Origin: a virus
Taxonomy: Duplodnaviria; Caudoviricetes
Strand: one strand, 5' to 3'
Length of the DNA stretch: 64,000 nucleotides
IMG/VR virus record: IMGVR_UViG_3300042268_000478
Span: 1-64,000 of that record
Below the pieces are notes generated by a model. It had not been told where the DNA came from and ran no database searches. It saw only the letters and a list, made by a program, of their open reading frames with translations. Shown here piece after piece: positions 1 to 64,000 of the stretch (positions are counted from its first letter, which is position 1; each line of letters begins with the position of its first letter). Made by a program: the position numbers and the translations under genes.

Positions 1-39
1 AAGTATCCTCTTTTTACAAAGCTGACAGGGGAATTTTAT

Positions 40-555
40 ATGATCTGTCTGCGCAATGGGGACGGCAGGGAAATAATTGCAAAATTAAATGAGCTTATAA
101 AATTATATAATGGAGCAGATAAAGAAAAAAAAAGAAAAGCCCAGGAAATATTAGAAAGCTGTGCAGTAAATTTTCCACACTTGGTACATATTGAACACAT
201 GAAGGATACTGCCTGTGCCGGACGCCTGATATTTACCTGTGGTGCAGTCAGATGGCACGAATGCCCGTTGAATGTCGTATGGCTAAACTATTTGTCAGGG
301 CAACAAAAAGAGTTCATCACTGCAATGAAAAATATATCGGACAAGCGTAACCAGATCTGCTTGATAAATTGGCGACAGCAAATGTATATACTCAAAACTT
401 TTTGTGAGAAAAATAATTTTGACGCCCAAACAGAGATTATGGGGTTTCTTGATTCTCCATTAATAAAATCAACTTGCAAAAACAAACCGAAAGAATTGGA
501 CGCTATAAAAAAATACATGCTTTCCATTTTTGAAAAACAAAAAGTCTGCAAATAA
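40..555 (+). CDS. hypothetical protein
   Basis: 171-aa ORF with purine-rich leader (gggg aatt); no recognisable motif. Confidence 0.5.
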   Translation: MICLRNGDGREIIAKLNELIKLYNGADKEKKRKAQEILESCAVNFPHLVHIEHMKDTACAGRLIFTCGAVRWHECPLNVVWLNYLSGQQKEFITAMKNISDKRNQICLINWRQQMYILKTFCEKNNFDAQTEIMGFLDSPLIKSTCKNKPKELDAIKKYMLSIFEKQKVCK

Positions 556-633
556 CTTTTGTATTTTTGATATTGTTGTAAAATACAAGCTGTAGCTCCT
601 TGAACAATAAAACATAAAAACATGGCATGCTGT

Positions 634-662
634 TTGAAAAGTTTATAGCTTTAATCTACATT
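634..662 (+). promoter_or_regulatory. sigma70-like promoter, copy 1 of a duplicated 32-bp element
   Basis: TTGAAA-17 nt-TACATT; 632-663 matches 1908-1939 at 29/32 positions. Confidence 0.55.
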
Positions 663-778
663 AGTTTATCCACCAGGAGAGGAAGAATATATCTAATCAA
701 TGTCATGTAGACCAACATGAGAAAGATTGTTTTGCAAAATTCTATAAAATTGAAATAATAACAACGAAGAGGTTTGAA

Positions 779-1792
779 ATGAAAAAGTTCAATAAAACAC
801 TATTTTGGGGAGTATGCGCAATCGGTATTTTAATGCTTACTGGTTGTGGGGACAAACAAAAAGACTTACAGCAAGCTGTTGACAATAAAGATGTCGCAAA
901 AATAAAAGAATTAATCAAAAACGGCGCTGATGTAAATTATAAGGGCAAAAGCGGCAACAGTAGTACACTGTTACATATTGCTCTGCAAAAAGATTTAAAA
1001 ACTTTAAAAGCATTGGTTGATGCCGGAATTAAAGTTGACCAATCTGACAAATGGCAGCGAGGTTTTATGGCTAGATGCATCTCTGGCAGTAATGAAAAAC
1101 GTAACATTGAAAAAATCAAGTTGTTGAAGTTAGCCGGAGCAGGAATCAATGACCAAGGTGGAATGGATGATAAAACTGTCTTGATGCAAGCCGCATCTGT
1201 TGGACATCTCAAGACAGTTATGTTTTTGTTAGCCAACGGCGCTGACCCTAACTTAAAAAACAACAAAGGCAAGACTGCCTATGACCTTGCTTTTAAAAAA
1301 CATTCAAAAGATAAAGTACAGAAAGTATTGGTTTACTTTGAATCCAAAGGAATCATTTCTCCTGATAAAGCCACCATGGAACTGCGCAAAAAGGATTTAG
1401 AGAAAATTGCAGCGAAAAGGCGTATTGCGGAAGCAAAACGAAAAGCGCCAAGATCAATAATCGCCTATAAATTTATCAAATATGATCCTGTAAAAAAAGC
1501 AGCTTTAATTGAAGTTGAGAATAAAACCAACAAAACAATAATGACTTATAGCGGGGTAATCTTTATTAGGCGTTCCGGAAAGATCATCTATTGCTGCGGA
1601 GCTACTGATGCCCAGCCTAATGCTATAGCATTTAAACCACATGACAAAAAACAGTGGTATCTGTCTAGTTCTGCTATGGGCTTTTCTAAAAATGCCAATG
1701 TCGATTTTAGTAAAGAAGGAAATCAGCTGGTATATGAATTTGTAATGAACAAAGTTGCCTTTAAAGACGGAACCAAAAAGGTTTTTAAATAA
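779..1792 (+). CDS. ankyrin-repeat lipoprotein
   Basis: Lipoprotein signal ending LTGC; ankyrin motifs GADVN..TLLHIA and TVLMQAA..GHLKTVMFLLANGADPN..NNKGKTAYD. Confidence 0.8.
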   Translation: MKKFNKTLFWGVCAIGILMLTGCGDKQKDLQQAVDNKDVAKIKELIKNGADVNYKGKSGNSSTLLHIALQKDLKTLKALVDAGIKVDQSDKWQRGFMARCISGSNEKRNIEKIKLLKLAGAGINDQGGMDDKTVLMQAASVGHLKTVMFLLANGADPNLKNNKGKTAYDLAFKKHSKDKVQKVLVYFESKGIISPDKATMELRKKDLEKIAAKRRIAEAKRKAPRSIIAYKFIKYDPVKKAALIEVENKTNKTIMTYSGVIFIRRSGKIIYCCGATDAQPNAIAFKPHDKKQWYLSSSAMGFSKNANVDFSKEGNQLVYEFVMNKVAFKDGTKKVFK

Positions 1793-1909
1793 TATTCATA
1801 ATACGTTGATAGTATAAGCAGAAAAAAACATACCAATGGAACCGATAAATATCCAGCTGTTTTCATCGCATACGGATTAAGGGGGGGTATAGAAAATAAA
1901 GTATCCAGT

Positions 1910-1938
1910 TTGAAAAGTTTATAACTCCAATCTACATT
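1910..1938 (+). promoter_or_regulatory. sigma70-like promoter, copy 2
   Basis: TTGAAA-17 nt-TACATT, 30 nt upstream of ATG 1969; near-identical to 632-663. Confidence 0.55.
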
Positions 1939-1968
1939 AAACTGTCCATTTGAAGGGGCAGGAATTTA

Positions 1969-2343
1969 ATGGAAACTGAAGCGTCGCAAGAACAAATTGA
2001 AGCTTGGCTGGCAACAGCTCAACTTGATTCGATAAGCAAAAAAATTGCTTGGAAGATATTTTTTAGAACTTATTTTAAGTTTCTTTTTCTTATGTTTGCC
2101 GCTTTGCTGCCAATTATAATTGTTGTTCTTACTGGTTCATTCTGGTTTTTGTTGCTGATTTTGCCTTTGCTGTTGCTTGGGAATAAGTATGGTCATTTAA
2201 AAGTTACATTTACTCCCAGCCCAAAATGTCCAATCTGTCAACACGCATTAGTGATACAGGAACGCAACGAAGATGAAACATGGAATTATTATTTGAAATG
2301 TGATGAATGTTCCAAGGAGCCCTGGCATACTCGATTCCTCTAA
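1969..2343 (+). CDS. membrane protein with C-terminal zinc ribbon
   Basis: Hydrophobic segment, then CPIC...CDEC. Confidence 0.65.
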   Translation: METEASQEQIEAWLATAQLDSISKKIAWKIFFRTYFKFLFLMFAALLPIIIVVLTGSFWFLLLILPLLLLGNKYGHLKVTFTPSPKCPICQHALVIQERNEDETWNYYLKCDECSKEPWHTRFL

Positions 2344-2387
2344 ATTACAGTATAGACTAAAAAATAATTTATCGGGAAAAAGAATTA

Positions 2388-2951
2388 ATGAAAAAGCTTC
2401 AAGTACCAATTCTTATCTTAGGAGTGTCGTGCCTCGCAGGGATGATATGGGCTGGTACTCAGGCGAATAGTTTTGATGATATCAGGCAAGAACACTATAT
2501 ACGCCTATTGGGTACTTTGGGGCTTTTCTCCCTTGCCCTGTTTTTAATTGCTTATTTATACGTAAAAATTAAAAACAAACGCCAAATGTATATAGTGATT
2601 TCAGTTATTGCATTCATGTCTTTTATATTAATATTTCCATTCGCAATAACTCCAGATAGAATCCCTTTTAGATATACATATGAAAGTTCTGACGGAGGAT
2701 TTTCCATGTATGAACATAAAGGCGGCAAAACCGCAATGGATATGCCTATAGGATTTTCAGATATTAAAAGAAAATTTGCCGAATATGTGAAGAAGACTGG
2801 GAAAAAAGATGTTGTTTTATGCCGAACATTCAAAAAAGATGACAGGATTCGCTGGCATCATTTTTATGCATGGCTGAGCTACAACACACAAGAACGTTGG
2901 CAATGTCCATATAAAGCACCAGAAGACTTAAAAGCAGAGGAATCGGAGTAA
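2388..2951 (+). CDS. hypothetical membrane protein
   Basis: Three hydrophobic segments followed by a soluble C-terminus. Confidence 0.6.
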   Translation: MKKLQVPILILGVSCLAGMIWAGTQANSFDDIRQEHYIRLLGTLGLFSLALFLIAYLYVKIKNKRQMYIVISVIAFMSFILIFPFAITPDRIPFRYTYESSDGGFSMYEHKGGKTAMDMPIGFSDIKRKFAEYVKKTGKKDVVLCRTFKKDDRIRWHHFYAWLSYNTQERWQCPYKAPEDLKAEESE

Positions 2952-3353
2952 ATGGGAAAAGATACAGTAAACAAGCTTCTCTACGCTGGATCAGCAGTAG
3001 TTGCTCTTATATCGGCAATATTTTTATCATTACTGTTTTTGGGCAAAAGTAGTTATTCACTTAGTATTCCTCCGATATGCCTAGTTCTATTGTTTAGCCC
3101 ATTAGGAAAAAAGTTACACTATATACGTGTATTTACTGTTGCAACTCTTTCGATTATAGCGTCAATGTTAGTCGGGCTTGCAATTCCATTGAATATAGGA
3201 AGATATTTCGATAACCGAGGAGCTCTCGACCCCGACTGGCTTCACCCATTTTACATATTTTGTTTAGTTGCAAGTATAATTTTGGGGCTAGTTCTAGCAT
3301 ATATAATTTTCAAAAAGTATTACAAGAAACAGCAAAATGAAGAAAAAATTTGA
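2952..3353 (+). CDS. hypothetical membrane protein (about 4 TM)
   Basis: Abuts the previous stop (TAA ATG); hydrophobic throughout. Confidence 0.6.
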   Translation: MGKDTVNKLLYAGSAVVALISAIFLSLLFLGKSSYSLSIPPICLVLLFSPLGKKLHYIRVFTVATLSIIASMLVGLAIPLNIGRYFDNRGALDPDWLHPFYIFCLVASIILGLVLAYIIFKKYYKKQQNEEKI

Positions 3354-3371
3354 TGAAAAGGAAATATCCTA

Positions 3372-3671
3372 ATGGAACCCAAAATAATTTTAATATCGGC
3401 GATTGCGGCAAGCACAAATATCATACCAGGTATTCTTCTGGTTATTTATCATGGAGCCATTGAAAGGTTCTTCGGAAGACTTGACGAAATCCCCGTTATT
3501 TCCAGCTTTGGCTATAAAGGTAAATTTTTCGGAATGACCCGCCAAACATTTATAAAATACCTTGGAATCTGGTTTATTGCCTGGGGTGTGATATTCGGCT
3601 TTATTTTCGGGGGAATCCTCAGCAGTTCAAGAGGTAATACAGAAATACAAACATCACAGCAAAATCAGTAA
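3372..3671 (+). CDS. small membrane protein
   Basis: Two hydrophobic segments; AAGGA SD-like sequence upstream. Confidence 0.55.
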   Translation: MEPKIILISAIAASTNIIPGILLVIYHGAIERFFGRLDEIPVISSFGYKGKFFGMTRQTFIKYLGIWFIAWGVIFGFIFGGILSSSRGNTEIQTSQQNQ

Positions 3672-3715
3672 AGATTTTTTAGAATCGTATAAAATAAAAA
3701 AGAGAATGCGTCTCA

Positions 3716-4168
3716 ATGAAAAGGCAAGACAAAATAAAGAACATTATTGGCATAGCAATTCTTTTGGCTTTGATATTACCCGATGTGTTTGTCAGAATAA
3801 TGCCTTCTAAAGCAAGGCGTAGCCTGCCGGATACAGCTACAGAAATCCGAGAAGAATTTGAAGGTCTTATCTGCTGCGACCATCTACGTCTGCTGAAAGC
3901 CAGGATGCCACAAGAAGGCTTTCGTGAGTTTATTAAGAACTATGGCTTAAAAGTAAAATATGATCCCACAACGCATGATAATAAAATTACAACAATTCTG
4001 AATGTCAAATATAGCGGCTCGCCAGATTGGTGGAATGGAGCAAATGAAAAACTTGATGATTGTTATTTTGTCTATGAGCCATACAGAGGCTATTGCTTAC
4101 GGCAAAATATCAAAACGGCTGTCTATATTTTTCTGAAGCCAAATGGTAAATGCTTTTATGAAAGTTAG
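3716..4168 (+). CDS. hypothetical protein with N-terminal anchor, possibly frameshifted near 4101
   Basis: N-terminal hydrophobic stretch; the -1 frame from 4102 gives AKYQNGCLYFSEAKW-stop(4149), which removes the overlap with the next gene. Confidence 0.55.
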   Translation: MKRQDKIKNIIGIAILLALILPDVFVRIMPSKARRSLPDTATEIREEFEGLICCDHLRLLKARMPQEGFREFIKNYGLKVKYDPTTHDNKITTILNVKYSGSPDWWNGANEKLDDCYFVYEPYRGYCLRQNIKTAVYIFLKPNGKCFYES

Positions 4169-4493
4169 AAAATATCATAAATTTGGAAATCGTTATATGT
4201 TCCAGAATTTAATTTTATTTATTCCTGGAGTATATATTTTCTGGCAGTTATGGAAACTTGCAGAAGCTAGATATCCCGCAGTTATTTTTTATGGAGCTCT
4301 TTTCTTGTTTCTGGTTGTTGGATGGATAATTTGGGACAAAATAAGATTTAAAAGTTTTCATTGTCCTCAATGTGGCACAAAGATAGCCGAACCAACCATA
4401 AAGCACAGAAAAGAAGATGACCCAATAAATTACTATTGTCCGACTTGTGATATTGAATGGGAAACTGGATTACATGAATCTCCTGGGGATTGA
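4158..4493 (+). CDS. membrane protein with C-terminal zinc ribbon
   Basis: Two TM segments, then CPQC...CPTC; same architecture as 1969..2343. Confidence 0.65.
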   Translation: MKVRKYHKFGNRYMFQNLILFIPGVYIFWQLWKLAEARYPAVIFYGALFLFLVVGWIIWDKIRFKSFHCPQCGTKIAEPTIKHRKEDDPINYYCPTCDIEWETGLHESPGD

Positions 4494-4501
4494 GGGAAAA
4501 T

Positions 4502-5062
4502 ATGAATTACATGATTTTAAAGAAATTTGGTCCACACAATAAGACTTGTGATGAAGCGTCCAAAGGAGAAATATGTAAAAACTGGGAGGACTTTGCCAAG
4601 TGGTCAGGGATTGAACACTGCAAAGAATATTATTCTCTTGACGGGCTTACAAGGACAAGAATGTTTAATCCTGAAACCGAGGAAGATTGGCAAAATTGCA
4701 TTAATGATGACTTCAAAATAGACATAATAACAAACCTTGAATACGCCCTGAAAGTTATTCACAAATATCCTGCTTCTGAGATTGTCGGAGTTATTGAAGA
4801 ACCCGTCTCAAAGTTTTTTGATGCGCCTGCCGGTCATATTCTTGTTGGATATGATATTCTTGACGGCTATAATGATGTGTCGCTGTTGACTAACTGGAGA
4901 AGCAACGATTGCATGGCGAAAATCAAATTAAATGACTTGGCTTTACTTGATAGTCTGGAAGAGGCATATACGTTGGCAGAAAGATTACGTAAAGATTTTG
5001 CAACAGACCCTCATGCTTGTAACTGTCAAGTGTGGGCTGTATATAAAGTACTCCAAATGTAA
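4502..5062 (+). CDS. hypothetical protein
   Basis: ~186-aa ORF, first ATG at 4502; no recognised family. Confidence 0.6.
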   Translation: MNYMILKKFGPHNKTCDEASKGEICKNWEDFAKWSGIEHCKEYYSLDGLTRTRMFNPETEEDWQNCINDDFKIDIITNLEYALKVIHKYPASEIVGVIEEPVSKFFDAPAGHILVGYDILDGYNDVSLLTNWRSNDCMAKIKLNDLALLDSLEEAYTLAERLRKDFATDPHACNCQVWAVYKVLQM

Positions 5063-5079
5063 GGAATCAAGGCAAAAAG

Positions 5080-5092
5080 AATGGTCGACCAT
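5080..5092. other. putative left attachment site
   Basis: AATGGTCG core shared with the tRNA end at 63339; continues as the palindrome ATGGTCGACCAT (5081-5092); CATTCTCTG at 5111 is the reverse complement of CAGAGAATG at 63325. Confidence 0.65.
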
Positions 5093-5226
5093 GTTTTAGC
5101 TTATCGAACTCATTCTCTGGTTTGATATGCATTTTTTCGATACTCAAACCAACTCCTCGAACTTTTCTCTGTTTTTTCGTTGCGAATCAATAAGTTTGCA
5201 AACCGATAATTTTTGATTCTCGCAGC

Positions 5227-8200
5227 CTACTGCAATTGCTTTCTCTTCAGTGAATAGAAGGTATTCGAAAAGAAATCATTGTTGTTGTCTATGATTTTTT
5301 GAGGACATAAATCAACGAATTGCTGATAATCTTTTCTCTCTCCTATTTGATCAATAATAGCAAGCATCATTTTCGCGACATCAAAATCTATCTCAGGCAA
5401 TGTCCAGAGCCATTCAAAAAGGCTTTCAAGAATATTTCTGTCAGAAACACCCAACCGCACAAGAACTTCTATATAACCATAGTAAATCGATATAGGGTGC
5501 TTTTCCTTTGCTTTTATATTTTGGAGGCAATTATTATAATGTTGGAATCGGCGAGACTTACAAATAGCAATGCCATATAATAGTTTTCCCTTGTCTAACA
5601 ATAATCGATCAATATGGTCTTCCCTGTATTTGAACCAACCATACTTATTGCATACTTCATAAATATTGCCTAAATCGTGCTCAGATAAATATTTAATATA
5701 AGGTGACAAAGCCATCAATTGGTGAAATCTTGTTATTCCTGGATGATTTACTGTTTTCAATCCCCAGGCGCTTCCAAAAGATTCAAAAACCTCTGTTGGG
5801 GTTGCATGCTGCGAAACCACATTCTCAACTAAGCTACATAATTTGTCCGTTGCAACATACAAGGCTCCGAGAATATAATCTCCGTTACACTTAAGATGTT
5901 CCCAATGCTTTACGAAAAGAGCTTCAGCCTCATAATGAGGAAGTTTAATAATAATTTGTGGCATACAAAAATCAACCTCAAGAAATGATTTCCCCCAGAC
6001 TTTGGAAACTTTATTTTTGCGAATTTCCAAATATGCATCTATTAAATCAATAAAAATCTTTGGATTGATATCCCTTGCAAATTGCCAATAGTAACTACTT
6101 TCTAAATTGTTATTAATGATTTCATGGTACAGCCCCAGTGCAGTAGTGTCACCTTTTTTTATTCTCTGCACAATCAATTGATTGTATAATTTATCTTCAC
6201 CATTGCTATGCCTTGTCATCATTTCAATATTGTCGTCATTTCCCGTCGTAGCCCAAAGTTGCAATGCTTTGCCTCTAGCCCAAATTTCTGTTTGAGGGTT
6301 AGCCCAAACTCTATAAAGCCAATTTTGCGAATTAAGCGATAAAACTATTCCGTTATTTGTTTTATTTTGTTCCCAGTGTTGAGTAAAACGTAGTGCGAAA
6401 ATCATGTCATGTTTACTACAGAAGTCCAATACGTATTCAAAAGCAATCCAGCAATCTACTCCATGTAGCAAATATGCAGTTGTATTCTCAAAAAACTTAT
6501 TCCCACTATTTATTGCTAAGCTAATTAAAAATTTGACAATTTTTGCTGTGGGGGGCACTTTAGTTAGGATATTCTTCAAAATTTGAATGTCACAATAATT
6601 TCGTGTATTATCTTCATTCTCCTTGTTCCACACCTTAGAAATCAACTCCGAGGTTAATATGTACCCAAGCAATTTTTCGGGGTTATCTCCAGAGCAATAT
6701 AAACCAGCAAAAAAATAATCATTCAGCAAGGCTGTTTTAGTCTCATCAGTTTCTTGTGCCCAAGCACATCTGACACTTTCTTGCAGGATTGGATTTTGCA
6801 GATACCCAGCAAGCCTGAGCATGCCTGAGCGTTGTTCAGATGTAGCGTTTTTAAGTTGTATTTGTAATTCAGAAGCAAATTGACCGTTATATTTTTCAAT
6901 TGCCTTATTAAAATCTGAATTAAAATTAGCATAACAACGGCCTATATCCATGTGGGCGCAAACATCTATGCCGCCAGTAATATCTCCATTCCTAAAAGAC
7001 GCAAAAGAAAGAAACCAATCGTTTCCGGGGAAGATACTCAAAATATCTCTAACATGGGAAGAATCTGTTTGCGCCAAGCAAAACGAACATTCGTATATCA
7101 AGTTTTTATTTGATGGAGATAAAGCGCTAACGCTAGTAAGCCACTCTTTTATACAATCTACGATGAATATTTGCTCTTTTGTTTTGGCTTCTCCAAATTC
7201 TTTTAATGCAAAGAAAAGCGCAAGAGGGTTAAGCAACTTTATTTTCCCTATTACACTTTCAGTAATGCTAGAGTCGCATATTGCATGTCCCATTGCTTCT
7301 GCAAAAAAAGGTTCTGCCAAGCAATCATCCGATATATCGCCCGTTTGCATACTTTGGGATATCGCATTAGCCGCAAGCCAATCTCGGACTCGATCATGCC
7401 GGAAAACTATTGAAGTATTTCCTGCGCAGTCTTCCATATTGAAGATTTCTCTTTGGTTTCCGATTACCCGCAAAGCATCTATAGTCTCCGGCCTATCAAA
7501 ATTATGATTTCCAACATCCCTCCAGGATATTGCCAGCTGCCTGTTCTCATACATCATTATCATCATTGCGCTTAGGGCATCCATATAATCAGCAGAAACA
7601 AAGCGTGAAGAATTATTTGACAGCAACTCTAGTTTTTGTGTTATCAATTGCCCTATCGCTTGATTGGCGTCAATATCTTTATTGTCGTTAATGTCATGCA
7701 GCGCAATGAGCAAAGGGTCATAGCCCAATTTCTTTGCAATTTCATCGGCAGTATAGTCGGTGACGGGGGAGACTGCTTGGCGATATTTGGCTTTTACTGC
7801 TTCTCGCCCTTCAAGCCTAGAGAAAACATCAAAGCTATGTGTTAATCTATCTGCAAGTTCCCTTAGTTGCGAGTCCAACCCCAAGATATTCCTTGGTTGA
7901 ATGGGGCATATTATTAAAATGGGTTGGCTAAATTCGCCATCATTACATGATGCTTGATGCCAGCTTAATAATTTTTCTAGAAGTCGCTGTGGATTTGTTG
8001 ATTTGTTGACATCTTCAACGATAATCACAAATGGATTCCGTGGTTTTGCAAGACTCAAAGCATCTGATACTGAGCTCTCGTGCAAATGAGGATGAAGATT
8101 TTTTAAGGTAAGAGCAATAGCCGCAAATAGAGAATCGCTTTGAGATAATATACTATCCGTTAAAACTATACCATATCCCCCTTTATTTATATGCTCGTTG

Positions 8201-8907
8201 AGGAATTTATGGCAAACGACGCTTTTTCCATATCCTGACTTTGCTGATAATATCAAAAGCCCTATATGGTTAGAATCTCTGAGGCGCACATCAATTGAAC
8301 GCGTAATCCAGAATGCAGGAGAGCTGGGAATATGCAATTCTCTCAAGCTCGCTGAGGATAGTTCATTCAATAATTCAGGCGATAATAATTCTTGTGGAAT
8401 ACCCAGGAATTTATAGCGTATGTACTGCCCTGTTGTATCATAATCAAGAAAGTGAGCAATGCTACTAAGTCCCCAAGCGTCAATCTGGATATTGTAATTT
8501 TGTGCAAATTCACATATTTTGCTGGCGGTGTCATTTGAAGGCTCTGTGTTGAAAGCGAGTATGAGCCTACATTGTAATTTTGGGTTCTTTTTCTTTTCTT
8601 GATTGTATATTTCCGATGTTTTTATAATATCGCCGGGGGCTTTTTTTGATTTGCTAAATAATTTATTATCAAGAGACTTGGAGGCTGTGATCGTACACTG
8701 CACTGCAATCATTGTGTTGTTACTGAAGTAAATCCCATCTAATGGAGCTTTTTGGGTTTTGCCTTTTGGCGTTATGCCTGTATGGAACAATGCTCCATAT
8801 TCCTCGGGATTTTCTTCCCGCAAAACAGCAATAAACAAACGTTCAAACACCCCAGGGTCTGTTATCGCAGCTAAACTTTCGGTTGTTTGTGTATTGCCCC
8901 CAACCAT
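5227..8907 (-). CDS. STAND/NACHT-like NTPase with N-terminal Mrr-like nuclease domain (Avs-like defence protein)
   Basis: N-terminal FERLF...LDGI...AVQC (Mrr-like pattern); Walker A SGYGKS; Walker B IIVEDVN; long helical C-terminus. Confidence 0.65.
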   Translation of the reverse strand: MVGGNTQTTESLAAITDPGVFERLFIAVLREENPEEYGALFHTGITPKGKTQKAPLDGIYFSNNTMIAVQCTITASKSLDNKLFSKSKKAPGDIIKTSEIYNQEKKKNPKLQCRLILAFNTEPSNDTASKICEFAQNYNIQIDAWGLSSIAHFLDYDTTGQYIRYKFLGIPQELLSPELLNELSSASLRELHIPSSPAFWITRSIDVRLRDSNHIGLLILSAKSGYGKSVVCHKFLNEHINKGGYGIVLTDSILSQSDSLFAAIALTLKNLHPHLHESSVSDALSLAKPRNPFVIIVEDVNKSTNPQRLLEKLLSWHQASCNDGEFSQPILIICPIQPRNILGLDSQLRELADRLTHSFDVFSRLEGREAVKAKYRQAVSPVTDYTADEIAKKLGYDPLLIALHDINDNKDIDANQAIGQLITQKLELLSNNSSRFVSADYMDALSAMMIMMYENRQLAISWRDVGNHNFDRPETIDALRVIGNQREIFNMEDCAGNTSIVFRHDRVRDWLAANAISQSMQTGDISDDCLAEPFFAEAMGHAICDSSITESVIGKIKLLNPLALFFALKEFGEAKTKEQIFIVDCIKEWLTSVSALSPSNKNLIYECSFCLAQTDSSHVRDILSIFPGNDWFLSFASFRNGDITGGIDVCAHMDIGRCYANFNSDFNKAIEKYNGQFASELQIQLKNATSEQRSGMLRLAGYLQNPILQESVRCAWAQETDETKTALLNDYFFAGLYCSGDNPEKLLGYILTSELISKVWNKENEDNTRNYCDIQILKNILTKVPPTAKIVKFLISLAINSGNKFFENTTAYLLHGVDCWIAFEYVLDFCSKHDMIFALRFTQHWEQNKTNNGIVLSLNSQNWLYRVWANPQTEIWARGKALQLWATTGNDDNIEMMTRHSNGEDKLYNQLIVQRIKKGDTTALGLYHEIINNNLESSYYWQFARDINPKIFIDLIDAYLEIRKNKVSKVWGKSFLEVDFCMPQIIIKLPHYEAEALFVKHWEHLKCNGDYILGALYVATDKLCSLVENVVSQHATPTEVFESFGSAWGLKTVNHPGITRFHQLMALSPYIKYLSEHDLGNIYEVCNKYGWFKYREDHIDRLLLDKGKLLYGIAICKSRRFQHYNNCLQNIKAKEKHPISIYYGYIEVLVRLGVSDRNILESLFEWLWTLPEIDFDVAKMMLAIIDQIGERKDYQQFVDLCPQKIIDNNNDFFSNTFYSLKRKQLQ

Positions 8908-9449
8908 TATTGACTCCTTTGGTTTACCGCTCTGCCAACCTGAACATCTTGGAAGTAATGATTGCTGTCAATATAGGAAACAATTTTCCCATTATCATAA
9001 ATAGCGTGCGCGCAATAGAGGTTGCGGTTGCTGTGATTCATTACATTTGGCAGGATATAACGCTGGTGCAGTGGCATCGTTCCATAGTCAATGGATTCTT
9101 CGTTAATCCATACTGGGGCTCCTTCAGGGGTATCGCTTAAAATCTCGCCAGAGTAGCCAAATGCTTTTGCAATGTACATTATGCCGCTTTTGTCTTCATT
9201 GTCAACCCAACTAAATGTCCCCCATAAGAACGGCTCTAACAGCATTGCGCCTGTTTCCTCGTGGAACTCCCTTGTTGCCGATTCAAGCACCGATTCGCCG
9301 GGTTCAATTTTCCCTCCCGGAGGGATAAGTTTGCCTGCATTCATCCTAGAGCCGGGCGGCTTTTGCAAAACCAATAATTTGCCATCGCAAAAGAGGTATG
9401 TCAGCGTGAAAGGCAAAAACCTTGTATTTTCATGATATTTTGATTCCAT
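8907..9449 (-). CDS. NUDIX hydrolase (MutT/MTH1-like)
   Basis: Nudix box GGKIEPGESVLESATREFHEETG; ATG at 9449 overlaps the upstream TAA (TAATG). Confidence 0.9.
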   Translation of the reverse strand: MESKYHENTRFLPFTLTYLFCDGKLLVLQKPPGSRMNAGKLIPPGGKIEPGESVLESATREFHEETGAMLLEPFLWGTFSWVDNEDKSGIMYIAKAFGYSGEILSDTPEGAPVWINEESIDYGTMPLHQRYILPNVMNHSNRNLYCAHAIYDNGKIVSYIDSNHYFQDVQVGRAVNQRSQ

Positions 9450-10309
9450 TACGACTGCACTCCTGGAGCTTGCCTGCCGTAGTATGCCTTCACGGCAACC
9501 CCATTTAACCAAGGATGTTCAGTCACGGTTATTGGGTTAGCAGGGCTTTCTATTTGAGCTCGGCTATTCCATAAATTAAATGAAGAAGGAGTAGCGAGCG
9601 CGACAACCTCTATAACATTTCTTTGCCCTGACACTAATCCCATTGCAGGAGAAAAAGGATTCGTGATAGTCCACATTGGGCGGACACGGAGGGTTGTCTT
9701 GAATACGCCTTGGGCAGATTGGATTCTAGCAATCTCCTTGGAGTTTAAGTAATCATAATCCGTATCGGCAAATGCTTGCTGCACGCCGGCGCTTGCCGTG
9801 CCAAACATGTTTTGCGAGTCTGCTGCATCAAGCAATGCCCCTTCGATAAACGCCACTTTGCAGATAAACGAGCCGTCCATTAACGCAAAACAATAAAACA
9901 GGGGGGCAGACTCCCTTGCTTCTTGCTGTAAAACGTCTGCTACCGCACGTGTTGCCGTTTCGATATTGATTTCCCTTTTTACAGGGGAACTGTTCAGTTG
10001 TATTTCTCCAGATATAGAGCTAGTTTTTTTTACCTCGACGGCACAACCATTGGCGAGGATAAAGTCAGGAGGGTTATTTGCCGACCCTAAATGGCTCATG
10101 AAAGCCCCTGGATGAGTATATTGTTGGCTTGCCAGGCAATTGCAATAACCCATTTGGATTGCGTTTTCAACGTCAGCCCCTGATTGGCTAACGCGGTTCC
10201 CATAAGCATTAGGCTGTGCAAATAAAGAACTATCGAGTGCTCCGTATTGTGAAAAATAAGAAGCAAAATCGAAGAATGCAACTCCTGTATCAGTAAGCGG
10301 GTTATTCAT
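9449..10309 (-). CDS. NgoPII-family type II restriction endonuclease (GGCC family)
   Basis: NR..QSG, HLGSANNPPDFIL..AVEVKK..LNSS and LRVRPMWTITNPF match the NgoPII pattern; PD...EVK intact. Confidence 0.8.
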   Translation of the reverse strand: MNNPLTDTGVAFFDFASYFSQYGALDSSLFAQPNAYGNRVSQSGADVENAIQMGYCNCLASQQYTHPGAFMSHLGSANNPPDFILANGCAVEVKKTSSISGEIQLNSSPVKREINIETATRAVADVLQQEARESAPLFYCFALMDGSFICKVAFIEGALLDAADSQNMFGTASAGVQQAFADTDYDYLNSKEIARIQSAQGVFKTTLRVRPMWTITNPFSPAMGLVSGQRNVIEVVALATPSSFNLWNSRAQIESPANPITVTEHPWLNGVAVKAYYGRQAPGVQS

Positions 10310-10721
10310 GGCATGCCTCCTCTATCTCATCGCAGATGCTGGCGAGCTTTTTCTTAATGTCTGGTTCCCAATAGTGGAATACTCGCCATCCTAGTCCAAC
10401 CAAAGCTTCGTTTGCTTGCTGGTCGCGTTCTATATTACGCTCAATTTTGGGAATCCAATATTCACGGTTTGATTTAATTTTTGTCCTTTTTACTTCCCAA
10501 TTCCTGCCATGCCAAAATTCTGAATCGCAAAAAATTGCGATTTTCCGGGACGTGATGGCGATATCTGGCCGCCCCGGCAAATTACCATAGTCTACGCGGT
10601 AACGTATGCCACGGCGGTAAAGTTCTTTGCGCAAAAGCAACTCAACCTTGGTGTCTTTCCGCTTGATCGCCTTCATGATCTTTGAGCGCTCTGGCGAAGT
10701 ATTAGAAAAATCGTAACTCAT
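10302..10721 (-). CDS. vsr: very short patch repair endonuclease
   Basis: ERSKIMKAIKRKDTKVELLLRK, GRPDI, FCDSEFWHG, YWIPKIERNIERD, GWRV..WE. Confidence 0.95.
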   Translation of the reverse strand: MSYDFSNTSPERSKIMKAIKRKDTKVELLLRKELYRRGIRYRVDYGNLPGRPDIAITSRKIAIFCDSEFWHGRNWEVKRTKIKSNREYWIPKIERNIERDQQANEALVGLGWRVFHYWEPDIKKKLASICDEIEEACHE

Positions 10722-10933
10722 ATAACTCCAATCTACTCGATTATTTATGCATAAATAATGTACTGCATTTTTATGTTTTTTCTATGTCGAAAGTAATAAG
10801 AGAGCTATTATTTTTGGCAAACTGTTATATATTACCACAAGGTGATGTTTTGTTTTAGGAAAACTTATGAGATTGAACATTTTAGCTATAATTATATTTT
10901 GCCTGGCTTTAGGCAACTAAAGGGGATAAAAAG

Positions 10934-11833
10934 ATGCCACGCGCGAATATTTCTGACCAACACGGACGGGCTTTTGAGTATGCAATTGCTGCAACTTTAG
11001 GAGAATGCCCGAACTCATCCCTCTCTTCACGGGCAACACGAGACCAAGAACGAGATAAAGTCAAATACGGCAATTTGCCAGACCGCATGAAGCAACGTTT
11101 TGCCCGTGCGGCAAAAGCCTTGGTGTTGTCTCTGTCGCAAACAGGGCACAGAATGTCTGGCTTTTCCATTGACCGGCTACCTGATGACGCCGCAAAAAAG
11201 GGGGACGTTACCGACATCCGGCTTGAGTGGAGTGACGGCAAAACGTTAAACTTGTCTATAAAAAACAACCATCACGCATTGAAACACCAGCGCCCGCCAT
11301 CGTTGATGCAGCAGCTTGGCTATCCCAAAAAACATCCCATGGATATTAAATACCGATCCGATTTGAGTGAAGTTTTTGCAGCGTTTTACCGCTCGGCAAA
11401 TGAGGTTGCGCCAAGCGCCGTAAACTTCCGCGATGTAAATGCAATCCAGCTGGGATTTGTTGACAACTACCTTTATAGCCCTGTTTGCGGTTTAGCCGCG
11501 CGGTATTTGGCTGCCGAGTTAAAGAAACCGCAGCAATGTAAAACTTTTTTTGCCTTTTTGGTGGGTAGGATTGACTATGTTAAAGTTATACTCAAGGGCG
11601 ACGCTTTGGAAATAACAGACTTTTCCGCTATTGAGCTACCTACGGAATGCAAAGTAAGCCAAGAGGATGGCAGGGCAAGCTATATCTACCTGAATTTCAA
11701 TAACGGCTGGGCATTGTCCTTAAGGCTTCACACCGCATCGTCAAAAATGGGCAAACTGGGCGGCACTCCGAGCACAAAATTTGACACGCAACCAGTAAAA
11801 ATGCCGTTAAAAATGTATCGAGTAGGGATATGA
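10934..11833 (+). CDS. HaeIII-family type II restriction endonuclease
   Basis: SDQHGRAFEY and GDVTDI...LSIKNNHHALKHQR motifs of the HaeIII REase family; next to HaeIII-like MTases. Confidence 0.8.
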   Translation: MPRANISDQHGRAFEYAIAATLGECPNSSLSSRATRDQERDKVKYGNLPDRMKQRFARAAKALVLSLSQTGHRMSGFSIDRLPDDAAKKGDVTDIRLEWSDGKTLNLSIKNNHHALKHQRPPSLMQQLGYPKKHPMDIKYRSDLSEVFAAFYRSANEVAPSAVNFRDVNAIQLGFVDNYLYSPVCGLAARYLAAELKKPQQCKTFFAFLVGRIDYVKVILKGDALEITDFSAIELPTECKVSQEDGRASYIYLNFNNGWALSLRLHTASSKMGKLGGTPSTKFDTQPVKMPLKMYRVGI

Positions 11834-12720
11834 GTGGTTTTTCAGCAACAGAACAACAACTTCTGGCATTATTTGCCCAAGGAGCGCAATTTGAGTGCGG
11901 CAACAATAGTTTTACTGTCCGTTTTGCAGGAAAGCCAACATGTTCATTTGGAGAACCTAAAACAGATGTTTACGCAGTAGTTTTCAACCATGCTACTGAA
12001 CAAGATGAAGAAATAAAAATTTCGTACAAACAAAGCAATGCTGATTTTTTGGAAAACAAAATTAGCGCAGAACGCGCGGATGGCATATTTGGGTCTAATT
12101 GGAGCGCTGTTATACAACAAGCAACCTATTCAATACAGAACGATTTTTTATCCAGGCAACTGATTTTCCCAGAGCAATACCGAAGAACACAGGCGGGGTC
12201 AATTACGCTTGGATGGAAGTTTGAATTGGTAAACAAGCCCGGTGGAGAATTATCAGGAGTTATACCGCTAACTTTTGAACAAAAAATAGATATATATTCG
12301 GGGATTAACCTTTCACCTGAAAAACGCGATGCTTGGGTTTGCGGGAAGCAAATAATAGGCTCTGGCATTGCCAATTGTATTTTGGCAACAGACAATTTAT
12401 CGACTCTGCAATGCGCCATAAACAATCTTATGCCTATATACAAATTTGTCCAACAGCGACCTGAGATATATTTTGCCTGCAAAGCATTGAATTGCCGGAC
12501 GTTCCACCCACAACGCAAATGGGATGGGAATCGCCCACTTGCCGTACAAGTTTTATGGTCTGCAGAAAATGGCATACTGACGCCATATATTAAATTTGAC
12601 TCGCCTTTAATGCTTAACGGTAATGATGCAGGCTACACGTTGCTAAATGCCTTAAGGCAAATTGGCGTACATGACGTGAATGGCTTAAATGCATCCAATT
12701 GTAGTTGTTTCGCTAGGTAA
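11830..12720 (+). CDS. putative PD-(D/E)XK-type endonuclease, uncharacterised
   Basis: EPKTDVY...EIKISYK resembles a nuclease active site; coupled (ATGA overlap) to the HaeIII-like REase. Confidence 0.55.
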   Translation: MSGFSATEQQLLALFAQGAQFECGNNSFTVRFAGKPTCSFGEPKTDVYAVVFNHATEQDEEIKISYKQSNADFLENKISAERADGIFGSNWSAVIQQATYSIQNDFLSRQLIFPEQYRRTQAGSITLGWKFELVNKPGGELSGVIPLTFEQKIDIYSGINLSPEKRDAWVCGKQIIGSGIANCILATDNLSTLQCAINNLMPIYKFVQQRPEIYFACKALNCRTFHPQRKWDGNRPLAVQVLWSAENGILTPYIKFDSPLMLNGNDAGYTLLNALRQIGVHDVNGLNASNCSCFAR

Positions 12721-12722
12721 AC

Positions 12723-13763
12723 CTACCTGCTAAAATACTTCTCTACCGCCTTGCCTAGATGATAAGCGAACCTGACCGGAACAGCGTTTCCAATCATTTT
12801 GTAACCGTAGTTAACGCTTTTGTAGACAAACTCAAAGTCATCAGGGAAAGTCTGCACCCGTGCGCATTCCCTAACCGATAAACGGCGGTATACTTCGAAA
12901 GGCGCAGTGAATTTCCAACTGTCCTCGCTAACTTTTTCCATTGGCGGGCAATCTGGATGTAATGGGGCCTGCCTGCTGCTGGCTTGGATAGTGAATGAAG
13001 GTTCATCCCAACTGCGGCGCCGGTTCCGAGACATGTATATTGGGGAAAAATCGCCAATTGCATATTCGTGGTTAAGTATTTCAAGGCTTTCATTGCAATG
13101 GTTTTTTTCAAGTGCGGGAGTTGATTTCGGCAAATCGCCAATTGCTTCGCGCAAGGTTACAATAGGCTTGGACTCCATCTGGAACAAGCACGGCTCATCG
13201 TCTTCGTAGTCTGTGACAATATCTGGGAAAGCAAAAGTTTTCGTGGCGCAGTCTTTATTTATCCCGACGATGATAACTCGTTTGCGGTCTTGAGGCACTT
13301 CATAATTGACTGCGTTGAATAACTGGGCATATATTTCATAGCCAATTTCAGAAAATTTAGCCTTTATGCCTTCAAAAGCTTCTATATGCTTTTGCGATAT
13401 TATCCCGGCAACGTTTTCCGCTAAGAAAAATTTGGGCTTTATGGCTGCTACCAGCCTGATGTAGTCATAGAACAATTGCCCGCGCGGATCGTCAATCCCG
13501 CGCATGGAACCGCCCAAGCTCCAACTTTGGCAAGGCGGTCCGCCAATCATCCCATCGATTCCAGAGCCTATGTCCTCTGGTTTTATTTCTGTGATGGAAC
13601 GTTGCTCAAGGTGGGTATTCGGGTGATTGCGCTTATAGGTCGCCCATATCCCTTTGTCGTATTCGTTTGCCCAAGCAACATCAAAGCCTGCTTGCTCGAA
13701 ACCTAAGTCTAAGCCACCCGCTCCTGAAAAGAATGCCGCTATGCGTAACTTTTTATTTCCCAT
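12723..13763 (-). CDS. DNA (cytosine-5) methyltransferase, M.HaeIII-like
   Basis: [64 protein letters not shown]. Confidence 0.95.
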
Positions 13764-14763
13764 TAATCAATTGCTCTTTTAATGCGATGGCAAGCGCTTC
13801 TGCAAAGTTAACAGCAACGGCATTGCCTATCATTTTATATCCACCCAAGAGTGAATCGTATTTAAACACGAAATCATCAGGGAATGTTTGGATTCTCGCG
13901 CACTCCCTAACACTTAACCTCCGGTAAAGGTGTTCTTGCCCTTTTTCAAAAATACGTTTGTCTTTGCCCACTTTAGGCATGACTGGCGCTTGCGGGTGTA
14001 TTGGGGCATGCCTACCCCCTGCTTGGATAGTGAATGACTGTTGATCCCATTCCCTCACGCGGTTCCTCGACATATAAATAGTGGAGAACCCGCCAGTTAA
14101 ATATTCATGGTTTGCAATTTTGCATTTATCTCCATTCGTCTTGTTTTTTTCTGCGGCAGGGATTGCAGAATCCGCCAAATCGCCGATTGCATCACGCAGT
14201 GGCACTTTGCTTTTCAATGGGGCAGGAAAATTGAACGAGAAACCTAAATCTGAACGGATTCCAACGAATATAACCCTCTTTCTATCTTGTGGGACGCCAA
14301 AGTTAGAGGCGTTCAATAATTCAACAGATAAAGTATACCCAGCATCTTTAAACATAGCTTTTATGTTTTTCACTGCTCCTTCATGCCTCTTGGATAACAT
14401 GCCTGACACGTTTTCAGCTAGGAAGAATAATGGTTTTTTATCTTTGAGCAAGCGGATAAATTCGAAGAACAACTGCCCACGCGGGTCATCAATGCCGCGC
14501 AGAGCCCCTGCTTCACTCCAGCTTTGGCAAGGCGGGCCGCCAATAATACCATCGCAATCAGGGATATCATCCGAAGGGATATCCCTGATGTCTCGCCTGT
14601 CGAGTCGGGTATGCTTGTGGTTTAACTCAAAAGTTTCCCATATATCGCTGTCGTATTCATTTGCCCACGGGATTGAAAACCCCGCTTTTTGAAAACCTAA
14701 ATCAAGTCCTCCGCAACCTGAAAACAGCGAGATGACTGTTGGGCTGTTATTTTTGCTCGTCAT
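13753..14763 (-). CDS. DNA (cytosine-5) methyltransferase, M.HaeIII-like
   Basis: All C5-MTase motifs; [32 protein letters not shown] closely resembles M.HaeIII/M.NgoPII. Confidence 0.95.
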
Positions 14764-14923
14764 TTACTATTCCTTTTCTATTTTGTAAATATTTATCAAT
14801 CGCATCGCGGACAACCCATGCCACAGAAACTTTATTTTCTTGAGCTATATTCTCAAGTTGTTCATAATGCTCTTGAGGAATAGAAGTCGATGTTCTAATG
14901 CTTTTTCTCTTGCTTGTTCGCAT
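14747..14923 (-). CDS. ribbon-helix-helix (CopG/Arc-like) regulator of the MTase operon
   Basis: [37 protein letters not shown]; GGAGA SD before ATG 14923. Confidence 0.8.
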
Positions 14924-14951
14924 AATAGTCTCCGTTACCTGCATCAATGTA

Positions 14952-14964
14952 CACCACAGTGGTG
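14952..14964. promoter_or_regulatory. candidate RHH operator
   Basis: Perfect palindrome CACCAC-A-GTGGTG about 30 nt upstream of the RHH start. Confidence 0.45.
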
Positions 14965-15003
14965 CAAAATCAAGTTAATTGCGGAAACTATAATGCTTAT
15001 TTT

Positions 15004-15390
15004 TCACTTTGAAGCCAACCATTGCTTTTCTTGTTCGCTCCATAGCTCAGGCATTTTTTTGCGGAGCTTTTCAACTCCCAACCCATTCAGGTTCTCCCCG
15101 GTAATAATTGCATGGATAATTTTCGGGGAAAGATACCTCAAGCGAATTGTCCTAGTTAAAAACGAAACATCCATGCCAAGAGCTTGCGCGAGTTCTTTGG
15201 TATTTTTTAATACTCCATCATCAATGAGTTTTTGCCAATAAAAAGCGCGAGCGATATTTAACGCCAGTGGCGTTTCGTTTTGGTTTTCTCCACTCGTTGC
15301 CACCAGTTCTTGGTGGTAGCGGTTCCGCCTCACTTTTATCGGGATAGTTATATGGATATTGCCGTTATCCAGTCTCGTTATTTTTTGCAT
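15004..15390 (-). CDS. HTH-containing protein typically encoded after DUF2924/serine recombinase pairs
   Basis: IARAFYWQKLIDDG..TKELAQALGMDVSFLTRTIRLRYLSPKII; overlaps the recombinase 3' end. Confidence 0.7.
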   Translation of the reverse strand: MQKITRLDNGNIHITIPIKVRRNRYHQELVATSGENQNETPLALNIARAFYWQKLIDDGVLKNTKELAQALGMDVSFLTRTIRLRYLSPKIIHAIITGENLNGLGVEKLRKKMPELWSEQEKQWLASK

Positions 15391-16663
15391 TTTTCTTTAG
15401 CTCCTCAAATATGTTTTCAAGTCCAGAGACTTTTAATTCCAGTTCCAGGCGGTCGTCAAATATTACTGCTGAGCCCAACAATAAGTTTGCCAGCCTGTGA
15501 CGTTCTCCGTGGTTCATTTCCTCCCACACCTCCGTGATAGGGGTAAACAAGTCCAATACTGCCTCGGCTTCGACCTCTAAAACCTCGCTAACTTGCGAAT
15601 AAAAAGACTTTGATTTTAGCACAAGCGCTATTTGCTCAAGCGCTAAGCCTTCAATTTCACCTGCTGCCATACGGTTCACGGGACAAGTCTTAATCGCTCT
15701 TTTTGCGTCCTTGTCGCACACATAGTAAAAATACTTTTTGTGCTTTTTCTTGGTATAAGTTGGAATCATCGCGCATCCGCAATGCCCACACCGCAAGATG
15801 CCTTTGAGCGGAGCAAGCGTCTCCATGCGCCCACGGTCTGAGTTTTTCATGGGTGCATTGGCTTTCAAGATTTCCTGGACACGGTTCCATATGTCCATTT
15901 CGATAATACCTTCCTGCTCGCCCTCGCAGATATGACCTTTGTAATTGACCTGCCCGATATAGGTATAATTATTCAAAATGCGGTAAATCTGGGGTTTTAT
16001 CCAATCTTTGCCTTGCCGGGTTTTTATGCCTTCAGAATTCAATTCGTGAGCTATCTGCTTTGGTGATTGGACTTCGATGAAGCGTTGGAATATACGGCGT
16101 ATAATCTCGGCGCCATCCGGTACGATTACCAGTTTTTTGTTGATAACTTCATAGCCCATTGGAACGGAACCGCCAACCCATTTGCCTTTCTTGCGACTGG
16201 CTGCCATCTTATCGCGGACACGCTCGGCGATGACTTCACGCTCGTACTGGGCGAAGGTCATCAGGATGTTGAGCATCATGCGCCCAGAGCTGGTGGAAGT
16301 GTTGATTTCCTGTGTTACCGCAACGAACGATACTCCCCACTTGTCCAGTTTTTTGCTGAGTTCGCCGAAGTCTAAAATTGAGCGTGAAAGACGGTCGATT
16401 TTATAGACTACAATTACGTCAATTAAGCCAGCTTCGGCATCAGCGAGAAGTCTTTGTAGTGCAGGACGTTTCATATTGCCACCGGAGAAGCCGTCGTCAT
16501 CATAGCGTTCAGGCAGACAGACCCAGCCGTTTGATTTTTGACTGGTTATGTATGCTTCGCCAGCTTCACGTTGAGCATCGAGGGTGCTGAATTCCTTCTT
16601 TACGTCGTCCTCCACACTCTTGCGAGTGTATATCGCGCATCGTTTTTTTGTTTGTCTGACCAT
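15365..16663 (-). CDS. large serine recombinase (integrase)
   Basis: CAIYTRKS catalytic motif, DDGFSGGNMKRP, KIDRLSRS, recombinase domain, zinc ribbon CGHC...C..C. Confidence 0.95.
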   Translation of the reverse strand: MVRQTKKRCAIYTRKSVEDDVKKEFSTLDAQREAGEAYITSQKSNGWVCLPERYDDDGFSGGNMKRPALQRLLADAEAGLIDVIVVYKIDRLSRSILDFGELSKKLDKWGVSFVAVTQEINTSTSSGRMMLNILMTFAQYEREVIAERVRDKMAASRKKGKWVGGSVPMGYEVINKKLVIVPDGAEIIRRIFQRFIEVQSPKQIAHELNSEGIKTRQGKDWIKPQIYRILNNYTYIGQVNYKGHICEGEQEGIIEMDIWNRVQEILKANAPMKNSDRGRMETLAPLKGILRCGHCGCAMIPTYTKKKHKKYFYYVCDKDAKRAIKTCPVNRMAAGEIEGLALEQIALVLKSKSFYSQVSEVLEVEAEAVLDLFTPITEVWEEMNHGERHRLANLLLGSAVIFDDRLELELKVSGLENIFEELKKNAKNNETG

Positions 16664-17098
16664 TTATTTTACTCCGAAAAATACTTTGCCGTTCCAGCGT
16701 GTGTTGGTGATAGCTCGTGCGACCGCCGACAGTGAACCGTAGGTGTTGCCTTCGCATTCGAACTTGCCGTCAGGCTGAACCGTGACCTCAAAAGTTTTAC
16801 CTTTCCATTCGCGTGAGAATCTTGTGCCGGGAATGATTTTCTTTTTACTTTTGCCAGCTTTGCGGATGGTTGCCAAGTGGTCTTTTTCGGCGATTTGAAG
16901 CAGGAATTTTTCATCTTCTTGCGACAGACCGCCGTAGTACACTTCCTGAACCCGGTAAATCAGCCGTTTGCGTAAGCCTGTTACGCTGCGCGATTGTGTT
17001 TCAAAGCCGTAAAGCTCCATAAATTTGGCTTTCAGCTCCGCCAGGTTCATCTGTCTGACTTGTTTTATTTGTAGTTTTATTAACTTATCGTTGTTCAT
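16664..17098 (-). CDS. DUF2924 domain protein
   Basis: LIYRVQE..YGGLS, PGTRFSREWKG, YGSLSAVARAITNTRWNG..FFG. Confidence 0.9.
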   Translation of the reverse strand: MNNDKLIKLQIKQVRQMNLAELKAKFMELYGFETQSRSVTGLRKRLIYRVQEVYYGGLSQEDEKFLLQIAEKDHLATIRKAGKSKKKIIPGTRFSREWKGKTFEVTVQPDGKFECEGNTYGSLSAVARAITNTRWNGKVFFGVK

Positions 17099-17237
17099 GT
17101 CGCAACTCCTTTAACTTGTGTTATATACAAGCGTCTATGAGGTGCTTTATCCAATCGCTTTGACATTATTCTGCGTAATACTGCCGATATTAAATCAACT
17201 GCCTGCCGGATGTTCTCCGGTAGCTGTTTATTTGTAC

Positions 17238-19580
17238 TCATTTACTCCTCCGTAAGTCTGATAATTTCATTTTTCCGCTTGATTTAGCGGTGGCTGTATT
17301 TTGGCTTTGTCCGCTTCTTCTTGCTGAAAGTTTTATCGGCGGCTTGCGCATCCTCAAGGCTCCGCCGATGTGTTCGGGCAAAGTTGCGCCGAGCATAGAA
17401 CCGCAGACCGCACAGCCAGCCAAACAATCGAGCCAGTGGTTGTCAGCTCGCTGTGGACGGATTTTCCATTCGTCCACGGTTCTGCCACGCCCGGCAGTTT
17501 TGACGCGGTACTCAGCGGTTAAGTGTTCCGCCATGAGCTGATGATGCAACGGAGTTCTGCCGTAAAATGCCAGGCAACCTTTATCGCCAATGGCTACACC
17601 AAGCCGGGCATGGACAAATGATTTCCAAAAGTTGGTATCATATATCACATGCCGGATAGCACGTTTGCCCATGACATTGGGAATCATCCAGTTCAAGCCG
17701 AGTCGGTCGCCGGGTTTCTTGCGGTACTCGGTCATGGGTTTTGACGACGCTCCCACGAACCGCCCATGCGACGGCAGCAGAATACTTGAGTATGTGCTTT
17801 GACGGCAGAACTGATAGACAATATCGGTTGATTGTCCCCAGTTGGCGTCTATCATCGCTCTTTCTATTTTGAGCATTGCGCCATCTTCACGTTGCCATTC
17901 TTTGCTGAAATAATCTTCGGTGAGTTCTTGCATCGCGGCATACAAGCCTCCCTCGAAGCCAGCCGTAGGGTAAACGCTTTGAATAGTCGGGTTTGCATCT
18001 GACAGCGAAAACTGCCGCCGTTGCTGGTCGGGAAATGTGCCGTAATCAATCACCGCTCCAGTGAAGTCATCGCTCCATGCTGCAACCACATAAAACAACA
18101 GAGCTTTCTGCACGTCAATGAACATTGTCAGTTTGTCGCAGGCAATTGGGATTTTACCCTTTGCCATGCCGTTGACTTTGCTGGCAATCTCATCGACCGT
18201 GAGCATTGTTTCATCTGAATTATCATCGGGTAGCGGATCGTTTTGATATTCCGATTGGAATGCAACCTCATCTTGAAACTTCAGATTCATGGCGTGTTGC
18301 AAAGCTGAAATCTCATCATGATTGAATCGGGCATCCCAAGATACTTCTGCTCCAGCATCCATTGCTTCGCGGTTATCCTTATAGAACTTTGTCGCGGCAT
18401 CGAAGTTTCCGTCAGTCCGCAATGATTCAGCCCGAAGCTCCGCATATTTATCCCACAGCTTCATGTTGGCAGGAAGCTTGTAGAGCATCTTGGTTTTTTC
18501 GCCGTTCCAGTCAGGATGCTTGTTTTTATCCAAGATGATGTCAGCCATGTCGCCGGGACGGATAATTGTGCATGGCATCACGCCTGAAATCTTTTGTCCT
18601 GGACCAGCTAAACCGAGGATATCGCCAGCGAGTACCCGAATGCGTTTTCGAGTTTGCTCCAGTGAGCCAGCAGATTCAGAGGTTTGCGGATCGTCGATAA
18701 TCACCAGCGATGGACGAACACTTCTGCCGTCACTTCGTTTGTACTTCATGCCACGAATACGCCCGGTAATCCCGGCAACTCTGACAATCACGCCAGCAGA
18801 CTTGCTGTTTTTTACAGTGGCCAGAACGATTTCATTGCTCGTCCAGGTAATGCGGGTACGTTCGCCCATACATATTTGCCCGGCGCAGCGGTTGGCGATT
18901 CCCTCAAGCTGTTCAATCGGAAAGCAAACCTCTGGGAAATCCTCCGCTAGTTTTTCATTAACTTCAAGTTCGGTTTTGATTGAATCCAAAATTTCCAAGG
19001 CGGCAGATTCGGTTGAACCAATTAAGGTGATAAACTCACGATGTCCGTAAAGCATCGACCATAGAGCCGCCGTTTCTGACAAGCTTGACTTGCCTGCGCC
19101 ACGTGGCATTGCCATTGCGAACAAACCGCCTGATAACACTGCCGACTCAATCTTCTCAATAACCTTGAGGTGGTCAGGCGACCATTCCAAGGCAAAGGTT
19201 TCAGAAAAATAGCTCTCGCAGAATAGTTGAAAATTCTTCTCACAGTCAGCTTTTCGCTGAGGATTGGCGACATCTGGCAACGCTCCGATGTCACGACCTG
19301 CAAGGGATTGTTCTGCCTGGCGACGGCGTTCGGCGTCGCGGCGGTCATCGTAAGAACGGCTGGGGTTGTTTGTCGGTGGAGTGTGTTTCTTGTCGCAGAG
19401 CCAAGCTATATACTTTATCAGATTGATGTTCCTGGAGTTATCCGCTGCGGCAATTCTGAATCCTACCCGATTGAAGTCACGATATATTCTTGCCTGCGGC
19501 AGAACAAAGCCCTGATCCGTTGAGTTCAGTAGCCGTGCCGCCTCGACCGGACGCATAGAGGTTGGGTTAATTTGTGGCAT
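17238..19580 (-). CDS. terminase large subunit (GpA-like)
   Basis: Walker A MPRGAGKS, Walker B VIIDDPQ, nuclease FIDVQ...NHWLDC; AAGGAG SD before ATG 19580. Confidence 0.9.
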   Translation of the reverse strand: MPQINPTSMRPVEAARLLNSTDQGFVLPQARIYRDFNRVGFRIAAADNSRNINLIKYIAWLCDKKHTPPTNNPSRSYDDRRDAERRRQAEQSLAGRDIGALPDVANPQRKADCEKNFQLFCESYFSETFALEWSPDHLKVIEKIESAVLSGGLFAMAMPRGAGKSSLSETAALWSMLYGHREFITLIGSTESAALEILDSIKTELEVNEKLAEDFPEVCFPIEQLEGIANRCAGQICMGERTRITWTSNEIVLATVKNSKSAGVIVRVAGITGRIRGMKYKRSDGRSVRPSLVIIDDPQTSESAGSLEQTRKRIRVLAGDILGLAGPGQKISGVMPCTIIRPGDMADIILDKNKHPDWNGEKTKMLYKLPANMKLWDKYAELRAESLRTDGNFDAATKFYKDNREAMDAGAEVSWDARFNHDEISALQHAMNLKFQDEVAFQSEYQNDPLPDDNSDETMLTVDEIASKVNGMAKGKIPIACDKLTMFIDVQKALLFYVVAAWSDDFTGAVIDYGTFPDQQRRQFSLSDANPTIQSVYPTAGFEGGLYAAMQELTEDYFSKEWQREDGAMLKIERAMIDANWGQSTDIVYQFCRQSTYSSILLPSHGRFVGASSKPMTEYRKKPGDRLGLNWMIPNVMGKRAIRHVIYDTNFWKSFVHARLGVAIGDKGCLAFYGRTPLHHQLMAEHLTAEYRVKTAGRGRTVDEWKIRPQRADNHWLDCLAGCAVCGSMLGATLPEHIGGALRMRKPPIKLSARRSGQSQNTATAKSSGKMKLSDLRRSK

Positions 19581-19767
19581 CGTCAGTCTCCTTTGCCAGC
19601 CATGCGGCATAGGCGATTAGATTGAAAGTGCCGTCGGGATTTTGCGGTGCGCCAGCTTCAACGTCGGCGGCAAGGGTATCTTCGGAGATAGTCCTTGCTC
19701 CAGCCTGTTTGAGCAGACGCACCAGCATTTCTGGCGTTAAAGCCGTCAATGTTAATGAATTATCCAT
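19567..19767 (-). CDS. small HTH protein upstream of TerL (terminase small subunit-like)
   Basis: 66 aa overlapping the terL start; GAP.NPDGTFNLIAYAAWL. Confidence 0.6.
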   Translation of the reverse strand: MDNSLTLTALTPEMLVRLLKQAGARTISEDTLAADVEAGAPQNPDGTFNLIAYAAWLAKETDDATN

Positions 19768-19917
19768 ATATTTGCCTTATTTGAAATTTATTGAGTGGAT
19801 ATGCGCTTTTATCCACGCTTCTATGTCCGCGTGAGCGGAAATGCCACTCAAAAGTCCTTACCACGGACGGGGTTAGTGCTTCGCTTCGCTCAGAATTTTT
19901 AACAACGGAGGTTCAGA

Positions 19918-20331
19918 ATGAACGCCAACGCAATCACCGCCGGGACAATCGCAATCGTGAAAGTCGGTCGCAATGAAGTAGAAGTCGAGGTGCTTGAAGC
20001 CATCGATGACTCGTACAAAGTCAAAAGCATCAGTACCAACCGGGAGTTCAAAGTTCGAAAAATCCTGCGCATCGTCAGCCAGCCGGAAGCAAAACAAAAG
20101 AAAACGTCATTGCTCGAAGCCGCCGCGCAGGTTCTCAAGGGAAGCGGACAACCACTCAACAGTAAAGAAATGGTAGCCAAAGCCATTGAGCTTGCGCTGT
20201 GGATTCCGACTGCCGCAAAGACTCCAGAGCAGAGTCTTTACAGCGCAATCTTCCGCGAGATGAAGTCAAAAGAGAACCCGCGCTTCCGCAAAAGCACAGA
20301 ACGCAAGGGCGCGTTTGAATACGTCGGTTAA
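19918..20331 (+). CDS. winged-helix protein (HARE-HTH/HB1-ASXL type)
   Basis: SLLEAAAQVL..PLNSKEMV..W...AKTPEQSLYSAIFRE; GGAGG SD. Confidence 0.8.
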   Translation: MNANAITAGTIAIVKVGRNEVEVEVLEAIDDSYKVKSISTNREFKVRKILRIVSQPEAKQKKTSLLEAAAQVLKGSGQPLNSKEMVAKAIELALWIPTAAKTPEQSLYSAIFREMKSKENPRFRKSTERKGAFEYVG

Positions 20332-20332
20332 A

Positions 20333-20929
20333 TCAGTGAGCAAACAGCAAACCGGGTAAGTCAGGCTGACTGCCGTCAAGAATAGAGGCGGCAGGTCTGC
20401 CTTTACCGCTGGTAAAATAGCCACGGACATATTTCCATTTCTCTTTGCCGGTGATTGATGAAACATCGCCGGGCAGGCTTCGCGGTTCAAAATGGCTCAA
20501 GACGCGGTTCTGTTCTTCGAGCATTCCTATTCTTGTCGCTGTTGCGACTTTGTCCGCAACCAATTTTTCAATAAGGTTGTCGCGTTGCTCATGGCTGATA
20601 TTCGGTGCGACATAGCCTCCGGTTTTACGAATTGACGGCAGGACTTCCGCGGTAATCCATTTAACAAATTTCTTTGCCTCGCGCTTCCGGCTACGCATAA
20701 TGAGCTTATATAAGCCGGATTCGTTAATTATTACTCGCATTGGGTTTCCCGGAGTACCGTCGGAAATACCGACGGTATTCTTCTCATCATTATCCAAGCT
20801 GGCAATGGCGTCCCGGTTATTTTTAATTCCGAGTACGTCACAAATATCCTTGGCGACAAACCACGGATTGCCATCCTGATGCATGATACGAACCATCTTA
20901 TCGTTAAAGACTCTTACGATTTTTTTCAT
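20333..20929 (-). CDS. BRO-N domain protein (antirepressor-like)
   Basis: PWFVAKDICDVLGI, INESGLYKLIMRSRKREAKKF..WIT.EVLPSIRKTGGY. Confidence 0.9.
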   Translation of the reverse strand: MKKIVRVFNDKMVRIMHQDGNPWFVAKDICDVLGIKNNRDAIASLDNDEKNTVGISDGTPGNPMRVIINESGLYKLIMRSRKREAKKFVKWITAEVLPSIRKTGGYVAPNISHEQRDNLIEKLVADKVATATRIGMLEEQNRVLSHFEPRSLPGDVSSITGKEKWKYVRGYFTSGKGRPAASILDGSQPDLPGLLFAH

Positions 20930-20951
20930 TTTACTGTTTCTCTTATTGAGG

Positions 20952-22178
20952 TTAATCTTGATTTATTGCAGGGGTGAGTTCCTGCCAGTTACAGCCTTCG
21001 CCGTGGACAAACTCAGCCCATCGGCGACGGATTACGTCGGCGTACTTCGGATCGAACTCCATCATGCGGCATTTGCGGTTGGTCTGTTCGCAGCCAATCA
21101 GCGTTGAGCCTGAACCGCCGAATAAGTCCAGTATGGTTTCACCGGGCTTGGAGGAATTGAACAGAGCTTTTTGCGCCAACGTGGTTGGTTTCTGCGTCGG
21201 ATGAACGTAATCACCGGAATGGTCGCGCTTGATGTCCCACACCGTGGTTTGGCAACGGTCGCCAAGCCATTGGCAGTTTTCATCTTCGCGGCAACCGTAA
21301 AAGACAGGTTCATGCGCCCAGTGGTAATCTGAATGTCCAAGGATCATGCCCTTGTTCCATATGATTTCCTGCTTGGGTTTCAGTCCGGCTTCACGAAGTG
21401 CAGTTTCAAACTGAATATGGTTTGAAGTGGCGAACCAAACATAAAATGCGCCTTTTTCTTTGAGATGCGCCTCAAGGTTTCTAAACGCCTCCAGCAGAAA
21501 ATCGGACAGCTTGTCGCCGCGCAAGTCGTCGTTTTCGATGATTTCCCATTCCCTGCCGTTGGGATTATTCGTGCCTTTGTAGCTCACGCCATACGGAGGG
21601 TCAGTGAACACCATATCAGCGTGTTTGCCGTCCATGAGCTTGGCAACGTCATCGGGATTGGTGGAGTCGCCACACATCATAACATGCTCGCCAAGCTGGT
21701 AAATCTCGCCGGACCTGCTGACGGATTCTTCCGGGACTTCCGGTATCGCATCCGGATCGGTTTCGCCGTCGGCTACGGTGTTTTCGCCATTGAGTAATGA
21801 ATCCAGCTCCGCAGCATTGAAGCCAAGCAGCGACAGATCGAAATCAGCCATCTGCAGATCGGCTAGTTCCAGCGGCAATAGGTCATAATCCCACTCGGCA
21901 ATCTCGCCGGTCTTGTTGTCGGCGATACGATAGGCTTGGATTTGCTCCGGCGTTAATCCAGTGGCGACATGTACAGGCACTGTGTCCAGCCCAAGCCTTT
22001 CGGCGGCTTTCAGCCGAGTGTGGCCACACACTATGACGTTATTCTCGTCTACCACGATTGGGGCTTGCCAGCCAAATTCCTTGATGGATTCGGCGACAGC
22101 TTCGACCGCGCCGTCATTGATGCGCGGGTTGCGTTCGTAAGGCTTTACGTCCGCGATTTTCATTTGTACGATTTCCAT
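20952..22178 (-). CDS. ParB-like nuclease domain fused to N4/N6 DNA methyltransferase
   Basis: PYERNPR..IKEFGW..PIVVD..GHTRL..ADNK (ParB); TDPPY, HPTQKP, DLFGGSGST (amino-MTase). Confidence 0.9.
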   Translation of the reverse strand: MEIVQMKIADVKPYERNPRINDGAVEAVAESIKEFGWQAPIVVDENNVIVCGHTRLKAAERLGLDTVPVHVATGLTPEQIQAYRIADNKTGEIAEWDYDLLPLELADLQMADFDLSLLGFNAAELDSLLNGENTVADGETDPDAIPEVPEESVSRSGEIYQLGEHVMMCGDSTNPDDVAKLMDGKHADMVFTDPPYGVSYKGTNNPNGREWEIIENDDLRGDKLSDFLLEAFRNLEAHLKEKGAFYVWFATSNHIQFETALREAGLKPKQEIIWNKGMILGHSDYHWAHEPVFYGCREDENCQWLGDRCQTTVWDIKRDHSGDYVHPTQKPTTLAQKALFNSSKPGETILDLFGGSGSTLIGCEQTNRKCRMMEFDPKYADVIRRRWAEFVHGEGCNWQELTPAINQD

Positions 22179-22888
22179 AGAATCAATCTCCTTGTTGAGG
22201 GTTAGTTAAGGTTAAAATCAGTTGAACCACAGGGCGCGAAACAGTGTGTTTTGTGGGCTTTTTCTTTTTATAGCAAGGTTGAAAAACAGCCGACAAAGCC
22301 CATGAAATTGCCGTTTACAGGCGTGCTGAAATATTTTTTTATCAGGTGCAAGCAAGTCTGCTTACTAGCCAGAGTCCTTCGCGCGCCCTCTAGAGCCTCA
22401 GCCATTGGGGGGAACCATTCGAGGGTAGCCTCCCTCGGCCTATGCCCGCCCTCATGTCCTCCGTGTGCGTTTGCACGCGCGCCACCGTTCACCGTGGCGA
22501 TTTATAGCACATTCACACTCAAAGGCGCAAGACGCGGTGAGCGCCCATTTCTGCGCGTTTTGGGGCGTTCGAGCAATCGGCAAAGATTTGCCTACCGCTG
22601 AGGATGCGCCGGGCGATGGCGATGATTATCTTATTTCTTTCATTTGCCGCCTATTATATACGCGTATGCGTTTTTCGTGTGTGCGTGACACCCTCGTGGA
22701 AAAAAGGAAAGAAGTAAGTAATAATAAATATAAATATATATATTTGTACTTAGTTTATACTACTTACAGCTTCTGGATTCTTTCCGGACTTTTGTCTTTC
22801 TTTCGCGTGATTCCTGAAAAAACACCTTTTTAGTTTTGCCATGATTTTTCGGGAAGGATGCAAAAGTGCGAAACAAGATTGGGAAAAA

Positions 22889-25252
22889 TCATTCCAGCAG
22901 TCGGTAATACACCGCCGGTCTACCCTTGCCGGTTTCCGTATAGCTATCCAGCGTACCGTTAGCCTGGAGGGTTTCGATTATACGTTTGAACATATCAAGC
23001 GGCTCTCTCATGCGCTTTAGCAACTTGCTATGCTGGATTGTACCTCCAGCCTGACGCAGATAGCGAACAATCTTCTGACATTTCTCATCGAACGCATTCT
23101 CGGCGACGTGGTTGTCGGCCATGAACAACGCTCGCTTGGTGAGATGCTCAACGAACAGCAATGCCCATTTGACGGATTTCTCCGTGATGACTGGCTCATA
23201 GATGTTTGAGCTGATGCCGTGCAGGAGCGCCAGCTTGCACACCTTTTCATGGGCGCGAGCCCACAGAGCCATTGCTCCAGCCTCGTTCTGCTTCTCAAAG
23301 ATGTGATATTGTTCATCGCAGTATGCCTGCACCTCCTTGATTTTCTTGGTTGCATCCGTGGTTTCAGTGATGATGAGCGGCTTGGGGTTCTCGTGTGAGA
23401 GGTTGCCAGCACCGAGGTCGAGATTGACCAGATACTTTACTGCCCGCATCAGCGAATCCGACGGGCTGATGGGCAGAGCCATCTTGCCAGTTCCGCGGCT
23501 TCCAGCTTCAATGATGATGCAACGTGCGGCCAGTCCATTTTCGAGGAGGCGTTTTGTCAGCGATTCGTAAAAGTAATCCGGTATCGCCGTACCCATGATG
23601 ACAAGATTCGGGTTGACGATGTGATTCACCTCAATCTGACTACCGTCGTTCTTGAGCTTGGCCAGCGCCTTTTTCCTGATTGGGTACAACGAGTTTGACG
23701 CACCGTAGAACTTGAGCAGCTTCTCGTTGATGGATTCCGCCTGGCCATCCTTGCTGTATTTCATTGTGTTGAAGATGCAGTCGAACTCGTCAGCCTGGAA
23801 TAGCATTGATGGATGCATGAACAAGGCGTCCTCCAGCCCGGCTCCAGAGGCGAAAGCATCGCCCACGCAGTTTGCCACACCAGCCTGATGAGCAAGGTTG
23901 AAATTAACCTTGCGTGGATGGTCTTTGCCTGTGCCGGATTTCGCCAACGCGATGAGGTAGAGGTTGCTGCGGTTATCGCGTTTGTCCTGGACTTTGCGTC
24001 CGACCAGGAATGCCAGGAACGCCAAAGCTCCAGTGAAAGCCAGTACACGGTTGGGGTATGGGGCAGTTTCCATGCACAGGTTTACAATCTCATTGACAAA
24101 GCCAGGCATTTTGAGTAGCTTTTTCGGCAGTTGCCCAGGATCGGGAAACATAATCTCACGCTTCTCCGGTCTAGCGACCTTATTCTGATTGAGAATGCCG
24201 TCAATATTTACTTCGGGAAATTCCTGCGGCACGTCATAGCAACCCGGCTCTTTGAGTTCACGTAGCTTGAACCAGTTGTTGCCGGAACATGAGTTATGAT
24301 GGCAGGTAAAGGCAATTGCGCCTGAGCCTTGCTCTATTAAAACTGCGGATTTGTTGCTGTGTGCCGGGTCAAATGGACATTTGTCGAATACCCATCGCCT
24401 GCCGTCTTTCCAAGGCTGTGGCTGGCCGAGTTCTGGACAATATTGCGTAATCCATTCGTCGATATTGAATGCGGATTGTGTGTTTCTGTCCGGGATATGG
24501 TCTGCATGGTGTGAGTCTGCGTGAGCTGGTGTGAGAAGACCACGAAGTTTATCCTCGGGAACAATCTCCAGCTTTTCAGGCACAGAAACGATGTTCGCCA
24601 TGCGATGCGGACGTGATTCAATGCTGTCGCCTTTGCAGTTCATTGTGCCGGGGATGCGCCAAATACGAGCAGGATTATGCACAGTAACATCAATATCCAC
24701 CTGCTCATCAGAAGCTCCGGCGATGGTTTGAAGAACGTTTTGCACAAGATTATCATCGTTTGACGGCAAATCGATCTTATACATGAGCTGAGCGCCATTG
24801 CCACTGTCGAGCATGAGCGGCTCTGGCCAGCCATAGCCTGACAATGCCTCCTGTATTTCCATTGCTTTGAGCTGAGCATCGTCATGTTCTTTGTCGGTAC
24901 TGGACACGCCACTCGGACGCTTTGCATCGAAATCCAACAGCAACCAGCGACGGCAAAGCACATCCGCATCGGCTGTGGTTGGTTCACGCCCAGCTGCACG
25001 CAAGCGATTGTTTGCCCGAGCAAGCAAAGCTGGATTGACCGGGTTCACAGTCGCGTAAACCCCACGATAACCGCGCAGTTTGCCAATGGCTTCGGCAGCA
25101 TCTTCGATATGCTCAAAATCAAAGTAGCCAGATTCAACATGTGGACGCATATAGTCCGCTGTCGTCGCATCCAGGACTCTGACTTCGAACACATCGCCAG
25201 GCTGAAACCATAGCTCCAAGGCTTTGATTATTTGTTGTTTATCTATTTCCAT
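22889..25252 (-). CDS. primase-like/zinc-finger/DUF3987-type helicase replication protein
   Basis: N-terminal LLDFD..SGNG..RIWRIPGT (AEP-like); CPF..H..CHHNSC zinc finger; P-loop AKSGTGKD. Confidence 0.75.
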   Translation of the reverse strand: MEIDKQQIIKALELWFQPGDVFEVRVLDATTADYMRPHVESGYFDFEHIEDAAEAIGKLRGYRGVYATVNPVNPALLARANNRLRAAGREPTTADADVLCRRWLLLDFDAKRPSGVSSTDKEHDDAQLKAMEIQEALSGYGWPEPLMLDSGNGAQLMYKIDLPSNDDNLVQNVLQTIAGASDEQVDIDVTVHNPARIWRIPGTMNCKGDSIESRPHRMANIVSVPEKLEIVPEDKLRGLLTPAHADSHHADHIPDRNTQSAFNIDEWITQYCPELGQPQPWKDGRRWVFDKCPFDPAHSNKSAVLIEQGSGAIAFTCHHNSCSGNNWFKLRELKEPGCYDVPQEFPEVNIDGILNQNKVARPEKREIMFPDPGQLPKKLLKMPGFVNEIVNLCMETAPYPNRVLAFTGALAFLAFLVGRKVQDKRDNRSNLYLIALAKSGTGKDHPRKVNFNLAHQAGVANCVGDAFASGAGLEDALFMHPSMLFQADEFDCIFNTMKYSKDGQAESINEKLLKFYGASNSLYPIRKKALAKLKNDGSQIEVNHIVNPNLVIMGTAIPDYFYESLTKRLLENGLAARCIIIEAGSRGTGKMALPISPSDSLMRAVKYLVNLDLGAGNLSHENPKPLIITETTDATKKIKEVQAYCDEQYHIFEKQNEAGAMALWARAHEKVCKLALLHGISSNIYEPVITEKSVKWALLFVEHLTKRALFMADNHVAENAFDEKCQKIVRYLRQAGGTIQHSKLLKRMREPLDMFKRIIETLQANGTLDSYTETGKGRPAVYYRLLE

Positions 25253-25265
25253 AAAGTTGCTTCAT

Positions 25266-25523
25266 TTATTGAGGTGGTTCGTTTTCCGCTTCCATGTTTT
25301 TCAAGAAGCGAATTGCTGTTGCTGCTGTGTGAACGGCTTCAGTTATCATGTATTGGGTTGAGCCTTTGTGTTCGTTATGGTTTAACGCCGCCTGTATGAG
25401 CTCTCCGGCTTCCTCGGCGCAGATGGCTGATGCGTGAATATGATTTTTCGGCCATACTGGATGGAGCTTTTCGGCTCGGTCGATTTCGGATAGAATCATT
25501 GCCAATGCGGTTTGAGTTTTCAT
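25266..25523 (-). CDS. MazG-like all-alpha NTP pyrophosphatase
   Basis: EEAGEL..A ... EAVHTAATAIR pattern. Confidence 0.55.
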   Translation of the reverse strand: MKTQTALAMILSEIDRAEKLHPVWPKNHIHASAICAEEAGELIQAALNHNEHKGSTQYMITEAVHTAATAIRFLKNMEAENEPPQ

Positions 25524-25819
25524 GTTAACAGTCCCTCCGGAGCGACTGGAAGCTCCAGCGTGAGTTGTGCTTGGGCTTCTGCTTTTGCTTGGTTAATGCG
25601 TTCGATGTATTTATCGCAGGCTTGGATAAATTTTTCGAAGCATTCATGATAGCTCTCTCCATGGGCGCAGGGCGACAATAGCAAGCTGTGGTTGGACAGG
25701 AACAGCACCGGCGGTTCATCATTACGTTGCTGGACGCTAATGCTCCATGTACCGTCTTTTGACTTCATCTCCTGCTCGATTTGCTTACTGGAAGTTTGCC
25801 AATTTATCTTCTTGGTCAT
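25520..25819 (-). CDS. hypothetical phage protein
   Basis: AAGGAG SD; coupled to the downstream gene. Confidence 0.6.
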   Translation of the reverse strand: MTKKINWQTSSKQIEQEMKSKDGTWSISVQQRNDEPPVLFLSNHSLLLSPCAHGESYHECFEKFIQACDKYIERINQAKAEAQAQLTLELPVAPEGLLT

Positions 25820-25832
25820 AGGGATAATCTCC

Positions 25833-25973
25833 TTAAAATGTTACGGTTGCAGTCAACGTTGCCGCCGCAAGCCAGTAGATGGTATGTTTGACGTCGCCGT
25901 GATAGCCGTAGACTATTGCCGCAGCGACGTCTAGTGTGATTAAAATTACCGGAAATATTTTTGTTATGGGCAT
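25833..25973 (-). CDS. small phage membrane protein (46 aa, below the ORF-track cutoff)
   Basis: MPITKIFPVILITLDVAAAIVYGYHGDVKHTIYWLAAATLTATVTF; fills the operon gap exactly. Confidence 0.6.
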   Translation of the reverse strand: MPITKIFPVILITLDVAAAIVYGYHGDVKHTIYWLAAATLTATVTF

Positions 25974-25976
25974 GGC

Positions 25977-26129
25977 TTAACTCACAAGTAAAATGGTAAA
26001 ATTCATTGTGAATACAGCAAGAATCAGGAAGAATATTGCTGTTTTGGAATCACCTTTTTCCAAAGAAATGAAAGCCACGGTTAAGTGCATCATTACCAAA
26101 CAAAATTGCATAAATGCGAAAAGAAACAT
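25977..26129 (-). CDS. small membrane protein (50 aa)
   Basis: AAGGAG SD before ATG 26129; two hydrophobic segments. Confidence 0.5.
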   Translation of the reverse strand: MFLFAFMQFCLVMMHLTVAFISLEKGDSKTAIFFLILAVFTMNFTILLVS

Positions 26130-26142
26130 AATTAAATTCTCC

Positions 26143-27879
26143 TTAAAAAGGTATTTCATCGTCGTCAAAATCATCATCGGGATAGTTTGGCGGTTGCCAA
26201 TCATCTTCCGACACATCGTTCCAGCCCGGCTCTGGGGTATATTCCGGGATATTGCCAAGTTCATAATCGGCTATGCGGTCGAATTTTTCTCCGGCAACCG
26301 ATTTAACTATGATTTTGCTTGCGGTTGCCAAAGCTCCATCATTTGCCATTGCTGCCGCATCCTGTGCCGAGTTCGGGAATGGAGCGTTTGAACGGAGTTT
26401 CCACCATTTCTCAAACTTGCGCCGGGCATAACCGGTATGTTCGGGGCAAACCCACTCGCTCTTGAACTCGTTGAAGCCAATTTGATAGTCAACGCGCATG
26501 GTTTTTGGGGTATCAAAATCAGCTCCACGTTTTTCATGAACGGCATACCATGTATCCTGAACATCATAAGGCGTAAAATCAACCTGACCTGAAATTACTC
26601 CGGCTGTGCTTGCCGTGTTTTGAACATTATTCCGCTCAGGTGGAGGGAATTGATATTCACACTCTGGGCAGGTTTGATATGCTGCATGAATCAACGCCAA
26701 ACACTCTGGACACTTCTTTGCCGGAGCTTCACCTTTGCCCGGCGTTTTGTCCTGAACAGTTATCATATCGACTGGACCATGACGCAGAATGTTTTCACCG
26801 TAGTCCAAAACTAAGCAGTCGTCCTTGCCGTCACACAACCTCGTGCCTCTGCCAATCATCTGCACCAGCAGTCCAGGGCTGTTAGTTGGTCGTAATAGCA
26901 CAACGCAATCGGTGTTTGGAGCGTCAAATCCGGTTGTCAGCACATTGACGTTTGCTAAAAATTTCAACGGCGGTTTGTCAGTGAAAAAATCCGCTTTGAC
27001 TGGTTCGCCTTTGAAGCGCGAGATAATCTCTGCTCGTTCAACCGCCGGAGTTGAACCAGTGACGATAGCGCATTCCTGATGACTCCATTGCTCTATCTTC
27101 GCCGCGACATGTTCACAATGCTCCACGCTTGAAGTAAAAATCAAGACGCTTTGCCGATCCTTTGCCAGTTCAACAATCTCACGGCAAGCGGAATTTACTA
27201 AATCATCATTGTCCATTGCCTCGGCAATTTCATTGTTGATAAACTCACCACCACGGATATGCAGGTTGTCCAACTTTGCCTGAACTCTGCCAGCTCTTGA
27301 AGTCAACGGCGACAAATATTCTTGCTGAATCATTTCCTTAAGCCCGGCTTCGTAGCAAACCTCATTGAGCAGGTTCTCAGGCTTGCAAATAAGCCCACCT
27401 TTCAAACGAAACGGTGTCGCGGTCAAGCCAATCAACCGGACATTCGGGTTGATGATTTTCATGTCATTGAGGAAAGTTCGGTACATCCCATCGCCGTCAG
27501 GCTGGATAAGATGTGCTTCGTCAATAACAATCAGATCGAATGCGCCAAGGTCGCAAGCCTTGTTGTAGACCGACTGGATGCCTGCGACAATTACATCGTG
27601 ATGAGTGTCGCGCGACTTCAATCCAGCCGAATAAACACCTACATCCAGCTTCGAGCAGAGGGTACGAATCTTGTCGGCGTTCTGCTCCAAAAGCTCTTTG
27701 ACGTGAGCCAAAATCAATACTCTGCCTGACCAAAGACTTACTGCGTCAGTAGCGATTTGAGCAAGCACGATACTTTTCCCGGTTCCGGTTGGGAGCACCA
27801 CGCATGGGTTGTCGGAGCGGCTTCGCAAATGTTCATAAACGGCATTGACAGCTTCTTGCTGATAAGGCCGTAGAATCAT
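26143..27879 (-). CDS. SF2 DEAH helicase (RadD/YejH-like)
   Basis: LRPYQ, PTGTGKS, DEAH, TATP, TTGFD, QMIGRGTR, CPEC..CPEC. Confidence 0.95.
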   Translation of the reverse strand: MILRPYQQEAVNAVYEHLRSRSDNPCVVLPTGTGKSIVLAQIATDAVSLWSGRVLILAHVKELLEQNADKIRTLCSKLDVGVYSAGLKSRDTHHDVIVAGIQSVYNKACDLGAFDLIVIDEAHLIQPDGDGMYRTFLNDMKIINPNVRLIGLTATPFRLKGGLICKPENLLNEVCYEAGLKEMIQQEYLSPLTSRAGRVQAKLDNLHIRGGEFINNEIAEAMDNDDLVNSACREIVELAKDRQSVLIFTSSVEHCEHVAAKIEQWSHQECAIVTGSTPAVERAEIISRFKGEPVKADFFTDKPPLKFLANVNVLTTGFDAPNTDCVVLLRPTNSPGLLVQMIGRGTRLCDGKDDCLVLDYGENILRHGPVDMITVQDKTPGKGEAPAKKCPECLALIHAAYQTCPECEYQFPPPERNNVQNTASTAGVISGQVDFTPYDVQDTWYAVHEKRGADFDTPKTMRVDYQIGFNEFKSEWVCPEHTGYARRKFEKWWKLRSNAPFPNSAQDAAAMANDGALATASKIIVKSVAGEKFDRIADYELGNIPEYTPEPGWNDVSEDDWQPPNYPDDDFDDDEIPF

Positions 27880-28094
27880 GCTGTGCCTCGGATTTCCAAA
27901 CCAGCGCCAAAGAGTACGCTTTTGATTTCATCTACGAACATTTCAAAGAGCATTTTGGGCATCGCTAAGTGCTCTCTGACTTCCTCAAGGCTCCAGCCTT
28001 TGAGCAATAATGAGCCGATTTTTCGTGCGTCGCGATCCTCAAGTTTCCTTAAGGCTTTGCGCACGATTCTGATTTTTTGATATCTGCATTGCAT
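27876..28094 (-). CDS. hypothetical protein, HTH-like
   Basis: Coupled to the helicase (ATGA overlap). Confidence 0.5.
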   Translation of the reverse strand: MQCRYQKIRIVRKALRKLEDRDARKIGSLLLKGWSLEEVREHLAMPKMLFEMFVDEIKSVLFGAGLEIRGTA

Positions 28095-28441
28095 AGTTTA
28101 TTTACCTTTACATAAGCCATCCCATTGGGAGGCAATGGTTCTCGTTTGACGACGGTCAGTTTGTGGATTAAACTGTCGTCTTCATATAATCCTCCGTGCG
28201 TGAAAGCATCCAGTAAACACTTGAGCGAATTATCCACATCGCGCCTCCGCCTGTCAGGCGGATACAGCTCAATGAGCAGTTCCACAGGTTCGGAAATGGT
28301 CTGAATATTTTCACTTCGCATCCGCGCCTGGATATTTTCCCGGTAACGTCGGCCGGGGCGGCTGATAAGCACACGCGAGCCGACGTGCCGGTAATAGTGA
28401 TTTACGCTTGGAGGCCAAGGGAGTTCGAACTCCCTTATCAT
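28049..28441 (-). CDS. rusA: RusA-family Holliday junction resolvase
   Basis: LPWPPSVNHYY, PPDRRRRDVDNSLKCLLDA, DDSLI. Confidence 0.9.
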   Translation of the reverse strand: MIREFELPWPPSVNHYYRHVGSRVLISRPGRRYRENIQARMRSENIQTISEPVELLIELYPPDRRRRDVDNSLKCLLDAFTHGGLYEDDSLIHKLTVVKREPLPPNGMAYVKVNKLCNADIKKSESCAKP

Positions 28442-28902
28442 TTTTTAGCCCAGGGCGGATTCGAATTGCCGGTCTCCTGTGGAGGTGGAGTGGTCTTTGT
28501 AGCAACCAATGCCTTGGCTTCATAGCCTTTCACATCGTTGGTAATCTCATCGGTCTGCGGATTTTTTCGGCAGCGGACAGTGATGACTAGCGGCAGATTA
28601 TGCAGTTCAACCGAATCGCGCGGTTGAATTACATTGACTGCTCGGCAAATCGCCGACAAATCAGCACGGGCAATCTGCACGGCGGTCGCGTTTGGGTTGT
28701 CAAGGTTCAGACGGCTCCAGGCTTTACGCCCTTTGTGTTCGCCGTCAATGACCTCAAACGTCAGTTCAAGATACTGACCATTACCGTTCTTGGTCGGTTT
28801 CATCTCCGAGTCAGTGATAACCACGTTATACTTGCCAGCCGGAAGCGGATCGATGCCTTTTGAAGGTTCGACTTCGTTTGCGTTGAAATTGAGAGTTGCC
28901 AT
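28438..28902 (-). CDS. DUF669 family ssDNA-binding protein
   Basis: PLPAGKY..ITDSEMK..G.YLELTFEVIDGEHKGRK..RLNL; C-terminal PPW. Confidence 0.85.
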   Translation of the reverse strand: MATLNFNANEVEPSKGIDPLPAGKYNVVITDSEMKPTKNGNGQYLELTFEVIDGEHKGRKAWSRLNLDNPNATAVQIARADLSAICRAVNVIQPRDSVELHNLPLVITVRCRKNPQTDEITNDVKGYEAKALVATKTTPPPQETGNSNPPWAKK

Positions 28903-28938
28903 AGTTAAAATCTCCTTTTTGAGTTGTTGATTGTGTGT

Positions 28939-29148
28939 TTACGCCGGGGCGCAGGCATTACTTAATGCCGGGAATATCGGGACGAATGTGGGAACACATG
29001 CTCCCTCGGGCGGACAGCGCAGATGCTCGAAATACACATGATTGGTTGCCGCGTCCGTGACCACTTTGCACTTTTCTCCAGCGGACATCGCCACACCGCA
29101 GAGGTCGCAAATGACCTTATGTTCCAGTTTTATTATCTTTGTTTCCAT
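28939..29148 (-). CDS. small zinc-finger protein
   Basis: CDLC...H..C motif. Confidence 0.5.
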   Translation of the reverse strand: METKIIKLEHKVICDLCGVAMSAGEKCKVVTDAATNHVYFEHLRCPPEGACVPTFVPIFPALSNACAPA

Positions 29149-29279
29149 GATTGCCTTTCAGTTTAAATGTTTTGCGTTCCTTAAATTCCTCTTTTTTTTC
29201 CGCGATTCCAGTTGCTGATTGGACGAAAATATCCTGTGACGCGACTGTATATCTCGGTGATTTTGCCACACTTAGCCAT
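29117..29279 (-). pseudogene. stand-alone NrdD C-terminal (glycyl-radical loop)-like peptide, frameshifted at an A8 run
   Basis: MAKCGKITEIYSRVTGYFRPISNWNRGKK; removing one A at 29192-29199 restores EEFKERKTF. Confidence 0.7.
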
Positions 29280-29529
29280 CGTTGATTGCCTCCTGTTTGC
29301 GCTTTTGCTGAACAGCTTTTGCCTGTCGGCAGTTTTCAAGAATCTCCTCAACGCCGCCACCTCCAGGGGCAAACGCCTTTTCCAATGCCGAGCCACCAAT
29401 GGCGTTTTTCGCCAGATCCATGTCAGCCGGGTCATCTATCTTGAAACTCGCCACTGGCTCTGGCATCGGCGGAGGTTTTGGGCTGGGGCAGTACAAACAC
29501 CCACGCCCGTAACAGTACCGACACGTCAT
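29272..29529 (-). CDS. hypothetical protein with N-terminal CxxC-CxxC
   Basis: MTCRYCYGRGCLYC; coupled to the AAA gene. Confidence 0.55.
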   Translation of the reverse strand: MTCRYCYGRGCLYCPSPKPPPMPEPVASFKIDDPADMDLAKNAIGGSALEKAFAPGGGGVEEILENCRQAKAVQQKRKQEAINDG

Positions 29530-30302
29530 GATTCACCGCCTTGGTCTGCGACTTGGTAGGCTTCAATAAAAGCCTGCCATGACAGCGGCAGTTCGGACGG
29601 CAGATTGAAGCGGTTTTTTGCGATACATGCCGGGCTACCAATCGTCCGCAGGATGCGTTCGCCGCCGTCAGCGCCGATAGGAGAAGCCACTCCGCGTTCA
29701 ACATTGAAACCGCTGGCTTCTTTCTGAACTCTGAATTTCTTGCTGGCGAACAAAATTGCATCAACCCATTCGGACAGCAGAGCGTTGGCGTGTTTGTGCA
29801 GACGCGGGGTGTAGCGGTCATAGGCCGAAGTTTCCGGGTCTTCAAACTTTTCGACCTTGGAATGGGCAATCAGAATTACGATCATGCCGCGCATATCGCG
29901 GAGCTGCTCCAGCAGTCCGATGATTTTGCGCCAATGCGTGAGAGCATGGGTGTAGCCTCGGGCATAGCCGCCGTCGGCTTTTTCGATGGAGCGGACGCCG
30001 TATTCCTTACATACTTCATCGAAAATCAACCGTTCAAGCCAGTCGATTGAATCAATGACAACACTTTGGAAGTCATGTTCTTCATCACGAAGCGCGGTCA
30101 ACGCCTGGACGACATCGGTGAAAAATTTCGCCAGCGGGAACTTATGACAGTCAATTTCGCCAAGCCCATCCTCTGTTTGAATAAAAACAGGCTTCGGGGC
30201 GTTTGCACCGAGGGTTGATTTGCCGATGCCTTCCGAACCGTAGACCATCAGGCGTGGCGGTTTTTGTTCCTTACCGGATTTAATGTTTGCGAGCATACTC
30301 AT
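29526..30302 (-). CDS. AAA_24/Sak4-like ATPase (phage recombination)
   Basis: YGSEGIGKST, VVIDSIDWLE, ILIAHS, AKNR. Confidence 0.9.
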   Translation of the reverse strand: MSMLANIKSGKEQKPPRLMVYGSEGIGKSTLGANAPKPVFIQTEDGLGEIDCHKFPLAKFFTDVVQALTALRDEEHDFQSVVIDSIDWLERLIFDEVCKEYGVRSIEKADGGYARGYTHALTHWRKIIGLLEQLRDMRGMIVILIAHSKVEKFEDPETSAYDRYTPRLHKHANALLSEWVDAILFASKKFRVQKEASGFNVERGVASPIGADGGERILRTIGSPACIAKNRFNLPSELPLSWQAFIEAYQVADQGGES

Positions 30303-30321
30303 AGTGTGTTTCTCCTTGGGG

Positions 30322-31128
30322 TTATATGTTGTCGATTAAACGGATATCTTCGTAACCGGTCGGCCATGCGTTGCTGGTACAGCAGGCTTTGTAGCGATTC
30401 AGCGCGGCGCGGTTGATGGTTTCAGCCGCATCCAAAACTTCGTCGGCCAGCTTCCATACGCCAGTGGAGTACGGCTCGTTCTTCTCAACCGCAATGATGT
30501 GTACCGGGACGGTTTTGCCAGTAGCTTCGCGGATGATTGCCCGGTAAAAGGCAAGTTGAAGTACATAACCAAAGCGACGGGCGTCGGATTCAAACCAATG
30601 CAATTCGTTACAGGTTTTAAGGTCGATAAGACCAGGTCGAGGCGAGAACCAGTCCATGCGAATCTGACACAGAACTCCACAGTATTCAGCTCTGACAACG
30701 CCTTCTGCCACACCTTCGTTGAGAAATTCAGCGGCGGCAGGATGCAGCCATACGGAAGTCTGAAGCTTAATCATCAGTCCATAGTCTTTGCCGGATATGA
30801 TCTCACGTTCCTGGGATTCGAGCCAGTCGGCATAAGCCTTGCTGGTCTTACCAAACGGTTGCCCGGTTCTGGGATTAACCGGTCCGTCCGCGACCAGATA
30901 ATCACGGTCAAAGGCTGACCTGCCTTCGAGAATGAGGCTGTGGGTCGCTCGGCCGATGGTGAAAGCCGGGCTTTCGGTTTCGATGATCTCACCGAGTATT
31001 TTCTTGCGGTAGAGAGCCGGAGATTTCCGGAAGTCAGCCAGCAAATGGCTCGACATAAATTCTCCGCTGCGGCTACGGTCATGGTACATGTCCGCCGGTT
31101 CATGGGTGATGAAATTAATGTTGTTCAT
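30322..31128 (-). CDS. PD-(D/E)XK exonuclease (RecE/DUF3799-like)
   Basis: SSH.L, GRATHSLILE, RMDW..IDLKT, QLAFY; AAGGAG SD before ATG 31128. Confidence 0.85.
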   Translation of the reverse strand: MNNINFITHEPADMYHDRSRSGEFMSSHLLADFRKSPALYRKKILGEIIETESPAFTIGRATHSLILEGRSAFDRDYLVADGPVNPRTGQPFGKTSKAYADWLESQEREIISGKDYGLMIKLQTSVWLHPAAAEFLNEGVAEGVVRAEYCGVLCQIRMDWFSPRPGLIDLKTCNELHWFESDARRFGYVLQLAFYRAIIREATGKTVPVHIIAVEKNEPYSTGVWKLADEVLDAAETINRAALNRYKACCTSNAWPTGYEDIRLIDNI

Positions 31129-31155
31129 GGTGTTTATCTCCTTGTTGAAAAAACA

Positions 31156-31210
31156 ATGTGTCTCTATCCTTTTTCTTTCCCGATTTTTGGAAATCACTCT
31201 GATGTTTTTG
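31156..31210 (-). repeat. 55-bp inverted repeat, left copy (probable promoter of the leftward operon)
   Basis: Reverse complement matches 35525-35579 at 54/55; ends 27 nt before ATG 31128. Confidence 0.9.
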
Positions 31211-31218
31211 CAAAAAAA

Positions 31219-31809
31219 TCAGAAAAAATCAGCATAATCAGCAAAAGCCTGTTTGATTGACGGCATTAAACGGTGATAAAAGGCATACGTGCTGAACCCC
31301 AGTTGCCTTCTTGCCTGCTCTTGCGAATATCCATCCATAATCAACTCACAAATGGATTTTTCTGTATCCGATAGTGTTAAGAGAATTTTAGCGACATCAT
31401 CTTTAAGGCAGTTAGCGGTATGATAATCCTGGGCGAGAACATCACATAAGTCCTGTGATATTTTCTGCTGTTCATCTGCTTCCTGCTCCATAAGGTTTTC
31501 AAGTGAAAACATGGGAGAATCGATATTTTTTCGGATTCTGTAGCGAAACACCTTCTTTGCTGCGCGATCAATTACCAAATTGGTAAACGTGACGTATGAT
31601 CCTTTGTCGACAGTGTAGTTTTCGAATGCTTGGATCACTGCAAATGATAGTTCTTGCTTCAAGTCTTCCAAATCCGACTGGTTAAGGTTTGATGTTCCAA
31701 TCATTTTTTTCGCTGTGAAATGGATTGTTGCGGCTACCTCTTTGGTAATTGCAGTTTCAGGGGCTTCTGCAGGTACGTTGCCTGCGACTTCATGTGCTTG
31801 GTTTTCCAT
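31219..31809 (-). CDS. sigma-70 family (ECF-like) RNA polymerase sigma factor
   Basis: Region 2-like DLEDLKQEL...FENY..DKGSYVTF and region 4-like LSDTEKSICELIMDGYSQEQARRQLG; GGAG SD before ATG 31809. Confidence 0.75.
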   Translation of the reverse strand: MENQAHEVAGNVPAEAPETAITKEVAATIHFTAKKMIGTSNLNQSDLEDLKQELSFAVIQAFENYTVDKGSYVTFTNLVIDRAAKKVFRYRIRKNIDSPMFSLENLMEQEADEQQKISQDLCDVLAQDYHTANCLKDDVAKILLTLSDTEKSICELIMDGYSQEQARRQLGFSTYAFYHRLMPSIKQAFADYADFF

Positions 31810-32166
31810 TGTGCAAAACTCCAAGTTGTGTTGTTTGGGTGATGCCGAATGCACCAGCCTTCACAGCCAGGAGTTTTTTGCACAAAAATGTCTCTGAAAT
31901 TATTTCAAGAAATCGCAAGTCGTTTATTATCAATGATAAAAAATTTTATTGTTTTGTTTTTTGCATTGCATGAAAACGTGGCAAATGCAAAATCAAGGAG
32001 AGTTGCAAGTCAATTTTCAATTGCGTAAACCATGATGGTGATTACTTTTGAGCTTGATGGCAAAAAATATTGAAAAATGTAATAAAAGAGGATTGTAACA
32101 TGTCTTTGTGTGAACTATATTGATTACATAAGAAAAATTTAGAATCTAAAACAGTAAGGAGCAACC

Positions 32167-32550
32167 ATGCCTGGAAGCAAAGAATTTGGAAGTAGGATTA
32201 AAAGTTTACGGGAAGCGAAAAAGCAGACAAACCCGAACTACACCTTGCGCCAATTTGCCCTCCAATTAGGGATAAGCGCAACCTTCCTGAGCAAGGTTGA
32301 GCGGGGAGAGATTCCAGCTCCAACCGACAAAATCATTAAAATGGCTGAACTGCTCGACTGCGATTCTGACGAGTTGCTTGCCCTTGCCGACAAGGTTGAC
32401 CCTGAATTGAGTGACATAATAAAAGAGAAGCCTGTTGAAATGGCTTCATTCCTGCGTTCAGCACGAGGTTTATCTTCAGAACAGCTCAAGCGTTTTCAAG
32501 GGTACATGGAAAGCGAGTCAAGAGAAGGAGGGGGCGGAGAAGATGATTAA
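32167..32550 (+). CDS. XRE-family repressor (ImmR-like)
   Basis: TLRQFALQLGISATFLSKVERGE HTH; upstream of ImmA and divergent from the sigma gene. Confidence 0.9.
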   Translation: MPGSKEFGSRIKSLREAKKQTNPNYTLRQFALQLGISATFLSKVERGEIPAPTDKIIKMAELLDCDSDELLALADKVDPELSDIIKEKPVEMASFLRSARGLSSEQLKRFQGYMESESREGGGGEDD

Positions 32551-33244
32551 TGACGTTCCATTCCTTCATGATTCTGTAATTGAGCGTAAAAGCATTGAAG
32601 TTATAAAAGAATATGAGCAAAAATATAATCAAAAAATAAGTATTCCAGTCCCAGTGGAGAACATGCTTGATGCGTTGTATGATTTTATAGTTGAACCTCA
32701 AGATTTATGCGCAAAACACAAGGCTGACGTACTGGCAGAACTCCATATCCTTGAAGGGCGCAGAGATATTTATATCGACAAATCCATACATCCGGATTAT
32801 CATCCTGAAAAGTTAGGGCGTTACAACTTTACGCTTGGCCATGAGATGGGACATTGGATATTGCATTGCCCACAGATTTTAATGATGGAGCAAACACCTG
32901 ACATATTCAAGCCCGGCGAGCCAGTAGTTATTTGCCGGTCATCGTCAAAAGAAAGGCGTGAAACTCAAGCTGATATCTTTTCAGGAATGTTTCTCATGCC
33001 GCACTATTTGCTTAGCGAGGCATGGATTGAGGCTACCGGCAGTGATGCTCCGGTTAATGTTTATGATGAACTCAATCAGCTTCGTACAGCAAGAGGTTTG
33101 CCGAAAAATGACCGTAGCGTAAGTTGCGAAATAGCACGAGAACTTGCTCCATTGTTTGACGTGTCGGCTCAAGCAATGCAGATACGACTGGACAAGGCTG
33201 GTTTCATTTCAACCGAGGAAGATTTACAGCCGTCTTTATTTTAA
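32543..33244 (+). CDS. ImmA/IrrE metallopeptidase
   Basis: RYNFTLGHEMGHW (HExxH), E.QAD.F...FLMP, FDVSAQAMQIRL. Confidence 0.9.
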   Translation: MINDVPFLHDSVIERKSIEVIKEYEQKYNQKISIPVPVENMLDALYDFIVEPQDLCAKHKADVLAELHILEGRRDIYIDKSIHPDYHPEKLGRYNFTLGHEMGHWILHCPQILMMEQTPDIFKPGEPVVICRSSSKERRETQADIFSGMFLMPHYLLSEAWIEATGSDAPVNVYDELNQLRTARGLPKNDRSVSCEIARELAPLFDVSAQAMQIRLDKAGFISTEEDLQPSLF

Positions 33245-33267
33245 CAGATATATTTTTTTATTAATCG

Positions 33268-33287
33268 TGTAACCTGTTAAGGTTACA
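33268..33287. promoter_or_regulatory. candidate repressor operator
   Basis: Perfect IR TGTAACC-N6-GGTTACA; related TGTGAAC-N6-GATTACA at 32109-32128. Confidence 0.5.
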
Positions 33288-33319
33288 TAATACACAGGCA
33301 AATTAAGGAGAACTGAAAA

Positions 33320-34489
33320 ATGGCAAATACTTATCATGCCAAAAAAGTGTTCAGGGTTGTTGACCGGGAGCTGTTGCAGAGATTCTTTGCAAAATTCGAA
33401 ACGCAACTTCCGGTTGACTGGACGTTGGACAAGCCGAAAAAATTTACAAATGAACTCTTTGAAGCCTTTTTGAGTCTGGATGATGGACTAAAAACAACAA
33501 TCGAGAGCGCTTTGCACGAGATTCATTCGGTCATTCAGCGGGAACAAAATGCCAAGATGATTCACGGATTATTGAATTTCGACGGCATAATTGTCCCGAA
33601 TAAGATTAAAGATGGCTGTATCCAAGACCTTGCGATGTGGCTTTATCTTGAGTCTGAATCACTATGGATACAGTGCATTCGCTATGCGCTCACCGATAAA
33701 TGTGCCGAACGTTTTTGGTTTGTCCGCCAATTGCCTTGCGACTTGGACTATGAAAAAGATTACTCTGATGATCAGTTTGAAGCTATGAAACGCGAAATAT
33801 GCGCATTTGTGTATAAACGCGAAGGGCGTGGCAAACATGCCTACGTTGAATATTTCGAACGCGAGGGGCGGTATGAATACTTCTTTGTTTATCTGAGCAA
33901 TTATATCACCCAAACTATGCAGTGGCGGGGCGGTGAAAAATTCAACCGTGAATTTGACTACAGTTCATATGAGATGGTGTTCATTTACGACCGTAAAGAG
34001 AGGCAACTTCAAGTAAAAACCACCGGAGTTCGCGATTACAAACTTTGCTTATGTATGATTTGGGCGGAGGCCATGCGCAATACCAAGATTACCGACGATG
34101 AACGCGAAAAACCAAGCTTTAATGTTGAACCGTTAATCAACGGGGATTATGCTTTGCCGCCGGACGCTGACGGAAAAGTAAAAAGGGCTTTTGTAACTGC
34201 GCTCGGCTTGAACATCCGGGGATGTCCAGGCAGTAAGCGTGTATTTGAAGAACCCAACGGCGGCATTCATGAAAAAATTCAAAATGAATGCAGTGGCGAG
34301 ATTTACAATTCGATGATGGTCTACCCATACATGGCTAAAATCAGGATCGAACTTGGAGACGAATATGGTCGCTCAAGGAATCAAACTATAACCATAACCG
34401 AGGACTCCTGCAATATACATAACAAGAATCCAAAAGTTCGGGATGTTCTGCAGGACTGCCTTAAGAGGTGGAACCTTGTCGCGGCATGA
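33320..34489 (+). CDS. conserved hypothetical protein of repressor/ImmA operons
   Basis: 389-aa ORF with AAGGAG SD; co-oriented after ImmA. Confidence 0.7.
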   Translation: MANTYHAKKVFRVVDRELLQRFFAKFETQLPVDWTLDKPKKFTNELFEAFLSLDDGLKTTIESALHEIHSVIQREQNAKMIHGLLNFDGIIVPNKIKDGCIQDLAMWLYLESESLWIQCIRYALTDKCAERFWFVRQLPCDLDYEKDYSDDQFEAMKREICAFVYKREGRGKHAYVEYFEREGRYEYFFVYLSNYITQTMQWRGGEKFNREFDYSSYEMVFIYDRKERQLQVKTTGVRDYKLCLCMIWAEAMRNTKITDDEREKPSFNVEPLINGDYALPPDADGKVKRAFVTALGLNIRGCPGSKRVFEEPNGGIHEKIQNECSGEIYNSMMVYPYMAKIRIELGDEYGRSRNQTITITEDSCNIHNKNPKVRDVLQDCLKRWNLVAA

Positions 34490-35405
34490 ATTCCAACCAA
34501 TAGCTTCAATGCTGAACCTGCCCAATCCAGTATGGACTATTCATGAGCTTGGAAACGTTGATAATCCTCTTGTTGCCAATGGATTGCTCAAGGAACTACC
34601 TCGCGACAATGTGGCGAAATGTCCATGTGAGAACGGTCATTGGGAAGAAGTCAGCCGGATAAGCAATGGTTCGGGAAACGTTGCAGATACACTGTTTTGC
34701 CCTTATAGCGGATGTTTCGTCCAGTTGCCGAAAAACGCTCTCAGGCGGTGGAGTTTTGACGGCGGCCGGTTAGCCGAAATGCTCGCGGATGAGATGCATT
34801 GTGTGCAAAAACAAATCATACCTTTATTGCCAAACCAGCTTTGGAGTCTTGGAGAAAGCCAAAGGGCAATTGCAGGGCGAAGAAGACAGGTTTTCTTGGC
34901 TTTGCGCCTTAGCGAATCGGCGGAACACTTATACAGGTTGCTTCCCACGGGCAAAACGCCTATCTTATTCTGTGCTGGAGCAAATGCCCAATATACCAAT
35001 AGCTTTGACTCCAACAGGATTTTTCTATTACATGAAGTTGCTTGGTTTGAGCATAGCGTCTTGAATATTGACATGGCAATACTAAACGACAGGCTGTCAG
35101 ATAAACCTGTTGAACAACCGAAAGCCAAAGTAGCTGGAAGCAAGAGCCGTAATGACGCCATTATGAAAATAAAAGAAGAGTTGCGAGCAAGGTTGCAAGG
35201 AGCGAACCGTCATTATTGGCATCATTTCGACAACGGTAATGGTGAAAAACTGCTTCCGCGCCCAACCTTAGAACAAATAGCCACTGCTATAGGACGGAGC
35301 ACCAGCACCGTTTCGCGTATAATCAACTCTGAACAAGACCGGGAATTAACAATGCTCTGGCAAGGAGGCAATGACGTCAATTTTGTAAAGCAATACCGCA
35401 GATAA
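34443..35405 (+). CDS. hypothetical protein with Cys/His cluster and C-terminal HTH
   Basis: CPCENGH..CPYSGC; PTLEQIATAIGRSTSTVSRII; true start may be TTG near 34476. Confidence 0.7.
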   Translation: MFCRTALRGGTLSRHEFQPIASMLNLPNPVWTIHELGNVDNPLVANGLLKELPRDNVAKCPCENGHWEEVSRISNGSGNVADTLFCPYSGCFVQLPKNALRRWSFDGGRLAEMLADEMHCVQKQIIPLLPNQLWSLGESQRAIAGRRRQVFLALRLSESAEHLYRLLPTGKTPILFCAGANAQYTNSFDSNRIFLLHEVAWFEHSVLNIDMAILNDRLSDKPVEQPKAKVAGSKSRNDAIMKIKEELRARLQGANRHYWHHFDNGNGEKLLPRPTLEQIATAIGRSTSTVSRIINSEQDRELTMLWQGGNDVNFVKQYRR

Positions 35406-35434
35406 TGATCTGAATCACCATATTTTTCTTTGAT

Positions 35435-35474
35435 TCCACTATCGGAAGGATTTTTCCGATAGTGGATTTTTTTT
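35435..35474 (+). terminator. rho-independent terminator closing the immunity operon
   Basis: 13-bp stem TCCACTATCGGAA/TTCCGATAGTGGA followed by T8. Confidence 0.85.
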
Positions 35475-35524
35475 GCCATTTGAGGTGAAATGAACCTTCA
35501 CGTCAAAAAAAACGAAAAAAAGTT

Positions 35525-35579
35525 CAAAAACATCAGAGTGATTTCCAAAAATCGGGAAAGAAAAAGGATAGAGGCACAT
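35525..35579 (+). repeat. 55-bp inverted repeat, right copy (probable promoter of the head-tail operon)
   Basis: CAAAAACATCAGAGTGATTTCCAAAAATCGGGAAAGAAAAAGGATAGAGGCACAT; 32 nt before ATG 35612. Confidence 0.9.
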
Positions 35580-35611
35580 CACTTTTTGAATTTTAACCCA
35601 AAGGGAAATAT

Positions 35612-37459
35612 ATGAATTACGGAAGCGTCTGCAGCGGAGTCGAGTCCGCTACACTGGCATGGAAGCGGCTCGGCTGGACTGCCAAATTCTTTGCCGAGGT
35701 CGAGCCGTTCCCGGTGGCGGTTTTGCATCATAGATTTGATGCGACACGTCCGCTGCGTTCGCTTGACCCAGCGGAAGCGGCCAGCGAAAAAGAGCGCAAA
35801 GAGCGTGACCGCTGGCAAAGATACAACGCCGAACTGCCCGATGGCGGCAGCATCCCGAATCTCGGCGATTTCACTCGAATAAAGGAGAATGATTATAATG
35901 GAAATATTGACTTGCTCGTCGGGGGAACTCCCTGCCAGTCGTATTCAGTTGCTGGCTTGCGAAAAGGAATCGAAGACCCCAGAGGCAACCTCGCGCTTGA
36001 GTTTGTTAAACTGGCTTATCGCACAGGCTCCCGCTGGATTTGTTGGGAAAATGTGCCGGGCGTCTTGTCGAGCGGGAAAGGACAAGATTTTGCCAGCTTC
36101 TTATCGCTTTTGTGCGGATGGGAAGTCGCAGCCCCAAAGCCACGATGGAGCAAATCAGGAATCATCACGCCAGCTTCAGGATGTTTCGGGTTGGCATGGC
36201 GAATTATGGACGCTCAATATACCCGAGTGGAATCTTTTCCCCACGCCGTGCCACAACGCCGACGCCGTTTGTTCGTTATCGGATATCTTGGAGAGTGGCT
36301 CTATCCCGCACAAGTATTATTTGACGGCGAAATGCGCGTTGGGGATACTCCGCCGCGCCGCGAAAAGAGGAAAAGACTTGCCAAAAATTCTCAAGGCGGC
36401 GCTCATACGGCAAAGTCAATCCGAATGCGCGGTGATTCCGGAAATGGAGGAAAAGGCGCACTTGTAGGAACTGAATTAAGTCACACATTGGCAACCGGAA
36501 ATGACCAAACCATAGTCTGTTTGCCGGAGGATGAAGATAAGACCTGTTTTGACATTCGGCAGGTGGAACTCAACGAAACCGAGCTTGCGCCTACTTTAAT
36601 CGCTACCGACTATAAAGGTGGCAAGGCGATTTCAATATACCATCAGCGCAAAGCTGAAAGCATGTGTCCGCTGGAAGAATGTTCAAACACACTCACCAAC
36701 GGCACGGCACCGGGGCATCAGAATGCCGTTTGTTTTGAAAATCACGGCAACGACAGCCGGGTTAAAGAGGTTGAAGTTTCACCAACTCTCACGAAACGCC
36801 TCGGGACAGGCGGCAATAACACGCCAATAGTTTTCGAGAATACAGGCAAATGCAGCCGGGCAAATCAGACAAAAGTTTCTCAAACCATCACCTCATCGGC
36901 TACCAGTTCAAATAAACTACCGTTGGTGCTGGAGAAAAATAATAAGGTCGCATCGCATGAGCAACCCAGGTGCGAAAAAGATGCACAACGCAAAGACGGC
37001 GAACCGTCAGCTCACGATGCGGCCGACCTTTTAGGTTTTATCAAAAACGACGCCGGTGGCGACCAGGATGGCTATTGGGAGGATGTTTTTCCTACAATTA
37101 GAAGTCAGGTCACGCCAGCGGTTGCAGTCGCTGAAAACATCATCGGTCGCCAAGCCCAAAACGGCGGTAATGGAGTGGGCGCTAAGGAAGAAGTCAGTTA
37201 TACCCTCAACTGCACCGGCGTTCATGGAGTAGCTCATAACGCTACCGTGCGGAGGCTGCTGCCAATCGAATGCGAAAGACTGATGGGATTCCCCGACAAC
37301 CATACACGCATCCCTTGGAAGGGCAAACCGGAAGAAGATTGCCCGAACGCACCACGTTACAAAGCCTGCGGAAACAGCATGTGTGTAAATGTGATGAGCT
37401 GGCTGGGCGAACGGATAAACCAAGTTGAAAACAATATACAAAAGCAAGGACGCATATGA
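35612..37459 (+). CDS. phage DNA (cytosine-5) methyltransferase with expanded variable region
   Basis: SVCSGVE, GGTPCQ, WENVPG, QRRRR, RRLLPIECERLMGFPD, GNSM. Confidence 0.9.
   Translation: MNYGSVCSGVESATLAWKRLGWTAKFFAEVEPFPVAVLHHRFDATRPLRSLDPAEAASEKERKERDRWQRYNAELPDGGSIPNLGDFTRIKENDYNGNIDLLVGGTPCQSYSVAGLRKGIEDPRGNLALEFVKLAYRTGSRWICWENVPGVLSSGKGQDFASFLSLLCGWEVAAPKPRWSKSGIITPASGCFGLAWRIMDAQYTRVESFPHAVPQRRRRLFVIGYLGEWLYPAQVLFDGEMRVGDTPPRREKRKRLAKNSQGGAHTAKSIRMRGDSGNGGKGALVGTELSHTLATGNDQTIVCLPEDEDKTCFDIRQVELNETELAPTLIATDYKGGKAISIYHQRKAESMCPLEECSNTLTNGTAPGHQNAVCFENHGNDSRVKEVEVSPTLTKRLGTGGNNTPIVFENTGKCSRANQTKVSQTITSSATSSNKLPLVLEKNNKVASHEQPRCEKDAQRKDGEPSAHDAADLLGFIKNDAGGDQDGYWEDVFPTIRSQVTPAVAVAENIIGRQAQNGGNGVGAKEEVSYTLNCTGVHGVAHNATVRRLLPIECERLMGFPDNHTRIPWKGKPEEDCPNAPRYKACGNSMCVNVMSWLGERINQVENNIQKQGRI
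35889..36467 (+). CDS. nested +1-frame ORF resembling the M.EcoHK31I beta-type polypeptide
   Basis: GELWTLN..E...CSLSDILE...KYYLTAKCALGILRRAAKRGKDLP..LKAAL; true start uncertain. Confidence 0.6.
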   Translation: MIIMEILTCSSGELPASRIQLLACEKESKTPEATSRLSLLNWLIAQAPAGFVGKMCRASCRAGKDKILPASYRFCADGKSQPQSHDGANQESSRQLQDVSGWHGELWTLNIPEWNLFPTPCHNADAVCSLSDILESGSIPHKYYLTAKCALGILRRAAKRGKDLPKILKAALIRQSQSECAVIPEMEEKAHL

Positions 37460-37656
37460 GCGAAAACACAAATTTAGAAGAACAAATCCGCGATAATGCG
37501 GTACAGCCAAAGTCGGCGGAAGTTGATGGGCAAAAAGTCGAACAGCATCCATTGAAAGACCAAATCGCCGTTGACTCTTACCTTGAGGGAAAAAAGGCAA
37601 TGCGCCGGAAGAACTCTGGGCTGAAAATCACTAAACTTCAACATTCGGGGGCGTGA
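37456..37656 (+). CDS. head completion protein (gpW-like position)
   Basis: 66 aa immediately before the portal; PKSAEVDGQKVEQH.L.DQI. Confidence 0.6.
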   Translation: MSENTNLEEQIRDNAVQPKSAEVDGQKVEQHPLKDQIAVDSYLEGKKAMRRKNSGLKITKLQHSGA

Positions 37657-39092
37657 CTATGTTCAAACGGATAAAATCAATGTTCCGTTCGCGAACGCCT
37701 CCCAAGACTTATATGCCGGTGATGCGTGGCAGGTTCGACGCGGCACAAACCACGAGGGATAACTCGAAACACTGGGGAGCGGCAGATCACCTGTCAGCCG
37801 ATATGGAGGCATCGCCGGATGTTCGCAGAACCTTGCGGATGCGATCGCGCTATGAAGTAGCGAACAACTCCTATGCTAAAGGGCTGGTTCAGATGTTGGC
37901 CAACGATTGCATCGGAACTGGGCCACGATTGCAGATGCTCTCACAAGATGAAGATTTCAACGATGAGATTGAAGCTGAATTCATGATGTGGGCAGAGGCA
38001 ATCAGATTGCCATCGAAATTGCGAACCATGCGAATGACACGATGTCAGGACGGTGAGGCATTCACGGTGATGGCGACCAATCCCAAGGTGCGACATCAAG
38101 TAAAACTTGACCTTACCCCGATTGAAGCAGACCGGATTTCGGGCGAGTTGATGTGGCAATCAGATGACAAAAGCATCGACGGCATAACCTTTGATTCGTG
38201 GGGTAATCCAAGTAATTATCGAGTATTGAAATATCATCCCGGCGACATGCAGTTTGCGCCGGGCGATGAAGCAATACAGGTTCCAGCCGATTATATGTTG
38301 CACATCTTCCGTCAGGACAGACCGGGGCTTCATAGAGGAGTTCCTGAGCTGACGGCGGCATTGCCGCTCTTTGCCCAACTTCGCAGATACAACCTTGCGG
38401 TGTTGAGCGCGGCTGAAGCGGCGGCAGATTTCGCGGCAATCCTCTACACCGACGCTCCGCCAAACGGCGAAAGCGATGAAGTGGAGCCGATGGACGCAAT
38501 TCCGCTTGAGCGCAACATGATGTTGACCGTTCCGGCTGGCTGGAAGCTAAGCCAGCTTGATCCGAAGCAACCGGCGGCAAATCATGCTGAGTTTGTCAAG
38601 GTAATTCTGTCTGAAATTGCCCGGTGCGTTTGCTCAACATTTGGCACGGTAGCCGGGGATTTCTCCGGTTTCAACTATGCCAGTGGGCGGCTCGATAACC
38701 AAATCTACCACAAGTCAATAATGGTAGACCGTAGCTTTTGGGAAACCGAAGTTCTGAACAGGATATTTGCCCAGTGGATGAGGGAGTATGCTTTAACGAA
38801 AACATTCATGCCGGACTCAAATAGTTATCCACGGCACACATGGTTTTGGGATGGATTCCCGCATGTCGATCCGGGCAAAGAAGCAAAAGCACAGCAACTC
38901 AGGCTTGACAACAACACAACCACGCTGGCGGCAGAATGCGCCAAAGACGGACAGGATTATATGTCGGTCTTGAGGCAACGAGCCAAAGAGTTCAATCTCA
39001 TGCGTGAGATGGACATACCGTTTGACGGCGAACAAGTGCCGGAAGATATAACCGAAGAACCCGAAGAAGAGGGTTCTGAACCAAAGGAATGA
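37653..39092 (+). CDS. portal protein, lambda family
   Basis: RSRYEVANN.YAKG, RPGLHRGVP, DFSGFNYASGR, HVDPGKE. Confidence 0.92.
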   Translation: MTMFKRIKSMFRSRTPPKTYMPVMRGRFDAAQTTRDNSKHWGAADHLSADMEASPDVRRTLRMRSRYEVANNSYAKGLVQMLANDCIGTGPRLQMLSQDEDFNDEIEAEFMMWAEAIRLPSKLRTMRMTRCQDGEAFTVMATNPKVRHQVKLDLTPIEADRISGELMWQSDDKSIDGITFDSWGNPSNYRVLKYHPGDMQFAPGDEAIQVPADYMLHIFRQDRPGLHRGVPELTAALPLFAQLRRYNLAVLSAAEAAADFAAILYTDAPPNGESDEVEPMDAIPLERNMMLTVPAGWKLSQLDPKQPAANHAEFVKVILSEIARCVCSTFGTVAGDFSGFNYASGRLDNQIYHKSIMVDRSFWETEVLNRIFAQWMREYALTKTFMPDSNSYPRHTWFWDGFPHVDPGKEAKAQQLRLDNNTTTLAAECAKDGQDYMSVLRQRAKEFNLMREMDIPFDGEQVPEDITEEPEEEGSEPKE

Positions 39093-39098
39093 AAAAAT

Positions 39099-41102
39099 AT
39101 GAGTGATTTTCTGCTGATTGAAGCAGCCGGTGGCGGCAAGCCCAAGGTAAAGGGGCTGGCGTACTCTGGCGGCAAGATGAACTTGCCGGGATGGAAACAT
39201 CCGGTGGTCGTTGAGCTTGCCGGGATGGAAATCCCGGACAATGTGCCGCTATTGACCAACCATCAAAACAAAACCACTTCGCGGGTTGGGATGGTGATGG
39301 CAACGGTCAAAGACAACTCGTTGGAGATTGACGGCGAGATTATCTCTGAAAACGGCGACGCCAAAGACATCGTGGCGCAAGGTAAATCCGGCGCTGACTG
39401 GCAACTTTCCATCGGAGCGGATGTGGTCAAGTGCGAATTCGTCAAAGCCGGTAGCCGTGAGGTCAACGGCAAGATGTGCGACGCGCCGTTCTATCACGTT
39501 AAACAATCTGTCCTGCGTGAAGTGTCGGTCGTCGCAGTAGGCGCTGACTCCAGCACAAAAATGAAAGTAACAGCAAGTTTTAACCTTAACTCAAACCAAG
39601 GAGGCGACATGCCCGAAGACAACAAACAAGAAGTTCAAGACAAGGAAACTCCCGAAATGAACACAGAAGAACAAACTGAAACCACCGAGCAGGAGCAGGA
39701 AATCCAGGAACAGCCCAAGGATGAGGCTGAAGCTGTGGCTACTCCTCCGACCATTCAAGCCAGCGCACAGGAAACGGCGCAGGATGCAATCAAGGCAGAA
39801 CGCAAGCGTGTTTCTGAAATTCAGGCGATTTGCGACGGCGAATATCCAGAAATCGAACGCGAAGCCATCTCCAAAGGCTGGGAGCCGGAAACCGTAACCG
39901 CCAAGGTATTGAAAATGATTCGTGCTGAACGTCCGAGCGCCGATGTGAACATTTCCATTAAGAGCAAGCCCGAGGGCAATGAAATGCGTAAAACCCTAGA
40001 GGCGGCAATGAGTCTGCGTGTCGGACTTAGTGCTGACGAGCTTGAAAAGAGCTACGGCGGCAAAGTTGTCGAAGCAGGAATGACTGAAATGGACATGCCG
40101 CTTCGCCAGATGTTGGTTGAATGCATGAAACTGGACGGCATTCCGGTACCGCGCGGTTTTGACAACGATTCGATTCGCGCCGCTTTCAGCACTGTAAGTT
40201 TGCCCGGCATTCTTTCAAACGTAGCCCATAAGAAGTTGCTGCAAAGTTTCAAGGCTCAGCCGGTCATCGCCACCAAGCTGTGTTCCAGCGGCGATTTGAA
40301 CGACTTCAAGGAAAACGACCGCTTCCGCTTGACAGACGTTGGCGATTTGCTCCCGGTAGCCGCCGATGGTGAAATCAAAGACGGTGGACTTGTTGAGGAA
40401 ACCGCCAAGAACCAGCTCGACACCTACGGCAAAAAGTTTTGCCTGACTCGCAAAATGATTATCAACGATGACCTCGGTGCGTTCATGAAAGTACCGACCG
40501 CAATGGGCAACCGTGCGGCACGGCTGATTGACCAGCTCTTTTTCAGCCGTTTGTTGAGCAATCCGGTTCAGAGCGATAATAAGGCTCTGTTCCATACGGC
40601 TCACAAAAACTTGATTAGCGGGGCGACTTCAGCTTTGGGTAGCGACAGCCTCAAGAAAGCAATCCAGCTTTTCCTTGACCAAGTCGATGCGGATGGGCAA
40701 CCCATCAGCGTTGAGCCGAAATACTTGCTTGTGCCGACCGCACTCAAGCATTTGGCGATTGAACTTACCCAAGGTGCAACACTGGTTATGAGCGGTGGCA
40801 ACGACAATACGGTTCGCCCGGCGATTAACGTAATCGCAGATGAAAACCTGCAGGTTGTCAGTTCTCCGTATCTTGGCAATGCGGCATATACCGGCTCATC
40901 TCAAACCGGATGGTATTTGTGGGGCAATCCGCAGACCGTCGACAGTTGGGAAATCGGCTATCTCAAAGGCAAACGCACTCCGACTGTTGAGCGCGGCGAT
41001 ACTGATTTCAACACTTTGGGCATGTGGTTCAGAGTTTATTTCGACCTTGGCGTTCGTGAGCAAGACCATCGTGGCATGGTCAAAGCCAACGGCGCAGCGT
41101 AA
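39099..41102 (+). CDS. prohead protease - scaffold - major capsid fusion (Mu gpT-like capsid domain)
   Basis: N-terminal PLL.NH, WQLSIG, EVSVV.VGAD; acidic linker; DFK, TYGK.F.LTRKMIINDDLGAF, YLLVP. Confidence 0.88.
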   Translation: MSDFLLIEAAGGGKPKVKGLAYSGGKMNLPGWKHPVVVELAGMEIPDNVPLLTNHQNKTTSRVGMVMATVKDNSLEIDGEIISENGDAKDIVAQGKSGADWQLSIGADVVKCEFVKAGSREVNGKMCDAPFYHVKQSVLREVSVVAVGADSSTKMKVTASFNLNSNQGGDMPEDNKQEVQDKETPEMNTEEQTETTEQEQEIQEQPKDEAEAVATPPTIQASAQETAQDAIKAERKRVSEIQAICDGEYPEIEREAISKGWEPETVTAKVLKMIRAERPSADVNISIKSKPEGNEMRKTLEAAMSLRVGLSADELEKSYGGKVVEAGMTEMDMPLRQMLVECMKLDGIPVPRGFDNDSIRAAFSTVSLPGILSNVAHKKLLQSFKAQPVIATKLCSSGDLNDFKENDRFRLTDVGDLLPVAADGEIKDGGLVEETAKNQLDTYGKKFCLTRKMIINDDLGAFMKVPTAMGNRAARLIDQLFFSRLLSNPVQSDNKALFHTAHKNLISGATSALGSDSLKKAIQLFLDQVDADGQPISVEPKYLLVPTALKHLAIELTQGATLVMSGGNDNTVRPAINVIADENLQVVSSPYLGNAAYTGSSQTGWYLWGNPQTVDSWEIGYLKGKRTPTVERGDTDFNTLGMWFRVYFDLGVREQDHRGMVKANGAA

Positions 41103-41132
41103 ACAAAAACAACTTAAACAGGAGATTTATCT

Positions 41133-41480
41133 ATGAGCGCAATATTTAAACAACGTGGTGATTCTGTCAACTATGTTCCCGACGCAGACGTTTCTGCCGG
41201 GGATGTAATCATTCAAGGCGACCTTGTCGGGGTCGCTAAACTCGACATCAATGCCGGAGACCTTGGCGCGCTGGCGCTGACCGGGGTCTACTCATTCCCG
41301 AAAGCTACCGGGGCAAGCACGGCAATCGCCGCTGGAACCAAGCTCTATTGGGACGGCACACAGGCAACCGCTGATGCCAATGACGGCGAAACCGAACCGA
41401 CTGCCTATCCCTACATCGGCAAATCCATTGCCTCCGCAACCGACGATGACGCGGCAGTGGAAACGAGGCTTTGTCCGTGA
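41133..41480 (+). CDS. DUF2190 family capsid decoration/cement protein
   Basis: Q.GD...Y.P.ADV.AGDV..GVA..DI.AG..GAL..TGVY.FPK..G.KLYWD. Confidence 0.85.
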   Translation: MSAIFKQRGDSVNYVPDADVSAGDVIIQGDLVGVAKLDINAGDLGALALTGVYSFPKATGASTAIAAGTKLYWDGTQATADANDGETEPTAYPYIGKSIASATDDDAAVETRLCP

Positions 41481-41848
41481 GCAACATGTTGCAACAAGGC
41501 GAACAATGGCTTGAAAACCAACGCAAAAAATACCTGTCCGCTCCAGTGGTCTATGTGTTCAAGGACGGCACAGAGCTGAACCTTGAAGCCACCATCGGAC
41601 GGACGGTGTTTCGCGCTGAAAACGAGTACGGGGCAACAGTCAGGACGGAGAGCCGTGATTTTTTCATCGCGGCAACCGACCTTGAATCTGACCCGGAACG
41701 CGGCGATGCGGTTTTTTATGACGATCATCGCTTCGAGGTGCTTGCGCCAAACAATGAACCAGTATGGAGATGGACTGGGTCAGGTCGGTTGACCCGCCGT
41801 ATCCATACCAAAGACGTTGGGGAGGTAGGCCATGCCGAACGGGAATGA
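41477..41848 (+). CDS. head-tail joining protein
   Basis: Position after DUF2190; ATIGRT.F..RDF.I..P.RGD..RIHT. Confidence 0.65.
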   Translation: MSNMLQQGEQWLENQRKKYLSAPVVYVFKDGTELNLEATIGRTVFRAENEYGATVRTESRDFFIAATDLESDPERGDAVFYDDHRFEVLAPNNEPVWRWTGSGRLTRRIHTKDVGEVGHAERE

Positions 41849-42077
41849 TCAGCCGGGACATCAGGAGCTTTGGGAGGCTCTAAACGATGCAAGACTCGAT
41901 ATTGCCGAGTTGAAGGGCATGATTTCCATGCACTTTAAAGATGGCTCAGCACATCATGTTCCGCCGTGCCGGGCGGTGCAGGATGTTCAACGGTCGATTT
42001 TATCGGCTACTGGAGCGGCAGTTTTGGCGTTGATTACCGCACTTGGGGCAATGGCAATGGAACTTTTCAGGAGGTGA
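41832..42077 (+). CDS. small protein with C-terminal TM segment (holin-like candidate)
   Basis: GGAGG SD; coiled N-terminus, single hydrophobic C-terminal helix. Confidence 0.45.
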   Translation: MPNGNDQPGHQELWEALNDARLDIAELKGMISMHFKDGSAHHVPPCRAVQDVQRSILSATGAAVLALITALGAMAMELFRR

Positions 42078-42081
42078 AACT

Positions 42082-42474
42082 ATGCCAGAAATTCTCAAAA
42101 TTGCCCAGGCGGTAGCCGATGAGTTGAGCGAGTTTGACGCAAAAGTATCGTTTGTTCCCGAGTTTGAACTCAGCGAACTTGACGAGATGCGCATTGCCGT
42201 GGTTCCGCTCTCAACGGAATACAAAACGCTCAGCCGGTCATCGCATAGCGAACTGTTGAAAGTTTCGGTAGGCATTCTCAAGCGCGGCAATGAAACGGAA
42301 CTTCTGGCTCTCTTGAAGTTTGCTGAGGACGTTGGTTTGCGTTTTTTGAACTGTAAACTTGCTAGAGCAACATGTGTTTCGGTGGCTTATGATCCGATCT
42401 ACAGTCCGGAGCTTCTGCGCCAGCGCAATCAATTCACCAGCGTCATCCAGCTTACTTTCAAGCAAATCCAATGA
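42082..42474 (+). CDS. tail terminator-like protein
   Basis: GGAGG SD before ATG 42082; neck-region position. Confidence 0.55.
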   Translation: MPEILKIAQAVADELSEFDAKVSFVPEFELSELDEMRIAVVPLSTEYKTLSRSSHSELLKVSVGILKRGNETELLALLKFAEDVGLRFLNCKLARATCVSVAYDPIYSPELLRQRNQFTSVIQLTFKQIQ

Positions 42475-42857
42475 AAGTACATACCGAGTTTGACGCACGG
42501 CGGGTACTGGTTTGTGTCAGGCGCGGCAACATCACTGGATTGCGACGCGCTGGTGCGTACATCCGCAAGTCCGCAAGAAACAGGGTTCGCAAAAGCCGCA
42601 AGGCCTCGATTCCCGGTTCGCCGCCGCACACTAGGCAGGGAGTTCTCAAACGCTCTTTGCTGTTCGGCGTGGAAAAACGTCGCCAAGCGGTGGTGATTGG
42701 CCCAGCTGAAAAGTTTATCGGCACAGCAATGTATCCGCATGAGTTCGGAGCGCGTTACCACAAACGCCGTTATCCCAAGCGGCCTTTGATGAACCCGACG
42801 CTAAACAAAACAATCAACAAACTTCCCAAATTATGGAAAAATTCTGTAAAATCATAG
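42471..42857 (+). CDS. basic virion morphogenesis/tail completion protein
   Basis: PG.PP.TR.G.LKRS, VIGP, HEFG, YPKRP.M.P. Confidence 0.65.
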   Translation: MKVHTEFDARRVLVCVRRGNITGLRRAGAYIRKSARNRVRKSRKASIPGSPPHTRQGVLKRSLLFGVEKRRQAVVIGPAEKFIGTAMYPHEFGARYHKRRYPKRPLMNPTLNKTINKLPKLWKNSVKS

Positions 42858-42869
42858 GAGACAAAAATT

Positions 42870-43292
42870 ATGGCAGTAGTACTTGGACTTGACGCAAAAC
42901 TCTTGCGTGGGGCGGCCGGAAGCACCGGCGCGACCGAGGTGAAAAACGTCAAAGATTTGACCTTGAGCCTTGAGTCAGGCGATGCTGACGTAACCACAAG
43001 AGCCACGGAGGGGTGGCGTGCTTCCGTGGCGACTTTGAAAGAGGCGTCATTGGAGTTCGGCATGTTGTACGATACTGAGGACGCAGACTTTCAAGCATTC
43101 TCGGACGCTTACTTCAACAACACCGCAATCGCCTTGTTCATCACCGACGGCGCAGGCAATGGTTTGGACGCCGATTTCTCAATCACTGGCTTTTCCGTTG
43201 AACAGCCGTTGGAAGAAGCATTGAGCGTGTCCGTAACCGCAAAGCCAACCGCATCTGACCGCGCACCAAGCTGGACTGGAGGTGGCAGCTAA
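42870..43292 (+). CDS. major tail tube protein
   Basis: NVKDLTLSLE...DVTTR..GW...TLK..S.EF, ITGFS..QPLEEA..VSVT; no sheath gene nearby. Confidence 0.8.
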   Translation: MAVVLGLDAKLLRGAAGSTGATEVKNVKDLTLSLESGDADVTTRATEGWRASVATLKEASLEFGMLYDTEDADFQAFSDAYFNNTAIALFITDGAGNGLDADFSITGFSVEQPLEEALSVSVTAKPTASDRAPSWTGGGS

Positions 43293-43783
43293 TGAAAAGT
43301 TTCACTGACAACGCCGGGCGTTCATGGGTAATTGCCGTGAACGTGGGAACGGTAAAAAGGGTTCGGGCGATGTGCGAGGTTGACCTTGCCAACATCATCA
43401 GCATGGAGCCGGGCAAACCGCCGAATGTGGAGGTGCTTGAACAGCTTGCCGGCGACCCGGTTCTGCTGGTTGACGTGCTGTACGCCGTTTGCAAAGAAGA
43501 AGCCGATGCGAAGAACATATCTGATATCGACTTCGGTCAATCAATGGCTGGCGACGCTATCGAATTGGCAACGGCGGCATTACTTGATGAGGTGGTTGAT
43601 TTTTTCCCCGAGGGGAAGCGGCGAATCCTGCAAAAGGTACTGAACGCCACTCGTCGCTTCCAGGAAAAAAGCAAGGCGGCGCTGAACGACCTGCTCGGCG
43701 ACCCAACGCTGGACAGCAAAATCGACGGCGCATTAGAACAGTTGACCAGCTCATCAGCGAACTTGCCGGAATCTGCGGATTAA
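43292..43783 (+). CDS. tail assembly chaperone (gpG-like)
   Basis: Between tail tube and tape measure; contains in-frame T TTT TTC at 43600-43606. Confidence 0.7.
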   Translation: MKSFTDNAGRSWVIAVNVGTVKRVRAMCEVDLANIISMEPGKPPNVEVLEQLAGDPVLLVDVLYAVCKEEADAKNISDIDFGQSMAGDAIELATAALLDEVVDFFPEGKRRILQKVLNATRRFQEKSKAALNDLLGDPTLDSKIDGALEQLTSSSANLPESAD

Positions 43784-44034
43784 ATCCCGATCCGTTCACG
43801 CTGCGCGAGCTATTGGCAATGACCGAAGCTCGCGGGCGTTTCGAATGGGAACAGACCTCCAGCTTAATGGCACTTGTAGTCAATTTGACTCGCAATCCCA
43901 AGAAAAGCAAAGCGGCAAAGGCGACGGATTTTAATCCGTATTACGTCAAACCCAAGCCAATAATCACGGCTCCGCTTTCAATGCTAAAAGACGTATTCGT
44001 CAGGCAGAAACAAACTCAACAACAGGAATCTTAA
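43741..44034 (+). CDS. tail assembly chaperone second ORF (gpT-like, -1 frame)
   Basis: -1 frame is open from 43600 to 44034; LAGICGLNPDPFTLRELLAM lies upstream of the annotated start 43813. Confidence 0.6.
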   Translation, partial: VDQLISELAGICGLNPDPFTLRELLAMTEARGRFEWEQTSSLMALVVNLTRNPKKSKAAKATDFNPYYVKPKPIITAPLSMLKDVFVRQKQTQQQES

Positions 44035-47000
44035 TGTCAATATCCAGTAATATCCGCGCGGGAGCGGCTTATGTCGAGGTTACCGCCGAGACAAGCAAGC
44101 TCCAACGTAATTTAACCCAGGCGCAAGCTCAGCTTTACAGCTTTGGGCGTACTGCCACCGCTATCGGCCGCGATTTGATGGTCGCTGCTGGGGCGATGGC
44201 TGTGCCGCTGGCGCTGTCGGTTAAAAGTTTTGCTAATTTTGACGATCAGATGCGGTTGGTTCGGGCAGTAACGAAAGCCACGGAAGATGACTTTGAGTCG
44301 TTGACCAAGACTGCTCAAAAGCTTGGTCGTGAGACCAGTTTCACCGCTTCGCAGGTGGCACAGGGCATGACCAGCTTGGGGCGCATGGGATTTTCTCCGC
44401 AGGAAATCCAGTCATCAATTCAGCCGGTACTTGATTTGGCGAGAGCAACCGGCACGGAGCTTGGCGAGGCATCCAATATCGCGGCGAACTCCATGCGGAT
44501 TTTCGGAGTGGAGGCGTCGAAGATGTCCAGCGTGGTCGATGTGCTGACGGCGGCGGCGAACGGTTCGGCGCAGACCTTGACTGATTTGTTCGAGGGACTG
44601 AAAATGACCGGGCCGCAAGCCAAAGCAGCAGGGGAGAATATCCAGGACACCGCTGCAGCATTGGGTGTTCTGGCCAACCTTGGGATTAAGGGTTCGCTGG
44701 CTGGCACAGCTTTGCGTAAATCCTACTCAAGATTTGCCAAGGTCAAGGTGCGCGAGAAGCTAAAGGAAGTCGGGGTTGAAACCGCCGACGCCAACGGCAA
44801 CTTGCGTAAAATGGCCGACATTATGGCCGACTTGGGCAAGGTCATGAACGACTTGCCCACCGCTGAAAAGCTCGCCTTTGCCGAGGATATTTTCGATATT
44901 CGCGGTTCACTGGCTGGCTTGAGTTTGGGCGGTAACACCAAAGAGCTTGACGCATTTATTGCCAAGCTAAAGGACATCGATGGCACCGCCAGGCAGACCG
45001 CATCTGAAATGGATGCCGGGCTTGGCGGTTCGTTCCGCTTGTTTCGTTCTGCGGTCGAGGGCGCGATGAACGCTATTGGCAAGGCGCTTGAGGGAACGCT
45101 CCAGCCGTTTGTCGATAAGCTAACCAGCGTAACCTTGGCGGTTGTTGAATGGATTGAAGCAAATCAAAGCATGGTAACAGGCTTTGCCGTGGCGGTTGCC
45201 GGGGCGGCGGCGCTGGGGGCTGGATTGGTAGCCATCGGCATGGCGGCAAAGGCGGCTTCTGCAGGAATCAGCGTGGTTCAGGGTGTATTGCAAGGCTTTA
45301 CTTTTGTACAGGGATTATTCGTTGCCAAAGGCACGGCGATGGGTTCTTCGATTTCCTTGCTGACTCAAGCGTTCGCCAATTATCGCAACGCCGCTATGCC
45401 TGCAATGGTCGGGACTTCAAAGCTGCTTGCGGCATTGAACTTGCCGATTGACTCGCGAGCTAAACAAATCGCTGCAGGTCTTATATTAATGAATAAGGCG
45501 GAAACCGCGTCGACTGCAAAATCCATGCTGGCGGCAAAATGGGCGGCGGCAACAACCTCAATGAAAAATTTCAGCTTGGCAACCGTCGCCGCGACTGCAA
45601 CCACCAAAGCAAATACCGCCGCTTCAATCATCGCTACTGGAATTTCCAAGGCATTAGCTGGAGCGAAAGCATTTGCCGCCGGGGCAATCGGATTATTTAG
45701 CGCGGCGAACATCAAAGCCGCAGCAGTTGCGACGGCTGGAGGGGCAACGAATTTGTTCCTTGCGGTTACGACCAAGGCGGTTGCGGCTGGATATTTGGCA
45801 GCAAGCGCAGCGGCGGCAGCGTTCTGCGCAATTCCGGTTTCTTGGATTTTGATTGGGATTGGGGCGGCACTGGCTGGAGTGGTTATTGCCTTGAGTCAGG
45901 CTGGCAAATACACCGCTCAACTCACTGATAAAATGAGTAAGCTCCGTGAGAAAGGTGATCAGCAACGGCAGAGCGATCAGCTCCGCATGGAACGGCTTCA
46001 ACAGCTTGCCGGAAAGCAAAAACTTTCCAATGCGGAGATGGCGGAAGCTGAAAAACTCTCCGGCGAATTGCAGAAAAAGTATGGTGACCTTGGCATATCC
46101 GTTGATAAAGTCGGCAACAAGCTCTCTATCGCCGCCGGGGCGCAAGGCAAGCTCAACGAGGCGATGAAAAAGGCTTCATTGGCTGAACTTGACGCTGAGA
46201 TGGCTGAAATAAGAGCCAACCTTAAGGAGCTTGGCAAAGAGAACGAGGCTCTGCAATCCTATTGGAACAATAATTTGTGGAGTCAGATGTCAGGTCGTCA
46301 GCAAGAGGCGATGGACAAGCTCGAAGTCAATTCCAATAAAGCTGCGGCAATGCGTACCAAGCTTGGAGCGTTGCGTCAGCGTAAAAAAGCGATTGAGGGC
46401 GGCGACCAGAAAGCCGTCACTGGTGAAGACGGCAAATCTACTCAAGATAAGGTGGAAGAACACAAAACCCAGAGTAAAGCCGCTAAAGATGCCGCCGATG
46501 ATGCGGCAAAGCGGGTAGCCGATATCGACAAACAGCTTGCTCGGGAACGTCAGACTGAATTGCAAAATGAGATTGCTGATATTATCGCACTGCGGGACGA
46601 GTACAAGCAATTGATAAAAACCATGCTCGACTTTGAAAAATCCAAAGCCGACGACAAGCAGGACAAAAAGAAAATTGCCGAGCTTGAGGGCAAGCTTGCC
46701 GAGGCAGACCGCACCGCCAATCAGCGAGTAAAAGAGGCTCAAGGCAAGGCGCGAGAGAAAATGGAAAAGGATGTTGCGGATTATCAAAACCGCTTTGCAT
46801 CTAACGAAAAATCCATCAAACAACGCCGCACGGAACAAGCTCAAGACCGCAAGATTGACGAAACGCTTGAGAACGACAAAGGCGCTGGAATCGAAATGCT
46901 CCAAGGCATGATTGAACAGTACCGCCAAGCCGCTGAAGCCGCTAAAATCCAGTTCCAGGAGGAGCTTAAAAAAGCGCAGGCTGACGGTACAATTGACGAT

Positions 47001-47279
47001 AAAGAGCGCGCCAAGCTGGACAATATCCAAGCTGGCTACAGTCAAGCAGAATCAATGCTCGACAAGTATGAGGGTAAACTCCGCGAGGCGCAGGACGGTA
47101 CGCAACAGGTAGCCGAGGATGTAAAACCGCAAGGGGCTTTCCTGGCGGCGGCGCTTTCAAATATTGGCGAAAGTTCAGCGGCTGACCGTACCGCCAAGGC
47201 GACCGAATCGGTGGCAAGCAACACCAAAAAAACAAACGATTTAATCAAAAAGAACTCAGGTATGGGAGTATTTACATAA
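44034..47279 (+). CDS. tail tape measure protein (TP901-type core)
   Basis: FDDQMR.V.A, T.FTASQVA.GM, GIKGSLAGT.LR; long Ala-rich and coiled-coil regions. Confidence 0.92.
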   Translation: MSISSNIRAGAAYVEVTAETSKLQRNLTQAQAQLYSFGRTATAIGRDLMVAAGAMAVPLALSVKSFANFDDQMRLVRAVTKATEDDFESLTKTAQKLGRETSFTASQVAQGMTSLGRMGFSPQEIQSSIQPVLDLARATGTELGEASNIAANSMRIFGVEASKMSSVVDVLTAAANGSAQTLTDLFEGLKMTGPQAKAAGENIQDTAAALGVLANLGIKGSLAGTALRKSYSRFAKVKVREKLKEVGVETADANGNLRKMADIMADLGKVMNDLPTAEKLAFAEDIFDIRGSLAGLSLGGNTKELDAFIAKLKDIDGTARQTASEMDAGLGGSFRLFRSAVEGAMNAIGKALEGTLQPFVDKLTSVTLAVVEWIEANQSMVTGFAVAVAGAAALGAGLVAIGMAAKAASAGISVVQGVLQGFTFVQGLFVAKGTAMGSSISLLTQAFANYRNAAMPAMVGTSKLLAALNLPIDSRAKQIAAGLILMNKAETASTAKSMLAAKWAAATTSMKNFSLATVAATATTKANTAASIIATGISKALAGAKAFAAGAIGLFSAANIKAAAVATAGGATNLFLAVTTKAVAAGYLAASAAAAAFCAIPVSWILIGIGAALAGVVIALSQAGKYTAQLTDKMSKLREKGDQQRQSDQLRMERLQQLAGKQKLSNAEMAEAEKLSGELQKKYGDLGISVDKVGNKLSIAAGAQGKLNEAMKKASLAELDAEMAEIRANLKELGKENEALQSYWNNNLWSQMSGRQQEAMDKLEVNSNKAAAMRTKLGALRQRKKAIEGGDQKAVTGEDGKSTQDKVEEHKTQSKAAKDAADDAAKRVADIDKQLARERQTELQNEIADIIALRDEYKQLIKTMLDFEKSKADDKQDKKKIAELEGKLAEADRTANQRVKEAQGKAREKMEKDVADYQNRFASNEKSIKQRRTEQAQDRKIDETLENDKGAGIEMLQGMIEQYRQAAEAAKIQFQEELKKAQADGTIDDKERAKLDNIQAGYSQAESMLDKYEGKLREAQDGTQQVAEDVKPQGAFLAAALSNIGESSAADRTAKATESVASNTKKTNDLIKKNSGMGVFT

Positions 47280-48106
47280 TGGCAACACGCATAGAAAAAG
47301 GATTTTTCGACCTTAACCGGAGCATCAACGCCGAGGGATATCTGACCGCAATGGAAGTGCCGTACATCGTCTTTGAGGTTGATGACGAGGAAGCGGCGCT
47401 GGATGCGGTTCATTTAGAGGCTGAACAGGAGATTGGGCGGCTTCGCTTGCAGAGTATTGAAATTGACGAACGCATCAACGAGGACACTTTCAAAGTTCGG
47501 GCAACATACGAACCGCTGGTTTATGAAACCGATGGCGATACCCCGGAAATGGAGCCGAGTTTCGCTTTCGATACTGGCGGAGGTTCTCGGCATATCATGC
47601 AGAGCCTCAAAACAACCAATAAATATCCATCCAGCTCACCGGATTTTGGCGGTGCAATCGGAGTTGATAATGAGGGCAATGTCAATGGCGTGGACGTGAC
47701 TATCCCGACGATGAATTTCACTGAAACCCATTACATGAGACCGTCGAAAGTTTCAACCCGATACAAGCAAACCATTGCAGATTTGACCGGGAGCGTCAAT
47801 AATTCCAAATTCAAAGGCTATGATGCTGGAGAAGTTTTATTCCTTGGCGCTTCGGGTTCAAGGCGTGGTAAACGTTCTGACGATTACTGGGAAATTACCT
47901 TCAAATTTGCGGTGTCGGTCAACGTCAAAAACATGAAAGTCGGCGACCTGACCGTGAGCAAGAAAGACGGTTGGGATTATCTGTGGGTACGCTATCACAA
48001 CGATGTTTCAGACGATCAGAAGAATCTAATTAAAAAGCCGGTTGGGGCTTACGTTGAGCAGGTCTACGAAGCAAAAAACTTTGGTGCTTTGGGGATTGGC
48101 CGATGA
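47279..48106 (+). CDS. tail protein (distal tail/hub-like)
   Basis: Immediately after the TMP, coupled TAATG; G.VN...F.G...GEVLFLG. Confidence 0.6.
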   Translation: MATRIEKGFFDLNRSINAEGYLTAMEVPYIVFEVDDEEAALDAVHLEAEQEIGRLRLQSIEIDERINEDTFKVRATYEPLVYETDGDTPEMEPSFAFDTGGGSRHIMQSLKTTNKYPSSSPDFGGAIGVDNEGNVNGVDVTIPTMNFTETHYMRPSKVSTRYKQTIADLTGSVNNSKFKGYDAGEVLFLGASGSRRGKRSDDYWEITFKFAVSVNVKNMKVGDLTVSKKDGWDYLWVRYHNDVSDDQKNLIKKPVGAYVEQVYEAKNFGALGIGR

Positions 48107-48175
48107 CCAGAACAAGTTCTGGACTTCGAGAAAATCCTCATGGATTTTCCGTACTTTTTAGGAGAGTGAATTATC

Positions 48176-49036
48176 ATGAATAAGGTTAAAACTGGACAGA
48201 AAGTTAATATCGCCGCTTCGACTTGGAACTCATTTATTGATGCGGCGAATCACACCAAGAATCTGCAAAGCGGAGGCATTAGCGCCGTTACTTCAAAAGG
48301 CATGTTCAAAACCGGGATTATGCTGGTTCAAAACGCCGCAGGGAATTTACTCAAGGAATTTACTCCAGTGGCATTGACTGATTTGATTATCACGCCAGAG
48401 AAGAACGAAAAGGAGTTCAAAACCCATGTCGCGGTATTGAAAGCCGAGGAGTTTGACGCAGACAACAAGGAGACCGCCACGATAGCTATTTTGCAGGAGC
48501 CAATTGATGACGGCAAACTTGGCCGCGCGATGGTCTTGGGGACGACTCCGGCAAAGGTGAATATTCAGGACAAGGAACATCTCTGTGCTACTCCAACCGA
48601 TGACGGCAAACTCGAATCCAACGATAAAGGCGATTGTCGAATTGTTTGGAAAGCTGATGATACAGGCGAACAATGGACATTACTTCTGCTTGGTGGTGGA
48701 GGCAAAGCCGCATGGGAGTACGATGGGCCATTCGCAATCGAATGGGACAGTGAAACAGAGCAAATCAAAGTCAAAGCTGGATATTTGAGCCGCAATGGCG
48801 AATGGCTGGAAGTGAGCGAAACCGAGCTTGCACCGTCTGAGGGATATATCTGTGTTTGCAGCCAAATCGATGACGAGGGCAACTGGAGTGAGCCGGAAGT
48901 GGAAATCTCCACGCCGGGCAAAGAGGCATATCCGATTGGCTACTGCGAGATGAAAGACGGCAAGGCAAAACTTTCCTGCTACGGCGTGCCAGTGGTAATT
49001 CTGATAGTTTCGGAAGTTTGCGAGGCTGACACATGA
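48176..49036 (+). CDS. tail tip-associated protein
   Basis: AGGAG SD; within the tail operon. Confidence 0.55.
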   Translation: MNKVKTGQKVNIAASTWNSFIDAANHTKNLQSGGISAVTSKGMFKTGIMLVQNAAGNLLKEFTPVALTDLIITPEKNEKEFKTHVAVLKAEEFDADNKETATIAILQEPIDDGKLGRAMVLGTTPAKVNIQDKEHLCATPTDDGKLESNDKGDCRIVWKADDTGEQWTLLLLGGGGKAAWEYDGPFAIEWDSETEQIKVKAGYLSRNGEWLEVSETELAPSEGYICVCSQIDDEGNWSEPEVEISTPGKEAYPIGYCEMKDGKAKLSCYGVPVVILIVSEVCEADT

Positions 49037-49461
49037 GCGAGGGTTCAAATAAATTATGGCTGCATCACGAAAACAAACGGCTCATTCGCAAAGAGAAAAA
49101 CGGCAAGTTGGTCATTTGTTGGGTTTGCCCGTGCTGTGAGCCGAAAGTCATTGCTTCAAAGATTACCAACAGCCGTTACGAATCGCAAAAACGCTGGAAT
49201 CTGCGTCCGTATCAGGGTGATAAGGTTGGCTTGCCGGGCGCAAGATGGCGACTCCGGGATGTGGGCGAAGCTCATCACAACAACCCGGACGCAAACTGTA
49301 GTGGAACCCAGTACAACAGCGGCATAGTCGATGAAAACGGCAAGCTGGTCGGTCTGCCCGACGAGTTCGTTTCCAGCTATTCATACAACGGCTATATGCA
49401 ACTTCAACAGGGGTGCATTCGTGAGGACGGCAACATCGAATGGCCGTGTCCCAATGGATAA
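49033..49461 (+). CDS. Cys-rich hypothetical tail-region protein
   Basis: CWVCPCC; ATGA overlap with the previous gene. Confidence 0.55.
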   Translation: MSEGSNKLWLHHENKRLIRKEKNGKLVICWVCPCCEPKVIASKITNSRYESQKRWNLRPYQGDKVGLPGARWRLRDVGEAHHNNPDANCSGTQYNSGIVDENGKLVGLPDEFVSSYSYNGYMQLQQGCIREDGNIEWPCPNG

Positions 49462-49476
49462 AAACAGAGGATTTCA

Positions 49477-50217
49477 ATGTTCAAATTTAATGAAAAAACT
49501 TACAATCACATGCCGTTTGCGGCTTACGATAAAGACGTCAATGCAAAGCAATTTTGCTGTTTGATGATTAACGGTTTGTGGAAGTTGCATCACTTCGACG
49601 GCGAAAGCTGGCAACGGATAAACACACATCTCCCGAAGGATGCAACCGAGTGTTCACCGACCGCTGAATGGGAGGACTGCATGTGGAAGATTTCATTTGT
49701 CGCTGGAGGCTTCGAGGGTGGTCGGCAGTTCAAGCTCTACCGTATGTTGGGGCTGAATGGCACACCAATGGAGCAATGCCCGGCTGATGTTGGCTTTGTG
49801 TGGAAAGACCGCATCGCCTATGCCGGACGGCGCGGGCCGCTGTTCGTCATCGATCCCGAACAGCACATGGAGATAAAATTTCACAACGTCGAATTTCTCT
49901 ACCGGGTTTCCTATGATGCAAGCAATCCGCGAATGCTGCTGATTTCAGGTCAGTTGCATGGCGGCGAGATTTTCTCTTGGGCGTATCATCCGGAGATGAA
50001 CCGGCTCTTTGAAGTCATTGCCGATGGTCGAGTCGCCTACAAAGCCGCGAGTTGGAATAGCGACTGTTACTACGCTGAACGTCGGGGTGGCGACGATTTC
50101 GAGGAACGCCATATCCGTAAAGCTCAACATCTGCAACTCAAACCTTTTATTGTGGATGAATATGTCTCGCTGAATATCGAAAATACAGCAAGCGACATAG
50201 CACCGGAGTTTGAATAA
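49477..50217 (+). CDS. hypothetical beta-rich protein
   Basis: GAGG SD; aromatic, beta-strand-rich sequence. Confidence 0.55.
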   Translation: MFKFNEKTYNHMPFAAYDKDVNAKQFCCLMINGLWKLHHFDGESWQRINTHLPKDATECSPTAEWEDCMWKISFVAGGFEGGRQFKLYRMLGLNGTPMEQCPADVGFVWKDRIAYAGRRGPLFVIDPEQHMEIKFHNVEFLYRVSYDASNPRMLLISGQLHGGEIFSWAYHPEMNRLFEVIADGRVAYKAASWNSDCYYAERRGGDDFEERHIRKAQHLQLKPFIVDEYVSLNIENTASDIAPEFE

Positions 50218-50579
50218 TGAGTTGTAATTGTCATGGCAAAAACGGTGTCAGCGTCGGCAGAACTTCTCCCTATGACCAATGTAGTAGTTGTGCAAAGAAG
50301 CACATTGTCAAGGCGTGGAGTCTGTGGAATGAATTTACTTACCTTGATGACAACCGCGATACGATATCGGGGCAACTCCGGCTGGCGGTGGATCATCTGA
50401 TGTACGATCACCGCGATACTGCGCTCAAGGCTCGTAATTTAGCAATGCTCATTGAGGAAAACCGAGATAAAGAAATTGGCAGTCAATGGCAAGAGCTACT
50501 TGAGGCGGTTCGGGGACATTTTTATGCCGATAATCCGCGAATGGCAAAACGGCTAAACAAACTTAAAGAGGAAAGATAA
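50217..50579 (+). CDS. hypothetical protein with N-terminal Cys/His cluster
   Basis: MSCNCH...CSSCAKKH; TAATG coupling. Confidence 0.55.
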   Translation: MSCNCHGKNGVSVGRTSPYDQCSSCAKKHIVKAWSLWNEFTYLDDNRDTISGQLRLAVDHLMYDHRDTALKARNLAMLIEENRDKEIGSQWQELLEAVRGHFYADNPRMAKRLNKLKEER

Positions 50580-50580
50580 T

Positions 50581-51981
50581 ATGCAACAGGTGCAAATGTA
50601 TTTAAGGGCGAATTCGACCTTGGCTACGCTGGTTGATGAGTTCAATCAGACGCTGTCGTCGTCGAGCGTCCCGGCGATTGTGCGGGGGATGCAGGTTGAA
50701 TTGATTTTGACTTTGCTTGATCGTGACGGCGAACCTTATTCACCACTGGATTTCGATTCATGGGAGTTCGTACTGGCAACCGACTGGGATGCTGGAACAC
50801 CACCGCAAATCTTGGTAAATTCAGGTATTACTATTGACGGTAGCAACGTCCATGTGCCGATTCTGAACACCAACACCGCTGAACTTGCGGCGGCATTGTC
50901 GACAAAGGAATCAATCAAAATTGGCGCTGAACTCTGTGGATTTAATGCAGGAGAAACCACTCCAGCATTTGTTTTACAGTTCAATCTTGGCATCCGCAAC
51001 CGGCGCAGTTCGTCAGGCACCGGCACGGCTGAACCTGTCGGCGACGGAACTTACAGCGCGGCGCAGGTTGATGCGTTGTTCGCCGCCGGATACGATGTTC
51101 AATTCTCAATCGACGGCGAAACTCTCTGGCATGAAGAACAGCTCTTTGGCGACCAGTATTTTCGCATCCGCAATGCGGCATATGAAAACAGCGCCTATTC
51201 TGACGCAATCCAGCTTCTACCCGGAGCCATCGGCGAACCCGGCGAGAGTTCTTACATCTACGTTGCCTGGGCAACCGCCGATGACGGGACTGGATTTGTC
51301 ACTGAACCGGGCAACCTGACCAACGCACACAAATACATCGCGTTCCTGGTCAGCGAGGTTGAAACCGCAGAGCTTTCCGCATCGGATTTTGCCGGACTAT
51401 GGACAAAATATCGCGGTGAAGATGGCCAAGGCGTGGGTGATATGACCAAGGCGGTCTATGATTCAGATGACGACGGCAAGGTAAACGCCGCCGTCCATGC
51501 CGACAGCGCTGGAGCCGTTGACTGGTCTAACGTCGGCAACAAACCATCGGAGTTTACGCCTGAAGTTCACAATCACAGCATAGCGACATTGTCCGACCCG
51601 GTGAGGCAGAAAGCCGTCACCGAAAGCAACCCGGCAACGCTGTATGTCGATACGCCGATTATCCGCAAAAGTTCGCATAGCAGTTCAACGCTGAATATTG
51701 ATTTTACCGCGATAAAAGACACGTTCGACGGTGAAGCTTATTCCGTGGTCAATGGAGATTTTTTCACTTGGGAATATCACGTTCCGGCGTCTGTGAATAT
51801 TACCGGGATAATCGTTGGTTCGCTCAATTCGACCATGACTGGCATCAGCATCCCGGAGGCAATTGATCTGATTGGTGGCAATAACACCGTCCATGTCTTT
51901 GCGGTGCGCGGAGTCTATAAATCCGGGGCAGTAAACAATCTTGCTTTGCAGGTCAACTATGCCTACAGTTATGAGGGGTGA
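50581..51981 (+). CDS. tail fibre/baseplate anchor protein
   Basis: GDMTKAVYD.DDDGKV..A..AD and WSNVGNKPSEFTPEVHNH fibre motifs; short Gly-X-Y stretch. Confidence 0.7.
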   Translation: MQQVQMYLRANSTLATLVDEFNQTLSSSSVPAIVRGMQVELILTLLDRDGEPYSPLDFDSWEFVLATDWDAGTPPQILVNSGITIDGSNVHVPILNTNTAELAAALSTKESIKIGAELCGFNAGETTPAFVLQFNLGIRNRRSSSGTGTAEPVGDGTYSAAQVDALFAAGYDVQFSIDGETLWHEEQLFGDQYFRIRNAAYENSAYSDAIQLLPGAIGEPGESSYIYVAWATADDGTGFVTEPGNLTNAHKYIAFLVSEVETAELSASDFAGLWTKYRGEDGQGVGDMTKAVYDSDDDGKVNAAVHADSAGAVDWSNVGNKPSEFTPEVHNHSIATLSDPVRQKAVTESNPATLYVDTPIIRKSSHSSSTLNIDFTAIKDTFDGEAYSVVNGDFFTWEYHVPASVNITGIIVGSLNSTMTGISIPEAIDLIGGNNTVHVFAVRGVYKSGAVNNLALQVNYAYSYEG

Positions 51982-53504
51982 GCATGGCAAAAATTCCATT
52001 TAAATTCAACCCGCTTGGCTGTAAAAATCTGACGGTCAACTCTGCTCGATACGGTACGGCTGGAGTGTTCAACTACCTTTCAAACGGACGTTGCAATCAG
52101 AGCGCGATGCAGATTTCAGGGACGGTTTTGCTGTCTCATCGGGTCTATTCGCAGTATCTGTTTTCAGGCGGCACGGCGACTCAAACCGAGATTAACTATG
52201 GCGCAAGACAGTACGTCAGCGGCGGCACGGCGATCAGCGCGGCGGTCAATTCAAACGGATATCAATATGTTTATTCAGGCGGCGCGACGCAGGAAGCCAA
52301 GGTCAATTACAGCGGACGCAAGATTGTCAGCAACGGCGGCACGGCGGTAAGTGCGCAGGTTGCTTCGCGTGGTTACATGAGCGTTTGTTCAGGCGGTCAA
52401 GCCCACGGCGCAGTAGTCAGTTACGGCGGTTATATCTATTTGAGCAACGGCGCTTACGCGAGCGGAGTTGAGATTAAATCCAACGGTAGCGTGTACCTCA
52501 ACGGCGATTGTGAAGCGATCGACACCATAATTTCAAGCGGTGCGCAGTTTATCGTCAACAACAGCCAGCGGGCAAATGGCGTAAATGTTCAGAGCCAAGG
52601 CAGATTTTATGTATCGTCGGGCGGTACTGCTTTGAATGTCAGTGCGCAACCCAACTCCTACATTATCGCCGGAATTTACGGCTATGATGAACGGACGGTA
52701 GTCGATGGTTCGCACGAATCCGGCGCATTCAGCTTGAGCGATGGGGTTGCAAATAACTGGCTGATTTACGGCGACCGCCAGTATGTCTATTACGGTGGGA
52801 CGGCAATTTCAACCACGCTTCATTCGGGCGGCTCGCAGGTGGTTTCATTCGGCGGCGTTGCCAGCGATACCATCGCCAATTCCTACGGCAGATTATATGT
52901 CTACAGCTCGGGAACGGCGAAAAATCCAATCGTTAGTTCGGGCGGTTACATGGAACTTCAGCAAGGCGGCATCGGCGAAAATATCACGCTTGAAAGCTAT
53001 GCGTCGATGGGAGTTTATCAATTTTCGTTCGCTTCCGGCACGGTGATGTCCAGCCGCTCGTATCAGTATGTTTCGCTTGGAGCGTCATCGGTTGATGCAG
53101 TGATTATGTCGGGTGCGACCCAGTTTATTTCACAGGCATCTTATGCCAGCGGCACGGTGATTTCAAGCGGCGGTTATCAGGTGCTGTCTTACGGTGGGCA
53201 AGCCTACGACACAGTAATCTCGCCGGGCGGTCAGCAACGGATTTCGCACTACTGCACCGCAGGAGGATTGTCGGTATGTTCAGGCGGTCGCGGCTATTGC
53301 TACAGCCAAAGCGTCGCCAACTCCGTGACCATCGACGAGGGCGGCTACTATGACCTTGGTGCACACTGCAAAGGCTCGATTTATCACGTCGCTTTGGGAG
53401 GGACATTGAACGTCGGCAACAATGCCAGTGCTTTGGCGGTGACATCCGAAGCTGGAGCAGTAGTCAACAGCGGAACAAGTTCATTTATCGAATACACAAC
53501 ATAA
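51978..53504 (+). CDS. AIDA-I/TibA-type 19-aa repeat beta-helix protein without signal peptide or barrel
   Basis: About 20 repeats such as TAISAAVNSNGYQYVYSGG and YASGTVISSGGYQVLSYGG, plus an AIDA-type linker VDGSHESGAFSLSDGVANN. Confidence 0.85.
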   Translation: MSMAKIPFKFNPLGCKNLTVNSARYGTAGVFNYLSNGRCNQSAMQISGTVLLSHRVYSQYLFSGGTATQTEINYGARQYVSGGTAISAAVNSNGYQYVYSGGATQEAKVNYSGRKIVSNGGTAVSAQVASRGYMSVCSGGQAHGAVVSYGGYIYLSNGAYASGVEIKSNGSVYLNGDCEAIDTIISSGAQFIVNNSQRANGVNVQSQGRFYVSSGGTALNVSAQPNSYIIAGIYGYDERTVVDGSHESGAFSLSDGVANNWLIYGDRQYVYYGGTAISTTLHSGGSQVVSFGGVASDTIANSYGRLYVYSSGTAKNPIVSSGGYMELQQGGIGENITLESYASMGVYQFSFASGTVMSSRSYQYVSLGASSVDAVIMSGATQFISQASYASGTVISSGGYQVLSYGGQAYDTVISPGGQQRISHYCTAGGLSVCSGGRGYCYSQSVANSVTIDEGGYYDLGAHCKGSIYHVALGGTLNVGNNASALAVTSEAGAVVNSGTSSFIEYTT

Positions 53505-53512
53505 GGACAAAA

Positions 53513-54748
53513 ATGCAAAATCTAACCATAAAATGCGGTGCGCAGCCAAGCGCACCAGAGGTACGACAGCCTCCAGTCTTTGCGCCGCCGCCTGAACAGC
53601 TCACGCAAGAAGCGGTTGAGGAAATCAGATTTGATTATAATGACGGCGTGAGGGTTTCGTTTCCCAAATCGGGCAAGTACCGCTGTATGCTGACTGATAT
53701 GGACAGCGGGGCGGTAGTCTATAACATGGACGTTGAACCGGGGGTAACCGTTGCGAGTGTGAAGAAGTTTTTTGTGCCGTACAGAATCGATATTTTTGGA
53801 ACTAAATCCAAGAAAAACGTGTTTTTTCACGACTTTAATCCGAAAAACAGAGATGTGCTGGTGCAAATCCCAATCGGGACGCTCGGCGACACTATTGCCT
53901 GGTTTTCCTACGTCGAGCGTTTTCAGCAAAAACATCAATGCCGATTACATGTGTCGATGGCTCCTTGGATTGCGGAGATTTTCAAGACTCAATATCCCGA
54001 TATTCACTTCATTACGATGGATGAGGCTGCAAAACTCAAGCCGTATGCAACCATCAATCTCGGGCTGTTTTTTCAGGACAACACAGATAATCAGCCGGTT
54101 GATTTTCGTCAGGCAGGCTTGCATAAAACCGCCGGGTGCATTCTCGGGCTGGATGACCTATCAGAAGTACCACCAAGGGTGGATTTGTCAGCGCTACGCT
54201 CAATCAAAGAGCCGTATGTGGTGATAGCGACGCAAGCAAGCAGTCAGGCAAAATACTGGAACAACCCCAACGGCTGGCACGAGGTCATCGCTTATCTGAA
54301 ATCTAAAGGCTACCGGGTGCTGTGCATCGACAAAAATCGAGTCTGCGGCGCCGGTGTGGTGTGGAATCATATTCCGCATGGGGCTGAGGACTTTACAGGC
54401 GATTTGCCGTTGCAGAAGCGCATTAATCTTATCAAAGATGCCGACATGTTCATCGGCTTGAGTTCGGGATTGAGCTGGTTGGCGTGGTGCTGCAAAGTTC
54501 CGGTACTGCTCATCAGCGGATTTACCGCCGAAAACAACGAATTTCACACGCCGTACCGGGTAATAAACCATCGTGTCTGCCATTCCTGCTGGAACGATAT
54601 GCGCTGCGATTTCGACCACTTCGACTTTCTGTGGTGTCCGCGCCACAAGAACACCGAACGGCAATTCGAATGCACAAAATTCATCACGCCGAAAATGGTA
54701 ATCGATAAAATTAAAATCATCAAACACGGAGGCAAATCATGCAAATAG
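53513..54748 (+). CDS. autotransporter O-heptosyltransferase (Aah/TibC, BAHT family)
   Basis: FDYNDGVRV, S.KKFFVPYRI, GTLGD..AW, QAKYWNN..GW, DFTGDLPLQ.R, GLSSGLSWLAW, iron finger CHSCWND..FDHFDFLWCPRHK.T.RQFECT. Confidence 0.93.
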   Translation: MQNLTIKCGAQPSAPEVRQPPVFAPPPEQLTQEAVEEIRFDYNDGVRVSFPKSGKYRCMLTDMDSGAVVYNMDVEPGVTVASVKKFFVPYRIDIFGTKSKKNVFFHDFNPKNRDVLVQIPIGTLGDTIAWFSYVERFQQKHQCRLHVSMAPWIAEIFKTQYPDIHFITMDEAAKLKPYATINLGLFFQDNTDNQPVDFRQAGLHKTAGCILGLDDLSEVPPRVDLSALRSIKEPYVVIATQASSQAKYWNNPNGWHEVIAYLKSKGYRVLCIDKNRVCGAGVVWNHIPHGAEDFTGDLPLQKRINLIKDADMFIGLSSGLSWLAWCCKVPVLLISGFTAENNEFHTPYRVINHRVCHSCWNDMRCDFDHFDFLWCPRHKNTERQFECTKFITPKMVIDKIKIIKHGGKSCK

Positions 54749-54981
54749 ATCAGTACGGCTTTGAGGCGAGAAGCATGTTTTTTCAACGCAAACAACTCCA
54801 GCCTTACCGGGTTGTGGAGACCGCGTCGGCAACTTTTATGTGTTTCGGCGACGAACCGCAACGCCCGATTCACCGCATCACGAAAAACGGCACGGAGACC
54901 GTTGTTGAGTGGGCGTTCGGGGCGTGGAACGACAAAGAAACCCTTGCTTATGTGCCAATCAATCAAACCTTGGAGGTGTAG
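54739..54981 (+). CDS. small tail-region protein
   Basis: GGAGG SD; 80 aa within the operon. Confidence 0.55.
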   Translation: MQIDQYGFEARSMFFQRKQLQPYRVVETASATFMCFGDEPQRPIHRITKNGTETVVEWAFGAWNDKETLAYVPINQTLEV

Positions 54982-54984
54982 AAT

Positions 54985-55473
54985 ATGGACACAAAATTCG
55001 ATTCTTTGCTTGGGCAGATGCGCGAATCCGACGGTTCAGGCGGCGAAATTAACTACACCATCAACGGTCAGGAGCCAGACGAAAGCGGTAATTTTGCCGT
55101 TACGGCCGCCGGGGTCGGTGCGGCTGAGGATGTTCATGCTCACATTATCGCTGACGTTACCGGTCTGCAAAGTGCTTTGGACGACAAATCTGATGCCGAA
55201 CACAGTCACGAGCTTGTTGGCTCGGTGGCGGTTGGCGGCGAAACCGTCAGCGGCGAGATTACTTTGGAGGCGTCGGACAATATTCTGTTATCCGCTTCCG
55301 GTCAGGAAATAACCATCACCGGCGAACCATATGCCGTCACCGTCGCCGCATCGATTCCCGATTCCAATACCAGTAATACCGAACCGGTCAAAATCTTTTC
55401 AGGCACGCAGGCTGACTGGGATGCTTTCACGCCCGAAAGCAACGTCCGTTATGTGGTTTTCATTCATGAATAG
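54985..55473 (+). CDS. tail fibre repeat protein (HxH repeats)
   Basis: TING..PD..GN, HAH.IADVTGLQSALD.K...HSH. Confidence 0.7.
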   Translation: MDTKFDSLLGQMRESDGSGGEINYTINGQEPDESGNFAVTAAGVGAAEDVHAHIIADVTGLQSALDDKSDAEHSHELVGSVAVGGETVSGEITLEASDNILLSASGQEITITGEPYAVTVAASIPDSNTSNTEPVKIFSGTQADWDAFTPESNVRYVVFIHE

Positions 55474-55479
55474 GGAGGC

Positions 55480-55914
55480 GTGATGCTTTACACAATAAAC
55501 AATATTTACCCGGATATGAATTTCGCCTTTACCTTGACCGCGGGGACTTTGGGACTGGCTCCGCTGGCGCATACTCACGGCATTGGCGATATAAGCCAGC
55601 TTGCCGACGAACTTAACGGTAAAGCTGATGGCGGGCATCAGCACGAGGCGGTTCCGGCAGTAATCGTCGACCGGGATCGGTTGACTGGGAATATAACTCT
55701 AACCGGCGCTGGTTCAGTCGCCGCAAATAAATCGGGTTCAATTATAACCATCGCTTCAGCCCCGGCTCAATCCGGCAATGTCGCGGCGTTCCGCAACGCC
55801 AATCCGGCAAGACGGCACACCATGCTCAAACTCTTTTTCGGCGACTGCCGCAGCATCGACAGCGATTCAGAAAACTTAATTTTTACGGAGGACAGCAATG
55901 CTCCAGCATCTTGA
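55480..55914 (+). CDS. tail fibre repeat protein, paralogue of 54985..55473
   Basis: HTH.IGDISQL.DEL.GK...HQH, then G.ITL...ITI, as in the preceding gene. Confidence 0.65.
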   Translation: MMLYTINNIYPDMNFAFTLTAGTLGLAPLAHTHGIGDISQLADELNGKADGGHQHEAVPAVIVDRDRLTGNITLTGAGSVAANKSGSIITIASAPAQSGNVAAFRNANPARRHTMLKLFFGDCRSIDSDSENLIFTEDSNAPAS

Positions 55915-58900
55915 CAAACAGCGGGGAACAGGTATAAAAAATCTCTTGCTCGCTAACGACGCCAATGAAACCACGGTAAAAAAAGTGCTTTCATACACTT
56001 CTGCCGAAGGCGAAAAACAGCTCTGGCCAAACGCGCCGACGCATCTGCGTATTGAGTCAAATTACGATGACTCGACCGCCGTCAGAATCGAAAACGGCAA
56101 AATCTATGGTCATCCGGTAATTGATCCGGGCAGCGACCTTTACAAGCCGTTGGAAATCACCGTCACGCCGTTCCCCATAAATTCCGCATGGACGCTGGAA
56201 GCGGAGAATTTCGACCTTGGGCAACACGCCGGTAAAATGTTCCACGGTAAACAAACCGTCACTTTTGATGTGTCTGTACCGTCCGTCGTCGGGCATTTTC
56301 TGCACCGGATCAGCGCCGTGCCGAACGCCGGTGAAGCAGAACGAGCCGTTTTCAGTTTCTGGAGCGTGAAGTTTTCCGAATCCGCACTGATCCCTAAACA
56401 CTGGTGGAGTTTTGATGACGAAACCCTTGCAGACCAGGTTGGAAACATGCCGCTGGTCAAGGAGACCACCGAGGGGACGACCACCTACACCGACGGAGTA
56501 AGGCGCAAGGCGTTGCAGGCTATTTACGTCAACGGCGCGACTGAACCAAACACCTACCGGGCTACAGTCAATCCATCCATGGCAAACGGCTTGAGCCTCA
56601 GCATGTTCGGGCAAATCAACCGGGGCGGCAGTTTTGGTTTTGTTGATTTAAATGATTACAACGCCACCAACGGCAATCATTTCGCCTTTAACTGGTATTA
56701 TCGGCAACCGATTAATCTGCTTCTGGACGGATACGGCACCACGACACCGGAATCAACCGCATATGACCGCCTTGAACAAGGCGAATGGCATCATCTGGCG
56801 TTGACCATGTCGCCGCAAATTGATTTGGCTAATCATCCCGATATTGAGGTTGACTACAGCGAAAACCAGTACGGCACAATTCGCTATGCCTCGCCGCATG
56901 TTGACTACAGCACAGAATGGGTCTGTGATTATTACAACAATTATTTAACACAGGAGTTTTACCTGGCGAAGTTCTATATTGACGGCGTGCTTCATTCCGA
57001 AAAGCTCATGAGCTTTTGGCCTGGAGGTTTCAATACTCCCGGCAACGGCGTGATAACATTAGATTTCAACAATTCTAATGAACAGGACGGTTATTATCCT
57101 GACCGAGTCGATGAACTTAAAGTCTTTGAACATGAGTTGTCGTTAGCGGAAATCCGCGGCGAATGTTCGTTGATTGGCTTGCAGTTTGAGAGCGACAACC
57201 CGACCGAGGGCGGCGGTGTAACTGTAGAGCCAATCGAACGCTCCGGGCGCAGTCGCGACGGCGAACCACCGGACATTGCCGCCGTGCCGCTGGACTGTCG
57301 ACTCAAGGCGTTTGTGATTGACAATCAGACCATCGCCGTCGGCGGCAACTTCCGCGATTTTTTCCTTGAGCGGCTGGAGACGGAGTTTCCTAACCTTGAC
57401 GCGACCGAGTTCAATTTTCGCAATGGTTTTTCGCACCGCTGGAGCCGGGACTTCAACTACCTCTATAATATGTGGGAGCTGTACCGCGACTATCAGCCGT
57501 TAATTGTTGCGGCGATGGACGATGCAAGCAACTGGTCGGTTGACAACTCACCGGTGACGATGCTCGGGCGCTGGCAGAACTCCACCGGGCTGATGCGCTT
57601 CGGCGACGCTTACGACGGCACGGACGTTGTCACCACCGATTGCGCCGATATTGTTCATTTTGCCTACTTGCGTTTGCCGCAGCCAATGACCGAGGAGAGT
57701 TCACATGCAGTGGATTGGAACGGCAATCAGCTTGATTTTAGCTATTCGCGCGATAAAGCGGCAAGCAGCATCAAGGTGAATCAGGAGGGCTATCTACCCG
57801 AGGCCAGGCGCAAGTACGCCTACTTTGGCACATGGCTCGGAACCGGAGGCGCGTATCAACATTCGTTGAACGATCTGACCTTTCATTTAGTTCCGGTCGG
57901 CTCGACAATTCCGGCGTTCACCGGAACGATGACCAGGCGTAACACCGCTGAAACCCACACGCAGGGCGACGTGACTTTCCAGCTTACCGGCGAGGAAACT
58001 TACGTCTGCGATTTTTCCGCATTTCAAACCGAGGGTGATTATCAAATCCATATCCCGTCGGTCGGCTACAGCCATGTGTTCAAAGTCGGCAAAGCCGCTC
58101 TCGGCAAGGCGTTCTGGACGCATTGCCGGGGCATGTTCCATCAGCGTTCGGGCTGTGATTCGGTGGTCAATCCGTACACAAACTGGGAGTTTCCTGGAGC
58201 GGCACACTACTGGACGTGGGAGTCGAATTTCATCTGCGACGACCAGAGTTACAACAACTGCGCCACGGTCGACGGCACGACCTACGGCGAAATATTCCCG
58301 CAACGGCATTTTTCAATGATTCCGAATAACGTCACCGGCAAACTTTACCGCGATTTGCGCGGCGGCTGGTTCGACGCGGCCGACTTTGACCGCAGGCCCT
58401 ACCACTTCTACTGCGTCCGGGATTTGGTTGAGGCGTATTTGCGCTTTCCGCAGAATTTCACCGACAGCCAGCTTGACCTGCCCGAAAGCGGCGACGGCAT
58501 ACCCGACGTCCTTTCGGAAGCTGAATGGGGCTTGGACGTCTGGCGTCGGGCGCAGAAAACCAACGGTGGCGTGGCCTGCTGGATTGAGGCAGACGGACAC
58601 GAATCAGGCTGGCCGTGGGAGTCGGATAGAAAGTATTACATCGGCATGCCGAACCGTAAGGACTCGTTGGAGTACGCTCAATGCGCTGCCAAGTTTGCCC
58701 GCGCTTTGCGGCTTGCCGGTACTCCGTCGGCATTGGCCAAGGCCGACGTTTACACCGAATCGGCCGTCAGGGCGTTTAACTTCGGTATTAATCCGGTCAA
58801 CGCCGCCACGCTGGAGTTTACTCAAACCAACAGCTCAAACAGTCAGTTTGACTTCAGCTACACCGAAGCGGCGGAGCGCGCCGACTGGCATATCGTTCCC

Positions 58901-59806
58901 GCCGCTGCGGCATTGCTGGCGCTGACCCGCGAGCCGAGGTTCGCCAAACATGTCACCGAATCGGCATGGGACAATTATTTCAGCTCATTGCAAGGCGATG
59001 AGAATAATTTTGCTCAGCGATGCTGTACGGAACTGCTGTTTGATTTGACGGCGAATTTCCCGGACTATTCAAAGGCTCTGCGTGAGTTTATCATCGCCAA
59101 GGCCGACCAGTGGCAAGGCTATCAGGAGCAGCAACCGTATTTCGAGATGAACTGGCCGCCGAACCATCAATTTTACCAGTATGTAAGTTGGGGCGTGGGA
59201 CATCCTGAAAAGCGCGGCAAAGCCTTTATCTACGCATGGCTGGTGACCGGCGACGACTCGTACCGGGACTCGGCGTTGCTGGCGATGGACAACTTTGCTG
59301 GGTGCAACCCGATGGGCAGGAGTTTGACCACCGGGCTTGGGAAAGTGTCGCCGATTCATTTCCTCAACAGTTGGTTGCCTCGGGCTGAAATTGAACTCGG
59401 ATTGCACGAACCGGTGCCGGGCATTACGCCGTATACCTATATCGGCGACGGCGCAGGCAAAAGCACATCGCACGGGTTCTGTTTGTGGAAAGGCGCGAGG
59501 ACGGATTTTGGTTTCGACGAAATGACCCAAAACATCCTGCCCGGTGGCTACAGCCAAACGGTCGCGCCGTCGCGCGGCAACGTCGCCCAGTGGTTGCAAA
59601 TCAACTGGCCGTTGTGGCGGCACGTGTTCGAGCTTGAGGCGTACAATGTCGCCCAAAGCGAATTCACAGTCAGTGAGACCGTCAGCGGTAAAGCCTTTAT
59701 GGCCGGATGCCTGATGGGCAGCGGCGTTACGCCCGATCCGGCATGGAAAACCGCCAGCCCGGCAACCGAAAGATACGAGCCGGAAGGCTTGGTCTATTTA
59801 CCATAA
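55898..59806 (+). CDS. LamG/ConA-like domain + CelD-type Ig domain + glycoside hydrolase family 9
   Basis: LamG: WWSFDD..WHHLALT..FYIDG..VDELKVFEHEL; Ig: IKVNQEGYLP; GH9: DLRGGWFDAAD, ESGDGIPDVLSEAEWGLD, GCNPMGRSLTTGLG..P.H, QSEFTV. Confidence 0.85.
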   Translation: MLQHLDKQRGTGIKNLLLANDANETTVKKVLSYTSAEGEKQLWPNAPTHLRIESNYDDSTAVRIENGKIYGHPVIDPGSDLYKPLEITVTPFPINSAWTLEAENFDLGQHAGKMFHGKQTVTFDVSVPSVVGHFLHRISAVPNAGEAERAVFSFWSVKFSESALIPKHWWSFDDETLADQVGNMPLVKETTEGTTTYTDGVRRKALQAIYVNGATEPNTYRATVNPSMANGLSLSMFGQINRGGSFGFVDLNDYNATNGNHFAFNWYYRQPINLLLDGYGTTTPESTAYDRLEQGEWHHLALTMSPQIDLANHPDIEVDYSENQYGTIRYASPHVDYSTEWVCDYYNNYLTQEFYLAKFYIDGVLHSEKLMSFWPGGFNTPGNGVITLDFNNSNEQDGYYPDRVDELKVFEHELSLAEIRGECSLIGLQFESDNPTEGGGVTVEPIERSGRSRDGEPPDIAAVPLDCRLKAFVIDNQTIAVGGNFRDFFLERLETEFPNLDATEFNFRNGFSHRWSRDFNYLYNMWELYRDYQPLIVAAMDDASNWSVDNSPVTMLGRWQNSTGLMRFGDAYDGTDVVTTDCADIVHFAYLRLPQPMTEESSHAVDWNGNQLDFSYSRDKAASSIKVNQEGYLPEARRKYAYFGTWLGTGGAYQHSLNDLTFHLVPVGSTIPAFTGTMTRRNTAETHTQGDVTFQLTGEETYVCDFSAFQTEGDYQIHIPSVGYSHVFKVGKAALGKAFWTHCRGMFHQRSGCDSVVNPYTNWEFPGAAHYWTWESNFICDDQSYNNCATVDGTTYGEIFPQRHFSMIPNNVTGKLYRDLRGGWFDAADFDRRPYHFYCVRDLVEAYLRFPQNFTDSQLDLPESGDGIPDVLSEAEWGLDVWRRAQKTNGGVACWIEADGHESGWPWESDRKYYIGMPNRKDSLEYAQCAAKFARALRLAGTPSALAKADVYTESAVRAFNFGINPVNAATLEFTQTNSSNSQFDFSYTEAAERADWHIVPAAAALLALTREPRFAKHVTESAWDNYFSSLQGDENNFAQRCCTELLFDLTANFPDYSKALREFIIAKADQWQGYQEQQPYFEMNWPPNHQFYQYVSWGVGHPEKRGKAFIYAWLVTGDDSYRDSALLAMDNFAGCNPMGRSLTTGLGKVSPIHFLNSWLPRAEIELGLHEPVPGITPYTYIGDGAGKSTSHGFCLWKGARTDFGFDEMTQNILPGGYSQTVAPSRGNVAQWLQINWPLWRHVFELEAYNVAQSEFTVSETVSGKAFMAGCLMGSGVTPDPAWKTASPATERYEPEGLVYLP

Positions 59807-59828
59807 TAACCAACAAAATGGAGGATTT

Positions 59829-60251
59829 ATGAATCGTTTCCAAGAAATCAAACGGCTCATCGTATTTGCGGATGAACTCCGGCTTGACAACCGTGTGATT
59901 GTCCGCAAGTATCGCAATTATGAGCTTGCGTCAATCTACAACGGCATCGGGCCGGACGCATTCCCCGATTGGCTTCGGGGGTTGATAACCGGACTGCATC
60001 CAACGCTGGCAGTCGTAGCGTTCATCCACGATATAGAGTGGCACGAATCAGACGGATCGGAGGAGAAGTTCACCGAATCCAACCGCCGTTTCAAGGCCAA
60101 CGGCTACAAGGCTGCCAAAGCCTTGCATGGCTGGTGGAACCCGCGGCGCTACCTGGTCATGAATCAGGCACGAAAGTTCGGCAATCTCTGCCAATGGTTC
60201 GGCTGGTTCGGCTGGCTTGAAGCACAAAACAAAACCAATGGAGGAAAGTAA
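59829..60251 (+). CDS. HD-motif protein (DUF1353/phospholipase A2-like)
   Basis: YNGIGP...FIHDIEW...N.RF; GGAGG SD. Confidence 0.45.
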   Translation: MNRFQEIKRLIVFADELRLDNRVIVRKYRNYELASIYNGIGPDAFPDWLRGLITGLHPTLAVVAFIHDIEWHESDGSEEKFTESNRRFKANGYKAAKALHGWWNPRRYLVMNQARKFGNLCQWFGWFGWLEAQNKTNGGK

Positions 60252-60253
60252 AC

Positions 60254-60628
60254 ATGTTCAAAATCATCATCACACTTAGTCTTATCATAGTTATCACGGG
60301 ATGTTCCCACAATGTTTCAACTTATTCGGACGGTGTCGGGCTTGAAACCACATTCCGGCCGGATTCGGGCAACTTCGGGATAATCCTGCGCTACGGCAAA
60401 ATTTGGAACCTTGTCGCCCGCGAAAACACCGAAGCCGAAATGACAGGTTCAAATGAACTCGATGCCAAGGGCAATCCGGTAAGTGGCAAAACCGACGGCA
60501 ACGTAAAAATCAAAATCGGCACGCAGACCACCGGCTACGAGCGCGACGTTATCAAACTGCTCAAGGACAACCCCGAGGCAATCAAGGCATTTTACGATTC
60601 AAAGAATCAGGTAAATTCAAAGCCCTAA
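60254..60628 (+). CDS. lipoprotein (spanin-like candidate)
   Basis: Signal MFKIIITLSLIIVITGC; last gene of the late operon. Confidence 0.6.
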   Translation: MFKIIITLSLIIVITGCSHNVSTYSDGVGLETTFRPDSGNFGIILRYGKIWNLVARENTEAEMTGSNELDAKGNPVSGKTDGNVKIKIGTQTTGYERDVIKLLKDNPEAIKAFYDSKNQVNSKP

Positions 60629-60634
60629 ATCCCC

Positions 60635-60677
60635 AGTCCCGTCGTGAGCAAATCCAGTCATTGCGGGACTATTTTTT
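60635..60677 (+). terminator. possible terminator of the late operon
   Basis: AGTCCCG...CGGGACT stem (long loop) followed by ATTTTTT. Confidence 0.4.
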
Positions 60678-60843
60678 GCCCTCAGCCGTGAAATTAAAGA
60701 TACTAAAATTTATATGCAAGAAATAGCGATAATAGATGCTGTTTGAGCTTGAAACGAGTGGCTATTACCCTTGTTCACGCTAATGTAGCTACAGTACAAG
60801 GTACGATAAGCGAACCTCAAAAAAAACAAAAACGGAGAACAGC

Positions 60844-61782
60844 ATGAGCAAGCAAAAAGCAACCTTTAACGACCTGACCATCGGCGTGGAAATCGAACTG
60901 GTAGGCATCGAACGCGACACGGCCGCAGAAGCCATTAAATCGGTAGTAGGCGGCAACGTCCGCTACCTCGGCGGAGCCTACAACGCATGGAGCGTTACCG
61001 ACGAAAGCAACAGAGTTTGGAAAATAGTTAGCGACTCAAGCCTCGACGCACCGCGCCACCTGCAAGTCGAGGTCGTCAGCCCGATTTTAAAGTATGACGA
61101 CATCGAAACCTTGCAGGAAGTTTTAAGAGCGTTACGCAGAGCCGGAAGTCGCACCTCACCATCGGCCGGAGTTCATATACACATTGGCCAAGAACCATTT
61201 AACGTTAAACAACTTGCGAATCTAGCCAAGATGGTCTACAAGAACGAAGAGCTTTACATCCACGCACTCGGCATCCACCGCCAGCGCATGCAGTACACCC
61301 AACGGATGAATCAACGGCTGATAGACGAAATCACTGCCAAGCCACCGAAAACCATCGAAGACCTCAACAAAGCAATTTACGGCTACTACAACGACTGCCC
61401 AGAGCATTACAACAGCGCAAGGTACTCTATCCTCAACCTCCATGCCGCCATTACCGGCCCCACGATAGAATTTAGAGCTGCGAATTCAACCTTGCACAGC
61501 GGTAAATTACGCTCATATATATTACTAGTTATGAGCCTCGCACTAAAAGCCTTAAATTCTAAATGCGCCTCCAGCAAGAAAAAGGCATTTAACGAGGAGA
61601 GTGCCCGATATGACATGAGAGTTATACTACTCAACCTTGGCTGGAAAAATTCACCTATTTTCAAGAATCCGCGCAAACATCTTTTAGCCAACATGCCCGG
61701 TAGCTCAGCCTTTAAAACTCAAGCCCAAGCCGATAAACACGCCGCCAAGTACGCCGCCAAGCGTCGGGCTGAAAAACAGTAG
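60844..61782 (+). CDS. putative amidoligase (COOH-NH2 ligase type 2)
   Basis: TIGVEIEL, WKIVSDSSL, EVVSPIL, SAGVHIH, RYSILNL, TIEFR. Confidence 0.9.
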   Translation: MSKQKATFNDLTIGVEIELVGIERDTAAEAIKSVVGGNVRYLGGAYNAWSVTDESNRVWKIVSDSSLDAPRHLQVEVVSPILKYDDIETLQEVLRALRRAGSRTSPSAGVHIHIGQEPFNVKQLANLAKMVYKNEELYIHALGIHRQRMQYTQRMNQRLIDEITAKPPKTIEDLNKAIYGYYNDCPEHYNSARYSILNLHAAITGPTIEFRAANSTLHSGKLRSYILLVMSLALKALNSKCASSKKKAFNEESARYDMRVILLNLGWKNSPIFKNPRKHLLANMPGSSAFKTQAQADKHAAKYAAKRRAEKQ

Positions 61783-61792
61783 GAGGTAGCCA

Positions 61793-62233
61793 ATGTTTTA
61801 CTACTTCGCCTACGGCTCAAATCAAGACCCGAAAAGGGCGGCACGCCGGATGCCCGGCGCGATCGCCCTTGGCGTGGCGACTCTCCACAATTACCGCTTA
61901 GCCGAACGGCTCTATGCCGATGTTGATTTCGGTGAGGGAGCCAGCGTCCAAGGCGTTTTATATCTGATTAACTCGGCGCAATTATTCAATCTCGACATCT
62001 GCGAGGGCTACCCACTGGTTTACAAACGGCAATGGCTGGAGGTGGAGTTTCGTGGCGAAAAGCTACTGGCAATCACCTACGAAATGACCGCCGTCACCAA
62101 AGCCCAACGCGAGGGTAAGCCATACCCAGAAAAATATCGAAAAATCTGTCACGCCGGAGCGCGGCACTACAAAATCAAAAGCCAATTTACCAAGAAAAGG
62201 AGTAAGAAACCATGTCCGAAAACAAAATCATAG
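61793..62233 (+). CDS. gamma-glutamylcyclotransferase-like (GGCT/AIG2) protein
   Basis: YFAYGSN, V.GVLY, LDICEGYP..Y. Confidence 0.88.
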   Translation: MFYYFAYGSNQDPKRAARRMPGAIALGVATLHNYRLAERLYADVDFGEGASVQGVLYLINSAQLFNLDICEGYPLVYKRQWLEVEFRGEKLLAITYEMTAVTKAQREGKPYPEKYRKICHAGARHYKIKSQFTKKRSKKPCPKTKS

Positions 62234-62577
62234 CCGTGTACGGAACTTTAAGAACTGATTGCAAAAATCACCACTTCGCCGCCGGAGCAATCAGTAACCA
62301 GCCATGCACAATCACCGGAACGCTCTACGATACCGGCTACGGCTTTCCGGCATTTGAACTGGAAGGCAACACCGAAATTGTCGCTGAACTCATCGAAGTA
62401 ACCGCTCAAGATTTCGCCAATATAGAAAAACTGGAAGGTTACCCGAACCTTTACCGCCACCAACAGATCCCGGCAACGCTCCCCGACGGCTCAAATGTTC
62501 AAGCATGGGTTTACATCATGAACCGTTTACCCGAACATGCCACCGTAATCAAATCCGGCGACTGGAAAAAGAGATAA
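62212..62577 (+). CDS. gamma-glutamylamine cyclotransferase-like (GGACT/YtfP) protein
   Basis: AVYGTLR...NH, G.FPA, LEGYP.LY, AWVY, IKSGDW. Confidence 0.88.
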   Translation: MSENKIIAVYGTLRTDCKNHHFAAGAISNQPCTITGTLYDTGYGFPAFELEGNTEIVAELIEVTAQDFANIEKLEGYPNLYRHQQIPATLPDGSNVQAWVYIMNRLPEHATVIKSGDWKKR

Positions 62578-63338
62578 CCGCAACCACAGCCCTACAGAAA
62601 TAACGCCACACACCGCCAACGTTCGCCTCAACGTGCGATTATATCCACGGCTCGGCATCGGCCTATAGCCGACCAAAATAATAACGCGACAAATCGCCAC
62701 AGCTCTGCGAATCTCGGCAAGGTCAACAATCTCCCAATAACTTTGTAATAAAGTGGTTGCTATAATCTAAACCCACGCCATTGTACGCACATCGAGACCC
62801 GCCAGCAGCCCGCAACACCGACAGCGGAGCAACCCCGTGCCGGCCGGGGGATATAAATTGTCGGCCCTTTCTATTGTTGAACTTTCTCCTCGACCACTGG
62901 TCGGCGGTTCGTTGTGTTAATTTAAGAAAGCAGTTTTATTATATACGAACTGCAACATCCCTTGGATTTGAGGCTGATTTTGATAAATAGAGAAAATTCG
63001 ATGCTTTAAAAATATCGAGTAAAGATCGGATTTATTTATCGACCTTTGCTTTTTCAAAGAGATTTATTGAAATTTTAGTCTGTTTCGCACATGTTCTTTC
63101 TTAAGTACTTATTCTCTAAGTAGTTAGCTGTAAATGTAAAAGTAAAGGACGGCGACCTTTACTCAACGGAGAATTTGCGGGGATTTGGCTTGCGGATGGC
63201 AGATGAACACGGATTTGGAGATTCTCTGCTGGCTTGATTGCGAGAGAATGAAACTTCGCTAAGTCTTTACTGTCAGGCAGATATGTGACTTGTTTGCCTG
63301 TGTCGATTCCAATGGACTGGACGGCAGAGAATGAAAAA

Positions 63339-63346
63339 AATGGTCG
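63339..63346. other. putative right attachment core of the prophage
   Basis: AATGGTCG, identical to 5080-5087; overlaps the tRNA 3' end. Confidence 0.65.
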
Positions 63347-63387
63347 GGATGAGAAGATTCGAACTTCCGACCTTTTGACCCCCAGTC
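63341..63387 (-). tRNA. 3' half of tRNA-Pro(GGG): att remnant, not an intact gene
   Basis: Minus strand GA CT GGG GG TCAAA AGGTC GGAAG TTCGAAT CTTCT CATCCCG A CCA; no D arm or 5' acceptor strand upstream. Confidence 0.9.
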
Positions 63388-63408
63388 TATAGCATCAAGC
63401 AAAGAATA

Positions 63409-63434
63409 CTGAAAATGTTCTGAAAATGTTCTGA
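63409..63434 (+). repeat. tandem 11-bp direct repeat (candidate integrase arm-type sites)
   Basis: CTGAAAATGTT CTGAAAATGTT CTGA between the tRNA fragment and the integrase-like ORF. Confidence 0.6.
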
Positions 63435-63519
63435 TTATACCCTAATGAAGCGCTTGTAATGGCGAGACTGAGCGTATATATTCCAGACAGTATAGCAAAC
63501 AAAAATAACCAGTAAATCT

Positions 63520-64000
63520 ATGTCTGTTTTTAAAAGAAAAACCACAAAGGGCGAAACCAAAGAATACCACTACAAGTTTATATGTGGTGGAAAAACATTT
63601 TACGGCGTATGCAAGGAATGCTATGACATCAAAGCAGCCCGTGAGTTTGAAGCCAATCAAAAAAACCTCGTTAAAGAATTGGCATCACAGAAAAGCGTTA
63701 AAGCTCTTGTTGAAAACTTCCGTAATGAACTGTCTGGCGGCGTTAAAATTCCTTTAACGAAAGCATTTGATTTATCTCTAAAAAAGCCAAGGCGCTTTAA
63801 CGCGTCAGAAAAGCACATTGATGTAAAACGTTCTCAATTCGATGATTTTGTACAGTATATGAAGGCTAAGCATAAAGATGTTATAAATATATCGGACGTG
63901 CAGAAAATGCACTCAGAGGGCTATATACATTATTTACGGACAAACGGAAAATTCAATAAAAAAGTATCATTCAAGAATAGAATGAAGGGAGGCAAAAAGA
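63520..64000 (+). CDS. probable tyrosine integrase, N-terminal part (runs off the window)
   Basis: Open frame MSVFKRKTTKGETKEYHYKF...AAREFE...FDDFVQYM...YIHYLR (arm-binding plus core-binding-like) next to a tRNA att remnant; catalytic domain not visible. Confidence 0.6.
   Translation, partial: MSVFKRKTTKGETKEYHYKFICGGKTFYGVCKECYDIKAAREFEANQKNLVKELASQKSVKALVENFRNELSGGVKIPLTKAFDLSLKKPRRFNASEKHIDVKRSQFDDFVQYMKAKHKDVINISDVQKMHSEGYIHYLRTNGKFNKKVSFKNRMKGGKK

Follow-up and report, generated by a model that had tools for sequence, protein, structure and literature searches.

An Avs4-like STAND gene joined to a 5-methylcytosine restriction cassette with Vsr and NUDIX genes: a probable mosaic operon

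Avs4 (AVAST type 4) of E. coli (PDB 8dgf) carries a restriction-fold (Mrr-like) nuclease, a STAND NTPase and a long C-terminus, in this order, in one gene. In Dcm-Vsr and in the vsr-linked type II 5-methylcytosine (5mC) restriction-modification (RM) systems of the HaeIII/NgoPII type, C5 methylases and HaeIII- and NgoPII-family restriction endonucleases (REases) are found with the Vsr nickase. The dNTP sanitisers NudG (Orf135) and human MTH1/DCTPP1 provide a third comparison, the predicted likeness being that of a Nudix-box dNTP pyrophosphohydrolase of the MutT/MTH1 branch. E. coli NudG prefers 5-methyl-dCTP, CTP and dCTP as substrates. For genes lodged within Hma loci, a role in defence has been demonstrated (Payne et al., bioRxiv 10.1101/2024.01.29.577857).

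The window analysed here (64,000 nucleotides) holds a STAND NTPase gene with the domain order of Avs4. Avs4 is also its best structural match, and members of its family likewise lie in defence islands. The window protein differs from Avs4 in length (1226 aa against ~1540 aa), in its predicted nuclease motif, which is non-canonical, and in having no match to it at the sequence level. The cassette next to it shares its classes of enzyme with the Dcm-Vsr and type II 5mC systems, but cassettes of this type carry a pair of methylases and as many as three REases, with a MutT-like NUDIX in 3/3 lineages. The NUDIX of the window falls below the NudG equivalog cutoff (PRK10546, 19.8 bits against 156), although such an activity is still compatible with it. 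The Hma-embedded candidates (bioRxiv 10.1101/2024.01.29.577857) share their embedding site with some STAND homologues, whereas the window copy lies outside any Hma locus; none of HEC-01 to HEC-09 of the same study, compared by description, is a STAND nuclease.

Layout of the operon and its surroundings

The genes of the locus are as follows.

5227-8907, minus strand: STAND NTPase gene, whole, 1226 aa (ORF list)
8907-9449, minus strand: MutT/MTH1-like NUDIX hydrolase (PF00293); 180 aa when read from its ATG (9449), the ORF list also giving a TTG start (8907-9512)
9449-10309, minus strand: NgoPII-family type II REase, 286 aa (PF09521 4.5e-23; PADLOC REase_II 1.6e-22)
10302-10721, minus strand: vsr, very-short-patch T:G mismatch endonuclease, 139 aa, first gene of the operon (TIGR00632, PF03852)
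10722-10933, no strand: AT-rich control region lying between the divergent vsr and HaeIII-like/RE2 operons (read from the sequence)
10934-11833, plus strand: HaeIII-like type II REase (evidence joint with RE2: PF09556 2.8e-15; PADLOC REase_II PDLC03438 4.4e-46)
11830-12720, plus strand: RE2, second type II REase (joint evidence as above)
12723-13763, minus strand: MT1, C5 cytosine methyltransferase in tandem with MT2 (PF00145 5e-87)
13753-14763, minus strand: MT2, C5 cytosine methyltransferase in tandem with MT1 (PF00145 9e-98)

Four minus-strand genes overlap in the order vsr, NgoPII-like REase, NUDIX and the 1226-aa NTPase (ORF list), and each start has a Shine-Dalgarno site. The junctions were read directly from the sequence. 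At the vsr/REase junction, the REase ATG at 10309 and the vsr TAA at 10304-10302 give an 8-bp overlap, with GGAGG upstream. The REase/NUDIX and NUDIX/STAND junctions are TAATG at 9451-9447 and 8909-8905, preceded by AGGAG and AAGGAG respectively. The junctions match exactly those of the original prediction (8-bp overlap at 10302-10309, TAATG at 9449 and at 8907). A 5-residue C-terminal extension of NUDIX is encoded by the ribosome-binding site of STAND, which speaks for separable modules. Three overlapping junctions with one ribosome-binding site apiece are ordinary operon architecture, and a test against chance was therefore unnecessary. The four genes probably form a single transcription unit.

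Promoter-like sites (24 against 24.4 expected from shuffles) and terminator-like sites (11 against 11.8) were not in excess, and none of the latter was detected between NUDIX and STAND. Since the TAATG coupling leaves no space for a terminator, co-expression of NUDIX and STAND is probable, and it may have been selected for. A strong-looking -35/-10 pair is seen within NUDIX on the minus strand (9205-9178), as a lead only. The divergent control region contains an 18-bp palindrome at 10741-10758.

The restriction-modification cassette and its NUDIX

The cassette is made up of two C5 methylases, the HaeIII-like REase with a second REase, Vsr and NUDIX, and occurs in three diverged lineages, a small sample. 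Identity to the counterparts in the related cassette L085 is 75% for MT1, 80% for MT2, 58% for the HaeIII-like REase, 55% for RE2 and 64% for Vsr. The Vsr protein is identified by TIGR00632 (6e-42; 142.7 bits against a cutoff of 97.85) and PF03852 (3e-24), and would repair T:G mismatches arising by deamination of 5-methylcytosine. The NgoPII-family REase gene is optional: it is absent from L085-L087, and in L088 it is frameshifted and sits at another position. In the window it has probably been inserted between vsr and NUDIX.

The NUDIX was recognised by PF00293 (5e-11; 43.1 bits against a cutoff of 21.1) and has a complete Nudix box, GX5EX7REUXEEXGU (G46-x5-E52-x7-R60-E61-F-H-E64-E65-T-G67-A). 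The solved structures nearest to it over the full length are 3fk9 MutT (1e-21) and then MTH1/NUDT1, and in the search of models with curated cutoffs it was not an equivalog of MutT either. Judged by sequence, it is of the MutT/MTH1 nucleotide-pool type, so that the removal of modified dNTPs originally proposed for it is a reasonable guess; the layered role with STAND that went with this proposal is not supported. Such an enzyme would most likely hydrolyse a modified pyrimidine dNTP. The obvious candidate substrate would be 5-methyl-dCTP from the turnover of methylated DNA, and its hydrolysis would block its random re-incorporation.

Among 5.8 billion proteins, the NUDIX had no more than two close relatives (57% and 43% identity). 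Both sit in MTase-MTase/REase-REase/Vsr/NUDIX cassettes that lack STAND, with differing gene order and a local GC of 0.49 and 0.36. Beside distant NUDIX genes (<=35% identity), in 80 metagenome loci, no relative of Vsr, MTase, REase or STAND was found, which limits the linkage of NUDIX and cassette to the close subfamily. Within that subfamily, a MutT-like NUDIX kept with Vsr in three diverged lineages suggests that 5-methylcytosine restriction cassettes carry a nucleotide-pool cleaner in addition to a mismatch-repair nickase. The idea is easy to test, and in the literature searched there was no description of a NUDIX as an RM accessory. The conservation of Vsr and NUDIX together as accessories to 5mC restriction is one of the new points of the locus.

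It is unlikely that the NUDIX serves in defence, or in phage counter-defence, with RNA caps or nucleotides used in signalling or as cofactors (ADP-ribose, NAD, cyclic oligonucleotides) for substrates in place of the dNTP pool. PADLOC PDC-S07, a candidate single-gene system, matches it weakly (6.4e-6) in the Nudix-box region only, and the locus adjoins a prophage. Against this, the closest solved full-length relatives are dNTP hydrolases of the MutT/MTH1 type and not ADP-ribose or decapping enzymes, and the gene has been kept beside Vsr in the three cassettes.

The STAND protein and its family

The 1226-aa protein is divided as follows.

8323-8907, minus strand: residues 1-195, predicted PD-(D/E)xK nuclease-fold effector domain (FokI/Mrr/Avs4-like; AF2 pLDDT 91.8)
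7378-8322, minus strand: residues 196-510, NOD module with P-loop NTPase, helical GxP domain and winged helix (AF2)
5227-7377, minus strand: residues 511-1226, presumed sensor region (conservation in homologues)

The Mrr-like nuclease N-terminus originally proposed was borne out in the AF2 model, where residues 1-195 adopt a restriction-endonuclease fold. In the VIA-wide comparison, the domain matched N.BspD6I (Z 11.3), the R.BspD6I small subunit (11.0), Avs4 residues 1-177 (9.9), FokI (9.7), MspJI (9.7) and LlaBIII (9.0), and with Foldseek the best match of the domain alone was Avs4; the N-domain profile found no match among PDB sequences at E<=10. The putative nuclease active site is non-canonical. 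E22 and D57 are at canonical places and are invariant in the family along with K82 and D93, but the third strand lacks ExK (HHT in the family, QCT in the window copy) and K82 and D93 are placed on helices after it.

The Walker motifs expected in this gene are present as SGYGKS (Walker A, 223-228) and IIVED (Walker B, 295-299), with G225, G227, K228, E298 and D299 invariant in 35 sequences. They are followed by the GxP region LGYDPLLIAL (394-403; G395, D397 and P398 invariant) and by an invariant MHD-like motif, R503-H504-D505-R506, in the winged helix. The protein thus has the P-loop, the GxP helical domain and the subsequent winged helix with a conserved His that define the STAND superfamily. 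The NOD module matched NRC3 (Z 12.6), NLRC4 (12.4), Avs4 (12.3), ZAR1 (11.7) and Apaf-1 (10.8). Cdc6/ORC and AAA+ chains scored almost as high as these NB-ARC/NACHT modules, and the assignment to STAND is therefore carried by the motifs. With Foldseek on residues 1-500 (model pLDDT 90.4), Avs4 was the best match (E 1.3e-9 over ~500 columns) and the only listed chain covering both domains (model 7..500 against chain 2..465). With an effector domain fused to a STAND core, the modelled protein is Avs-like in architecture, as had been predicted.

The region C-terminal to the NOD module (~715-720 aa) is conserved over its whole length in ~40 homologues (26-33% identity). The original prediction put ~800 helical residues here. 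For a helical nature, an Atlas search gave only weak leads, HEAT and NACHT-C-terminal-helical, with scores <=0.85. By analogy with Avs3 and Avs4, this region would bind a phage protein as the trigger. NTP-dependent oligomerisation of the NOD module would then bring the N-terminal PD-(D/E)xK domains together, and the clustered domains would cut DNA and abort the infection.

The full-length family profile gave only chance-level matches to PDB sequences (E>=0.025), none of them to Avs4. No family of PADLOC-DB v2, the AVAST models (Avs1-5) included, matched at E<=0.01, and there was no match in NCBIfam and only a sub-threshold AAA_22 match in Pfam. The family is an unnamed one, without a model in Pfam, PADLOC or NCBIfam, and is spread over many phyla. 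Clustered at 50% identity, it comprises 675 clusters with E<=1e-3, of which 381 also pass <=1e-30, and the best 150 listed are nearly all ~1200-1250 aa long or shorter fragments. An uncharacterised Avs-like family is thus added, one of NLR-like sensors with a predicted nuclease and ~400-700 clusters at 50% identity, and its phage trigger is open to screening as for Avs3/4 and Avs7-21. In the supplements searched from a 2026 STAND survey, none of WP_334389779, WP_108066659 and PTL83742 was listed. A scan of IMG/VR viral contigs found no STAND relative, which is weak evidence as the scan was limited by its pattern.

The window copy is quite unlikely to be a decaying or repurposed member of the family, that is, one with an inactive nuclease, an incipient pseudogene or a sensor lacking an effector of its own. 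Signs of decay are the changes of the near-invariant H70-H71 to Q-C and of W83 to L, two loop deletions in the N-domain, the retention of only 131 of the 170 columns conserved at >=90% (77%; second lowest among 41 sequences) and a branch of 2.35, longer than any other in the tree, where the median is 0.37. However, the reading frame is uninterrupted over its 1226 codons, every NTPase motif and the family-invariant E22, D57, K82 and D93 are kept, and rapid evolution with skewed composition is usual in defence genes of a low-GC genome.

Probably separable modules at one locus

In ~46 other genomes (50 loci fetched, ~46 distinct), STAND homologues stand alone within defence islands. Their neighbours include CBASS III, a DISARM-like pair, Hma, HEC-01 and ABC-ATPase, OLD, UvrD, PIN and HigB genes. 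tblastn of the window NUDIX, Vsr, REases and methylases against these loci gave no relative, and at most 1 of 148 nearest neighbours was a NUDIX. The original prediction had named a lack of STAND homologues beside NUDIX or RM genes among the findings that would speak against a composite system, and this is largely the outcome; across these loci and the other two NUDIX cassettes, vsr, REase, NUDIX and STAND were not found together. There is also a break in base composition where NUDIX meets STAND, the GC3 being 0.486 for Vsr, 0.475 for NUDIX and 0.339 for STAND, with 0.32-0.36 for the left-flank genes. STAND without cassette genes elsewhere, the cassette without STAND in both other lineages and this break together indicate that the operon is a mosaic. 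We favour, with a probability of about 0.7, three separable modules lying end to end: a 5mC RM cassette with Vsr and NUDIX, an inserted NgoPII REase and an autonomous Avs4-like STAND. In this arrangement vsr and NUDIX would serve as accessories to a mobile RM cassette of double type II make-up, the 1226-aa gene would be an autonomous antiviral STAND, and the NUDIX-STAND join would be a recombination junction and no evidence of a common function. The coupled NUDIX-STAND junction, the small number of cassette lineages, the Hma clade described below and the non-canonical, divergent nuclease site of the window copy count against this reading.

The layered system first proposed, in which STAND guards or backs up restriction (for example by sensing anti-restriction proteins) while NUDIX removes modified dNTPs that enable escape, is very unlikely. 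Translational coupling at 3/3 junctions and the uninterrupted passage from NUDIX to STAND speak for it, but a recombination junction can yield tight coupling without a functional system. The modules separate in other genomes and differ in composition at the point where they are joined. Seven STAND homologues do lie between HmaA and HmaB/HmaC (helicase-methylase-ATPase); this is the only link of the family to modification-based systems, and in the tree these copies form one clade of single origin. Given this clade, the STAND family may have a functional tie to modification systems. It is highly improbable that STAND is wired to modification-based immunity as a guard layer that senses phage anti-restriction factors or failure of the methylation system, and for this reason is co-translated with the cassette here and lies in Hma loci elsewhere, with Vsr and NUDIX limiting what 5mC costs in mutational and epigenetic terms.

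The locus adjoins a prophage, and STAND may lie inside or outside it. No GenBank phage matched 5000-15000 in a megablast search. Direct or inverted att-like repeats between the candidate left ends (5040-5240, 8800-9000, 10700-10950 and 14700-15050) and the right end (62200-63600) were limited to 9-10-bp matches, a search that is not expected to reveal the sites of serine recombinases. An empty site was sought by exact look-up of the left-flank proteins, which returned nothing or short contigs only. The low GC3 of STAND was considered as proof of a location outside the prophage and was dropped, since the Logan contig data do not bear out so firm a conclusion. A Logan contig of run X4 diverges from the window at 10768.

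Gene content and borders of the locus

Four overlapping minus-strand ORFs had been proposed, and all four were seen as described, junctions included. The vsr and NgoPII-family REase genes overlap by 8 bp, the vsr stop (10304-10302) lying within the REase start region (ATG 10309). TAATG at 9451-9447 combines the REase stop with the NUDIX start, and TAATG at 8909-8905 combines the NUDIX stop with the start of the STAND gene. A purine-rich ribosome-binding site lies 6-10 nt 5′ of every start. The NUDIX start is best read as ATG 9449 (180 aa), in preference to an upstream TTG. The block at 5227-10721 is part of a larger unit, whose features are as follows.

Features of the locus
5227-8907, minus strand: STAND gene (1226 aa)
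8907-9449, minus strand: NUDIX enzyme (PF00293, 5e-11; firm)
9449-10309, minus strand: NgoPII-family REase (PF09521, 4.5e-23; firm)
10302-10721, minus strand: Vsr (TIGR00632, 142.7 bits against a cutoff of 97.85; firm)
10722-10933: AT-rich control region of 212 bp, between the vsr operon and the divergent REase operon
10934-11833, divergent from the vsr operon: HaeIII-family REase
11830-12720, divergent from the vsr operon: RE2, a second type II REase
12723-13763 and 13753-14763, convergent to the REase pair: tandem C5 methylases
15004-16663, minus strand: large serine recombinase, adjoining the methylases and followed by prophage up to about 63 kb

The divergent control region contains a perfect 18-bp palindrome, TTATTTATGCATAAATAA, at 10741-10758, which could be an operator, although the locus lacks a gene for a controller (C) protein. 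The recombinase consists of two ORFs of 432 and 128 aa in different frames, which overlap at the A-runs of 15376-15398. Its counterpart in L054, a locus from a close relative of the phage, is a single ORF of 549 aa, and the 128-aa piece aligns to residues 432-546. Either a slippery site or a frameshift, the latter grounding the prophage, accounts for the split.

The Avs4-like STAND protein

No Pfam, NCBIfam or PADLOC family matched the 1226-aa STAND protein, except for a sub-threshold AAA_22 match at residues 216-323. Residues 1-500 were considered as an alignment-based AlphaFold model (pLDDT 90.4). Foldseek ranked Avs4 bound to phage portal first among PDB entries (8dgf, E 1.3e-9, ~500 columns) and Avs3 next. 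VIA-align matched the NTPase part to NRC3 (Z 12.6, rmsd 4.1, 208 aligned), NLRC4 (12.4), ZAR1 (11.7) and Apaf-1 (10.8). Avs4 (Z 12.3, 402 aligned) was the sole chain among those listed to cover both domains, model residues 7-500 corresponding to chain residues 2-465. Cdc6/ORC and AAA+ chains scored nearly the same as the NLR chains, so the fold by itself cannot tell STAND from other AAA+-like NTPases; the motifs do tell them apart. Walker A G225, G227 and K228 and Walker B E298 and D299 are invariant in the family, a GxP-type motif (LGYDPLLIAL) lies at 394-403, and the invariant R-H-D-R at 503-506 occupies the position equivalent to the MHD of plant NLRs.

The N-domain (residues 1-195) modelled alone gave a pLDDT of 91.8. 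In a Foldseek-independent search of 48,161 chains, its top matches were all restriction-fold nucleases: the N.BspD6I cleavage domain (Z 11.3, 151 aligned), the BspD6I small subunit (11.0), Avs4 residues 1-177 (9.9), the FokI cleavage domain (9.7), MspJI (9.7), AspBHI (9.4) and the Mrr-like domain of LlaBIII (9.0). Cdn1, Card1 and Can2 came after these. With these nucleases at the top of the search, the Mrr-like nuclease assigned to the N-terminus in the original prediction is right at the level of fold. Together with the Avs4 match and the STAND motifs, this bears out the Avs-like architecture with a nuclease effector. The active site is non-canonical. E22 on the first long helix and D57 at the start of a core strand are invariant. 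On the strand where (D/E)xK is usually found, the family instead has H-H-T, and the window copy Q-C-T. The helices after that strand carry K82 and D93, again invariant. Because of this active site, the domain is best termed a predicted nuclease, whose activity we infer from the modelled fold.

Of 41 sequences, the window copy stands on the longest branch (2.35; median 0.37) and is in that sense the most divergent; its nuclease domain carries two loop deletions. Of 170 columns with conservation of 90% or more in the other sequences, it retains 131; its frame is intact and its NTPase motifs are all retained. That this copy is decayed or devoid of nuclease activity is considered unlikely.

About 40 full-length relatives, none of them named, came up in a word-indexed search, with identities of 26-33%. 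The N-domain profile, run against 1.84 billion representatives, gave 675 proteins at E<=1e-3 and 381 at E<=1e-30. Nearly all of the best 150 matches listed are 1200-1250 aa long or fragments on short contigs; this near-uniform length indicates that the three-part architecture is fixed. The 48 genome loci come from Pseudomonadota, Acidobacteriota, Myxococcota, Bacteroidota, Cyanobacteriota, Verrucomicrobiota, Planctomycetota, Latescibacterota and others. The family tree is not congruent with taxonomy, in line with expectation for a defence gene that moves horizontally. A 2026 survey distinguished 589 STAND clades and at least 90 Avs-type families (bioRxiv 10.64898/2026.01.04.697583).

Neighbours of the STAND gene and of the NUDIX gene

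The neighbours of the STAND homologues are defence genes: a type III CBASS, a DISARM-like pair, and ABC-ATPase, OLD, UvrD, PIN and HigB genes, along with transposases. At seven distinct loci the STAND gene lies between HmaA and HmaB/HmaC, at times with HEC-01. These seven genes form a single clade with full support, so the Hma link is one association that spread rather than a recurrent one. Genes embedded in Hma have been shown by experiment to be defence genes, and none of the nine described is a STAND nuclease (bioRxiv 10.1101/2024.01.29.577857). By the published 'embedded gene' logic, the STAND gene would be an unlisted Hma-embedded candidate. The seven loci (L024, L033, L028, L038, L008, L017, L025) belong to Latescibacterota, Acidobacteriota and Rhodothermota, and a HEC-01-like ABC-ATPase pair stands alongside the STAND gene in three of them.

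The four genes had been proposed as a possible composite, layered defence system. When the window NUDIX, Vsr, three REases and two methylases were compared by tblastn with 50 STAND loci (~46 distinct), no match was obtained at E<=1e-3. A Pfam scan of the 148 nearest STAND neighbours placed NUDIX in at most one, and it was absent among the families with two or more members. Thus, the STAND gene is not partnered with NUDIX or restriction genes, and the composite proposal is not supported, sound as the observation of the block is.

The company of the NUDIX gene is a different one. Only two close relatives exist among 5.8 billion proteins (57% and 43% identity), and both sit in the same cassette as the window NUDIX.

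Gene order at the loci with the NUDIX cassette (identity in brackets)
L085-L087: MT2 (80%), MT1 (75%), RE2 (55%), HaeIII-like REase (58%), Vsr (64%), NUDIX (57%)
L088: frameshifted NgoPII gene, MT, MT, RE2, HaeIII-like REase, NUDIX; Vsr on the opposite strand

In L085-L087, Vsr and NUDIX overlap, the NgoPII gene is absent and a convergent PLD-family gene holds the position of STAND in the window. L085 has a local GC of 0.49 and L088 one of 0.36. That NUDIX has been kept despite so much divergence and rearrangement speaks for a role together with the cassette; none of 80 more distant NUDIX loci has cassette-type neighbours. The Nudix box is complete, and, compared over its full length, the enzyme is nearest among solved proteins to Bacillus MutT (3fk9, 1e-21) and the MTH1/NUDT1 group, which are nucleotide-pool sanitisers. 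The enzyme is not an equivalog of NudG or MutT. E. coli NudG prefers 5-methyl-dCTP, and this preference, with the gene company, suggests the same compound as a possible substrate. A literature search found no description of a Nudix gene as a restriction-modification accessory. What is of interest here is the uncharacterised Avs4-like family, which lacks a Pfam, NCBIfam or PADLOC model, and the Vsr and NUDIX accessory pair in a 5mC restriction cassette; each is a new member or a minor variant of a kind already known.

The NUDIX/STAND junction and the phage

GC3 is 0.486 in vsr, 0.415 in NgoPII, 0.475 in NUDIX, 0.49 in the HaeIII-like REase and MT1, and 0.515 in the recombinase. It is 0.339 in the STAND gene and 0.32-0.36 in the genes at 1-5062, the break falling at the NUDIX/STAND boundary. 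Compared with both relatives, the window NUDIX has five additional C-terminal residues, whose codons (AAC CAA AGG AGU CAA) are the Shine-Dalgarno region of the STAND gene. On the simplest reading of these sequences, the cassette would have been joined onto the 5′ leader of a STAND gene already in place, the NUDIX frame then extending to the first stop. NUDIX and STAND are likely co-transcribed. A near-consensus -35/-10 pair (TTGACA, 16 nt, CATAAT) at 9178-9205 on the minus strand, inside NUDIX and ~270 bp before the STAND start, could be a STAND promoter, in a scan that overall did no better than shuffles.

The locus may be phage cargo. In the closest phage relatives (terminase ~87% identical) the slot directly after the recombinase holds other defence cargo, and in L085 the cassette adjoins a tape-measure gene that is truncated and stems from a related phage. 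One Logan contig of sequencing run X1, which may be the sample behind the assembly of the record, spans 5058-16779 without differences at a depth of 27.6; 1-5058 is deeper (34-82) and polymorphic. The STAND gene itself may not be phage cargo: its base composition is like that of the left flank and unlike that of the phage, and a pattern-limited scan of other IMG/VR viral contigs found no STAND relative. Contigs depart from the window at 14753 (runs X1 and X2) and 10768 (X4), one contig each, and these points fit the module borders at the MT2 start and the divergent control region.

The slot after the recombinase looks like a defence-cargo hotspot of the phage group. In L054 (12001-20732) it holds a DrmD-like SNF2 helicase, a 443-aa protein without assignment and a type III Mod/Res pair, and in L076 (12344-14931), from another relative, two methyltransferases. 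In L085 (1-3440; GCA_036677805.1) the MTase/REase/Vsr/NUDIX cassette starts ~200 bp after the tape-measure gene, which is cut at 276 of 1081 residues and comes from a phage related to that of the window (tail genes 57-83% identical). The cassette has thus either inserted into a related prophage or taken the place of part of it.

The left flank (1-5062) holds the gene of an ankyrin-repeat protein (779-1792) and, in series, genes for small membrane and zinc-ribbon proteins without family. In wastewater runs the flank is polymorphic and read depth over it exceeds that over the rest, some contigs skipping 1940-3300 and 3602-4498. The full IMG/VR record is 106.9 kb, of which the window is the first 64 kb, and a second prophage begins at 63.5 kb (tyrosine integrase, terminase, portal). 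A 47-nt tRNA 3′ fragment (T-arm and acceptor end with CCA) lies at 63341-63387 on the minus strand, and the tyrosine integrase follows 130 bp further on, at 63520; ARAGORN reported no tRNA there because the fragment is partial. It is probably an attachment-site copy of the second prophage, which fills 63.5-107 kb.

Follow-up and report, generated by a model that had tools for sequence, protein, structure and literature searches.

A GH9-family protein encoded in the tail module of a temperate phage: a probable virion-borne depolymerase of host exopolysaccharide

Introduction

What is the function of a cellulase-family (GH9) protein that is encoded among the tail genes of a phage? The question is raised by P0001, the product of a 1302-aa ORF in the window analyzed here, which comprises positions 1 to 64,000 (64,000 nucleotides) of the 106,924-bp IMG/VR record IMGVR_UViG_3300042268_000478. 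Below we argue that P0001 is probably a virion-borne (tail-fibre) depolymerase that would attack the exopolysaccharide (EPS) of the phage's own host, and weigh this reading against four alternatives.

Gene and domain architecture

The ORF call and translation returned the same gene as the initial annotation, 55898-59806 on the plus strand. A Shine-Dalgarno sequence (GGAGG, 55887-55891, plus strand) is located 6 nt upstream of the ATG at 55898, within the 3' end of a tail-repeat gene (55480-55914) with which the ORF, as originally described, overlaps, sharing 17 nt; the position of the start codon is conserved in the homologs P0002-P0005. Altogether, approximately 25 full-length homologs of P0001 were identified in the homolog search. 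The motifs quoted in the initial annotation are all present at their positions: IKVNQEGYLP (residues 625-634), GGWFDAAD (residues 822-829, 58361-58384), ESGDGIPD..E (residues 863-874), GCNPMGRSLTTGLG (residues 1135-1148) and QSEFTV (residues 1253-1258). The reported lack of a signal peptide holds as well, the N-terminus being non-hydrophobic, unlike those of the bacterial forms: when hydrophobicity is measured as the highest 11-residue Kyte-Doolittle mean within the first 45 residues, the median is 0.99 for the phage-type forms versus 2.68 for the bacterial forms, and the N-terminus is hydrophobic in 31 of 34 bacterial forms versus 1 of 34 phage forms. The protein consists of the following parts, from the N-terminal sandwich through the LamG, X and Ig domains to GH9:

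55940-56377, plus strand: N-terminal beta-sandwich, residues ~15-160 (AF2 model m8929c0f590f9, strands 17-158)
56393-57187, plus strand: ConA/LamG-type jelly roll, residues ~166-430 (fold match and Foldseek)
57188-57292, plus strand: linker, residues 431-465, modeled with low confidence (pLDDT down to 69-74, and below 50 at residues 439-442)
57293-57742, plus strand: domain X, residues ~466-615, strands and a long helical hairpin (structure models)
57743-58087, plus strand: CelD-type Ig-like domain, residues ~616-730 (PF02927)
58088-59803, plus strand: GH9 (alpha/alpha)6 catalytic domain, residues ~731-1302 (PF00759 and AF2 model)

The proposed GH9 identity was confirmed both at the HMM level (Glyco_hydro_9, PF00759, residues 743-1158, E = 1.3e-19, 71.2 bits versus a cut-off of 27.7) and by fold matches to solved GH9 structures. 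The AF2 model of residues 460-1302 (pLDDT 95.5, pTM 0.94) aligns with 3x17 (Z 30.9, rmsd 3.5 over 519 residues), CelD (1clc; Z 29.8, rmsd 2.9 over 501 residues), BoGH9A (Z 25.9) and the GH9 xanthanase 6fhn (Z 24.0, rmsd 3.3 over 511 residues). The CelD-type Ig domain is likewise genuine (CelD_N, PF02927, residues 621-722, E = 1.7e-10, 42 bits versus a cut-off of 24.6) and aligns to its counterparts in CelD, 3x17 and BoGH9A. Domain X has no counterpart in solved GH9 structures, with the structural alignments beginning only at model residues 155-163, and is common to P0001 and the bacterial forms of about 870 aa (the BLASTP alignment to P0029 begins at residue 469). Taken together, the catalytic half (residues ~466-1302, domain X, Ig and GH9 barrel) is predicted to be a divergent inverting beta-1,4-glycanase, probably an active one.

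The phage form differs by its 460-residue N-terminal extension. The LamG/ConA-like domain of the initial annotation stands on its fold, with Pfam Laminin_G_3 remaining below the cut-off (21.9 bits versus 27.6): the jelly roll (residues ~160-430) matches domain 4 of AbnA (Z 16.7, rmsd 2.7, 183 residues aligned; Foldseek E = 6e-10). This lectin-like fold is found also in the Pan3 tailspike and in CBM2 of the Dit protein of phage J-1, and the domain probably binds carbohydrate. It is the fastest-evolving portion of P0001, with 49% identity to P0002 versus 71% in the GH9 part. This gradient, with the catalytic end better conserved, is opposite to that of the usual receptor-binding proteins and as such speaks against the favored reading. 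The beta-sandwich is confined to the phage-type forms and, across 1.84 billion representative proteins, was seen only together with the GH9 family of P0001; it matches no known virion-anchor domain, which is another point against a place in the virion.

Tail-module context

The location in a phage tail module is borne out by the structural genes upstream of P0001 on the same strand (portal, head protease/capsid, cement, head-tail joining, tail tube and tape-measure genes), by conserved synteny and by the immediate neighbors:

54985-55473, plus strand: 162-aa PTR tail-repeat paralog (PF12789, 27.5 bits; phrog_8443 'tail fiber protein', E = 5.9e-6)
55480-55914, plus strand: 144-aa PTR tail-repeat protein (PF12789, 26.4 bits; phrog_8443, tail fibre)
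59829-60628, plus strand: two downstream companions, a 140-aa protein with PLA2-like motifs (P0070) and a 124-aa lipoprotein (P0071)

The matches of both small ORFs to PF12789 (PTR, 'phage tail repeat like') are slightly below the Pfam cut-off. The GH9 gene closes the tail-fibre gene set. As to the occurrence of GH9 in other phage tail modules, which the initial annotation suggested looking for, the GH9 gene stands behind two small PTR genes at a minimum of seven loci of related phages. No GH9 was found among 50,697 phage isolate records, nor among the BFVD viral structures. The order TMP, ..., AIDA-repeat protein, GT9, 80-aa ORF, 162-aa PTR, 144-aa PTR, GH9, 140-aa ORF, lipoprotein is shared by five loci (L002-L005 and L011) and partly retained in L006 and L012. 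The 162-aa paralog is syntenic in L002-L006 and L011; P0070 and P0071 always come after GH9 at the loci L002-L005, L011 and L012, where P0070 is 65-72% identical. P0070 also gave a lead to PF09056 (Atlas).

Furthermore, PTR and GH9 are fused in frame in numerous relatives (P0007/8, P0021-24, P0027, P0037, P0040, P0077, P0080 and the GH9 ORF of L006). The segment that is fused in these phages corresponds to the N-terminal segment of the 144-aa PTR protein, which matches P0023 and P0007 at their N-termini (BLASTP E = 4e-18) and 49% identical to the L006 ORF over 78 residues (BLASTP). The fixed place after the PTR genes and the in-frame fusions argue that P0001 is part of the tail fibre, and we propose the 144-aa protein as its partner or anchor. 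As an observation to the contrary, the trimeric symmetry that is usual in fibres is not evident for P0001; to our knowledge, GH9 enzymes are monomers.

Alternatively, P0001 could be a soluble, non-virion depolymerase that is produced late, freed at lysis and thins the slime surrounding the burst cell such that the progeny escape and neighboring cells become accessible. A late gene without a signal peptide fits release by lysis, no recognizable anchor domain or trimerization signal was found in P0001, and the better conservation of the catalytic part points the same way; however, the in-frame fusions to PTR tail-fibre segments in many relatives, the fixed place in the fibre gene set and the overlap with a PTR gene count against this alternative, which appears unlikely.

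Bacterial relatives and origin

The nearest cellular relatives of P0001 are signal peptide-bearing proteins of about 870 aa (850-930 aa) from Lentisphaerota and other PVC bacteria. In EPS clusters, their genes stand between those for Wzy and the flippase, the neighbors in two such loci (L071 and L035) including Poly_export, Wzy_C, flippase, GT2, GT4 and WecG. At least two EPS gene classes are present within 10 kb in 40 of the 78 genome loci, and in 30 of 44 among the loci of 15 kb or longer, although many of these genomes are close kin, so the counts overstate the independent support. That only half of the bacterial loci contain EPS genes counts against the EPS interpretation. We found no description in the literature of an EPS locus type with GH9 in PVC bacteria.

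In the tree, the 18 phage-type rows form a single clade (SH-aLRT 100) that is nested among bacterial rows. The MAG that contains the closest phage copies also has a copy of its own (865 aa), coupled to a polysaccharide pyruvyl transferase. The phage is temperate and its host probably belongs to Lentisphaerota, the host link coming from MAG binning and the taxonomy of the relatives. A single capture of the phage GH9 from the secreted 850-930-aa enzymes of Lentisphaerota/PVC Wzx/Wzy EPS loci thus appears the probable origin. With such a source, in bacterial slime-synthesis clusters, the phage most likely uses the enzyme to cut the sugar coat of its host.

The same data bear on the possibility that P0001 is an auxiliary metabolic gene product, a cellulase or xyloglucanase that aids the lysogen in digesting dietary or plant beta-glucans. 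GH9 is mainly a cellulase family, and both a CMC-active rumen viral GH9 (PMC10465536) and glycoside hydrolases of Lentisphaerae phages (PMC11361711) have been interpreted in this manner. Given that P0001 lacks the secretion signal of 31 of 34 cellular relatives, that its gene belongs to the late tail operon instead of occupying a moron position and has relatives with fused fibre segments, and that the bacterial genes belong to EPS synthesis rather than polysaccharide utilization loci, a metabolic role seems distinctly improbable.

Active site

58373-58384, plus strand: DAAD motif, Asp826 and Asp829, aligned to the DAGD of 3x17, 6dht and CelD
59660-59662, plus strand: Glu1255, predicted catalytic acid, in the motif xE[FY]T[VI]xET

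By alignment, Asp826 and Asp829 are the counterparts of the two aspartates of the GH9 DAGD motif, and Glu1255 is likely the catalytic acid: the structural alignment to CelD ends 21 residues beyond it, at position 575 of the CelD chain, and the catalytic acid of CelD is Glu555. None of the residues D826, A827, D829 and E1255 varies among 50 homologs. For DAAD, which the initial annotation noted as a possible sign of altered specificity, one correction applies: it is not specific to the phage forms but prevails in the bacterial subfamily, and both aspartates are retained. In the alignment, the whole subfamily lacks the conserved His/Arg ('PHHR') signature that follows GLG, which sets it apart from canonical GH9 more tellingly than DAAD does and is a point against the favored reading; activity could therefore be altered or lost.

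Accordingly, P0001 might be a catalytically dead or weakened receptor-binding protein, with the GH9 cleft and LamG only binding a host glycan, as the lost signature, the Gly to Ala change in DAGD and the presence of a lectin-like domain would allow. The chances of this are slim, considering that D826, D829 and E1255 are invariant in the 50 homologs from phages and bacteria, even at identities as low as ~25%, and that the secreted, presumably active bacterial enzymes carry identical deviations. Finally, a role in replacing or assisting the endolysin, for which one could cite the possible lysis pair downstream (the PLA2-like protein and the lipoprotein) and the lack of matches to Phage_lysozyme, Amidase_2, SLT, GH25 and Peptidase_M15_4 in the 106,924-bp record, is very improbable, as the fibre fusions and EPS-locus relatives point elsewhere, GH9 occurs only once in the record and we know of no GH9 that cuts peptidoglycan.

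Proposed function

The reading of P0001 as a virion-borne EPS glycanase is supported by the PTR fusions, the Wzx/Wzy-locus relatives and the nested phage clade. Under this scenario, the signal peptide of the captured enzyme would have been replaced by the beta-sandwich and the ConA/LamG lectin-like domain, and P0001 would enter the virion via the small PTR fibre protein of the immediately preceding gene. During adsorption, the lectin-like domain may grip the slime polymer of the host while the GH9 cleft hydrolyzes its backbone, probably a decorated xanthan- or xyloglucan-like beta-1,4-glucan, which would allow the particle to reach the cell surface.

Comparison with known systems

P0001 shares the Ig plus (alpha/alpha)6 architecture (Z 26-31 over ~500 residues; profile E-value of 4e-77 for 3x17), both aspartates of the DAGD motif and the C-terminal Glu with the Ig-GH9 endoglucanases C. 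thermocellum CelD (1clc), metagenomic LC-CelG (3x17), A. acidocaldarius Cel9A (3ez8) and the B. ovatus xyloglucanase BoGH9A (6dht). The identity is only ~20%, and P0001 differs in having Ala for Gly in DAGD, no His/Arg after GLG, an insertion before the Glu motif, the additional domain X, the N-terminal extension of the phage form and the location of the gene in a phage tail module.

Glycanases are encoded inside several EPS synthesis loci, namely BcsZ (GH8, cellulose), PslG (Psl), ExoK (succinoglycan) and AlgL (alginate). The bacterial relatives of P0001 resemble these in being putative self-polymer-trimming enzymes within a synthesis cluster but belong to a different family, GH9.

The GH9 xanthanases PspXan9 and MiXen cleave the beta-1,4-glucan main chain of a decorated bacterial slime that is produced by the Wzx/Wzy route (PMC10881899). 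PspXan9 (6fhn/6fhj) has the same fold as P0001 (Z 24.0); the sequences are distant (14-16% identity), and the xanthanases are catabolic enzymes of xanthan-eating bacteria, with C-terminal CBM modules, that are not found in EPS loci or phages. The CMC-active GH9 of the rumen virome is encoded on a viral contig, flanked by viral genes, and was read as metabolic (Yan et al., 2023, PMC10465536); with ~850 aa and 79.5% identity to a Ruminococcus cellulase, it is, unlike P0001, not a conserved tail-module protein and has no phage-specific N-terminal half.

The depolymerases known from phage tailspikes and tail fibres are trimers with a central parallel beta-helix, including all five classes among 105 Klebsiella enzymes (10.1101/2025.09.09.675204), whereas P0001 contains an (alpha/alpha)6 barrel. 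P22/K1F-type tailspikes and the Klebsiella capsule depolymerases resemble P0001 in belonging to the tail-fibre gene set, in combining an N-terminal structural part with a glycan-cleaving part, and in their presumed role of penetrating the capsule or slime.

A GH9 gene in the tail module

The window covers the first 64 kb of a 106,924-bp IMG/VR virus record, and the ORF for the GH9 protein (P0001, 1302 codons) lies there downstream of an extended set of virion genes. Upstream, on the same strand, are genes for a methyltransferase, the portal, a protease/capsid fusion, a cement protein, a head-tail joining protein, the tail tube and a 1081-aa tape measure; no ORF of sheath size was seen, so the tail is siphovirus-like. 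The tape measure gene is followed by eight genes, mostly without annotation, which include those for an AIDA-repeat protein and a TibC-like heptosyltransferase, and then, in this order, by an 80-aa ORF, two paralogous genes for small proteins with the 'phage tail repeat like' (PTR) motif and a PHROG tail-fibre match, the GH9 gene, and the genes for a 140-aa protein and a lipoprotein. The features to which we refer below are:

39099-41102 (+), 667-aa fusion of head maturation protease and major capsid protein (phrog_4523, E 1e-98)
51978-54748 (+), 508-aa AIDA-repeat protein (PF16168 x7, E 1.8e-30), then 411-aa TibC/Aah-like heptosyltransferase (TibC_1st + GT9), within the tail module
54985-55473, PTR-162, small PTR protein
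55480-55914, PTR-144, small PTR protein (144 codons)
55898-59806 (+), P0001, GH9 protein
59829-60251 (+), P0070, 140-aa protein directly 3' of the GH9 gene
60254-60628 (+), P0071, 124-aa lipoprotein (lipobox ITGC), directly after P0070
60844-62577 (+), right after the tail and companion genes, amidoligase (phrog_2443, E 4.7e-71), then two gamma-glutamyl cyclotransferase-like genes

A GGAGG site ends 6 nt 5' of the ATG of the GH9 gene, and the ORF overlaps the preceding PTR-144 ORF by 17 nt. We considered programmed frameshifting from the PTR gene into the GH9 gene but rejected it, since the two genes overlap by 17 nt in the window and in the related loci L002 and L011 but by only 4 nt in L003-L005, and since the GH9 gene has a strong SD site of its own.

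Several neighbors are of interest in their own right. The pairing of the AIDA-repeat protein with a heptosyltransferase, which is 63% identical to its counterpart in L002, suggests a second, sugar-coated fibre. P0070 is found directly 3' of the GH9 gene in every case and is the best conserved gene of the neighborhood (65-72% identity); its sequence contains phospholipase A2-like YxGxG and HDxxW motifs, its nearest named clusters in the ESM Atlas are PF09056 (Phospholip_A2_3, score 0.89) and DUF1353, and searches against Pfam, PHROGs and the PDB gave no match above threshold. P0070 could be a lysis or entry phospholipase, and P0071 may be a spanin-like protein or one that serves superinfection exclusion. 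The trio of the amidoligase and the two gamma-glutamyl cyclotransferase-like genes recurs in L003 and L005. ARAGORN detected no tRNA genes in the 64-kb window, and the phage body has a GC content of about 0.50, up from 0.35 in the first 6 kb.

GH9 fold and catalytic residues

All the motifs from which the initial annotation recognized a GH9 enzyme are present where it placed them, and the Glyco_hydro_9 profile (PF00759) matches residues 743-1158 well above its curated threshold (71.2 bits against a cut-off of 27.7, E 1.3e-19; 72.6 bits in a six-frame search). Comparison with PDB sequences using phmmer retrieved GH9 enzymes only, namely 3x17, BoGH9A (6dht) and CelD, and a profile built from 50 homologs improved the PDB match to E 4e-77; PHROGs contain no family for P0001. 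The AlphaFold2 model of residues 460-1302, obtained with a 50-row alignment (pLDDT 95.5, pTM 0.94), superposes on solved GH9 enzymes as an (alpha/alpha)6 barrel, and groups with the Ig-GH9 enzymes in Foldseek and VIA-align comparisons. The Z scores are 30.9 to 3x17, 29.8 to CelD (1clc; rmsd 2.9 over 501 residues), 27.5 to Cel9A, 25.9 to BoGH9A and 24.0 to the GH9 xanthanase 6fhn; for the next fold class, the epimerases, Z does not exceed 16.

The GGWFDAAD motif aligns with GGWHDAGD of 3x17 and with the same motif in CelD and BoGH9A. Its two Asp residues, D826 and D829, do not vary among 50 homologs with identities as low as about 25%, and neither does E1255, the likely catalytic acid. In the structural alignment to CelD, which ends at CelD residue 575, this Glu lies 21 residues before the end; the offset fits Glu555, the catalytic acid of CelD, and a placement of E1255 opposite the Asp pair is thus predicted. 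The HMM alignments end at about residue 1176, short of the E1255 region, and a phmmer search of the PDB with the last 102 residues, aimed at aligning the Glu motif, recovered no GH9 enzyme and nothing relevant.

The replacement of the canonical DAGD by DAAD, which had been read as a possible sign of altered specificity, is real but is not phage-specific. The Gly position is occupied by Ala, Cys or Thr in the phage forms and by Ala in many bacterial forms, and DAAD is the rule in many of those with signal peptides (P0041-P0063); DAGD is kept in one bacterial clade of the subfamily. A different element is missing, namely the His/Arg stretch after GLG (PROSITE GH9 signature 1), which reads 'PHHR' in 3x17 and BoGH9A. 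The post-GLG region of P0001 is GLGKVSPIHFLNSW, with LNS at the position of the 6dht HHR, and there is no conserved His or Arg column after GLG across the 50 homologs. At the sequence level, the real departure from canonical GH9 is thus the lost His/Arg signature, not DAAD; this loss is the mark of a divergent subfamily and does not outweigh the HMM and fold evidence. A DFDRRxxH motif beside the Asp pair is conserved across the subfamily, with R832, R833 and H836 invariant, and the notion that it compensates for the lost signature is speculation.

Non-catalytic domains

The CelD-type Ig domain noticed initially was confirmed by the CelD_N profile (PF02927; residues 621-722, immediately N-terminal to the catalytic domain; 42 bits, cut-off 24.6) and by its structural alignment to the corresponding domains of CelD and 3x17. 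The LamG/ConA-like domain, also noticed initially, was upheld by fold matches but not by the Pfam threshold, the Laminin_G_3 (PF13385) score of P0001 being 21.9 bits, under the cut-off of 27.6; the same domain is among the precomputed Pfam domains of three homologs (P0002, P0014 and P0021). The model of residues 1-620 (pLDDT 86) can be divided into four segments.

Predicted segments of the N-terminal part of P0001 (segment; residues; basis)
Beta-sandwich; about 15-160; residues 1-620 model
ConA/LamG jelly roll; about 160-430; model and fold matches
Floppy linker; between jelly roll and domain X; residues 1-620 model
Domain X; 466-615; model, absent from solved GH9 structures

The VIA and Foldseek matches of the N-terminal model all fall on the jelly roll (residues ~160-430), which is closest to carbohydrate-binding domain 4 of AbnA (Z 16.7, rmsd 2.7, 183 residues), followed by the clostridial toxin Hc-N lectin-like domains (Z 15-16), and also matches a cyanophage tailspike and the CBM2 of the phage J-1 Dit. 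The first 450 residues were not found joined to any other catalytic head: a word-based search returned the same family only, and HMMER against 1.84 billion representative proteins yielded 26 matches, in which every full-length protein has the GH9 motif and the short ones look like fragments. Identity to the homolog P0002 is 54% in the N-terminal sandwich, 49% in the jelly roll and 71% in the GH9 domain. Such faster divergence of the N-terminal part may indicate that what varies is the binding specificity or the attachment partner, with the chemistry on the backbone fixed.

Bacterial relatives and exopolysaccharide loci

A scan of 185,579 species genomes produced 404 confirmed loci, and the best 80 of the 404 belong overwhelmingly to Victivallaceae, Victivallales and Lentisphaeria, with others from Opitutales, Limisphaerales, Kiritimatiellia and Planctomycetia. 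The bacterial forms, of 740-965 aa, start at about residue 460 of P0001 and show 28-36% identity to it. A hydrophobic N-terminus is present in 31 of 34 bacterial forms versus 1 of 34 phage-type forms. Pairs of bacterial-type genes also occur: an IMG/VR contig (L009, 9617-14632) carries two tandem ORFs of 783 and 772 aa, and a Lentisphaerae GWF2 MAG (L056, 9812-15944) encodes GH9 ORFs of 846 and 892 aa (match 10001-15695) with a 290-aa ORF between them.

The GH9 genes of two bacterial loci (L071, 7503-17168, and L035, 12514-17558) are flanked by genes for Poly_export (Wza-like), Wzy_C, a type I phosphodiesterase-family protein, a flippase, GT2, GT4 and WecG. In a tblastn census of the genome loci L013-L090, at least two classes of exopolysaccharide (EPS) neighbors were located within 10 kb in 40 of 78 loci, a count that overstates the independent support because many of the genomes are close kin, and in 30 of the 44 loci of 15 kb or more. 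The pattern spans Lentisphaerota and Verrucomicrobiota orders, the locus type being represented in Lentisphaeria, Victivallales, Opitutales and Limisphaerales, with the gene order Wza-like exporter, Wzy_C, secreted GH9, type I phosphodiesterase-family protein, flippase, GT2, GT4/WecG. We found no description of a GH9-bearing EPS locus of this type from PVC bacteria in the literature.

Because of this gene context, the cellular GH9 appears to be a secreted glycanase of a Wzx/Wzy exopolysaccharide pathway. Hydrolases or lyases sit in the cellulose, Psl, succinoglycan and alginate loci, and the GH9 of the PVC loci would, by analogy, be comparable to these. The MAG 'Lentisphaerae bacterium ADurb.Bin242', which contains the closest phage copies, has a bacterial-type GH9 of its own (865 aa). 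The gene for it begins before that for a polysaccharide pyruvyl transferase has ended (the pair at L095 7813-11285, G001:C8), which hints that the target polymer is pyruvylated. From the MAG binning and the taxonomy of the relatives, we infer a phage host in Lentisphaerota.

Origin of the phage genes

A quick maximum-likelihood tree was built from 50 catalytic regions, with all rows kept and midpoint rooting. All 18 phage-type sequences fall into one clade (SH-aLRT 100), whose sister group, with a support of 89, is the DAGD bacterial clade. Both in turn branch from within DAAD bacterial clades, and the sequences that look most like canonical GH9 enzymes are on the far side of the midpoint root. 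The topology fits a scenario in which a phage lineage would have captured the gene from bacteria once and then diversified, the direction of transfer being dependent on the root.

Phage relatives and a proposed association with the tail fibre

Among 5.8 billion proteins there are about 25 full-length homologs, of 1300-1500 aa with a few of about 1900 aa. At the genomic level, the full-length form was identified in five IMG/VR loci (L002-L006) and in two loci of the ADurb.Bin242 MAG (L011 and L012). Five of these (L002-L005 and L011) keep the order seen in the window, that is, tape measure/baseplate genes, 80-aa ORF, PTR-162, PTR-144, GH9, 140-aa ORF and lipoprotein. The placement of the gene in the tail module by the initial annotation is thereby corroborated, with synteny kept in L002-L006, L011 and L012 and tail genes upstream. 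A tblastn search of 50,697 phage isolate records gave no match to P0001, and Foldseek against BFVD revealed no credible viral protein of the GH9 fold (best TM-score 0.26 by target length and 0.19 by query length).

In many other homologs (P0007/8, P0021-24, P0027, P0037, P0040, P0077 and P0080), a PTR segment (MxxYTINGxYPD...HxH) opens the N-terminus of the GH9 protein, with 31-49% identity to the separate 144-aa protein of the window; in the viral contig L006, the in-frame PTR-GH9 fusion can be read directly in the DNA. In the window itself, PTR is a separate gene that overlaps the GH9 gene and is not fused to it. Because gene fusions are standard evidence of working together, the GH9 protein can be tied to a tail-fibre component. 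We propose that P0001 would be carried by the particle on a PTR fibre, that its lectin-like domain would bind the host slime, and that the GH9 cleft would hydrolyse a beta-1,4-linked backbone; the GH9 xanthanases PspXan9 and MiXen cut decorated beta-1,4-glucan slimes (PMC10881899).

The PTR fusions and the conserved synteny also bear on two alternatives. It is possible that P0001 is a soluble late enzyme, and both lines of evidence speak against this. An auxiliary metabolic gene (AMG) is likewise possible: metabolic helper functions have been ascribed to viral GH9 genes (PMC10465536), and Lentisphaerae phage glycosidases have been read as AMGs (PMC11361711). Besides the fusions and synteny, the location inside the tail module, the replacement of the signal peptide by a 460-residue phage-only extension and the identity of only 34-36% to cellular forms argue against an AMG. 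A lysis enzyme is a further possibility, for which there is one loose end: Phage_lysozyme, Amidase_2, SLT, GH25 and Peptidase_M15_4, five endolysin families, have no match in the whole 106,924-bp record (controls worked). The GH9 chemistry and the EPS context of the relatives speak against such a role. A protein that only binds its glycan, although possible, is at odds with the invariant D826/D829/E1255 triad.

Implications and comparison with known depolymerases

Phage depolymerases set host range and are wanted as anti-biofilm tools. The new element here is a predicted tail-associated depolymerase with an unusual fold, an apparently traceable origin and an unusual host phylum. Beyond the fibre-borne enzyme, we entertain, as a tentative reading to which we give somewhat less than an even chance, the possibility that a PVC-phage lineage swapped the beta-helix tailspike for the 'self-trimming' enzyme of the host slime locus, mounted on a PTR fibre, with specificity provided by a rapidly evolving lectin domain. 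If true, a tail fibre would here be seen for the first time to bear an (alpha/alpha)6 barrel, probably a non-trimeric one, as its catalytic head. The case may then point to a general route to depolymerases, in which phages take from each EPS locus the glycanase encoded there to act on the polymer of that locus.

The proposed depolymerase is of interest in several respects. A different catalytic fold would serve this function in phages of Lentisphaerota, a phylum of guts and digesters with hardly any cultured members, and its origin can be traced to a glycanase in the Wzx/Wzy slime locus of the host. A rule for substrate prediction would follow, whereby the phage enzyme targets the polymer made by the locus in which its cellular relative is encoded. 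The analysis also brings to notice a conserved, undescribed type of PVC EPS locus that combines Wza, Wzy, GH9, a phosphodiesterase, a flippase and GTs, and it cautions that viral glycoside hydrolases are not all metabolic helper genes.

We found no paper describing a GH9 enzyme as a tail-fibre or tailspike component. Nearly all depolymerases characterized so far are trimers with a beta-helix, encoded by phages that infect Proteobacteria and Firmicutes. When 105 depolymerases of Klebsiella phages were surveyed, only beta-helix-centred classes were recovered (10.1101/2025.09.09.675204). In contrast to these beta-helix-centred enzymes, the catalytic core of P0001 is, in the model, an (alpha/alpha)6 barrel, and neither a parallel beta-helix nor a beta-propeller.
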